Of a DNA stretch of 64,000 bases, positions 1 to 64,000 are shown one piece after another. Within the stretch, counting starts at the first letter, position 1, and the number at the start of each line of letters is the position of its first letter. The notes beneath the pieces were generated by a model. It saw only the letters and a program-made list of their open reading frames with translations. It made no database searches and was not told where the DNA came from. The stretch is taken from positions 10,894,537-10,958,536 of the forward strand of contig CM082577.2 in the NCBI GenBank assembly GCA_040954595.2, written 5' to 3'. The DNA comes from Balanoglossus misakiensis. Lineage: Eukaryota; Animalia; Hemichordata. Both the position numbers and the translations under genes were made by a program.

Positions 1-876
1 TTGGAAATTAATAAATATCGCCGTATTTATTCTGTGTACGTTTGCATTTCTTTTTTTAGCCCTTAAAATATTCGCATTGTTTGAAATCCTCCGTTATTCA
101 GTCGGAAATTGTACACGTCCACTGGTTCTTCGGCGCGTCGCGCGTCCATCGAATAACACGATACATTATCAGTAATAATGTATAGCTATGACGTCACAAA
201 ATTCACTTGTATTGATAAAGCTATAATATAATATCTAGTACATTTTCCTCATTAATGCAGCATTGACTGATACGATGTCCCAGTCAGAGATGAAAATTTA
301 GCAGGCCTCATAAATCAGTCATGATGACGCCAACTTGGTACCAGTTCAGATAGGACAATGTCTTGTTTTCTTTGCAACCAAAAATCTTTGTCAGGGAGAA
401 GAACTTTTGTATATTTATAGTGAAATGTATTTTGATAGCTCATAGACATACCATAAACCAAGTTTGTACAGCACAACTGCCCAAATGTATATTTATTTGT
501 CAGTTCAAGTTATTTTGTGTATGTGTCAAGTAATGAATGCTGGTGACTGATTTCCCTAGAGAGACTATTAAATATTCATGTTCAAACGATGATAAAATTA
601 CATGTCATTTCGCTGCAGAGACACTTCTGACCACCTAAACCTATTATGCCACATGTCATTCTGGGTGTAAATTGACCAGATTATAAGGGAGTTTGAACAT
701 TTTAAATAACATCTTCTCAGCCCAATTTGACTATAAATACATACCGGTGGTCAATAATGGGACACTCTCACACATTCGCTTCGCCTGTCCATTAAATTGA
801 TTACATTCATTGCATCTTGGGTAAACACTGTCATTTGATCTTGCTTGGCAGAAGTCAACTTGCTCTATACTACGGT

Positions 877-1098
877 ATGGCGGCAAAGCTCAACGGCATC
901 TCAGATAATGCCAAGGAGCGTTTGAGCGCCAGAAGGAGTCGCGTTTCCGGCGACTGTGTGCTCTGGACGGGTGCAGCTTGTCGAAACGGTTATGGGTCAA
1001 TTACTTTCAAAGATGAGAACACTCTAACCGCCTATGTCCATCAAATTGCACTCATAACGGAGTGCATTAATTGGTGGGCAGGCAGTTTGAAGTTTCTC
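877..1098 (+). pseudogene. Truncated HNH / His-Me finger endonuclease-like ORF
   Basis: MAAKL...GDCVLWTGAACRNGYGSITF...AYVHQIAL matches the CxLWTG..NGYG.I...YVH pattern of HNH endonucleases. FEVS follows in a shifted frame, but the SHLCH/CxxxxH core is missing. Confidence 0.6.
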
Positions 1099-1103
1099 CG
1101 GCA

Positions 1104-2210
1104 ATGGCTTTTGTCAAATTCGTTGATGGGACAGTAGCCATTGTTCCAAAAACGATAGTAGTCCCCGGAGAAGTTTCTGTGACTAACACAATTTCAGTAA
1201 AATGGTACGACAATAAGGAGTATGAAGCAACTGTCTTGATGACTTCAGGTAATGGCATGTTTTCATTTGTAAAATGTTTTATTTTCTTATTTCAGGTGGT
1301 TTTAGAAGACATTTCATTTTAAATATTATCATGAATTTGTCTAAAATTCGTAACCTCTTACAAGCACTTAAAAACGAAAAATGTTGATCTGCACAAGCAA
1401 CGTTAAAACATAAATATTTTGTATTCCAAAAGTACTGACTATTTTTTAAAAGATGTTTTGAATACAAATAATTAAAGGCACGTAAGCTGTAACTTTTGGG
1501 ATAATTTTCATAATTTTTGTTTCACACTGCACTACCATTAGTCCATGCAGATGAAGGCAGTGAACTATTCACAAGCATTATAAACCCTAAATATGAGTGC
1601 ATATGCAAGTTTTAACCAGATGAATAATAAAGCTTTGCCGCAAGCGATTATGGCTGCCACCGTGGGAAAATGCAAGAAACAATGAAAATGTCGCATTTCC
1701 GGTTGTGAAACTTCATAAACAAAACATGATCTCATCCACTTGAGCTCGAGGAGGTAAATGTACACCGCTGAGACATCAGATTTTCATTTTTCATTGCAAT
1801 ATTGCACTTTTTTAAAAATTTCAGGAATTTTCGTTTTTCTTTAATTTTTGACCATTTTGTCATAAATAAGTGTTGAGCTTGATATATTCTCATGAAATAG
1901 CATTTAATAGACATAATTAAAAGCATATATGAGATTATTTAAAACTTTAATTTTTTATCCAGTTGCAGCTTACGTGCCTTTAAGCCATATTGCCTTTGAA
2001 ACCGTTACATTTCAAACTTTGCCAATGCGTTGATTGATCAAATATTTTTTTTAAACGAGTGGACACCAAATTTTGAAAGCTTTGTCATTTGGTGAAATGT
2101 TAATAACGATATGAAATTCTCTATCGCCCTAGAAACAGATGACAAGACGGAACTGGGAAACTTTGAGAGGGAGTTTCTGAAGAAGAAAAAAGAGCAGGAA
2201 GAAACGCAAG
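1104..2210 (+). pseudogene. First two exons of a putative BEN-domain gene (1104-1248, 2133-2210)
   Basis: MAFVKFVDGTVAIVP...VKWYDNKEYEATVLMTSG|gt resembles the N-terminus of invertebrate BEN-domain proteins. It splices in phase 1 to ETDDKTELGNFEREFLKKKKEQEETQ. Confidence 0.4.
1476..1979. mobile_element. Non-autonomous DNA transposon (MITE), Kolobok-type ends
   Basis: TIR AGGCACGTAAGCTG...CAGCTTACGTGCCT, with TTAA on both sides (1472-1475, 1980-1983). Confidence 0.85.
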
Positions 2211-2499
2211 GTGCTCAGCGAAAAACAAACTCAATGTTTAACTTTTTGCCAACTGAGCTTGTTAAGGGGTGACTATAGGATATCAAGTTATATCAGACAA
2301 AGAATCGTCGTTATGAAGAGCACTGGACTGAAGAGCAGTGTCATTTGTCAGAAGACAGCTGCGGAATGAAGTCAAAATAACCGCAAGAAAGCTATCAACC
2401 AGTTCGTATAACATTGGACCCTACACGGCAAAAGAACTAAGCCACAAAAATTGAGAATACCCCCAATTTAACTTCATTGGTCAGTGCATGTTCAGAAAT

Positions 2500-5290
2500 C
2501 GAGAGATGACAGCCCCAGAGTTGGCCTTGTCTATCCTACACATTAATTTGATATATGATTCAGACAAGACTGTAATAAGATAGATTGGCAACTGAAATCA
2601 ACGAAGTACTGCCAGATCAAAAGCCAAGCATGTACAATAGTGCATTGATATGATGAGGACCAACGAAGATTTTCCAAATGCCGGCAGTGTACCAGGTATG
2701 TATTACTAGAAATATGATCTGTCTTCATGGCGGTGAAGGAGACAAACAAGTATACGGCATATCACCAGCCATATATCCCAAAGAGAATCGACTCTGAGTG
2801 GCGAGCCACATGTTACAGAGAGATGCAGCCTCTCTGGGCATTGTCATCATCATGGGCCTTGACCGTAAGCATGCTGTGGCCAACTATTGGTCAAGCAACA
2901 TTTTTCCTGCATAATGTTGGCATATTGTCAGCCATGACCCGTCAACGCTAATATAGGTTGATGCGGTATTTCCACTTGGCCGACCCCCAGGAGAATCGAA
3001 GATGACAAACCCATGGATGGAGCCCCTTAGACAGTTGCATTCGTAACTGCCAGATGGAACAGGAAATCTCCATCAATGAAGGCATGGTAAAATTCAAAGG
3101 ACGTTCAAAATTCAAACAGAGGCTTCCCCACAAGCCAGACAGAGACGGCTTTAAGATATATGTGGCTAACTGTTCTCCCTACCTGGGGGTAAAGTACCTG
3201 GACAGCAGTTACGGGAAGAAACAAGAGAGGGGAGCATGGTGAAAAAATATCAATAGAACTTGTTCAACCGTTCTGCGGGTACAAAGTACTACATCCTCTT
3301 CTGTGACAGGGTCTTCACATTAACTGTCTAACTGCGAGAGAACTCAAGGAGCTAGATGGGCATGTACCTGACAGGAAGCTTCAACCGATGTATCCGTCAG
3401 AGTTTGCCGCCCATGCTTATCCCCCCGGGGAAAATAAGAAACTTCCGCTGAAGGTCAGTGAAATGAAGGCAGCTACCAGAGTCGATTGCCGAATCAACCT
3501 GACAGTTTATCAGGACAGTAATGCAAAGGTGTTGTCCACATACTCTGCCAGCACAAGATAGTCCCGAGTTCAAAATGTATGGAGAAGCAGCAGTAAAGGT
3601 ATTGGCTGGCCAGTTTCTTGCAAGCCCGGACGACCAAAAATATGACAAACCACTGGCAGAATGGGAAAGTTGAAATATGATCTGTCTTCATGGCGGTGAA
3701 GGAGACGAACAAGTATACGGCAAATCACCAGCCGTATATCCCAAAGAGAATCGACTCTGAGTGGCGAGCCACATGTTACCGAGAGATGCAAGCCTCTCTG
3801 GGCATTGTCATCATCATGGGCCTTGACCATAAGCATGCTGTGGCCAACTATAGGTCAAGCAACATTTTTCCTGCATAATGTCAGTCATGACTCGTCAACA
3901 CTAACATAGGTTGATGCGGTATTTCCACTTGGCCGACCCCCAGAAGGATTCAAGACGAGACCCTGACCCGAACAGACGGTTACGCCATTGTCAAGAGGAT
4001 CCATTTTAAGTTAACCCAGGGATGGAGCCCGTTAGACAGTTGCATTCATAACTACCAGATGGATTAGGAAATCTCCATCATGGTAAAATTCAAAAGACGT
4101 TACAAATTCAAACAGAGGCTTTCGCACAGAGACGGGTTTAAGATATGGCAGTTTGCCGACTCATCCTATGTGGCTAACTTTTCTCCATACCTGGGGGTAA
4201 AGTACCTGGACAGCAGTTACGGGAAGAAACAAGAGAGGGGAGCATGGCGGAAAAAAAATAACGATAGAACTTGTTCAACCATTCTGCGGGTACAACCACC
4301 TCTTCTGTGACAGCGTCTTCACATTAACTGTCATAACTGCAAGAGAACTGGAGATGGGCATGTACCTGACAAGAAGCTTCAACCGAGGTAACTGTCAGAG
4401 TTTGCGGCCCATGCTTATCCCCCCCCCCCCCTCCCCCGGGAAAAAATAAGAAGCTTCCGCTTAAGGTCGGTGAAATGAAGGCAGCTACCCGGGAATCAAG
4501 CTGACAGCTTACCAGGACAGTAATGCACAGGAGTTGATCCTGAACACCGTTTACCCACTGCTTGACACGGAGACAGTTGGCAGTGGTGAGGAAGAGAGAA
4601 ATGTGCCCCTGAGTTTGACAAAGTACCGTCATTTCATGGGAGGCGTTGACCGCGCTTACCACTGTGGGTGAAAGAATAACAGCTGGTGGGTTTACATGGC
4701 CTGGTGGATATAGCATTAGTGAATGCTTACGTATGTTTCAAAGATCTTAATCCCCACAGCTGAAGCACCAGTTCTTCAACCTGCGTGTTGGGAAGGCTAG
4801 CTCATTGGCAGATTTACCTGTCAAGGCCAAGGCAACATACAGGAAATGAGCATAACGTTACCTCGTTCAAACTCTTTCTGCAGTTGTTGGGAAAGGAACT
4901 GACCGTGCATGCAATGCTGGATCCGGCTCAAGGTATGTCTCAAGACATGGTCACAGGTAACCTTACATGTATGTTCACTCTCCCTAATCCCCAGGAGACT
5001 ACATGGCCAAGGTTGACCCCTGGGGATTCCCATTCCTCTTACTTGTATGACACTAGACTCCCCTTTGGTACAAGGCTATCCCCCAGCATTTTCTATAGGT
5101 TGACCCAAAGCGTCAGGATCTACCTCTTTCGTTTTCACGGGGAAACATACCCGAGCTTGTCGCCGGTAGATTTGGCAAAAGACCTGCAAGCTATGCAGCA
5201 GTGAAGGCAAGAGGGCCCTTCCTGGACAGCGCTCACAGACGACGATGGGATGTGCGCTCTGCCAAGTGCACTTACATCCAGGTGAATGAT
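2500..5290 (+). mobile_element. Degenerate piggyBac (PGBD4-like) transposase with an internal ~960-bp tandem duplication
   Basis: Motifs VKETNKY, LGIVIIMGL, MRYFHLAD, EISINEGMVKFKGRSKFKQRLPHKPDRDGFKI and a C-terminal CALCQVHLH (~5250). Copies start at 2709 and 3672. Many stops and frameshifts. Confidence 0.85.
5030..5117 (+). mobile_element. DIRS-type retrotransposon reverse-transcriptase fragment inside the piggyBac relic
   Basis: YLYDTRLPFGTRLSPSIFYRLTQSVR matches the LPFG.R.SP.IF..LT motif of DIRS/Ngaro RTs. Confidence 0.6.
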
Positions 5291-6938
5291 TTGATTCATT
5301 TCACCACCAGATGTTGTACATTACAAGGAAAGCGGAGGATACATGCAGCTCCTTGAACGAGATGTGCAAGTTCAGTGGGGACAGGACAAGCCCCCCGGCG
5401 TAGTTTCAGAAACACAGACCATACCTAAATTACCCCCCTCTCGAGAGGGTGACATGGGCTTGTTTGTGTGGACAAGTTAGTTTCTTTTTTCTGTGGACAC
5501 CCCTAAATTATACCCTTGCGTAGGGTTACGAGGTGCCCATAGCTCTAACTATGAAACAGTCAAGCTTGCAGAAGCCAACAATATTTATCTATACATATTC
5601 CTGCCAAATGTCTCTCATCTAATGCAACTCTGCATCATACATGCAAGTTTACTTTTGGCAAAGACTCTTTAGAAGTCAACAGTGATTATATATATTTAGG
5701 TTCAGTTTTCAATTGTAATGGGAATTTTTAAGACAAGCAAGTCACCCAAGCTAGACTTGCCATGTTCAGTCTAAAAGCTAAGGCATTGCATCCTTCCAAT
5801 AGATATACAGTGTGAATATTTTGATGTGTTGGCAAACTCTCATACATTTGTATGGGGGTGAGAAACAAATTAAAATATTTTACCCCGCCGACCATTCACT
5901 GCATGTTGCCAGGTCACCCCCTGTATCATTATCAGACAACACCCAAAAAGAAATACCCTAACTACCTCGGCAGTTGGGATGTTTTCTGGTGCCACCCTGA
6001 CAAATTGCAAGTTGATAAACAGCATTGGAGCGTCGAGTGTCGAGTAGCACGGCCTGCAGTCAACAGGTCGAGTGAAAGAGGAAGCGACAACTGTTCATTA
6101 TTACAGACAGCAGCGATGACAAGCACCTATGCGGGGAAATGCCATTTTATTCTCCCAGTCCCAAAGTGATGACAGTTCCCAGGATTTTCAGTAAAATTTG
6201 ACCATGAACTCTTGTTGTTTTCAATATTTCAGCTGCATGAAGTATATTTTTTGGTTTCCACACCACAACCTATGTGGGTTTTTTTTTTATAAAAGTTTGC
6301 ATTTAGATTTAAAACTGACAGGTTATTAATATAAATATTAAACAGTTATTAATATAAATATTAAACAATGAGTTTATTGCTCTAGTGTATCACAAATTTA
6401 AAATTAATATGTTGCTGGCAATTTCTTTTTGAAAAAGTCAATGAAAATATTCAGTTGTTCCATATTGTTGCACTACCGGTATGTTGGTTGTCAACAATGA
6501 GACCACGCTGCCCGTAAAATAAACATTCACAAAATATGGGGAAAATTTGCACATTGACATCAAACATTGGCAAACCCTAACCACCTAAATATGTCTTTCA
6601 TTACTGCAGAACCATGGTTGGTTCCAAAAAGTCACAAATGCTGAGGCATGTTTGCACCAGCTGTCTCTTTATCTATCACCAATTCTGCAATTTACTCAAT
6701 GTCCATGATAGTTACATCACAGGGAAAGTTGAAATGAAATATTGCACACACATGAATTATTTGCCTAAAGATAACTACTTCGTTTGTTTTATTGTGATTA
6801 TCGAGTACAGTACCGTACATTTAAGTAAAGCACAGTTCAGTTTGTTTAAATCAGGAATTTAAAGACACTACGATTGAGTGATCGAAATCATGCTTATTTT
6901 GATGCACCCCTGTTGTCATCAAGATAGTTGACCCAAAT

Positions 6939-7975
6939 TAGGCAACGTAAAAATTGCAGTAGAAGTATGCTTCACCGAAGCGAGGAATTTCCTCGACACA
7001 ATTTCCACCAGACATGGAAGTGATAACTGGTTTGAATGGAACCCAAGAAAAGGGGCCAGTGAATGCGCTGTGACACACTGTTTCCTGGAATCAAAAGAAA
7101 CCATACAAGACATGAATGTTCCATATGCAGGCAGATAATAAAGATACATGCCATGTCAATCTTGAGCGATAATTGGAGTGTTTACCAAAGTGATCTAAAC
7201 ACCTAATTTTCCACACATATTTCCTGTATGACAAACTTGGAAATCCAGCTTTGCCAGATCGACCATTAATAAGTGAATAGTGAAAAAAGCATCAACTGAC
7301 ATGTGAAAATTTGAGAACACTGTACATCTGTTTCAGCCAAATGTCCAGAATAAAAAAACACACGAGAAGCCATGCCTGGTCACTGACGCACATACCTTAC
7401 AATGCCAAAGACCAATTCCGTTGGCATAGTCTATCACATCACAATGCTGACAAATTGAAATCAACTCCTTTCCATCCCCAGGGCCCTGTATTGGATAGAT
7501 GCATTACAAGATTACTAGTATGTATCTTGTTCCAAGTTTTTGTAAATTTGTCACCTCTGATATTACATGTATACAGAACTGCACGTCTTATCTGATATGT
7601 GTCCTACAAACATTATGCATAGATAAAGTCCAGACTGCATGACCATCAGTGGATGCATCCATACAGTCAAAGACTTACCATATCAATGACATCAGAGCGG
7701 TTCTGGCCAGACAACAGAACAACTAAATAGTGCACGTCACTCTTGAACTGCATAGCGATTGTAGCCGAGCTCCGCCTCCTTTCCTCCACAAGCCCGTCCC
7801 TAACTTCCTTCGCTTTGGCCACCAGCTCTGATGTACACTGGTGCGCTATGTTGCAGTCTAAGTAGTAAATTCCGTCGTTTACGTCAATCTGGCATTTATC
7901 GCAATATTGATCCTTGTCGTCGTGTTCTTTTATCAGCAGGGCGCTACTCCCATGTATCGACAGTAACACGGCCAC
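6939..7975 (-). pseudogene. Unidentified spliced coding-like segments
   Basis: The 102-aa ORF ends at a GTAAGT donor (~7678). A 90-nt AG/GT-bounded exon (~7396-7485) continues in phase, then a further segment ~6939-7084. No family recognised. Confidence 0.25.
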
Positions 7976-10900
7976 TGTTGCAACTAGAAACCGTGGAAGT
8001 GTCTAAAATAGAACACAGACAACTTAATAAAATCAATCCATCTCCCCTACGTTTGAAAAGGTGTACTATTATGCATATTCATTGGACAATTTTGTATTAA
8101 ATACTTCTTATTCTTTTAGATCGGTATGCAGATGGACAGCCCTACAAGAAATGTTTATATCCGTTTTCCAGTCCAGTTGTTATTTTACATCCACTACGCC
8201 CTATTCACTTGTCACATCCACACACAAAAAGTATCAACCTGAAGATGAGTTATCATACAAGTCAAACATGAAAACCTTTGTGGGATATAATCTGATCCTG
8301 TTGAAAATACACTTACCATATTGTTCATGTCAGGAACGACTACACACTGTAAGCTTTGTCCTCGCTTTCTTGCAACAAAGTGCGTTGTAACTTTATTATT
8401 ATACATATAAAACGTATTTTAATCAGGTCAAATAAACTATTTTTGTATGGCCTCTTCTCGTTAGGAAAGATGAGGTCGTGATAGTCATATTAAAACATAT
8501 GCAGCTTTTTATTTGAAAATTAAACTTGCCACAGTCACATGTGGATGGGTCATTTGACACAGCATTAACGTTTGGGAACTATTTGACAATTCAAATGTAA
8601 TTAATTGTAAAAAAGCATATTTGCAATTGCTGAAAATAACTAAGCTAAGTGATTTTACCATTTCACGACTTGGAGTTTATACCTAAAGAATACAGTTAAC
8701 AGTCTGTTTGACTTATTGAATAATTCAATCATCCTATTCGTTGCAGTTTGTTACTTTTCACCATAAATATGAAGACTCTTTGAATCTTTAATTTTCACCC
8801 AGCTGGGCTGCATCACTGTATCGACAGTACCCGCATCTTCCATCACCTGTGATGCATTACAGCTCACACCGGCCTCAACTTTATTATAATTTCAGTAAAA
8901 TTAGAACCTGGTGGCATCATATTGCTGCGTGAACAGAACAGAGCAGCTCACATTATCTGGGCTTTTTCATATGCATACCATCATAGAAGCACCTTGCAGA
9001 AGGTTTAAAATAGTAGCGTTGAGCCAAATATTCCTATTTTATAAGAAAAATTACATTAACTGCAGTCAGAACAAGGTCTGTTTGTGCATTGCACGCTAAA
9101 TGTTTTATGCAGGCAAGTCCATTTTGGTATTAAATTTGATAAAATGCACACCAAAATTTACAGTCTGCACCTTGCACTACTCTGCAAAATTCCACCACAT
9201 TCCCTGACAAACAAGATGTTGTCTCCAAAAATGTTACATATCCATGGTAAATCCTATTGAGCATAATTTCAGATCTCAATATATACAGCAATATGCTCTC
9301 CGTTTTATGACAGGAAACAGACCAGAAAGTGACTGTTCTGGTCCTCGATGTTGATTGGCTGAATATTAATACATTTGGATCAGCACGACAAAAACAGTTC
9401 TATAAAATTATTATTAGAAATATACAAGAATGGTAACATTTATTTTTGAAAATTGTGTTACTATTTTACTGCATTTGCCAGAATGGATATGCAACATGCG
9501 ATCGTGTCAGAGCATTAAATTCTAGACATGAGAGTTTGGAAAAACTAGAAAGTGAAAGAAGCGATAAAGAATCCAAACAAAAGCGAAAGAAAGCTGATCA
9601 AAACAAGACAAGTAAAAAACAAGCAGAAAGCATTGTTAGTGAAAGAAACGTGCAGATGGATTTGGAATCACTGGACACCATTGATGCCTACTATGGACAA
9701 TTGGATAGCCAATCAACAAGCATGCCAGCAGTGAACCACATGTAGTCAACAAGATACATGCACAGGTAATCACACTACCAGCCCTGAGATTCCCTTGCTA
9801 CACAAGAAAGAAATGACAACAAACTTATATTGGAACTATCCAAAGCACGACCGAGGAAGGTTGTCTTAATTAAGAGAACACCCAAATACACCAGATGCAC
9901 TCACTGACACGTGAAGTAAGCTACAACCAACCTGACCACAAACATGCAAATGTCTCTTGAAATCAAAAACACAAACATTCCATGCCAACCACACCACCCT
10001 GCAAACTTTCCTTTCTGACATACACAAGCAACCTTGAAGACTTCTTCCTTGACTTGACTGACCCTCTTGAGCTAACACACACACCCTCCAATTACTGTCC
10101 CTTCCATCACTCATGCAACCACACGTTCTCAAAAAAAGTTACAGGCCACACAGTGAAAATATATTTTGTATTTTCAATAGAAAGTGCCTAATACAGGTGT
10201 TGTGTATGATGACTGATATTAATACATGTACTGAAATGCGACAAAGAAACTCTACTTTTACCTTTAAATATGTTAATAGTACTGATGTGTCTGCATTTAG
10301 GGACTGTCCAGTTTTTATGGCGGGGTGGGTGGTGGGTGTCATCGGTTTCAAAATAAGGCAGAACCCCCCCCCCCTCCCAAAAAAAAAAAATTAACAAAAA
10401 AATTAACAAAAAAAAAAAAATTAACAAAAACATATCAGATATTTACATCATCTGCTTGAAACTGGAATATTTACTGGACAGGCAAAGGAGGAAATTATGT
10501 AGAATTTATGAAGAACACAAATTATTTACAATATGCCAGGGAAGGGGGATGATGATGACAAAATTGATGGTGATACAAGGGAGTTGTGTTATGCTTTAGA
10601 TTCCAAATTAACCCCCCCCCCCCCCCCCCCGATATGAGGAGTACAATTGTGCAATTAATGATTCTTACGGCTTGGTTATTGACTTTAAGGATAATGCATC
10701 ACTTGATATCATGATTTTCACTTTTGTATTGTAATACACACTCAGACAACCTTTATAGAAGAACAGTCTGAATAGAGAAACAACATGTCATTCATTCCGT
10801 TCCCGATGCACTATTATCACATTAATTATTTTATACAGCTGCCACTGATGAACCTGAAGGCTGAATGTATGTACCATAAAACAATGCAGCATTCATAAGC

Positions 10901-11195
10901 TAACTTGGGAACGAGGCTGCTGGAGGGGTTAGCGCCCTCTGGCGGTTTGTAGAAATGGCATTCTCTTTCTCCTATGTGGGCTGCCAGATAGGTACGTATT
11001 TCGATTGCTCCAGTTTTCAATCGCCATCCACATTTATCAACAAAATACACATGTATATATTAAATGGTCGACATCTGTGGAAGGTTAATGGGTTATAGTT
11101 TGTCTTGGATTGCTCTACTCATCAGTTGCTCAGCTACATATGTATTTTCATGCATAAATTCACTATTCACATTCTCCACCCCCCCCCCCCCCCAG

Positions 11196-11428
11196 ATTAA
11201 TTAAAGATCATTCTGTCATCTGCCGAGCAGACTATACCACCAGACCATGAAGTAGGATCAAAAGTAGCTGTTCCTAAACAATGGCTGCCACAGTTCCTTG
11301 GAAAAGTGAAAGGAAAAAGTAAATAAAGAAACTGATGGATGGTTTACTTGAACCAGAGGAATTGGCTGGGAAGAACTCTTCAGCTTTCAAAGGAACAGAC
11401 AAGGAGCACTTGATTGAGGTAATCCACA
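11196..11428 (+). pseudogene. BEN-domain-like exon (degenerate)
   Basis: EVGSKVAVPKQWLPQFLGKVK...KKLMDGLLEPEELAGKNSS...HLIEVIH|gtaagt resembles the BEN consensus (R.LM..LF..EELA). AG/GT bounded, with an internal frameshift. Confidence 0.5.
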
Positions 11429-12241
11429 GTAAGTATATATATATACATTTTACTAGTATCTGTTATGTGTACACTCACTATATAGTTTGCTATGCCAGTA
11501 AAAAAATACAAATCAATGCTAAATGTTTTGTCATGACAATATATTAGGTATTCAGATGTCTGGAAGTTTGTGTTGAAACAGTGCAAGTTTCAAAAGCACA
11601 AAGCAACCAAGTTCTCACATTGTATGTATAACTAGCTATTCTTCCACTGACAAATTCTGATATCTTTTTGTCCAGTAAATATGTTCGTGGACTGTGAATC
11701 CTTTTCATCTGTCCACTGTCTATGACTTTCTCTATCATTTTATAAACTTTTTCTTCAGCAAGTTTGTGAAAAAAGAGGCATCCTTTCAAACATGTTGAAA
11801 GGGTTGAAGTATAGTGAAAGAACCAGTATGGGAAAAGTTGGCGATTTATGTATAAGACTATGATGATTTCAGGAGTCAGGTGGTAAGAATTAGGGTGGTT
11901 TTGACAAATTATGAAATTAAAGTAAAATAATGTAACACATTACAAACTCAATTAAACGTAATCTGAATAAGTGATTCAGAATGTCTTTTTGTCTTTTTAA
12001 AAATGTGATGTATTTTTTAAAATGTAAAAATACACCAACACCCAGAAAGATCAAGAAATTGAGATATGAAGAGACCAGTACAACACAACAAACAGAAGAC
12101 AATCTCTGTTCACAGAACATATGTGGTAGTGTTTCTATAGCATTGCTAGTTCACTTTTTGTTTTCAACATAACCTGGTGTTACTGTTAGAATCTTTGTTA
12201 TTTGAGACTATATATGAAAATATTTCTTAATATTTTGATAG

Positions 12242-12680
12242 GTGCCACCAAGAAACACAACTTCAAGAAAATTCAGCAAGTGGACCACAGGCGAAGATAA
12301 AGCTTTAATACAATAGCACTATATCACAGCACTAACAGTCAATTCATGTAGCCAACCACACACAACATGATGTTTTGGTCTGTCAAAATGTGCTGAGGCC
12401 GTTAGTGCCGTTTCCAAATGTGAAATATGAGAAGGTATGAAGTCCTGTTCAGCATTATCTTGATAATTGTCATTTGTGATGTTTCGAAGTGACCGACTCG
12501 TATGGTAGTATTTTTTTCAAATTTGATTTCTGTGGAAAGTGGCATCAGGTGATAAGCTAAATTGTTATTTACAATATTTTGAATATTGTGTTTTTAAGGT
12601 AACGCATGTAGGTCAAGAACACTGAATCATCAGGCAAAAACATTCAGTGTTGACGATGCATAAAACCACTTTGAGGTCAT
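12242..12680 (+). pseudogene. Myb/SANT-like exon remnants
   Basis: RKFSKWTTGEDKAL...FWS...NACRSR across two decayed exons. Confidence 0.3.
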
Positions 12681-12911
12681 TTATATTGCTGACTTTAGGT
12701 CATTTGTGGAAGACATCATGAACAAACCAGTAGGGTCACCACCTGAATCATCACTTATGGGAAGTTTCAGTCCTTTTACTAAAGGTATCACTTCATCCTC
12801 AACACCTGGAGAATTCATGGGAACTATCAAAACTATCAAAACGTCAGCAGCCAAGATTGATTATGCTGACACATTATTTACACAAGGTCATGTACAGAGG
12901 ATGACACTATA

Positions 12912-14371
12912 ATGATTCAGTCAAATCTGAAGGACATGTTTCCAGATGTAAAACTGATAAGTGGTTTTACACTCTTTGAAGCAAGTGACATCACCAGAGA
13001 TCACGAGGGCATGATACAATATGCAGATCAGAAAGAAAAGCTAGAGGAAAGTAAAAGACTGTCATCTGATATTCTGCAATATTGTATCCCACTTTCAAAA
13101 CTTAGTAAAATTTACTTGTATGCAGAGAGAGACAACGAGAATAAGAGCGAGTTTGTAACCATGTAAAATTGTTTTGATTTTCAATACTTTTAACATTTTG
13201 AACACTTTTTTTTCATCCCAGGTCTTAAGCCAGTATTATGAGTTAGACAAGGACATAGATCTCACTCTGTGAGATCTTCTAAAAAACATTGTGAAGACTG
13301 CAGACAAAGGCTATGGCAACATCTTGAAACTGGGGGTTAGCAGATCATACAAATCTCTCTAAGATGCACCAAGTACCAAGAATCTTTTCAGTTCAGAGGA
13401 AGCGAAAGTTATTGGGCGAAAAATGTACCATGGACTAAAGCTGAAGAACGCGATTGACAAGAACTTTACTTAACACATTAAAAAGGATATAGCGGTAACC
13501 AAGCCTGAAGCTGAAAAATACCTAGCACAGGAGAATGTTTTGTGCAACAGGGACTGGAAATTACTAAAATGACATGTGAAAAGCAGAGCAAAAGCAGATG
13601 CAAGAAAAGCAAACAAACAATATTAGGGACAAACAGTAACACTGGTACATATGAATTCAGCTTGCGTGAAGTAATATTTTGCCACTCATCTAGGTCTGGC
13701 AAGAAAATTCAGTTTGTGTGTGAAAATGAATCAATATTAAATGCATATTAAAGGCACTGGAGGTAAATTTTATACATCCACAGCGTATTTAGGACACAGT
13801 CATGCATCCAGCATTTACGCACATTATAATTAAAATGCTTCTAAGTGTCAACCATGTCCCTTCCATTTAAAAACTTGTATTGACAAGTCTTATTTTGGCT
13901 TCTCAATATTCAGATTGTGTGAGGTTTCTCAGCACTGGGTAGGGTGAAGACTCAGGCATGCAACAGACTGTCAGAGAAGATTTTGAGGTGTTGGCTTTTG
14001 TTCACGATCGAAGGGCCAGCAATTCATCATTATGACTTCAGCAGGGCTGTGAACAAGTGGGCCACTCAGAAGACCAGGTGGATTAGTTTAGAATAGAGCA
14101 GACCCCCCCCCCCCCAAAAAAAAAATTACATGCATTCATAAAATGTGCATTTCTTAATTGCTTGTGTTATTTGTCTGTTATTTAGTATTTTTAAAAGTAA
14201 TATTGCAGTGTAAATTGTACTTAAATTTAATTGGTATTTTTTATTGTAATAAAAACAACTCTTGTAATTAATTTACCCAGGTAAACATTTGTCTCAATTA
14301 TTATTCAAATTGTTGTGTAAATTTAGGTAAATTAGTCAATACTCTATATTTTTTTCCTGGGGAGAACACTG
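12912..14371 (+). mobile_element. 3' part of a hAT (ZNF862-like) transposon with its right TIR, interrupted by other sequence
   Basis: NLKDMFPDVKLISGF (12912), then a dimerisation-domain remnant FSALGRVKTQ..NRL...AVNKWATQK (13900-14095). Ends CCTGGGGAGAACACTG at 14371, i.e. TIR CAGTGTTCTCCCCAGG. Confidence 0.65.
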
Positions 14372-14618
14372 ATGTACTTCTTGTGTGATATTGCTCAGCA
14401 GTTTAAGAGAAAATAAATGATTTAATCTGAAACTGAACCAAGAGAAAACAGGTCTCATACTGAACCAAAGGCAAATAACCCTTTTCAGAACGTATTATGC
14501 TCTCTTAAAATAGATGTACATGTACCACTATCTAAGATGCATACATACATACTTTTACTGTTGTCCTTTACACACACTTACTATCACCCCTCTATTTCTG
14601 GACACTCATTTGATCCAC

Positions 14619-15307
14619 TAGTCGGCTGCACTTATAAAAAAGAAGGACCTTACCCCCCCCCCCCCCCCCCCCCGAAAAAGAAAGAAAATTGCAACAAAAG
14701 GTTTTAATGGTTTTCTGTAGAAATGAACCTCCTTAAAAGTGGAAGTATATGACTGTGCAGTGTAATAATTGCCACCACTTTTCCATAGCACAAGTAATAA
14801 AACAGGGGACCACCATCAATGACATTGTGATCACTTGGTAGGATAGAATCTATGACACACTTTTTCTTTTTTTTTGAAAATTCACCATCTGCATTTGTTA
14901 ATTGGGGCTTGTTGGCTTTTCCAAATATTTCTTTGGCTTCAAATAGAGATGTGGGGCATGTACTGAGCTCATAGATCATTAAATTTTATAGAGAAGAGTT
15001 TCCACTTTCGACACAAGAGTGGAGTCGGTGGTTTGGTCATCTTGTTGGAAAAAGTTGCATTGGAACACCCAATTTCTCTTAATATTTGTATTAAAACCAT
15101 ATTGATATACAATATAGTTTAAAAACAAGTATGGAAAATTAAGTATGCGGAGGCCATATTGGGTAAAACTCCTCCAGTCATCAGATTTTGTATGACATTT
15201 TACATGTTATTAAGGCGATTCAATGCAACAGAAAATCACCGATAAACTTTTTGTAGCAATTTTTTTTTTTTTTTTGGGGGGGGGGGGGCAATATTTTCAG
15301 CCGACTA
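14619..15307 (-). mobile_element. Internally deleted Academ-like DNA transposon
   Basis: TIR TAGTCGGCTG (14619-14628) / CAGCCGACTA (15298-15307), TAG..CTA ends. Internal remnant YELSTCPTSLF...KANKPQL...VIDGGPL (14704-14979). TSD imperfect (CAC/CAA). Confidence 0.6.
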
Positions 15308-16616
15308 CAACCCCCAACCCCAAGGTACCCCCAAAAGGGAATATCGCCCAGGGAAACGGAGATGGCCATTAAGCCGTACAATACATCATCCCTGCATGTT
15401 TTCTAGAGCCCAGGGGGTCTGCCAACCCAAACAGAAATTCAAAACCCACATCATTGTCAGCTTGACATGCGTCCGAGGGAGGCCGTTAAACCACATGGTT
15501 AAACTGTATCACGTTTTATAAGAATTAGACAACTCAAATTTACTAGCCGGTCTCATTTCTCCACTATTAACATGATCAATAAAGTCGACAACGTCACAGA
15601 ACTCTGCTCACTATGCGGAACTATTCGTTCCAGTGAACGTGTAAGGAGTACACTGCCCAGAGAGTAACTGTGCACGAAAATCGACTTCTGCTGACTCATT
15701 GCACACACAGCAACAGACGCGGAAAATTAACGCTGGTCAGAACCACAATAACGCCAATAAACTCGCTAACACACGTCGTGACAGCTGTATTTCAATCAAA
15801 ACTTTGGAAACTCGTCTCGTTGTCTGCCAGCAGTTGCAATAAACCAGTCCTGACGCTGCCACCAATTTTCGTCATCACGTGTGTGGTAGCATTGCCTGTA
15901 CCAGGCCTTTCCAGTCACAGGCAAAGTTCTACGGAGGGATAGATTGGATTCATTGCAGGCGAAAGAAACGACCGTTCTGGGAAATGTTCAGCTTCGTCGC
16001 ACCAAAGTTCGGCTCAGAATATAACGGGAGCGATACTCATTCTCCTGATAACCACGAATATATGGTAGAAAGCTCCGTTACGACTGAAGGTGTCTTTTTG
16101 AGCCAGCAGGCTCGTTGTCGGCTCTTCCCGAAATGGCGTCCGACGCGAGAGAGAGAAAATTCTTCCAGCAGCAAGGACGCGGATGACGTCACCACGGGAA
16201 TGCTGGGTAATGGTCGTGATTGGACAGCCCCAGAAGTCAGATTCCAAAGGGCAGGCTGAGCAGATTGTGTACATGTCCTATAGGAAAGAGAGCCACAATT
16301 TCACCACAATCTTGTGTATCTTTAGAAGACACTGAAAATACAAACAAACACAATTTACTAGTATTAAGCCTTTTCGCGTGCTTTTAAGCAAACAGAACAA
16401 GAGACAAACCACCGAATCCATTTATTAATATGTATAGGCCTATGGGCAAATAAAATTCACCGACAAGGGTGATTGTTCCAGCATCAGATATTGTTTTATT
16501 CCCGAGTTCGCTTTTTATTTATTTTTATACATATACAATGTCGAGTTGCGTGAAAAGGTTGCTCCAAAAATAAATGGAACTGAATTTTCAAAGAATCATG
16601 TCTTTTTGTGATAACT

Positions 16617-16797
16617 TTATTAATATTCCGCACCTGATAGATATTTACTGCTTAGCCCACCGACTCGCCCTTGTTAGATCCCAAGCCGCGGCATCAGTGA
16701 AAATAACCGAGCGATATCAGGGCACTATAAACCAAGTTTTCCACTACTTTGACGCCTCAGCCAAGCGATACGAACGCCTGCGAGCACACGAATGTAC
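16617..16797 (+). mobile_element. hAT (ZNF862-like) transposase fragment
   Basis: IPHLIDIYCLAHRLAL...YQGTINQVFHYFDASAKR is the hAT CxxH region. Confidence 0.75.
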
Positions 16798-16959
16798 ATG
16801 ACAGTACCACCGTAATTGCCAAACAACAACTCCCGTGAGATTGTTATCGCTTGACTCGGCGGTTAGAGCGATTGATAAAAGCTGACCGCTGCGCTCTCTT
16901 CGCAACTCTCGAGAGTGGTGCCACCGCATTGAAAGCTAATGGCACACTCGCGCACCGTA

Positions 16960-17560
16960 GGCGAACAACTGAACCGTCAACGGGAAGACCTAATGTTGGT
17001 GAGATCGAGTCGAGTATGACGGGCAGGTTCAATACGGCCCGTGACCTCCGCGCGAAATTAAATGAAGACAAAGACATAGGGAAACGTTTGAGTTTGAGTA
17101 CAATCAATACCCGGTTGTACAGAAGAGCTGGACTACGTGGTTATGAGGCTAAGAAAAAGCCGAAATTACAGTCCCAACACATCGCAGCAAGACTACGTTT
17201 TGCACCAGGCGTTACGTGAACTGGACACCTGCTCAGTGGCCCCAGGTTGTTTGGTCGGACGAGTCGAAGTTTAGAAGCAGACACAGAGTTTTTGTTAGAC
17301 GGCGACGCGAGTACGAGATTGAGTGTAGGCCCTATCGGTCCTACTTTAAAGTTTGGTGGTGGAAGTGTCATGGTTTGAGGGTGTTGTTTCGCTCGTTCAA
17401 GTCGAGAACACAAAGAATCGCTGGAAGTACGTACTACAAAACGCCGGATATGCTCCCATCGGCTTTGAGACTCGTCGGGCCCGATTTCGTCTTCCATTAG
17501 GATAAAGCCCCCGTACACACTACCTTAGATGTCAAACCCTTTCTGCAAAATACCCAGGCT
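16960..17560 (+). mobile_element. Degenerate Tc1/mariner transposase
   Basis: TGRP, TARDL, KKKPKL...RLRFA, WT..QW.QVVWSDESKF, FGGGSVMV*GCF and FVFH*DKAPVHT; stops and frameshifts present. Confidence 0.9.
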
Positions 17561-18803
17561 GTACCATAACCACTGTCACCAACAGTGTGGAAAGTGTGCA
17601 GAATGTCGAGATTTTCGCGAAAATGAGAGTGGCGGCGTACATTGTACAGTTAAACCAAGCAGACGATAATGATCGAGAACTACACACCGGCGCCGTCCTT
17701 TTGAAAAACTATTTTTACCAGACCTTAAAAAAACAATAGGCTCTGTTGTAAAGGAAATTGCCAAGTACACGTCCACCCTGCAAACAATCAATGAAATTGG
17801 AATGGGCAGATTATTTAACTCGTTGGATGAATTCAGGGGTGGGTTATTTCACATCTGTGTTAATTGAAAAGAAGAGTGAGTGGTTGTTCCCATAGGGAAT
17901 GGCACGTTTTGCCGACTCTGTCGCACATCTCTTTTTACGTCGATATTTCTCGCTCAAATTTAACCGCAGATGTAAGGTGTTTGTTGTACGACTTTTATTT
18001 CTTGTTAATTAATATTAAAAATATCTGAATTTTTGTTAAAAACATCCATACACGGTGTGTTATTCCATGTTTCACGGCAGAATGTGGGTGCGTAAATACT
18101 TTTTGGCAGGTCTGTGCATGTACATGTATATGGATATATTCGCTATGTGCGCGTCTGTCTGTATATGTACTCCGGTGTAGAGTTTTTCTTGTGTAAGCCC
18201 TAAACGGGACCACAGTGTCCTTGACGATATTTTTATCCTTGACGCTATTTTTAATCTTCCAGATCCCCCCCGACATCATTTGGTCCACCCCTATAAGTTT
18301 CAGGTCACAGCTAGCATACTGTTTCTCAGACACCTTGACCCAGTTTTACAACGATGTGTTTATTACAGACGAGGTTGAAAATTTACATCGCTTCAATGTA
18401 CTTCTTACTCTCAGGTGATCAAGTTCACCCTTATTCTACAAATGTATTATCTACAGTTGTATCACAGTGACCCCTTTACGTCTGCTTTAATACCAAGAAA
18501 GACGAAACTGAAAGCTGTATCAATATTTATAAGAACATGACTCATCGGGAAAGTACACTGCATGCTATGACGCATTACCATAGACCCAGGGTCTATGACA
18601 ATACTGAGTCTGTAATCATTACATTTCAAGGCTTGACTGAGGTAGTCCCACAAGAAAACAGGTAGGCCTAATGTAATATTTCTGGAGTATTTTTGCTTTA
18701 GATACTGGCACCGACTCACAATTAAGAAGACTAACTGGCGTATGCATGGCAGACACTTGATGTAAATGACCTATATAGCCTTTCACATGCTAATGTACCG
18801 CTA

Positions 18804-18912
18804 TAGCTGCAGTTCAGTAGCTCAAGGTTTTGCGTTGGTTTGTCAGTTAGAGGGCAGTTTGCTGCCTAACTCACAAATCAAGGCAAAACCTCAAGCTACT
18901 GAACTACAGCTA
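18804..18912. repeat. 109-bp imperfect palindrome (MITE-like, TAG...CTA ends)
   Basis: TAGCTGCAGTTCAGTAGCTCAAGGTTTTGC...GCAAAACCTCAAGCTACTGAACTACAGCTA. No clear TSD. Confidence 0.7.
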
Positions 18913-20223
18913 CCTAATCTGTGATTCGAACCTTCAGGCAATCCGCGGAAAACTAATGACCGCAGGTGATAAATTAAAAAAAACATAGGACTGGACCTCG
19001 AAGTAGGCCTGCTTTGGTGTCATAGAAAGACATAAACGTTTGATGACACAACAGGCCAACGTCTAATCTTTCTCTATGTTGATTGATCAACAGAACATGG
19101 ACAAATCAATGAGACACAAGATCAAATCATGTTCAGCACGCCCGACTCAGCAAGTAGTACATAATGGTGTACCAGTTTTACCCAGACAGGTAAAGACCAG
19201 CATATCTTAGTTGACATTTCAGAATGTCTAGCTGGAAGCACAATCATCATGATTCTCTTAGGAAAACTGAAAGATAAATGTAAGGACCCATGCTCAATTT
19301 GTATGTGCGATACACATGGGACTTACAAGGGACTTGCAATTTACTTTGCAAGCTTGTTGTAGTAAATTATGATTATTTCCACTTTAACAAGAAAATGCAT
19401 TTACCAAAATTTTCTCATTGACAGACTTGCCAGAAAAGCCTTCCGCAGCCGAATATGTTAATGGGGAAACACCAAATGACACTGGAAGAGAAACCAAAGG
19501 CGGAGATAGAAACCTTATCAGGAAGCAACGGAGATAAACATTATCCCTAATTATGATTTTTGAAGAAAAGGTCTTGAATAGTAGTATGCACGTGTTAATA
19601 TCCTCTGTAGAAAAAAATGACATGCTGTTTTGTTCATGCAGTCATTAACCCAATATATTGTATGAAACTGTAAGAAAGTTCGTCATAAAGTTGTCACATC
19701 TTGATAAATACAACTGTGAGAGAAGAGAGAAGTGTGTTACATTTTTGCTGAACTGTCATTTCTGCATTCTGAAAGCTGCATTCACCTGCAAATGTCTGAA
19801 AAAATTAAGTTTGGTTAATGTAATTTTCTGTCAACCTTAGTCTGATTTTTTCTTCTTTCAGTGAGATTGAATTATACAACATTAAATTTGCACATAACTT
19901 CATTGATCATCGTTTTGTTATTTCAACATACAAGCCATGTGTATTTGTTAGCACTTGGAGCATTGTCCATAAGGCTTTAAAAGTTTGTTTCACATCCTGG
20001 GCATCTGTTCATAATCATGCGGTAGAATAAATCGATCACCAGTGGACAACAATCCTCTTATGAGGTCTTGATACACTTCTGTCAAAGAACACTGGGCATT
20101 TACATCCACTAGACCAAAGGGTCTCGGTAGTTTCGCCCCAGTCGTCTCTTGTACGGAAACAAACATGATAGATCACAATACGCGGTCTGTTTTTCAGAAC
20201 TGTACACTGCACATGCCTAGTTA

Positions 20224-20331
20224 CAGGGTTCATACACCTAGAGCAATTCGAAATTCCTGGAGTTTCCAGGGGATTTCCAGGAATTTTCCAGGAGGTTTTG
20301 TGGTAAAAAAGCCATTTTCCAGGATGGTTCA
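20224..20331 (+). mobile_element. hAT-like terminus, the insertion target of the giant palindromic element
   Basis: CAGGGTTCATACACC followed by several TTTCCAGG subterminal repeats, cut at GGTTCA. Confidence 0.5.
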
Positions 20332-20367
20332 AGTAGTATAGGTTGGAGCCGTAGCACTCGGATTTGG

Positions 20368-20880
20368 GGAGGAGGAGCTGAGGAGGAGCTGAGGAGGAGC
20401 TGAGGAGGAGGAGCTGAGGAGGAGGCGGAGGAGCTGAGGAGGAGCTGAGGAGGAGCTGAGGAGGAGGAGCTGAGGAGGAGGCGGAGGAGGAGGAGGAGGA
20501 GGAGGAGGAGGAGGAAGAGGAGGAGGAGGAGGAGGAGGAGGAGCTGAGGAGGAGGAGGAGGAGGAGCTGAGGAGGAGGAGGAGGAGGAGGAGCTGAGGAG
20601 GAGGCGGAGGAGGAGGAGCTGAGGAGGAGGAGGAGGAGGAGGAGGAGGAGGAGGAGCCGTAGCACTCGGAGGAGGAGGAGGAGCTGAGGAGGAGGAGGAG
20701 GCAGACATGGTCCCCTAAGTTGGTGGAAAATTGAGATATGGCTAAGTATATATGGAACGTGCTTTGATTGGTGGACTTTCTGCAAAGCATGATGTTGGGA
20801 GGAGGAAGTGGAGGTGATGTTGGGAGGAGGTGGAGGAGGAAGAGGAGGAAGAGGAGGAGGAGGAGGAGGAGGAGGAGGAG
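20368..20880 (+). repeat. (GAG)n / GAGCTG purine-rich simple-repeat mosaic, left arm
   Basis: Long GAG runs interrupted by CTG/GCG triplets (20368-20700 and ~20795-20880). Confidence 0.95.
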
Positions 20881-21851
20881 AACAAGCTATAATATGATAT
20901 GAGTTTCATAAGAAATCACTGCTACTATATATTCATCAGCGCGGGTCAAAGGTTTTGTCAAGTTTTTTCTTTCGTAAATACGGTATGTAAAATTCATAAA
21001 CGCATATATCCAGGATTTTTATCATTTCATGTTGTTTTAAAAATTAGGGGAATGATATTTTACTGACGAGCTCACCGTTTTTTACCGGCAATAAATTTCC
21101 GTGTCAGTGAGGTCGCGGGGAATTACCCGCCGAAACTAGGTCAAGATGGCCGAACGGGATATCAACAAACATGTTGACGCGATCTTTTTTTTGCGCTCGG
21201 CATTTTCTATGCTGTAAATGTACAGAATTACGAAAAACACTGAAAAGTTTGATAGAAACTTGCATCTACAGGTCATAAAATGCTAAATTTCAAAGCATGA
21301 TTGTATTTGAATGGATTTTTTCGGCGATGAAAAAGTTCAAACTTGTTTATCATTTCATGTAGTGTGAGTGAATGGTGAACTGTCATTTTTATATTTACGG
21401 CACTGATGTCAACGCGATACTTTTGTTATGTTGCGATACCAAATTTAGCTTGTTATGAGGGACATATCTTCTCTTAATTTTGCAAGCATAATAAAAATAG
21501 ACGTGTTTTCAAAGCTTTGAAGTAAATTTTCGTTGATGCATACAAAAGTGTCAGCTGGTGAGCGAGCTCGTTGTTGCCATGACAGCATTTTTTTCCTTCT
21601 CATGTCGGCAGTCAAGTCTTGCTTTTCCCCTTTGCATTCGTTCATATTTCTCTTTTATTGTATTTAGCCCTCTCCTGGGATAAATTCGTACTGAACAAAT
21701 TTTATTTTTATTTTGGGGGTCATTTTTTTAAGATCACAAAGTAGGTTTTTTGAGTCTTTCAATATAATTTCCTTGGGGTTCTTAGTCAGTGACATAGAAT
21801 TATTTAAAAATTCAGTCACCTTGTATTTTTCCCCCATTAGAAATATGAAAT

Positions 21852-24800
21852 ATGGAAACAGTACTACTTAAGATAAGGGACAATCTCGACAGCTTAGTGA
21901 CAGGACAGAAGACTTTAGCTGATATTAATTGTGAGGTTCCACTGACCTACAACCTGTATCTAAGTTTACACGATGGGCTGCAGGCAACCGGAATTAATAT
22001 TCAACAGGCTTTCCCTCACATCATTAAACTGTTTGATCCTGACATCATTTTGCCAGCAAAAATAAGTAATTTAACAAGGCAAGTTAGGAAGAGAGTAGAG
22101 AAAGGTAGAAGAGAAGGAAATGAAGACGGAATACTCAGCACCATTATTTCAGGCCAGGCAGAGAGGAAGTTGTCAGATGTTTTCAGTGAGAATAATATCA
22201 CCAAGCAGGTTTTGCTCACTTGCAGTTTCTCAGATAGCCAGGACAACACTATTAACCTTCAAATCAAGCATATACTGGAATTGAGAAATGTTCTTGTCAC
22301 ACACCACCTTCCTTGGGATCATGCCTTGAAATGGCTGAGACAGTTTATGTCATTGAAAGGAGAAACAGCACTTAGTCCAGCTGCAATTACTCGACAGTGG
22401 ACAAGATTCCACGATAAATACTTGAAACTGAAAATGAATAATCATCAAAGTGAACTTGAGAGTTTTGTGAACCAACTATACAAACTGCCACAGCATCAGG
22501 TGTCTGCCAGTATATCACACACCAGTAACAATACTGAACATGAAAGTGAACATGACACTGATAACATAGATATAAACAAGATGATGGGAAATTTGACAAA
22601 CAGTCTGATAGACAGTTACCAAGAAATAAGTATGTTGGGTGAAGCTATGGAAGAATTAGCTCAGGAGAAGCTGGAAGTGTTAGAGAAGGTGAAAGAACTA
22701 GATAAGCTGAAGTTGAAGTATAATAAGAAGATCATTGATATCAGACAACTCAAAGAAAAAACTGGCATCATTAGCACCAAGAAATGTAACAAAGAAACTA
22801 AAAAGAAGAGATGAGAAAATATCAAAGATGGAACACCAAATTCAAGTACACAAGAAAGTGATTGATGATCAAGTACTTGATATGAATTTAATGACAAAGG
22901 AAGCAGAGAAATTGAAAGTAAAGTTGGATCAAATAGTAAAGGAAAAGACTAATCTGCAAAAGAATAAAAGTTACTGGAAAAGGAAAGCCCAGTCTGCAGA
23001 TAAACAAGAGTCCATAGAATTAAGAGAAGCCAGGGATCAAGTTAGGCAGTTGGAAAATGAAAACCAGGAGCTGCATGAAAGAGTAACAGAGATGATGAGT
23101 GACAATCAGATAAAAACATTTGAAAATGGAAAATACACAGATACAATAAGACAGATCTATTATGATCTGCTATCACATAATGTTTCAGTGGATAACTGCA
23201 CATCAGTTGTGAAATCTGTAATCAAAAATCTCCTGAACATTGATGTTGGACGATTGCCAAGCAAATCACTGACATCAATGTTGCAGGTAGAAGCACTGGT
23301 TGTTGCACAGGCCCAAGCTGCTACAGAAATATTAGAACAGGAAAAATACAATACCCTCCATAGTGATGGCACAAGAAAGAAATTCATTGACTATGCTGGT
23401 CTGCAAGTGACACTTCCAAACAAATCCTCTCTATCTCTTGGATTTCAAGAACTTTTGCGTGGCAGTGCCGATGACTACATGAATGCTACAATACTAACAT
23501 TTCAGGAGCTCAGTGAAGCCATTGCTGAGGATGATAATGATAAATTATCTATATATGCACAACTCCTCCTTCGTAGTAAAAACATTATGAGTGATCGTCA
23601 TGTTGTAAATAGAAAATACAAGAGCAAATTGGAAGAACTGAGAGAAACTTTATTACCAGTCATTGAGGAAAACTGGGATAAATTAAGTGATGATGAGAAA
23701 TCGGAAATGACAAAAGTAAACCATCTTCTATGTGGTATGCATGTTTTAAGTAACATGGCTACAGCAGTGAGCACAGCATGTGGAATCTTTGAAAATGAAC
23801 ACAGGAGTCAGATGAAAACAGAAAAGTCAACATTTGGTAATCAGTCACACTGTTTTGCTCTGTTATATCAAACCAGCAAAGGCTTCACTGACTCTGGTTG
23901 TCAAAAATCAGGGGTTTACACTGATTTTGCCCCATATATGAATGAAGTGAAAGAAAATCAGTATTTAATAGCATTTGAACATAATAGATTCAATGTTGCT
24001 TTTCATCAAGGTGCTGCTGTGTATCATCACAGACACCATATTTCTGACTTCTTGAAGTCTGGGCGTTGTGGGTCAACAAATAAGTTGATATGTCATGTTC
24101 AAGCAATTTTGGATGAACCCATTGTGATGGCCGAATGTAGAGCTCTTGGAATAATATCTAAACTAATCACTGGTCCTCTAATGCGCCTGTTAGAAAGAAA
24201 GGATATACATTATTATGACATGAATGTCCATTGGTTAGAATTGAAAACTTGCCTAGCTGATAATTCATCAGATGCAACACCCCTACTGAATGAAACCTTC
24301 TACTTGTCAGACACAACCATCACTAAAGATGAATTGTATTCCAGTCTGTTTCCAACAGAACGAGACACGCATTTTGATTTGCTAACATTGGATGCATTGC
24401 AAACATTTTGCAAGTCAATGCTACCTGTTATTGAAAGGCAGCTTGGTAACCAACTACCGGGTGGGCTAGAGAATCAACCATGTGAGATTCTGTGCGAGCA
24501 GGTTCAAAGTGCACCACTGACAAATATACGATCAGAAAGTGATTTCTCTGACCTTGACAGACAGATTAGACATGCACCACAAAAGAGTAGAGTAGCCAAG
24601 GCTGGTGTCATTTGTTTCAGCAGAAATAAAACTTCTGCTTATCTTCATAAGCTGCCACAACATATCAAAATGAAATATCTGCGGATAGCTCGTAAGCAAG
24701 CACCAAAAAGAAAAAAAAAAGAGAATACATGCACAGTAAAGATCTTATTAAGAAGAGACTTGAATTACAGAAATCAAGAATGGAAAAAAAAACAAAAGCA

Positions 24801-25512
24801 GAAACAGAGAAAACAGCAGAAAAGACACCAGTTAGAGCAGAGAATTGTAAATAAGTGGGGGGTTTGGGAAGATGAGCCTGAGGTAGATAGGAAGCTGCAA
24901 GAAATGAAACTAAGCGAACAAACAAAGGCCCTTAAAGACCAAATTATGTACAGAGTAACCCTCCTTAAAGATAGTCTACCAAATAAAAAGCTGTCTAAGT
25001 GGCAAGACAGTGGACGAAAACTCACTGTTAAGCAACTGACAGAGAACTTAAAAACTATAATGCATGCAAACAACAGTGAATTACCAGACTTCGTCAAAGA
25101 GATAAATGATACTTTAAGAAAAAAGAAAGTGGAGACTGAACAGGCACTTAACAAGAAAAAGACATCAAAAAGAACAAGAAAAAGGAAAGTACAGAAATTT
25201 GGTGTACAGAGACAATTACAAGCTGGAATGTACATTGCTGTAGCTTATGAAAATTGTTGGTTTGCAGGTGAAATCAAAGATATTAACTTAAATCCTGATG
25301 GAAGTCAAAATGTCACAACAACCTTTCTGTCTCGAACAGGTACAAATTCATTTAAATGGCCAACACGAGCAGATGTTTCGAATATTGACTCAAAATTTAT
25401 CTTAAGAGAAATTGACATAGAACCAAAAGACTCCTTGCTTCGTGCCTGGTCAGTCAAAGATGTAACTGAAGTAGAGAACATGTACAAACAGTTTAAACGT
25501 CAGTATTTTTGA
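21852..25512 (+). pseudogene. DDE transposase-like gene (~1220 codons) split by a +1 frameshift (ORFs 21852-22814 and 22735-25512), left copy
   Basis: Motifs TLHSDGT (D), NIMSDRH (D), LLCGMH (CxxH) and TNIRSESDF (E). Coiled coil before the core; Tudor/SH3-like C-terminus (IAVAYENCWFAG...FKWP). Removing one A from the A6 run at 22756-22761 fuses the ORFs. An AG acceptor at 21839-21840 precedes the ATG. Confidence 0.75.
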
Positions 25513-25794
25513 GCCGCTAAGAATAATATAATGTACTATATTGTACTGAACTAGTGTGATCCTTTTCCGGATTCTGTATATGTGTTAATGTTTATTCTGC
25601 ATGTATTTATCAATAACTCATTCTCATGCCAAATTAATAGTGGAATTATACATCTCATAATATATTTAAATGCTTACCAACTTTCAGCAATATTTGTCAC
25701 AAAGTTTTTGAATAGCCGTGAGAATTTGACAAAACCTTGAGATTAAACAACCTTATCTATATCTAGCACCCATAGCATAATCAGTCAAAAGTGA

Positions 25795-26791
25795 TTTTTT
25801 GTGATTTTCAAGCTGGATTAAATGTAATACTACAAGTGCTTATAGATCTATGATTTAACAAAACTAAGAGAACAGGTACATGTCAGTTTTCACAGAAAAT
25901 TTCATGAGGATTATGTACATAGTTTTGGAGATACAAACTTTTGAAATCGGCAAATTTTGTAATTTTCCAATAGTGCCATGCGTATCTGACTAAAGAGTTT
26001 TTTGTGATTTTCAAGCTGGATTAAATGTAATACTACAAGTGCTTATAGATCTATGATTTAACAAAACTAAGAGAACAGGTACATGTCAGTTTTCACAGAA
26101 AATTTCATGAGGATTATGTACATAGTTTTGGAGATACAAACTTTTGAAATCGGCAAATTTTGTAATTTTCCAATAGTGCCGTGCGTATCTGACTAAAGAG
26201 TTTTTTGTGATTTTCAAGCTGGATTAAATGTAATACTACAAGTGCTTATTGATCTATGATTTAAAAACTAAGAGAACAGGTACATGTCAGTTTTCACAGA
26301 AAATTTCATGAGGATTATGTACATAGTTTTGGAGATACAAACTTTTGAAATCGGCAAATTTTGTAATTTTCCAATAGTGCCGTGCGTATCTGACTAAAGA
26401 GTTTTTTGTGATTTTCAAGCTGGATTAAATGTAATACTACAAGTGCTTATTGATCTATGATTTAACAAAACTAAGAGAACAGGTACATGTCAGTTTTCAC
26501 AGAAAATTTCATGAGGATTATGTACATAGTTTTGGAGATACAAACTTTTGAAATCGGCAAATTTTGTAATTTTCCAATAGTGCCGTGCATATCTGACTAA
26601 AGAGTTTTTTGTGATTTTCAAGCTGGATTAAATGTAATACTACAAGTGCTTATTGATCTATGATTTAACAAACTAAGAGAACAGGTACATGTCAGTTTTA
26701 ACAGAATATTTCATCAGGATTATGTACATAGTTTTGGAGATACAAACTTTTGAAATCGGCAAATTTTGTAATTTTCCCATAGTGCCGTGCG
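25795..26791 (+). repeat. Tandem array, ~5 x 203 bp (left arm)
   Basis: GTGATTTTCAAGCTGG recurs at 25801, 26004, 26207, 26408 and 26611. Confidence 0.97.
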
Positions 26792-27715
26792 TGTAAAAAC
26801 TAAGTCCAATGAAATATTTTTGAACTTTGAAGATGGATTTCTAAAATGTGATGTCACAATTGAACATGTAACATTGCAAAAATTTGAAGAAAATAAACTT
26901 TCTAGTAGATTTAACCAAAAAAATGGATTTTTAATGAATATAATTGAAATTTGGCATCTCTAAAAATGATGATTTTCAGTTTTTTCCCATTTTTCGGCAA
27001 AATTTCACAAAAAAGCCCCTTTTTCGCAACATTTAAATTGACGTAATTCAAAAACTTCTTGACGGATTTTGAAAATTTTTGTTTTGTTTTGTTTCTCTCA
27101 CATTATACTTCAAAATGTTTATAATGCAGTGAAGCTAAAATGAATTTAAAATTTTGCATTGAACTCCCTACAGGAAGTTGTCAAATGTCGTGGGATGGGC
27201 TCCTCCCAAGTTTGTCCCCGTCTCCCAAAGTCTTAGTTACACACTGACAGCTGCAGCATTGGCTTGTCTGCGCTGTCAGTTATATACGACATGAGACTTG
27301 AAAGCTGGCACGAGCTTTTCTCTGTGATGCATGTCATCGTTCAGTCAAAATAACACCAGAGATTGCAATGTAAACAGACAGGCGTAATAAGTTCTACCTG
27401 GAAAGAGGAAACCGTGGTGGACCCCTGGTTTTACAGTCCCAGAATTAACACTGGCTGGATAGATAGCTATACTGAAGTTATAGAAACACAATATGTTCTT
27501 TTCACGATCCGTATGTTTAACGCGATAATTCAAGTTTTGACGATTTCGCTAGTGTGCCCACAATAGATTGCATTTCGAGACTGGTCCTGGAAATAATGTT
27601 CACAGCATTGTCACTTTCTGTCACAGTGCAGTGGACGCGTGAGGTCACTGAGTCATCAAGGGCTGTCGATGTCTGTCAAGTAACACATCGTTTTTGTTGA
27701 TAGAAGAAAGGTTAA

Positions 27716-27942
27716 AAGGACAAAGTCTCTCTCTCACTGCCTCTTTTCCATTAATTATGTTGATACAACACACCATTTATATTATTCTACATGTGGATAT
27801 ATAGTGAATGAGCGTTCAACCACATACAACTTCCATTCTGTTTATAGGATATGAGAGTAAAAACTCACCCAAAATGAATAAAAGGTAAAGAACAATTATT
27901 CATTTTGGGGATTTTTTTTTTCATTTTCGTGTCTACAAGCGG
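27716..27942 (+). mobile_element. Truncated copy of the Kolobok-type MITE seen whole at 43064-43408
   Basis: TTAA+AAGGACAAAGTCTCTCTCTCAC... is collinear with 43064 onward and stops at GTCTACAAGCGG, where the right arm starts. Confidence 0.9.
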
Positions 27943-28547
27943 TAGAACTTATTACGCCTGTCTGTTTACATTGCAATCTCTGGTGTTATTTTGACTGAAC
28001 GATGACATGCATCACAGAGAAAAGCTCGTGCCAGCTTTCAAGTCTCATGTCGTATATAACTGACAGCGCAGACAAGCCAATGCTGCAGCTGTCAGTGTGT
28101 AACTAAGACTTTGGGAGACGGGGACAAACTTGGGAGGAGCCCATCCCACGACATTTGACAACTTCCTGTAGGGAGTTCAATGCAAAATTTTAAATTCATT
28201 TTAGCTTCACTGCATTATAAACATTTTGAAGTATAATGTGAGAGAAACAAAACAAAACAAAAATTTTCAAAATCCGTCAAGAAGTTTTTGAATTACGTCA
28301 ATTTAAATGTTGCGAAAAAGGGGCTTTTTTGTGAAATTTTGCCGAAAAATGGGAAAAAACTGAAAATCATCATTTTTAGAGATGCCAAATTTCAATTATA
28401 TTCATTAAAAATCCATTTTTTTGGTTAAATCTACTAGAAAGTTTATTTTCTTCAAATTTTTGCAATGTTACATGTTCAATTGTGACATCACATTTTAGAA
28501 ATCCATCTTCAAAGTTCAAAAATATTTCATTGGACTTAGTTTTTACA

Positions 28548-29345
28548 CGCACGCACGGCACTATGGGAAAATTACAAAATTTGCCGATTTCAAAAGTTTG
28601 TATCTCCAAAACTATGTACATAATCCTGATGAAATTTTCTGTTAAAACTGACATGTACCTGTTCTCTTAGTTTGTTAAATCATAGATCAATAAGCACTTG
28701 TAGTATTACATTTAATCCAGCTTGAAAATCACAAAAAACTCTTTAGTCAGATACGCACGGCACTATTGGAAAATTACAAAATTTGCCGATTTCAAAAGTT
28801 TGTATCTCCAAAACTATGTACATAATCCTCATGAAATTTTCTGTGAAAACTGACATGTACCTGTTCTCTTAGTTTTGTTAAATCATAGATCAATAAGCAC
28901 TTGTAGTATTACATTTAATCCAGCTTGAAAATCACAAAAAACTCTTTAGTCAGATACGCACGGCACTATTGGAAAATTACAAAATTTGCCGATTTCAAAA
29001 GTTTGTATCTCCAAAACTATGTACATAATCCTCATGAAATTTTCTGTGAAAACTGACATGTACCTGTTCTCTTAGTTTTTAAATCATAGATCAATAAGCA
29101 CTTGTAGTATTACATTTAATCCAGCTTGAAAATCACAAAAAACTCTTTAGTCAGATACGCACGGCACTATTGGAAAATTACAAAATTTGCCGATTTCAAA
29201 AGTTTGTATCTCCAAAACTATGTACATAATCCTCATGAAATTTTCTGTGAAAACTGACATGTACCTGTTCTCTTAGTTTTGTTAAATCATAGATCTATAA
29301 GCACTTGTAGTATTACATTTAATCCAGCTTGAAAATCACAAAAAA
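28548..29345 (-). repeat. Tandem array, ~4 x 203 bp (right arm)
   Basis: CTTGAAAATCAC recurs at 28721, 28924, 29125 and 29328. Confidence 0.97.
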
Positions 29346-29627
29346 TCACTTTTGACTGATTATGCTATGGGTGCTAGATATAGATAAGGTTGTTTAATCT
29401 CAAGGTTTTGTCAAATTCTCACGGCTATTCAAAAACTTTGTGACAAATATTGCTGAAAGTTGGTAAGCATTTAAATATATTATGAGATGTATAATTCCAC
29501 TATTAATTTGGCATGAGAATGAGTTATTGATAAATACATGCAGAATAAACATTAACACATATACAGAATCCGGAAAAGGATCACACTAGTTCAGTACAAT
29601 ATAGTACATTATATTATTCTTAGCGGC

Positions 29628-32600
29628 TCAAAAATACTGACGTTTAAACTGTTTGTACATGTTCTCTACTTCAGTTACATCTTTGACTGACCAGGCACGA
29701 AGCAAGGAGTCTTTTGGTTCTATGTCAATTTCTCTTAAGATAAATTTTGAGTCAATATTCGAAACATCTGCTCGTGTTGGCCATTTAAATGAATTTGTAC
29801 CTGTTCGAGACAGAAAGGTTGTTGTGACATTTTGACTTCCATCAGGATTTAAGTTAATATCTTTGATTTCACCTGCAAACCAACAATTTTCATAAGCTAC
29901 AGCAATGTACATTCCAGCTTGTAATTGTCTCTGTACACCAAATTTCTGTACTTTCCTTTTTCTTGTTCTTTTTGATGTCTTTTTCTTGTTAAGTGCCTGT
30001 TCAGTCTCCACTTTCTTTTTTCTTAAAGTATCATTTATCTCTTTGACGAAGTCTGGTAATTCACTGTTGTTTGCATGCATTATAGTTTTTAAGTTCTCTG
30101 TCAGTTGCTTAACAGTGAGTTTTCGTCCACTGTCTTGCCACTTAGACAGCTTTTTATTTGGTAGACTATCTTTAAGGAGGGTTACTCTGTACATAATTTG
30201 GTCTTTAAGGGCCTTTGTTTGTTCGCTTAGTTTCATTTCTTGCAGCTTCCTATCTACCTCAGGCTCATCTTCCCAAACCCCCCACTTATTTACAATTCTC
30301 TGCTCTAACTGGTGTCTTTTCTGCTGTTTTCTCTGTTTCTGCTTTTGTTTTTTTTTCCATTCTTGATTTCTGTAATTCAAGTCTCTTCTTAATAAGATCT
30401 TTACTGTGCATGTATTCTCTTTTTTTTTTCTTTTTGGTGCTTGCTTACGAGCTATCCGCAGATATTTCATTTTGATATGTTGTGGCAGCTTATGAAGATA
30501 AGCAGAAGTTTTATTTCTGCTGAAACAAATGACACCAGCCTTGGCTACTCTACTCTTTTGTGGTGCATGTCTAATCTGTCTGTCAAGGTCAGAGAAATCA
30601 CTTTCTGATCGTATATTTGTCAGTGGTGCACTTTGAACCTGCTCGCACAGAATCTCACATGGTTGATTCTCTAGCCCACCCGGTAGTTGGTTACCAAGCT
30701 GCCTTTCAATAACAGGTAGCATTGACTTGCAAAATGTTTGCAATGCATCCAATGTTAGCAAATCAAAATGCGTGTCTCGTTCTGTTGGAAACAGACTGGA
30801 ATACAATTCATCTTTAGTGATGGTTGTGTCTGACAAGTAGAAGGTTTCATTCAGTAGGGGTGTTGCATCTGATGAATTATCAGCTAGGCAAGTTTTCAAT
30901 TCTAACCAATGGACATTCATGTCATAATAATGTATATCCTTTCTTTCTAACAGGCGCATTAGAGGACCAGTGATTAGTTTAGATATTATTCCAAGAGCTC
31001 TACATTCGGCCATCACAATGGGTTCATCCAAAATTGCTTGAACATGACATATCAACTTATTTGTTGACCCACAACGCCCAGACTTCAAGAAGTCAGAAAT
31101 ATGGTGTCTGTGATGATACACAGCAGCACCTTGATGAAAAGCAACATTGAATCTATTATGTTCAAATGCTATTAAATACTGATTTTCTTTCACTTCATTC
31201 ATATATGGGGCAAAATCAGTGTAAACCCCTGATTTTTGACAACCAGAGTCAGTGAAGCCTTTGCTGGTTTGATATAACAGAGCAAAACAGTGTGACTGAT
31301 TACCAAATGTTGACTTTTCTGTTTTCATCTGACTCCTGTGTTCATTTTCAAAGATTCCACATGCTGTGCTCACTGCTGTAGCCATGTTACTTAAAACATG
31401 CATACCACATAGAAGATGGTTTACTTTTGTCATTTCCGATTTCTCATCATCACTTAATTTATCCCAGTTTTCCTCAATGACTGGTAATAAAGTTTCTCTC
31501 AGTTCTTCCAATTTGCTCTTGTATTTTCTATTTACAACATGACGATCACTCATAATGTTTTTACTACGAAGGAGGAGTTGTGCATATATAGATAATTTAT
31601 CATTATCATCCTCAGCAATGGCTTCACTGAGCTCCTGAAATGTTAGTATTGTAGCATTCATGTAGTCATCGGCACTGCCACGCAAAAGTTCTTGAAATCC
31701 AAGAGATAGAGAGGATTTGTTTGGAAGTGTCACTTGCAGACCAGCATAGTCAATGAATTTCTTTCTTGTGCCATCACTATGGAGGGTATTGTATTTTTCC
31801 TGTTCTAATATTTCTGTAGCAGCTTGGGCCTGTGCAACAACCAGTGCTTCTACCTGCAACATTGATGTCAGTGATTTGCTTGGCAATCGTCCAACATCAA
31901 TGTTCAGGAGATTTTTGATTACAGATTTCACAACTGATGTGCAGTTATCCACTGAAACATTATGTGATAGCAGATCATAATAGATCTGTCTTATTGTATC
32001 TGTGTATTTTCCATTTTCAAATGTTTTTATCTGATTGTCACTCATCATCTCTGTTACTCTTTCATGCAGCTCCTGGTTTTCATTTTCCAACTGCCTAACT
32101 TGATCCCTGGCTTCTCTTAATTCTATGGACTCTTGTTTATCTGCAGACTGGGCTTTTCTTTTCCAGTAACTTTTATTCTTTTGCAGATTAGTCTTTTCCT
32201 TTACTATTTGATCCAACTTTACTTTCAATTTCTCTGCTTCCTTTGTCATTAAATTCATATCAAGTACTTGATCATCAATCACTTTCTTGTGTACTTGAAT
32301 TTGGTGTTCCATCTTTGATATTTTCTCATCTCTTCTTTTTAGTTTCTTTGTTACATTTCTTGGTGCTAATGATGCCAGTTTTTTCTTTGAGTTGTCTGAT
32401 ATCAATGATCTTCTTATTATACTTCAACTTCAGCTTATCTAGTTCTTTCACCTTCTCTAACACTTCCAGCTTCTCCTGAGCTAATTCTTCCATAGCTTCA
32501 CCCAACATACTTATTTCTTGGTAACTGTCTATCAGACTGTTTGTCAAATTTCCCATCATCTTGTTTATATCTATGTTATCAGTGTCATGTTCACTTTCAT

Positions 32601-33288
32601 GTTCAGTATTGTTACTGGTGTGTGATATACTGGCAGACACCTGATGCTGTGGCAGTTTGTATAGTTGGTTCACAAAACTCTCAAGTTCACTTTGATGATT
32701 ATTCATTTTCAGTTTCAAGTATTTATCGTGGAATCTTGTCCACTGTCGAGTAATTGCAGCTGGACTAAGTGCTGTTTCTCCTTTCAATGACATAAACTGT
32801 CTCAGCCATTTCAAGGCATGATCCCAAGGAAGGTGGTGTGTGACAAGAACATTTCTCAATTCCAGTATATGCTTGATTTGAAGGTTAATAGTGTTGTCCT
32901 GGCTATCTGAGAAACTGCAAGTGAGCAAAACCTGCTTGGTGATATTATTCTCACTGAAAACATCTGACAACTTCCTCTCTGCCTGGCCTGAAATAATGGT
33001 GCTGAGTATTCCGTCTTCATTTCCTTCTCTTCTACCTTTCTCTACTCTCTTCCTAACTTGCCTTGTTAAATTACTTATTTTTGCTGGCAAAATGATGTCA
33101 GGATCAAACAGTTTAATGATGTGAGGGAAAGCCTGTTGAATATTAATTCCGGTTGCCTGCAGCCCATCGTGTAAACTTAGATACAGGTTGTAGGTCAGTG
33201 GAACCTCACAATTAATATCAGCTAAAGTCTTCTGTCCTGTCACTAAGCTGTCGAGATTGTCCCTTATCTTAAGTAGTACTGTTTCCAT
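29628..33288 (-). pseudogene. DDE transposase-like gene, right copy (ORFs 32326-33288 and 29628-32405)
   Basis: Both translations are identical to the left copy, with the same frameshift. Confidence 0.75.
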
Positions 33289-34258
33289 ATTTCATATTTC
33301 TAATGGGGGAAAATACAAGGTGACTGAATTTTTAAATAATTCTATGTCACTGACTAAGAACCCCAAGGAAATTATATTGAAAGACTCAAAAAACCTACTT
33401 TGTGATCTTAAAAAAATGACCCCCAAAATAAAAATAAAATTTGTTCAGTACGAATTTATCCCAGGAGAGGGCTAAATACAATAAAAGAGAAATATGAACG
33501 AATGCAAAGGGGAAAAGCAAGACTTGACTGCCGACATGAGAAGGAAAAAAATGCTGTCATGGCAACAACGAGCTCGCTCACCAGCTGACACTTTTGTATG
33601 CATCAACGAAAATTTACTTCAAAGCTTTGAAAACACGTCTATTTTTATTATGCTTGCAAAATTAAGAGAAGATATGTCCCTCATAACAAGCTAAATTTGG
33701 TATCGCAACATAACAAAAGTATCGCGTTGACATCAGTGCCGTAAATATAAAAATGACAGTTCACCATTCACTCACACTACATGAAATGATAAACAAGTTT
33801 GAACTTTTTCATCGCCGAAAAAATCCATTCAAATACAATCATGCTTTGAAATTTAGCATTTTATGACCTGTAGATGCAAGTTTCTATCAAACTTTTCAGT
33901 GTTTTTCGTAATTCTGTACATTTACAGCATAGAAAATGCCGAGCGCAAAAAAAAGATCGCGTCAACATGTTTGTTGATATCCCGTTCGGCCATCTTGACC
34001 TAGTTTCGGCGGGTAATTCCCCGCGACCTCACTGACACGGAAATTTATTGCCGGTAAAAAACGGTGAGCTCGTCAGTAAAATATCATTCCCCTAATTTTT
34101 AAAACAACATGAAATGATAAAAATCCTGGATATATGCGTTTATGAATTTTACATACCGTATTTACGAAAGAAAAAACTTGACAAAACCTTTGACCCGCGC
34201 TGATGAATATATAGTAGCAGTGATTTCTTATGAAACTCATATCATATTATAGCTTGTT

Positions 34259-34774
34259 CTCCTCCTCCTCCTCCTCCTCCTCCTCCTCCTCTTCCTCCTC
34301 TTCCTCCTCCACCTCCTCCCAACATCACCTCCACTTCCTCCTCCCAACATCATGCTTTGCAGAAAGTCCACCAATCAAAGCACGTTCCATATATACTTAG
34401 CCATATCTCAATTTTCCACCAACTTAGGGGACCATGTCTGCCTCCTCCTCCTCCTCAGCTCCTCCTCCTCCTCCGAGTGCTACGGCTCCTCCTCCTCCTC
34501 CTCCTCCTCCTCCTCCTCCTCAGCTCCTCCTCCTCCGCCTCCTCCTCAGCTCCTCCTCCTCCTCCTCCTCCTCAGCTCCTCCTCCTCCTCCTCCTCAGCT
34601 CCTCCTCCTCCTCCTCCTCCTCCTCTTCCTCCTCCTCCTCCTCCTCCTCCTCCTCCTCCGCCTCCTCCTCAGCTCCTCCTCCTCAGCTCCTCCTCAGCTC
34701 CTCCTCAGCTCCTCCGCCTCCTCCTCAGCTCCTCCTCCTCAGCTCCTCCTCAGCTCCTCCTCAGCTCCTCCTCC
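34259..34774 (-). repeat. (CTC)n simple-repeat mosaic, right arm
   Basis: Reverse complement of 20368-20880, with one extra triplet. Confidence 0.95.
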
Positions 34775-34990
34775 CCAAATCCGAGTGCTACGGCTCCAAC
34801 CTATACTACTGGTTCATGCGACAAAATTGTGCAATGTACTATTACTGTTACATTCAGATGCACTTGTAATTGCCATTGTGGAATTGTGATCAGCATTTTG
34901 CAGTATACTACAGCACACAACATTCCCAGGTTACATCTCTAACAGCTGCATTCGAGACTTTGTTAACCCTCATGTCGCCATACATTGACT

Positions 34991-35161
34991 TAGACTCTCT
35001 CACAACCCACGGTTCGCTAAAATAAGGCTCTTTACTGACGCGCCCTCAACCGTTTGGCAAGGGAGAAACACTGTTTGGTGTTGTGTATCGAACCTCGCCG
35101 GGCACACATGCCTGAGTCCATAAGCCTTCACGGACGACGAGAGGGGCTGTAAGAGAGTCTA
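34991..35161. mobile_element. 171-bp MITE with TAG...CTA ends and a 9-bp TSD (Academ- or MULE-type)
   Basis: TIR TAGACTCTCT / AGAGAGTCTA. ACATTGACT is duplicated at 34982-34990 and 35162-35170. Confidence 0.85.
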
Positions 35162-35443
35162 ACATTGACTGGGCTGCATATATCCTAGGTTGTCGTGAAT
35201 TGCTGAATTGACCTTACCATCCAGGGCAAACCGGACACACAGAGTCTAATTTCTTCATCAAAATGACAAATTGTGATTTATTGTATGTTGCTGTCGTTTT
35301 GAATTAGCGCATTTACTGAACGTGTTTATTGGAATTACTGATAACACATTTCCTCTGTAAAATGAAAAATAAATAATATAAATAGAGTGATTAGCTCTCA
35401 TTTCCGTGATAGGAAATCGGGGGCAGTTAACAGCTCTCTAAGC

Positions 35444-35571
35444 TATAAAAGGCCGCCAGTGACAAACAACTTTCAACAAAATCCCTTAATTGAAGCTTGT
35501 TTAAAGTAGCATACCCCAGACACCAAACTTGTGTTAGTAACCCTTGCAGAAGTCCAGTCAGATCGTCGAAG
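35444..35571 (+). promoter_or_regulatory. TATA box and non-coding first exon of the Kunitz gene
   Basis: TATAAAA at 35444-35450, donor AG|GTGAGT at 35571/35572, acceptor TTTTCATTAG ending at 35990, upstream of the ATG. Confidence 0.55.
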
Positions 35572-36029
35572 GTGAGTACGCAGATGCAATGCACAAACAT
35601 TTCAGGGATAGAGAGTTTTATTATTCCTTAAAAAAACACATGCAATTAGGGAATTTGAAATTCTAGCTTCCAAAAAGCTGGTTTAAATGCTAAGCGAATG
35701 CCGACATGTGTGAAAAGACTGCCGACAGACTCACTGTCAAGAACGCACTCCAAATATGATTTTCAACACAGCTGGTATTGTTTAGGAAAAAAAGATTTAT
35801 CAACTTGCGCGTATTTACATTTGCTTGTTCTGTGTTTTAGTTTTTAATATGTGCCATTTATATAAACTGGTTAAATTATACCTTTACATAGCTGCTTTTT
35901 GGCATACTGGCTGACTGACTGTGTGCCTGCATGCATGACTGGCTTGCAAAATGATCGAACACAATATACCTACGATTTTCTTTTCATTAGAACTTTACAC
36001 TGAGGGTCAACGTTTGAACGATGTATACC

Positions 36030-38247
36030 ATGAAATGGCAGATTTTCGTAGCCATGACCTTGTTAGTTTACCAAACAGCGGCATGGGTGGAAGTTATGGT
36101 AAGTTTTCTGTTTCAATTAATATTGCGTTTTCAAAAAACGCGATCGAAAATAGATCAAAATAAACTGAAAAATATTATTTTAAGTCGCCACTTTAACGAT
36201 TGGCAATTTTTTCTCACGATTGTATCAAACATTGAAGAATTCAACTGTTTTCATGACACACACTTTACTACTTTCTATACGATCAGCTAATTTCGTCAAG
36301 TTTAATCTCAGACTGATTGGCGTCAAATTACCGATACGTGCAGCCTTTCAGCCAATTTACACTGTGTTCCATAACGTGACAAAATTTTGTCGTATTTGTA
36401 TACGTTCAAGAGCAACAGTGAGTGCGGCATATCCATATTTGTTGCCGTAAAATTTGATCATTGGGTGCAAAAGCTGCGGGGGGGGGGGGCAAAATAAACT
36501 TGTGGAACTATAGCCTCGTGTTATTAATGTCACATAGCATTGTTCAAGAGTCATCTTCAAATATAACGTGTCCATTTCTCTCATGTTTAATTAACATTCA
36601 GTATTACAGATTTCTTGCATGTAAAATGACAATGCTCGCTTGAAGTATATTCGATCGCCAGGGAAGCAGTTAAATTTCAACTGAGCCCGGCAATTATTAT
36701 TCGGTACATCCAAATATCTGGGGCACATATTTTACATTTTGACAGAATCTGTCTTACAGCTATTATTGTGTTTGATTTATGTGCATCATGGTTGATTAAT
36801 GACCGAAAATTAACTGAAAGAACTTTGACGGTCATATACATGTACATGTAATTGTACAATTATTACAGTAAATACCGGCAGCATCAGTGACATTGATACC
36901 CGCAGTTCTCGTATACATAATTGTTTCATTAAATTACCATTTTTATAATATGTGTCCAATAACAAGTACAATGTAAATACAATCCTCCACTTTGAGATGA
37001 TTTATCTTACAGCAATTATTTCGTTTGATTTATGCTCATCATAGTTGATTTATGACTGGAAATAATTCACAATTAAGAACTTCGGCAGTCATGAAATTGT
37101 ACAGTTACAGGAAATAACATCGGTGACATTGGCACCACTGTTGTTCTCGTATTCTTGTTCCATTAAATGGCAATTTTTTCAAGACACAAATTTTGCCATG
37201 TTGAAGTTGTATAGCAATAGAACATATGCATAGAGTCGAAGGAATTATATATGCTAACAACTATAACTTATAATGTTGTGCAACTGACGTAGTTATTCCG
37301 TTTTCTGTTCATATTCACAGCCTCCGCGAAAACGCGAAGTGCATCCAAGTGCGGGTAAGTAGGCCACATTATGTCTGGAACTCCGGTCTTTCCTTGTAAA
37401 GGTCAGAACTAACATCTTGTCCGCATGGGTTTCTCTTGATGTATTGGCAGCCGTTGCCCATCAGTCCAATGGTGATTATATTGGTTAGTTGTCTTCCTGA
37501 AGAAAAACAACTTCAATATTAAGCAACATTTCCTGTGTTTCATGTGTGTAAAAAAAATACGTACACATGGCGACTGATATCATAAATATATAAACTAAGT
37601 CGATACATTTTTGGGGAGTTATTCGTAATTTTAGTTCGTGCAACTCTTCCATGTAGAAGTTGTGTAATTTTTAGATGCCGCACTTTACTTAAGGATAAGG
37701 TCACCAATGTTGGTTATTGTGCCTTCTGTGAATTTGGTCAGCCTATAGAAGTATAGTATGCAAAAATATCCTTTGTGACCCTCCCTTTAAAAGGGTCTAA
37801 ATATGGCTGACGTAACTTTACCTGCACTGGCAATGTTTTTATATGGTAGAAATAGTTCAACGACTCTGTTAGTGTACCAAGCACGGTCAACATGTTTTTG
37901 GATATATAAGCTTCTCTTTTGGCACCATTGGCGCTATTTCTAAAATGCCGGATGTTATTGTAGTTCGATTATTTCGTCCGCTGTGTGTCCATTTTTTTCA
38001 CAGAAAGTAAACTAATATGGCTAAATAAAATGTAAACGTTAACACAACTATCTTATCTGAATTCCCTAATTTAGGTAACGCGTGTCTCCTGCCGCCTGCT
38101 CCTGGCCTCTGCAGAGGTTACTTCCCTCGGTGGTATTACAATAAGGACTCCGGGAATTGTGAAGAATTCATCTACGGAGGTTGTGCGGGCAATGCCAACA
38201 ACTTTGGAAAGGAAAGAGCTTGTCTTCAAGCGTGTAGGTTGGAGTAA
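36030..38247 (+). CDS. Secreted single-domain Kunitz/BPTI protease inhibitor, 91 aa; exons 36030-36098, 37321-37354, 38075-38247
   Basis: MKWQIFVAMTLLVYQTAAWVEVM-PPRKREVHPSA-GNACLLPPAPGLCRGYFPRWYYNKDSGNCEEFIYGGCAGNANNFGKERACLQACRLE*. Six Cys, FIYGGCxGNxNNF motif, GT-AG introns with compatible phases. Confidence 0.9.
36748..37170 (+). repeat. Degenerate ~255-bp tandem duplication in a Kunitz intron
   Basis: TCTTACAGC.ATTATT..GTTTGATTTATG..CATCAT.GTTGATT occurs at ~36752 and ~37005. Confidence 0.7.
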
Positions 38248-39615
38248 TAATGGGTATGTATATACAATAATAGAAGTTTTCCACCACTGAGTGTAGGGAT
38301 TGGTAGACAGGGCATGGCCGGCTAAATCCAAGGGGGTGATCACATGTGAATGAACTTTACAGTATTTTCTACATCATCGAATTCTTATCTTTTTTAATAC
38401 TTCTGTGGCTTTGTGGTAACTATTTTCGTCATATAAAATTCGTCTTGCGCATAGCACCTTAATTAACGCGGTGACATAATCTCTGCAACTTTAAAGGGCG
38501 TGTTACCATGCCAACGTTTGAATCACACTCAACCAAAAAGTTTTGAATTCTCCACTTTGACACAGCATACAATAGGAGGCATACACAACATGTAGAGAAG
38601 AAAATTCACATGAGACAATCATCATACATATATGTTTTAATCAGTGTCAAAAAAAAATTCCTGCAGAAGTAATAATACCCGTCCAAGTGTGACCTCGGCA
38701 CGTAAAATTTGTTTTCTTGTCCACTGTGCGATTCATGCGCAGGCTATGCGATGAGGCAATGGTACTACCAATACATTGATGCAAATTGAGATATTTGTGT
38801 CACGAAAATATATATGGTTATTGAGATTACAGTTTTGTTCTAATCATTTTCTCGAAACTCGAAGAGGTCACTTCACATGTCCAGCTTGTTCGTAAAATGG
38901 AAACCAGCAGTGCTATATACAAAATTACAAATCGTAAATATGATATCCGAATCGTTTATGCTCATTACATTGATAAACATATGAAAGTTTGGCTCTAAAA
39001 ATTGGATTCGCTAAAATGTTGCGTGTTTGGTTTTGCTTATAGGTTAACAATACGAGATCGCCTACTCAAATATGCAACAGTTGATGAGATAATAATAAGT
39101 GCACCAAATGTCACGGTGCGATTCCCTTGTTACATGTGTATCCGATTAGCTTGTTTGAGTGAGTTTTATTTTGCATTACAGATCCTGCATAGACGGTTTT
39201 TCCAGAGTTGGTACCTTGCTCACCGAAAACGCGAATTCCCAATTCATAATGATAACGTCCTGTGAATGCGCGTGTCGTTCACGTGTCTCGTAATACATGT
39301 ACCATAATATGAAGTTACTATGACGTTGTAGACTTTAATTATGCATGCTTCCCGATTCCAGTTATAAAATACTCACGGAGAAAAGGTGAAGTGACCGTTG
39401 CGTTTTGTCGTCTTCCTGGCATCATCAGTCGGCTTACTTACAGGTCTATGCTTACATTTATCAGTCCATGACTGCACGCACGCGCACACACCATAAAGGC
39501 CGTTCTGAAGCTTCTAAAGATCAGATATACCGTCTTAAAAAATGGTTCTTTGATGTTCTTCGCGTGAAATGCTATTCAGGTAACACGCGTATCAGTCTTT
39601 TTCTTCAATGGAATG

Positions 39616-42600
39616 CTATCCTTTCAAAGCAGAAAATGTGTTTGGTAGAGCATTCACAATGCGATCCCTGGCGCCGGACCATGCACCTGGTCCCTGCAGA
39701 CGATACCAGTATGGAACCATTGGGCCATACTCAAACAGCATTGCTAGTTTAGGATCCTTTAGAAGAAGCCACCAGAAAGATGGTTTAACACCAAGAAATT
39801 CAGCTGCGTCTTCGATAACAGTCGGAAACGGAAGCTGTGCATAAAAAGGGAGATATAATACGTTATAACATTGTATGTTATTAAATGATGTGATACACCA
39901 TGATGCAAGATAATTAAAGAGAACAGCGAAAATGGTACAGTATAATATTCGGACAAATTTCGTAATACTGTATATCATACATAAGATGTTGTTTCAGAAA
40001 TCTTAATTTTCCTTAATCCTAAGATACGGGACAGCCTGTGTCTGTGATGTATTTGTCCTTTGACCGTCCAGTAAACATAAACGACGCTGTGAAGTCATTT
40101 TACCGAAATTGCACCCTTGTTCGGCATGTTCAACAGTGGAAAACAAAACGCACAGTCTTCATAACAATTGGGGTTACAACGCCTGTCTCCTTCTTCAGGG
40201 TGGATTTCTCTATATATCTTTCTGAAAGTGTATGCTTTTACGGGGTAAGGCTCTTGATAAATGAGCCCTAACTATACAATCTCTGAAAGACGCTGACGTT
40301 CGCGTTGCATCGCCGAGTGTGTACAGTGTTAAATACTAAACCCTTACGGCACTGGCTTTGTTTCCTGTGATGTTTGTTGGCCTCTGTTCAGTTTCCCGCT
40401 GCATTGTTGCTCTGTCAGGTAGACCGATTTTCCCTGCAAAAACTCTTGCCGCCAACCTTGCGTGAATTTCCGCAACAGGCCAGCGTGGCCCCATGACCGA
40501 CACCGTGTCTATTAAGGCCAATCTCTCTGGATTGTCAAGGCGGGCAGGAAATATGTACTTGTACAAGACGACGTTGTCTGATTCATCTGTAAAGGCAAGT
40601 GATGGATATTTGATGTTACAATACATTTTAGTAAACGGCCTATATGTTTAAAAATGCACTAAATATTGATATGACACCAATTGCTTACAATTGCCTAATT
40701 GCCGGTGTCAGATTCGGGAAAATATGAGCTTAGAAAAATATGACTACTATACCTTACGCATCTATTATAATATTACCATAAATCCATTGTTTGTCAATAA
40801 GAGGTACATCCCATTGATATCCCGTAGCAAAAATAACGGCATCGACATTTTCCAATGTAGTGCCATCTTTCAGTATGACGTCATTGTTTTGGAACTCTTT
40901 AATTCCCACCACGCGTGTGATTTGACCTTGTGCAACCCGGTCCTGCATGTCATCACTGATTAAAAAGTCTAAATGTGTTGGATCTACATCTTTGCTCTGA
41001 AAAAAAGGTATAATAATTAAACAAATCTTGATATAAAGCTATTGCATTTGATGAGATCGAGAAATTATATGACAATTTGACTAATCTTCCGTACTCCTAA
41101 GATTTACTAAAATCAATAAAGTGGACACAGATGCAAACAGTGCAAGAAAGGCAGAAAAATACGTCAAAAGTTAAATGGCTGATATCAAACATTCTTTTCG
41201 TTGGTGATAAACAATGCCCTCTGGCCAATATATCACCCTCTGTTAGAAACACCCACACATATGCGGAACGGTATAGTATACCTACTTGGAGACCGAATAC
41301 ATTCTGGTCACATACTCTGGTTCCGTATAACTTTTGCACAATCGAGAATAGTTTTGACGGCGACTTGGTTACTGATCGTGTCAGAATGGCCATGTCACAT
41401 GGCATGCCATCTCGTCCTATGCGCGGAAAAAATGAGACGCCGTGGCGCATACTCAAGTATACCTGAAAAGAAGGGCGCCAGTTAGCATGGAGAGTGTGTC
41501 CTGGTAGTAGTCGAAAATGTGCAACAACATATGTTGATCGTCAGCTCTATCTGTTTTAATGTAAGCCCGGTGTCATTCAATCTTGTGTTTACTTATTTAT
41601 TTTATTCATCCACCTAGGATAGGATGACTGAAACCTATACAAAGCAAGTACCATGGCCCATTGAGAAGTAATAAGTGCCTTGCTCAAGGGCACAGCATTA
41701 TGGCCATGAAGGCACCGTCCTCAGATAGAAAATCCGGGTCTTGGAACGAACCTAAAAACTAGGCCACGATGCCTCCTATTTTATCAACGGATTGGGTTCA
41801 CAATATAAACAAACAGCAGAATTCATTTTACGACGATTGGCTACAAGAAAGAGCTGGTGCACACAGGTTTTGAAACTCATTGTTAAAGTCTCAACAAAAT
41901 ATGGAATTTTGAAAATGTATGCGGAGTTATTGCAGAAAGCTTCATAATCCTGTAAGGTTGCCATAATTTGTGAGGAAGTCATTTACGAACCTGTCCACCG
42001 TTACGAGCGACTTCAGAAGAAATGTCACAACCAGTATAGGAACCACCTGTAAAATGAGTTTATCAATATTAGTAACATATTAAATAGTTTATTCAATCTG
42101 TGTGCCTCTCTTTTGCTGCATTTATGCCTGTGGACATTAAACTGAGCTTAATTATTCAAATGTTATTAAACTTGAACTACTATACATGTATGTCCAGAAG
42201 ACACATAAACTAAATTTAAACATGTCAGTCATCAAAGCAGTCCAACTTTAAAATGCACTCGATCAAGAATTGTCCATTTGCACAAAGAGTAATATATAAC
42301 ATCTGAAAAAAATATTTGTTTTATACAAATCTGGCCAATCATTCAAAATTCCCATCAGCGCTTGTGACTTGGGGCCAATTTTGTTAACTGTGAATTTGGT
42401 ATTTCAAACAATTTCACCAAAGCTATTGACTATGTGTTCATTTACAAGGTGGGAACGAAGAAAGGTTGATTCTGTCTTACCAACTACCAAGACTTTCTTC
42501 CCTTTGAATCGGCTACTTTCCCGATATTCATTCCCGTGGATCTGTATTCCCTTAAAGTTTTCTTGGCCAGGGTAAACGGGAGTACTTGCTTTGCTATAGG

Positions 42601-44649
42601 TGCCGGTACACACCATGACGTGATCGAAGTTTTCGACGGAAGCTGTGCCGTCACTGGTCAGCAGCTGGAGCCTCCAGTACTCGTTCCCGTCATGCTTTTC
42701 GAGTTTGGTCACCTTTGTGTCGAATTTGATGTACTTTTCAAGGTCAAAGTGGGCTGCATACTCTTGCAAATATTTAATGCAGAGCCGGTGACCAAAATAC
42801 GGTGGATATTCCTTTGGAAAAGGAAAATCCGAAAAGGAGATCATTTCTTTGCTTATGATGGTCACCAGAGAATCATACACGGCACCGCCTTGTTCAGGCC
42901 GCAATTCAGGGGTGTGGTACCATAATCCACCTGAAAAGAAAGTCCATGATAAGTGTCTATTGCCCTGCACTGTTCCGTTTTCACTAAATAAAACATGTTC
43001 TCCAACTTCTGCTGACATATAAGCTTGTCACAGAGGGCAGGATATGGCATTAATGTAAATTAAAGGGACAAAGTCTCTCTCTCACTACCCTTTTTCCATT
43101 AATTATGTTTGATACAAGACACCATTTATGTTATTCTACATGTGGATATATAGTGAATCAACGTTCGACCTCACAACACTTCCATCCCGTTTGTAGGATA
43201 TGAGAGTAAAAATCTTGCCAAATTAATAAACGGTAAAGACCAATTATTCATTTTTGCGAGTTTTTCACTCTTGTGTCTACAAGTGGGATGGAAGTTGTGT
43301 GTGGTTGAATGTTGATTCACTATATATCCACAGTAGAATAACATAAATGGTGTCTTGTATCAAACAAAATTAATGGAAAAAGGGTAGCGAGAGAGGGACT
43401 TTGTCCCTTTAAAGAAAGGTCCCAGTAAGTCAAGAACAGCAATGAATGGAGACTGGTATTTAGGGCATGCCGTAACCTCTACTCTAGTCGTCTGGAAGAG
43501 CGCCACATACAGGTCATGCAAAGAGTCCTTCCATGATCATAGATGATTTTGTTGTCAATTTTAAAGTGAAAGCTTTGACTTACTCGAGCGTTACACGATC
43601 ATTGAATACTGCGAGGTTGAAAGTTCACATCTCGAGTGAAATTCGTGAGTACACTTTGAAAATCGACGGGAATTTTGTTGAATGTTTCCGTGACCTTGAT
43701 AATGAAAGGATTTGCAGGGTGAGAAAAATATCCGAATGCTGACATATTTGTCGGTCATTTAATCGAATTGTGCCATTTCGGTTCATTTCGCCAGCCAAAT
43801 TCTCGACCCATGTTGCGTTGGCGTGACAATCACTCAAGACGTTGCGGGTATGTCCCACCGCCTGGGCCGCGGTCGGTGAATGACTTTGCGCAACAGCGGA
43901 AGACAAAGTCTTCAGAACTGGATTGTACTTGGCTACTGACCCATGCATATGTAAAATTTGGGTGACTGGGAGCTTACATACTCGTGGATCGCCGAACAAG
44001 TCACGTCCGACCAATTGTATTCGACACAACAGTGCAATAATGGACTAATTACATCCCTATTTCATTTCACGATCTGTGCGAATTTTTATATAAACCGCGC
44101 CGACCAGCATACGTGTGTGGCGAAAACTATATCGTTAAACGCATGTCAAATATTCTCCAAGCTCTCGCATCAGTGGCGGGCTATACCAGGTGACCAATAT
44201 GGCTAAATGTTGACCAATTTTGCCAGCGTCATTTGCATTCTGGGTGACAGAGACCATATGCGATATCGAACAATTGTCACAGGTATAAACCACAATGAAA
44301 GAAGCAACACCATTGTGTTCTCGGCCGTTTTGTGTGGGAGTTTAGTCAAAAACTAGAACAACGTGAACCATTTTAATTCACTGAGGGCGAAACTTAACCA
44401 ACCCGCGGTGTTTCGTTACCAACCAAGGCAGTCAAATACAGATTCTGGTAGACTGTTTTCAATCTCAATCATGGTCTTGTTGTTTAAGGGGACACATGGC
44501 ACAACCTGTTTGCTTCAGACTTGCTCACCTAGTTTGTCGTGTCTCTCAAAACAGGTCGGCTCCAGACCATCTTCTTCGAGGCAACTTTTGATTGATACCA
44601 GACCAGAAACTCCAGCACCTATGATAGCCACACGTTTCTTGGTCGTCAT
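39616..44649 (-). CDS. Flavin-containing monooxygenase (FMO family), ~493 aa; exons 44649-44529, 42930-42481, 42046-41991, 41462-41286, 40996-40777, 40586-40348, 39834-39616
   Basis: [11 protein letters not shown] (FAD), [29 protein letters not shown] (FxGxxxHxxxY), [17 protein letters not shown] and [13 protein letters not shown]. All introns are GT-AG and the frame stays open. Confidence 0.92.
41651..41776 (-). mobile_element. tRNA-derived SINE fragment in an FMO intron
   Basis: Minus strand starts GGAGGCATCGTGGCCTAG (A-box-like) and contains GTGCCCTTGAGCAAGGCACTT, a common SINE core motif. Confidence 0.55.
43064..43408. mobile_element. Near-palindromic Kolobok-type MITE (345 bp) in FMO intron 1
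   Basis: AGGGACAAAGTC...GACTTTGTCCCT with arms of ~150 bp. TTAA at 43060-43063 and 43409-43412. Confidence 0.92.
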
Positions 44650-46634
44650 AGTGGTAACTGAATTTCTGCTTACAAGACACCGATTCTACGATATGCCAGT
44701 TCTCTTTTAAGTACAATAACGTAAGGCCCCTTAGCTCCTACCTGAATAATTGTTCGTTAATGTAAAATGTCCTTGACCTATGGCGACCCATACTTGACAG
44801 TCACTTTTATTGAATCACAGCGCCGCCAGCGACAGCAATGGAGCAGGGGTGTATGCCCTTGCTGTATAAACTTCCTGCCTCACATACTGAGAATTTAACA
44901 GGGCTTGTGAGTAAATTGTTAACTGTAATATACTTCGATTATAAAGCATTGGGTTTGATACTCGTAAGAATTAATGCAGAATTTGTTACAATACGAATAG
45001 TAAACAATGTGAACGGTGTCATTTTTTTTTACAAACCTTCAGTTCTCTGGGCACTCGCCTGATGGGGGAGGAATCCATCAGAAAGAAGATATCTGGTTAG
45101 TTAAATCACATGAATAGATAGTTGTATAGTACCTTGCATGAAGCACACATCATCTGACAACAATATCACTACATACAAAGATCTCTTGATGTTGAAATGC
45201 CCGCTTTGTGTGCAATCAATGACCCTGAAGATCTAATGTCGTAGTCGAAGCAATTGTGTTTGTCAATCTGTTTCTGTCTGCCTCTCTGTGTCTAAGGCCG
45301 TTCACATTACTCAAAAAAGGCTAGGCCCTTGTCATAGCAAGGTATGTGGCCCAGCAAAAAAAGGTGTTAATGAGTCTGGCCGATCCTTGTCCGGACAATT
45401 TTGGTACCAGTCGAATGGGGTGATAGTTTGTGCTCGACTCTGGTCCGACTCTGGTCCCACCCCGGTGTGTGTGAACACGTTTTGTCCGACTCTGGTCCTA
45501 GTTGACGCCTTTTACAATTGACATAAACAGTGTAGTCTGTCACTTGACAATTGTGTAAATCGTACAAGCAACGAGAAGAGGACCAACATGGTTCTGCTTT
45601 ATAAGGTCAAAGGTTGGTGGTGGTTGGCGAGACAACATCGGCCAGGACTGTGCCAAACACATAGATATACTTAGTTCGGCCGAAAGGATTCAATCAAATT
45701 CGATACACAAATACATTTCAGCATTAAGTGTGAAAGGTTAATGTAACAATGGACTGCCGAGATCGAGGTCCCTGTAGTCATGTATCTGACAGAGTAAAGG
45801 CTAGTGACGACAATTTGAAGAGCTGGACTTAGTTTATTACTGGTAACTTAGTTGTTACACGGCTGATGGTTCTCGGGTGTTCTCCTGTTCTGACAGAACA
45901 CGTGTCTTCAAAAGAGACAATCATCAACGCAGCCAAAAGTCAAAACCATGCACGGACATCTGACAAAACAAAGAAATGAATATGTTTCAAAAATATTAAG
46001 GCAATCCTGCCCCATTTTATTTTATATTATTTAATTGTTTTGTTTCTACAATTGTGACTGTGAAGCACGGTGAACATATACTTACAGCACATACAGGATG
46101 ATGAAGTTGTAAAACACTACTACTCCAATGTTGCGATTACTTTCTGGAATTCATGAAAGTGAAACACATGAAATTGGAGGACTATACTGTTTACTGTCAC
46201 CTGCGTATATAGGAACATTGCTGTGGATACAATAGCGACGTAGTACAACCGTCGATGTAGTTTTTCCATCGTTGAGCGAAAACCCTGACGTGTGTGGTGT
46301 ATTATATGCACGCCTTTACAACCGCAACTCTCCTGTCCACACGAGATTACTTCTTCATGCTATAGGCGTGTAATGTTTTCGATCAGCTTTATGTACAATT
46401 GTCTCCACATAGTACTATAATTTAACCTGAAGTGAGACTTAGGTGCATCAGCAGTGACCGACCTGAGAAAAGGTGATGCAATACCAAAAATCAAAATCTG
46501 GAAATGTGGAAGAGGAGATTCCGAAGAACTTCATATTAATCTTTCCTATTTGATGGAATGGCGATGTATTTAAACATAAATGATGAATAAAGAAGAGATT
46601 CGTGTAGCCATTTTAGCTTACCAAACACTTACAC

Positions 46635-46680
46635 CATCCATCGCCATCCATCCATCCATCCATCCATCCATCCATCAACG
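46635..46680 (+). repeat. (CATC)n microsatellite
   Basis: Repeated CATC units. Confidence 0.9.
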
Positions 46681-48239
46681 CATCCATATACTATTATTAG
46701 GAAGCGCATTAAAGCCTGAAATATCGTTATATGCCGGAGCAAAGTTTGGTGTCATACCAATCAGTGATTTTATATTTTGCGAGGACATATGTTTTAATTA
46801 CCCGATGAGTCTTGCTTATACATATTGAAAGCTTGTATGGAAACAATTTACGGATATCACACGACATGGACAGATGTAAACTAAGATAAGATTGAAATAA
46901 CTTGTGGTAGACATCTTACTAGCGGTTTCTGAGAAGAGGAGATGAATTTAAAATGGCGTCAGATATAGAAAATGTAACCACAACTTACACAACTTTGTCA
47001 TGTTCAACGGACATGCATTACAACTTGAAAAATCTACACTTTGGTCACATCACGTGACATGAATGTTTAAATGATATATTTTTTTAAGAATAAGGACACT
47101 GTCGACACTTATTCTATGTACCAGGGCTTTGCTTTGTTTTAATAATCATATATAATGTAAGTGTTATAACGATACTGGAGTAAATAAAAATAATATGTAA
47201 CTATGTAACAGGTTTGACCTGGGAGAGAGCGCAGCAAGTTTAACTTATATCATCACAAATTTTGTGTTAAACAGGGAGATGAGGGTTCTTTTTAAACAAA
47301 AGTGAAGGATTACAAAAAAGTTTATCACACAAAAAGAAGCACTTTGTTCTCTGAACTGATATAGGTATAGCCATGTTATTGTTAAGTGTCTCTTCTCTGG
47401 CAATTTTTTTAAAAACAATTCTTCTCTGGTATATTATATACTGCCTAAAACATTGTTAGGTTACACAACAAAACTTGGAATAAATTCGCAACAAATGGTA
47501 AAATAAAGTTATGAAAACATATCTGCTACAATGTAAATTGACATGTCATTAATATGTAGTACTCTTATTTATGATTTTTCTACAAGATAATGTATACATA
47601 GTCGTCGTTTACGATATAGTAACAATCGTTAAAACACCTTTCAGGGTTGAGATAATTATTTTCTCGTTTTGACTTTTAAGAAAATGCTTCAAACTGGGCT
47701 CAGTATATAGCAGTCCATCATGTCAAAAGAATATTCAAGCATCACATACAGCCTAACTAGTCTGCATAATGCTTTCAGCTATTCGAGTATACAGGACGTC
47801 TAGTTTAGAATCAAGGCGCAACTCGCGTGTATTATGCACTTTTATAAGTAATACATACAGTGTCTATAATGGGCTACAGAATTTATTTAGTACTGCGATA
47901 TGGAACATGTAAATTGTGATTCAAAATGAAGGTGTTATCATTTATCATTGCCAGATGAATTGCATTTTCTGAGCCCTCCTGTACGTGATATCTGTAATAA
48001 AAATAAAAGATGATGAATAATATACAATAAACTACAGATTAATTGGTTTTTGGAAGGACATCTTGATAAAATCACAGATCATTTATTAATCTCAATTAGA
48101 CAATGAACACGTGTGCTACTTAGCATATTTGATTTAAGTTCTGTAATTGTACACACTGCCTGGCAGTGTGGCAGCAGTAACAGTAGCATGTGCTAATGGT
48201 GGTGGTTGTGGTAAAAAATAGGTGCACATACCTCTCATG

Positions 48240-60248
<12,009 letters not shown>

Positions 60249-61077
60249 AGAATTTGGCTGAAAACAACAAAACAACCACGATTATAGACAGATAGTCGGG
60301 TTTGCAAACATGCATTTGTTTATTTTATTTTATATGTTCAGATTTATATTCATGCATTTTAATTTTACACGTGCATTGTGTTTTAGGTTACAGACCGCCC
60401 TCTACAGGGGATGGGCTTACATGCAATTGTGCCTTAGATGGGGGGGGGGGGTGGTGGTGGTCGCAACATTGATCTGCCTCCTGTTGAATTTCACCGCCAA
60501 GTCAGCACAGTGTGCTTGGCACGGGTTGGCGTTGGCGTTTTTGAGGCCCACACGTCTGTGGTAGATTAATGTGTTTTACTGTTTGGTAAGTTTTCCTCGC
60601 CAGTTGATCTTTGACCTGTGACCTCCTTTGGGGTTTTGCTGTTGTTTTCTGCCATTTGTGGCGAGGAATTTTGTAATATTTACATACCTTTACATTCAAT
60701 TAAAACTCAAGAATACTTGGCCTTACGCTCCGTCTAATTAGTGCAGTGTTTATTTATCTCCCACATACAGGGCAAAATGACCAGAAGCGGTTGAATTCAA
60801 GTGCAGGGATATAAATATTGTCACTAATAAAGCACTCTGGGGAATTCCCACAAAAATCTGCAGTGTGGTAACGTGAACGAGGTTCCGATGACGACTGTTA
60901 CTGAAACGTTCGACTTGTGCGTGGACAAACCACCCACTTGTAAAGCTGGGCTTGGGTGACAGAACACCCGTCCCGACTCAGACGGACCAAATAAGCAATA
61001 GCACCGGAAAATAGACTTAAACCCACCGATCTAGCAAACCAGCCCCACAGAGGCGTACTAGTAATGCATAGAAATTT

Positions 61078-61650
61078 TTATAATAATAATGTTTTATTGT
61101 CTTTTAGGCCACCGGCCAATATGACAATAGCATGGTAAGATATATTACAGAACGAAATACAGCAACAACAAAAAAAGAAACATTAGGTCACCTTCAAGCT
61201 TTCATGAAAAATATTCTTTCCTCAAAATCATGGCTTTATGTACAAATTTGCCAAGATTTCTTAACACTGTTGGCGACTTCGACCTCATCAGTGTTAGAAA
61301 TTTCTCTTCGTAAATAGACTCAGAGTTGTCATGTGGTAATAAATATCTTAAGCTTTGATACAATGGGCATAAAAATATTACATGAAATTCATCCTCCACA
61401 CCTCCTGTACATATTTCACAGATTCTGTCTTCAAAGTCAATGTTGGCATAGCTGCCTTCCTGGACTCTTAAACCAAGACATGAACATCTCAATCGTGCTA
61501 GTGCATGTCTATGTTTTGGCTCTGTAATTTCACAAAGATATTTTTCTGGTTCAAGCATGCTTTTAAAATTACGATATGTACGAAGCCTGTCTTTTGTACA
61601 TACTTCACTGTACCACTCTTGTTTCTTGCATAGAAATGGATTTGAACGTA
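61078..61650 (-). mobile_element. 3' fragment of a non-LTR retrotransposon (RTE-X-like)
   Basis: LRTYRNFK...EKYL...LARLRCS..L.VQEG.Y...RICEIC..VEDEFHVIFLCPLYQSLR (CCHC), then AATAAA and an (ATT)n tail. Confidence 0.8.
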
Positions 61651-62082
61651 AATAAACGCAAAATAGCGGTAGCCAAGAGATTGGATCAGGAGCACACAAA
61701 GAGCTCTCAGAAGTGACTCAGAACGGGGAAAAGAGTTGGCTATATGCGCACATGACATGTGACCTAGTCTCCGCCCCTCAATGGGTGAGTGACATGCACG
61801 GGAACCCCCTACCTGAAAATCAGGGATTTTGCCTATTTTTCTCAATCACCTGCAAACCCATAGCGTGAGCCCCTCCACACCATTGGGCTACCAAGCGCGC
61901 ATGTAATGTCAGGTATTTCATGACGATACATTTACATACGCCTCCTTAGTCCATTTATGCACGCATTGCATAATATAAGCTTAGAAAGGACACTGGGAAT
62001 AATCTATTGGTTATAGATCACATACGTTTATCATACGACCCTTTTGAATTCACACTGGAATTAAATTTATGTTAAATGAAGA

Positions 62083-62730
62083 CAATAATTATTATGGGAA
62101 AGTCTATTATTCGAGATTCGGCCTTCGGCCTCAAACTCTCGGGCATCGGTCCCGATCGGCTACCCAAGCAGCACTGCGAGCGCCTGGTGTCCGTATTCTG
62201 AAACGCTACAAAGAACACGTACACTTTAGGTTGACGTGTTCTGGTTTTCATTTGTGGTGAAATTCGGCGATGTCTTCACCGACCTTGCTTTATCCTTTGT
62301 CTGGCTGATTCTATTGTTTGCACAAGTATTGATAGAACCGTGTTGACGTACTCGGCCATGTGCAACAACCCTTTCAACGTTCACCTCTCCCACGGTGAGG
62401 TCAAATGTGCATAGCCCCCTGAAACAGTGCTGGCATTCCAACGAGAACTGTGCGCTTAAGGATGGGCGATCAGTAAAGTTGAAAATATTGTCATTTCTTT
62501 TACTTGTGGATTTTCTGTTTCTCATTTGTATACGAATAATGAAAACCGCAATACAATACGGGGGTCACCGCGCTTGTTTTCGAGGAAATACAATGCCGCG
62601 AATTTAGTCCAGAAGAAAACGGCTGAGTCAGAATTAACTAACTCTTGCGATATCTCACAATGATTGGAAAATAATCTTTTCGAAATCTTCTTATTCAACA
62701 ACGGATACTCTGAAGGGAATAATCTTTTTC
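62083..62730. mobile_element. Possible Crypton-like non-autonomous repeat
   Basis: Starts with a CGGCCTTCGGCCTC hairpin motif after an AT-rich end, like the element at 53.9 kb. Boundaries uncertain. Confidence 0.3.
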
Positions 62731-64000
62731 AGGTTTGGACACACCGGAGGACAACAGCTTTCTGTACCGTTACTGTAGCAATGTTAATGTCCTTCAGGAA
62801 ACAAAGTGTTTATTTTTAAAAGTATACATTTGGTCTAGAGGTCGTGAACAAAATTATTTCTTTACATACAGCAAATGGGTAAATATTTTACACTTTGGAA
62901 GTCATGAAACGACATTTTTTGTACACTGAGGTACACTTTATAGAGGTATTCCATGTATTCTTGATATCACAAAAGGTCAAACCATGGACGACTCTGTCCC
63001 CTTAAGTATAGCCGCATCTTCCAAGGCGATTATATTCGCGCACCGGTACTGTGGCATTTTCTGATGGATTTCCCGCGCAATATCGATTCCGCAAGTTCAA
63101 AGCACTATGACGTCAGCTTCAGAGTGGGGTGTACATTCACATGCAGTTTTATCATCATTGTTATTGTCCTTGACTCGACACTGCCCGTTAGCTATTCAAA
63201 AACGAGCACCAGGAAATAACCTTGGAAAAAAGAGACGGTGACACAGAACGCATCGCTTCTTTTGTTGATATCGGCCTGTGTACTAGTGTGACGTGTGCAA
63301 AACATACACGCGCATGCGCATTTGTTTTGCATGTGTTCAGCCGCCATTTTGATTTCTATTGGAGTTGAAGCTCCATCTTTTACTTTCCTATCTGAGCCAT
63401 CCACCGTGGTCAGATGCCGTCAGAGTTTAATCAAATAGCAGATATCATTGGTAAGATGTTTATCTTGAGTCTGATATACCTTTTGTGAGTTATCTCCGAT
63501 GATTTCCAGAGTTATTAACAGTTTCCAGTACACTGTTGAATTTTCCTCTATTCTTATACATAGCGTCCATAGACGATGTGCATTTCTATGATCGCCGTTT
63601 ATGAAACATTCAAACTTTCCCAGTTTAATGTTTGAGACGATTTTACAGTTTACCGTTATATTGATCGATTCGAGACACTCTTGATGAATTCAGAGTATTC
63701 GCAGTTCTGAGTTTATATCGTTTTTGATAGAGTTAAAGTTCTATACAAACGCTATGCAGTTTGTACTGTCATTGCAAGTGTCCGTGCTTTACACTGCATT
63801 TACTGTACGATCTTAGGTGAGATAGATGGTTGATTCAGACGAGTTGCTGTTATTCTGAAGACTTACCTGTCACAGTCGGGGTGAGTTTGTCTTTCAGTGA
63901 AATGTATTTTCATAATTGTATTTGAAGTATTTTACAGTGGAAACGATTTCTGTATGCTTATACATGGGTTTACTATGCATTGTCATATACCGCGACCTGA

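What the first reader, a model, noticed from the sequence alone, without database searches (positions are those of the whole stretch)
27399..27942. Palindrome centre breaks inside a hairpin MITE: a visible fold-back scar
Seen: the spacer ends with a copy of the near-palindromic MITE found whole at 43064-43408. It includes the MITE's left arm, its loop and ~30 bp of its right arm, then jumps into the giant right arm at GG (27941-27942, shared by both). Inference: the MITE hairpin primed fold-back synthesis that copied the whole left arm, and a one-sided deletion or template jump of ~440 bp left an asymmetric, stabilising centre. This gives a mechanism for building a two-ended element from one terminus plus captured host DNA.
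Basis: partly seen in the sequence, partly recalled or inferred. Interest (0 to 1): 0.72.

Follow-up and report, generated by a model that had tools for sequence, protein, structure and literature searches.

The report
Mirror-image transposon with one off-centre junction
A 14.5-kb jumping gene, likely from an acorn worm, is two near-identical mirror-image halves joined off-centre inside an old, cut-off miniature transposon; it likely arose in place when a break was repaired by copying the element's own left half, a known route to such palindromes, and the sequence does not show that the miniature element's hairpin primed the copying.

Summary
Arms 20332-27398 and 27941-34810 differ by 3 substitutions and 4 indels. 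The 542-nt spacer ends in a TTAA-type MITE cut 47 nt past its loop, joined to the right arm at GG. Each arm holds the same frame-broken hAT-like transposase, and a 6-bp target duplication flanks the unit.

The proposed mechanism is only partly supported. The MITE letters up to the junction are native, not mirrored, and their 3' end is predicted unpaired, so no trace of hairpin priming remains. A 2-nt overlap arises in 17.5% of random junctions. One template switch explains the centre with no second deletion. Contig depth suggests the 'captured host DNA' is a low-copy repeat that already carried the MITE.

Public contigs support the left spacer edge as native sequence and the target duplication as real. 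None was seen across the new junction, so it lacks independent support.

Closest known: maize Mu/Ac killers, Galileo with extended ends, human fold-back duplications. Unusual here: a full-length transposase frame in both arms. The scan holds no look-alike sequence elsewhere, only unrelated palindromes in other genomes.

The parts
20326..20331 (+). Left target-site duplication GGTTCA (6 bp perfect; an 8-bp reading with one mismatch also fits)
   Evidence: uninterrupted paralog of the target in contigs
20332..27398 (+). Left arm of the palindrome: left part of an hAT-like DNA transposon
20332..20370 (+). Terminus AGTAGTATAGG...; the 13-mer at 20349 recurs at 20657; the terminal 35 bp are at tens of copies by contig depth
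20368..20880 (+). Subterminal GGA-rich arrays (20368-20701, 20823-20880), mirrored at 34259-34774
21849..22814 (+). Transposase N-terminal frame (321 aa), 50% identical to the N-terminus of Saccoglossus protein P0002; frame break near 22755 in an A run
22717..25512 (+). Transposase main frame (931 aa): D217, D293, C339-x-x-H342, E607; fold closest to Hermes; a likely short out-of-frame stretch between two A runs near 24711-24790
25795..26792 (+). 203-bp tandem array, 4.9 units
27171..27711 (+). Low-copy repeat segment nested in the element; 27171-27398 is mirrored in the right arm, 27399-27711 lies in the spacer
   Evidence: three contigs leave the window's sequence at 28168 (mirror of 27171); depth about 6 times single copy in run X1, 2-3 times in X2
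27399..27940 (.). 542-nt unpaired spacer
27712..27715 (.). TTAA target of the MITE
27716..27942 (+). Truncated MITE copy (positions 1-223 of 345), native letters up to the junction
27868..27909 (.). Inner hairpin of the MITE copy: 14-bp perfect stem, 14-nt loop
27941..27942 (.). The one derived junction: GG shared by the MITE and the right arm
   Evidence: not seen bridged in contigs
27941..34810 (-). Right arm: inverted copy of the left arm, one 203-bp unit shorter
28551..29345 (-). 203-bp tandem array, 3.9 units, with variant units in register with the left array
29628..33291 (-). Second transposase copy (frames 32326-33291 and 29628-32423), same translation and same breaks
34811..34816 (+). 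Right target-site duplication GGTTCA
43064..43408 (.). Whole near-palindromic MITE used as reference, TTAA at 43060-43063 and 43409-43412

Best explanation
This is a 14.5-kb palindrome made of two left halves of an hAT-like transposon, likely formed in place when an ordinary inserted copy broke at or near an old MITE in its 3' part and the break was repaired by one template switch at a 2-base overlap that copied the element's own left half. SHOWN in the sequence: the arms, the target duplication, a single derived junction, native MITE letters up to it, and identical transposase breaks in both arms. INFERRED: (1) an element with different left and right ends inserted and made the GGTTCA duplication; (2) it gained the 27171-onward repeat, which already carried the MITE; (3) a break or stall inside the MITE left a 3' end at ...AAGCGG; (4) that end paired with CC at 27397-27398, or was end-joined there to a strand copied inward from the left terminus; (5) the copy was tied to the right flank through the terminal sequence that both native ends share, replacing the native right end. 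The spacer is then simply the stretch that was not copied. The MITE is at most the fragile site, not the primer.
For: Native letters run to the junction: 15 of the last 18 match the whole MITE, including an exact 11-nt run; a mirror copy would match fully, as the inner arms do (613 nt, 100%). The 3' end is predicted unpaired. The left spacer edge is continuous in contigs of X1 and X2 (joint 27399/27941). Human fold-back duplications have a loop-derived spacer with 2-8 nt overlaps, 2 nt in 7 of 13 (PMC3907307 passages). Galileo is proposed to copy its left end over its right end in place (PMC3573991 passages). Hermes with two left ends keeps little activity and with two right ends none (PMC10368747 section 14); the transposase here folds most like Hermes (Z 16.3, rmsd 4.3, 344 aligned). 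A distant relative, L013, has one transposase, a 15-bp TIR, a 7-bp duplication and otherwise unlike ends. The MITE copy is about 15% diverged from its neighbour while the arms differ by 0.04%, and a paralog 3% diverged carries the MITE start at the same site, so the MITE is an old resident. An uninterrupted paralog of the target shows left-flank-like letters running into right-flank-like letters in two runs.
Against: No listed contig bridges 27940/27941, and depth arithmetic leaves no room for one in X1 (220 depth-places left, about 2900 needed). Contigs drop rare variants, so this is not absence, but the junction has no independent support. The 2-nt overlap is at chance level (17.5%). The break does fall in a hairpin element, close to where its best-paired outer stem begins (pairing 0.55-0.8 in the bins covering positions 101-240, 0.9-1.0 outside them; junction at 223), which leaves the hairpin some role. 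Step 5 is a second, invisible switch, and the native right end of this family was never seen. Inner-arm depth of about 4 (X1) and 5-9 (X2) single-copy units allows further copies, possibly palindromic, which would favour jumping as a unit. The Hermes result is from a protein only about 13% identical.
Confidence: 0.45

Rival explanations
1. One reading: the MITE hairpin capped or primed a break, replication made a palindrome centred on the MITE loop, and a later one-sided loss of about 437 nt left the present centre; the two-ended unit was then cut out and inserted.
For: The junction lies 47 nt past the loop of a hairpin element. Inverted Alu pairs and short inverted repeats nucleate large palindromic duplications in yeast, and longer spacers lower instability (review PMC7999016 passages). 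The perfect target duplication around two left ends is what insertion as a unit would give.
Against: No mirrored letter survives next to the MITE; the 3' end is unpaired. It needs one more event than a single switch, and that event must erase every trace of the first. Two-left-end Hermes is nearly inactive.
Confidence: 0.17
2. One-step centre as in the best explanation, but made during or before transposition: either sister-chromatid transposition with aborted re-replication fused two unequal left halves at the new target (the Ac-killer route), or a fold-back elsewhere was excised as a two-left-end unit by an intact family member.
For: Ac killers are two unequal 5' Ac fragments fused in inverted orientation between perfect target duplications (bioRxiv 10.1101/2020.01.07.897926, section 15 and passages), which is the local anatomy seen here. 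Tens of termini in the sample suggest a family that has been active.
Against: The Ac route also leaves a large inverted duplication of flanking DNA; none is visible within the window, though it could lie beyond. Both transposase copies are broken, so a helper is needed. One X2 contig joins the terminus to the right flank while carrying letters that differ from the window, a weak hint that the insertion is on both haplotypes and older than the 0.04% arm divergence.
Confidence: 0.2
3. The centre, or the whole mirror, is an assembly error: a fold-back long read or a misjoin of near-identical copies.
For: No contig seen across the derived junction. All frame breaks sit in A runs and are the same in both arms, as pooled read correction could produce.
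Against: The arms differ at 7 places, including a whole 203-bp unit and a 4-bp microsatellite step. The sequence resumes in the other half of one interrupted target repeat with a perfect duplication. An X2 contig joins 27 terminal letters to the right flank (under the tool's 31-letter bar for bridging). The jump is not between homologous MITE positions, as a repeat-driven misjoin would be. The X2 joint contig stops 30 letters into the arm, which a branch at 27941 would give, but so would a substitution in a paralog.
Confidence: 0.12

Closest known systems
Maize Mu killer and Ac killers (p1-ww-id1, p1-ww-id4; bioRxiv 10.1101/2020.01.07.897926; passages and section 15 read)
   Same: Inverted duplication of a DNA transposon's 5' part, two 5' ends facing outward, unequal arms leaving a loop (id4), target duplication around the unit; Ac is a hAT element.
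   Different: Arms here are 6.9-7.1 kb and each holds the whole transposase frame and 3' array, against 1.8-3.9 kb partial Ac; animal host; no RNA or silencing evidence; no flanking megabase duplication seen within the window.
Galileo copies with extended TIRs (2RT; PMC3573991; passages read)
   Same: Left-end sequence copied over the right end; arms differ in the number of tandem units of about 200 bp; in-place repair proposed.
   Different: Galileo TIRs reach about 1.26 kb and its longest-TIR copies lack the transposase; here the whole gene is in both arms, and the enzyme folds like Hermes, while Galileo is classed with P elements.
Human fold-back inverted duplications (Hermetz et al. 2014, PMC3907307; passages read)
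   Same: Single-copy spacer between the arms, 2-8 nt inverted overlap at one edge, one step.
   Different: Those come with terminal deletions and dicentric intermediates, spacers 766-70,466 bp; here the spacer is 542 nt and both flanks are intact.
T2-family MITEs, presumed Kolobok partners (PMC6004289; passages read)
   Same: TTAA target, AGGRR terminus, short, non-coding, very high copy.
   Different: Different host group; no partner transposase was sought here.
hAT transposons, Hermes structure; hAT5, hAT6, hAT7 groups (PMC10368747 passages and section 14; PMC12730594 passages)
   Same: DDE triad with CxxH, Hermes-like fold, short target duplication.
   Different: About 13% identity, no Pfam match, about 1,200 aa in intact relatives, 6-bp (relative L013: 7-bp) duplication; group not assigned.

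Membership tests
hAT superfamily | RNase H-like DDE transposase with CxxH and a Hermes-type insertion domain | tested here: met
   D217 in 28 of 29 rows, D293, C339 and H342 in 29 of 29, E607 in 26 of 29 (3 gaps); top 10 Foldseek rows are Hermes, E 2e-5 to 3e-4, TM low; Z 16.3, rmsd 4.3, 344 aligned, next non-Hermes entry ISCth4 Z 10.6
hAT superfamily | Target-site duplication, usually 8 bp (5, 6 and 7 bp in named groups) | tested here: inconclusive
   6 bp perfect, or 8 bp with one mismatch; relative L013 has 7 bp; variants per PMC12730594
hAT superfamily | N-terminal BED zinc finger and hAT dimerisation profile | tested here: inconclusive
   0 Pfam families for either frame; no transposase family among the 25 listed for 29 aligned members; the N-terminal frame was not folded
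hAT superfamily | Placement inside the hAT tree | not tested
   no reference hAT sequences were fetched; filed as hAT-like only
T2 / Kolobok-type MITE | TTAA target duplication and AGGRR terminus | tested here: met
   43064-43408 begins AGGGA, ends TCCCT, TTAA on both sides; spacer copy has TTAA then AAGGA; definition from PMC6004289
T2 / Kolobok-type MITE | Short, non-coding, high copy | tested here: met
   345 nt; summed contig depth about 17,000 times single copy in X1 (rough, both arms may count)
T2 / Kolobok-type MITE | Autonomous Kolobok partner with the same ends | not testable with these tools
   no genome held
Fold-back inverted duplication | Unduplicated spacer with short inverted overlap at one edge | tested here: met
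   542-nt spacer, GG/CC; overlap at chance level for one junction, 17.5%
Fold-back inverted duplication | Loss of the DNA beyond the break (terminal deletion or dicentric) | tested here: not met
   both halves of the target are present with a duplication; the event is confined to the element or was moved afterwards
   native letters to the junction; pairing 0.43 or less at each of 27925-27942; could have been erased by a later deletion
Transposon 'killer' locus (Muk, Ack) | Inverted duplication of the element's 5' part within a target duplication | tested here: met
Transposon 'killer' locus (Muk, Ack) | Hairpin RNA and small RNAs that silence the family in trans | not testable with these tools
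   the one run search was for DNA and listed no RNA holder; 8 poly(A)-type hexamers lie between the left stop codon and the junction and could end transcripts early

The most novel reading that the evidence does not exclude
A hairpin MITE nested in a hAT-like transposon triggered a fold-back that built a new element with two left ends and two full transposase genes, and this palindrome either jumps as a unit or is read through into a 6-kb hairpin RNA that silences its own family: an animal counterpart of the maize killer alleles, started by one transposon inside another.
Probability: 0.12. Interest if true: 0.65.

Novelty: new variant of a known kind. Interest (0 to 1): 0.3.

Why it matters
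How a host first recognises and silences a cut-and-paste transposon is open, and natural inverted duplications are the known trigger in maize. A palindrome that holds the whole transposase gene twice, only 0.04% diverged, is a ready candidate for the same route in an animal, and small-RNA data would test it directly. If the MITE caused the break, abundant hairpin MITEs would be a source of such structures. The junction itself is an ordinary short-overlap switch and, as a single case, cannot show which repair route made it.

Tried and rejected
Genome search for a donor locus or other centres: not possible, no genome held.

Junction support: 3 runs of one sample, all contigs; no listed piece bridges 27940/27941 and 6758 pieces were not shown. 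This is no evidence of absence. An empty allele at the insertion site was not among the loose ends listed; 71 were not shown.

Longer hidden similarity at the junction: the apparent GAAGTT/GAACTT match is reached at 50% of 6797 control positions; rejected.

Snap-back extension (GTAGA pairs with TCTAC 5 nt upstream, which would turn the 2-nt overlap into 6): a 5-nt or longer inverted motif occurs in 3% of 20,000 random junctions within 10 nt and 8% within 20 nt; inverted or direct, 8% and 16%. It was noticed after the fact and does not cover the whole GG as Yu and McVey's rule asks (PMC2943611 passages); kept as a weak hint only.

Palindromic relatives: 0 of 54 metagenome loci have transposase hits on both strands, but most are short contigs and short-read assembly collapses palindromes; weak. 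Of 28 loci with enough flank, one (L013) gave a convincing TIR with target duplication. The two L006 rows lie in a pair of dispersed repeats and the L052 row is AT-rich and likely chance.

Pfam gave nothing. The ESM Atlas gave unnamed clusters at 0.92-0.94 and named ones only at 0.76 or less. PMC8721813 (part 1 of 4 read) describes 8-nt duplications for hATx and did not help assign the group.

Earlier scan notes by sequence: 0 look-alike windows.

None listed a palindromic animal hAT with two whole transposase genes, but none named acorn worms, Repbase Reports and most subscription papers are not covered, and no supplements were read.

Full report
OBSERVATION. The window holds one giant inverted repeat, 20332-27398 against 27941-34810. 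A global alignment of the arms (7067 and 6870 nt) shows 3 substitutions and 4 indels: 3, 1, 203 and 4 nt, or 0.44 substitutions per kb. The spacer is 27399-27940 (542 nt). It ends in a copy of the 345-nt near-palindromic element at 43064-43408, 84.5% identical over 232 columns, starting after TTAA at 27712-27715. The copy keeps the left arm, a perfect 14-bp stem, a 14-nt loop and 33 more letters, and meets the giant right arm at GG 27941-27942, position 223 of 345.

WHAT THE PARTS ARE. Each arm carries the same two overlapping frames, 321 and 931 aa. They are one transposase broken near 22755 in an A run: the first frame is 50% identical to the N-terminus of Saccoglossus protein P0002, the second 63% to Ptychodera protein P0001 over 926 columns. 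A short stretch between two more A runs reads more like P0001 in another frame (judged by eye). The search gave 31 relatives among 7995 scored candidates, the best from acorn worms, so the host is likely an acorn worm. Pfam is silent. An alignment of 29 sequences keeps D217, D293, C339-x-x-H342 and E607. The model (mean pLDDT 84.9) matches Hermes best (Z 16.3, rmsd 4.3, 344 aligned; next ISCth4, Z 10.6). I call it hAT-like; no tree was made. The unit is flanked by GGTTCA on both sides; an 8-bp reading with one mismatch also fits. The MITE has the TTAA target and AGGRR end that define T2/Kolobok-type MITEs (PMC6004289 passages).

PUBLIC CONTIGS. Three runs of one sample were found, all kept as contigs, possibly the source sample and so not independent. 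Laid on 27399-28460, a joint 27399/27941 on opposite strands appears in X1 and X2: the left spacer edge is continuous with the arm, so the only derived junction is the right one. No listed piece bridges 27940/27941. In X1 the listed pieces plus one assumed MITE contig ending at 27942 explain the depth of that bin to within 220 depth-places, where a single-copy bridge would need about 2900; X2 cannot be resolved. The tool states that contigs drop rare variants, so the junction is neither confirmed nor refuted. Three contigs (one exact, two with 19 differences) leave the window's sequence at 28168, the mirror of 27171. An X2 contig with 9 differences in 280 nt covers 27460-27739, including the MITE start. 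Against a single-copy depth of about 94 in X1 and 20-33 in X2, the spacer's left part stands at about 6 and 2-3, the inner arm at about 4 and 5-9, the terminal 35 bp at about 59 and 108-178. The tool warns that depth is no copy number, so these are rough. The reading is that 27171-27711 is a low-copy repeat that already held the MITE, not unique host DNA. Laid on 34772-35800, both runs give a loose end before 34833 in which left-flank-like letters run straight into right-flank-like letters: an uninterrupted paralog of the target, with one copy of the 6-mer site. One X2 contig joins 27 terminal letters to the right flank and carries letters that differ from the window.

TEST OF THE PROPOSED MECHANISM. 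If the MITE hairpin had primed synthesis, letters after the priming point would mirror this copy's own left arm exactly, as the inner 613 nt of the giant arms do. They do not: the last 18 letters match the whole MITE's right arm at 15 positions with an exact 11-nt run; over the last 34 letters the gapped alignments give 25 of 37 columns to the native arm and 22 of 38 to the mirror. In a DNA folding ensemble each of 27925-27942 pairs with probability 0.43 or less and the last G 0.13. Priming would therefore lie beyond 27942 and be wholly deleted with 437 copied letters. That cannot be excluded, but nothing shows it. A single switch at GG/CC gives the same sequence: in human fold-back duplications the spacer is the loop and overlaps are 2-8 nt, with 2 or more expected in 134 of 1000 random junctions (PMC3907307 passages); my null gives 17.5%. 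In favour of some role for the hairpin, the break is inside it and near the start of its best-paired outer stem, and inverted repeats are known fragile sites that seed palindromic duplications (review PMC7999016 passages). A 5-nt snap-back motif across the junction is a weak, after-the-fact hint of templated end-joining.

HOW THE TARGET DUPLICATION GOT THERE. Either the palindrome formed in place from an ordinary inserted element, or it was inserted as a unit. For formation in place: Galileo is proposed to repair its right end from its left end and so lengthen its inverted repeats, and its arms differ in tandem-unit number as here (PMC3573991 passages); Hermes with two left ends keeps little activity (PMC10368747 section 14); a distant relative, L013, has unlike ends with a 15-bp TIR; both transposase copies are broken identically. 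For insertion as a unit: Ac killers have this same local anatomy and arise by sister-chromatid transposition with aborted re-replication (bioRxiv 10.1101/2020.01.07.897926, section 15 and passages), and depth allows more copies of the inner arm than this locus supplies.

COMPARISON AND NOVELTY. It is built like a maize killer allele and like a Galileo copy with extended ends, and its junction is like a human fold-back junction. It is not shown to be a killer (no RNA data), and it lacks the terminal loss of chromosomal fold-backs. What differs from the cases read is that the whole transposase frame and 3' array are in both arms, in an animal hAT-like lineage without a Pfam profile. Ten paper searches listed no such case, within the limits given under Tried and rejected; no supplements were read. 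The scan's notes hold no look-alike sequence; by words they hold unrelated palindromes in other genomes and other transposons of this genome.

VERDICT. The feature is real in the assembly, its centre is an ordinary short-overlap junction, and the specific claim of a visible MITE-primed scar is not supported. New variant of a known kind; interest 0.3, higher if small RNAs or repeated MITE-centred palindromes are found.

Noticed in passing
window 22755, 24711-24790 and mirrors in the right arm: All frame breaks of the transposase sit in A runs and are identical in both arms: either real slips that predate the duplication or shared consensus errors.
   Followed up: partly
window 34784-35015 and 28139-28460: Contigs with letters that differ from the window join the terminus to the right flank and span the 28168 boundary. 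If the other haplotype has its own palindrome here, the arms are being homogenised and the structure is older than 0.04% suggests. Unresolved.
   Followed up: partly
window 20280-20331 and 34811-34871: The element sits inside a repeat of about 25-40 depth units whose uninterrupted form is seen in contigs.
   Followed up: partly
window 34991-35160: A very high-copy short repeat (about 1000 times single-copy depth in X1) 180 nt beyond the right end; SINE-like by eye, not tested.
   Followed up: no
window 18804-18912 and 54528-54662: Two more small near-palindromic elements, about 81% self-complementary, unrelated to the TTAA MITE by BLAST.
   Followed up: no
window 55165-58070: Degenerate tandem repeat with a unit of about 560-785 nt.
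   Followed up: no
window 2709-4536: Tandem duplication about 960 nt apart, locally 88-98% identical.
   Followed up: no
window 42404-43027 (-) and 49411-53529 (-): Exon-like frames resembling a flavin monooxygenase, next to the whole MITE, and CUB, Frizzled and trypsin domains (names recalled, not searched).
   Followed up: no
window 61202-61717 (-): Frame resembling the C-terminal tail of a LINE reverse transcriptase (recalled, not searched).
   Followed up: no
L013 1931-9763: A cleanly bounded 7.8-kb relative (27% identity) with TAGGG termini, a 15-bp TIR and a 7-bp target duplication: a handle for classifying this Pfam-negative transposase lineage.
   Followed up: partly
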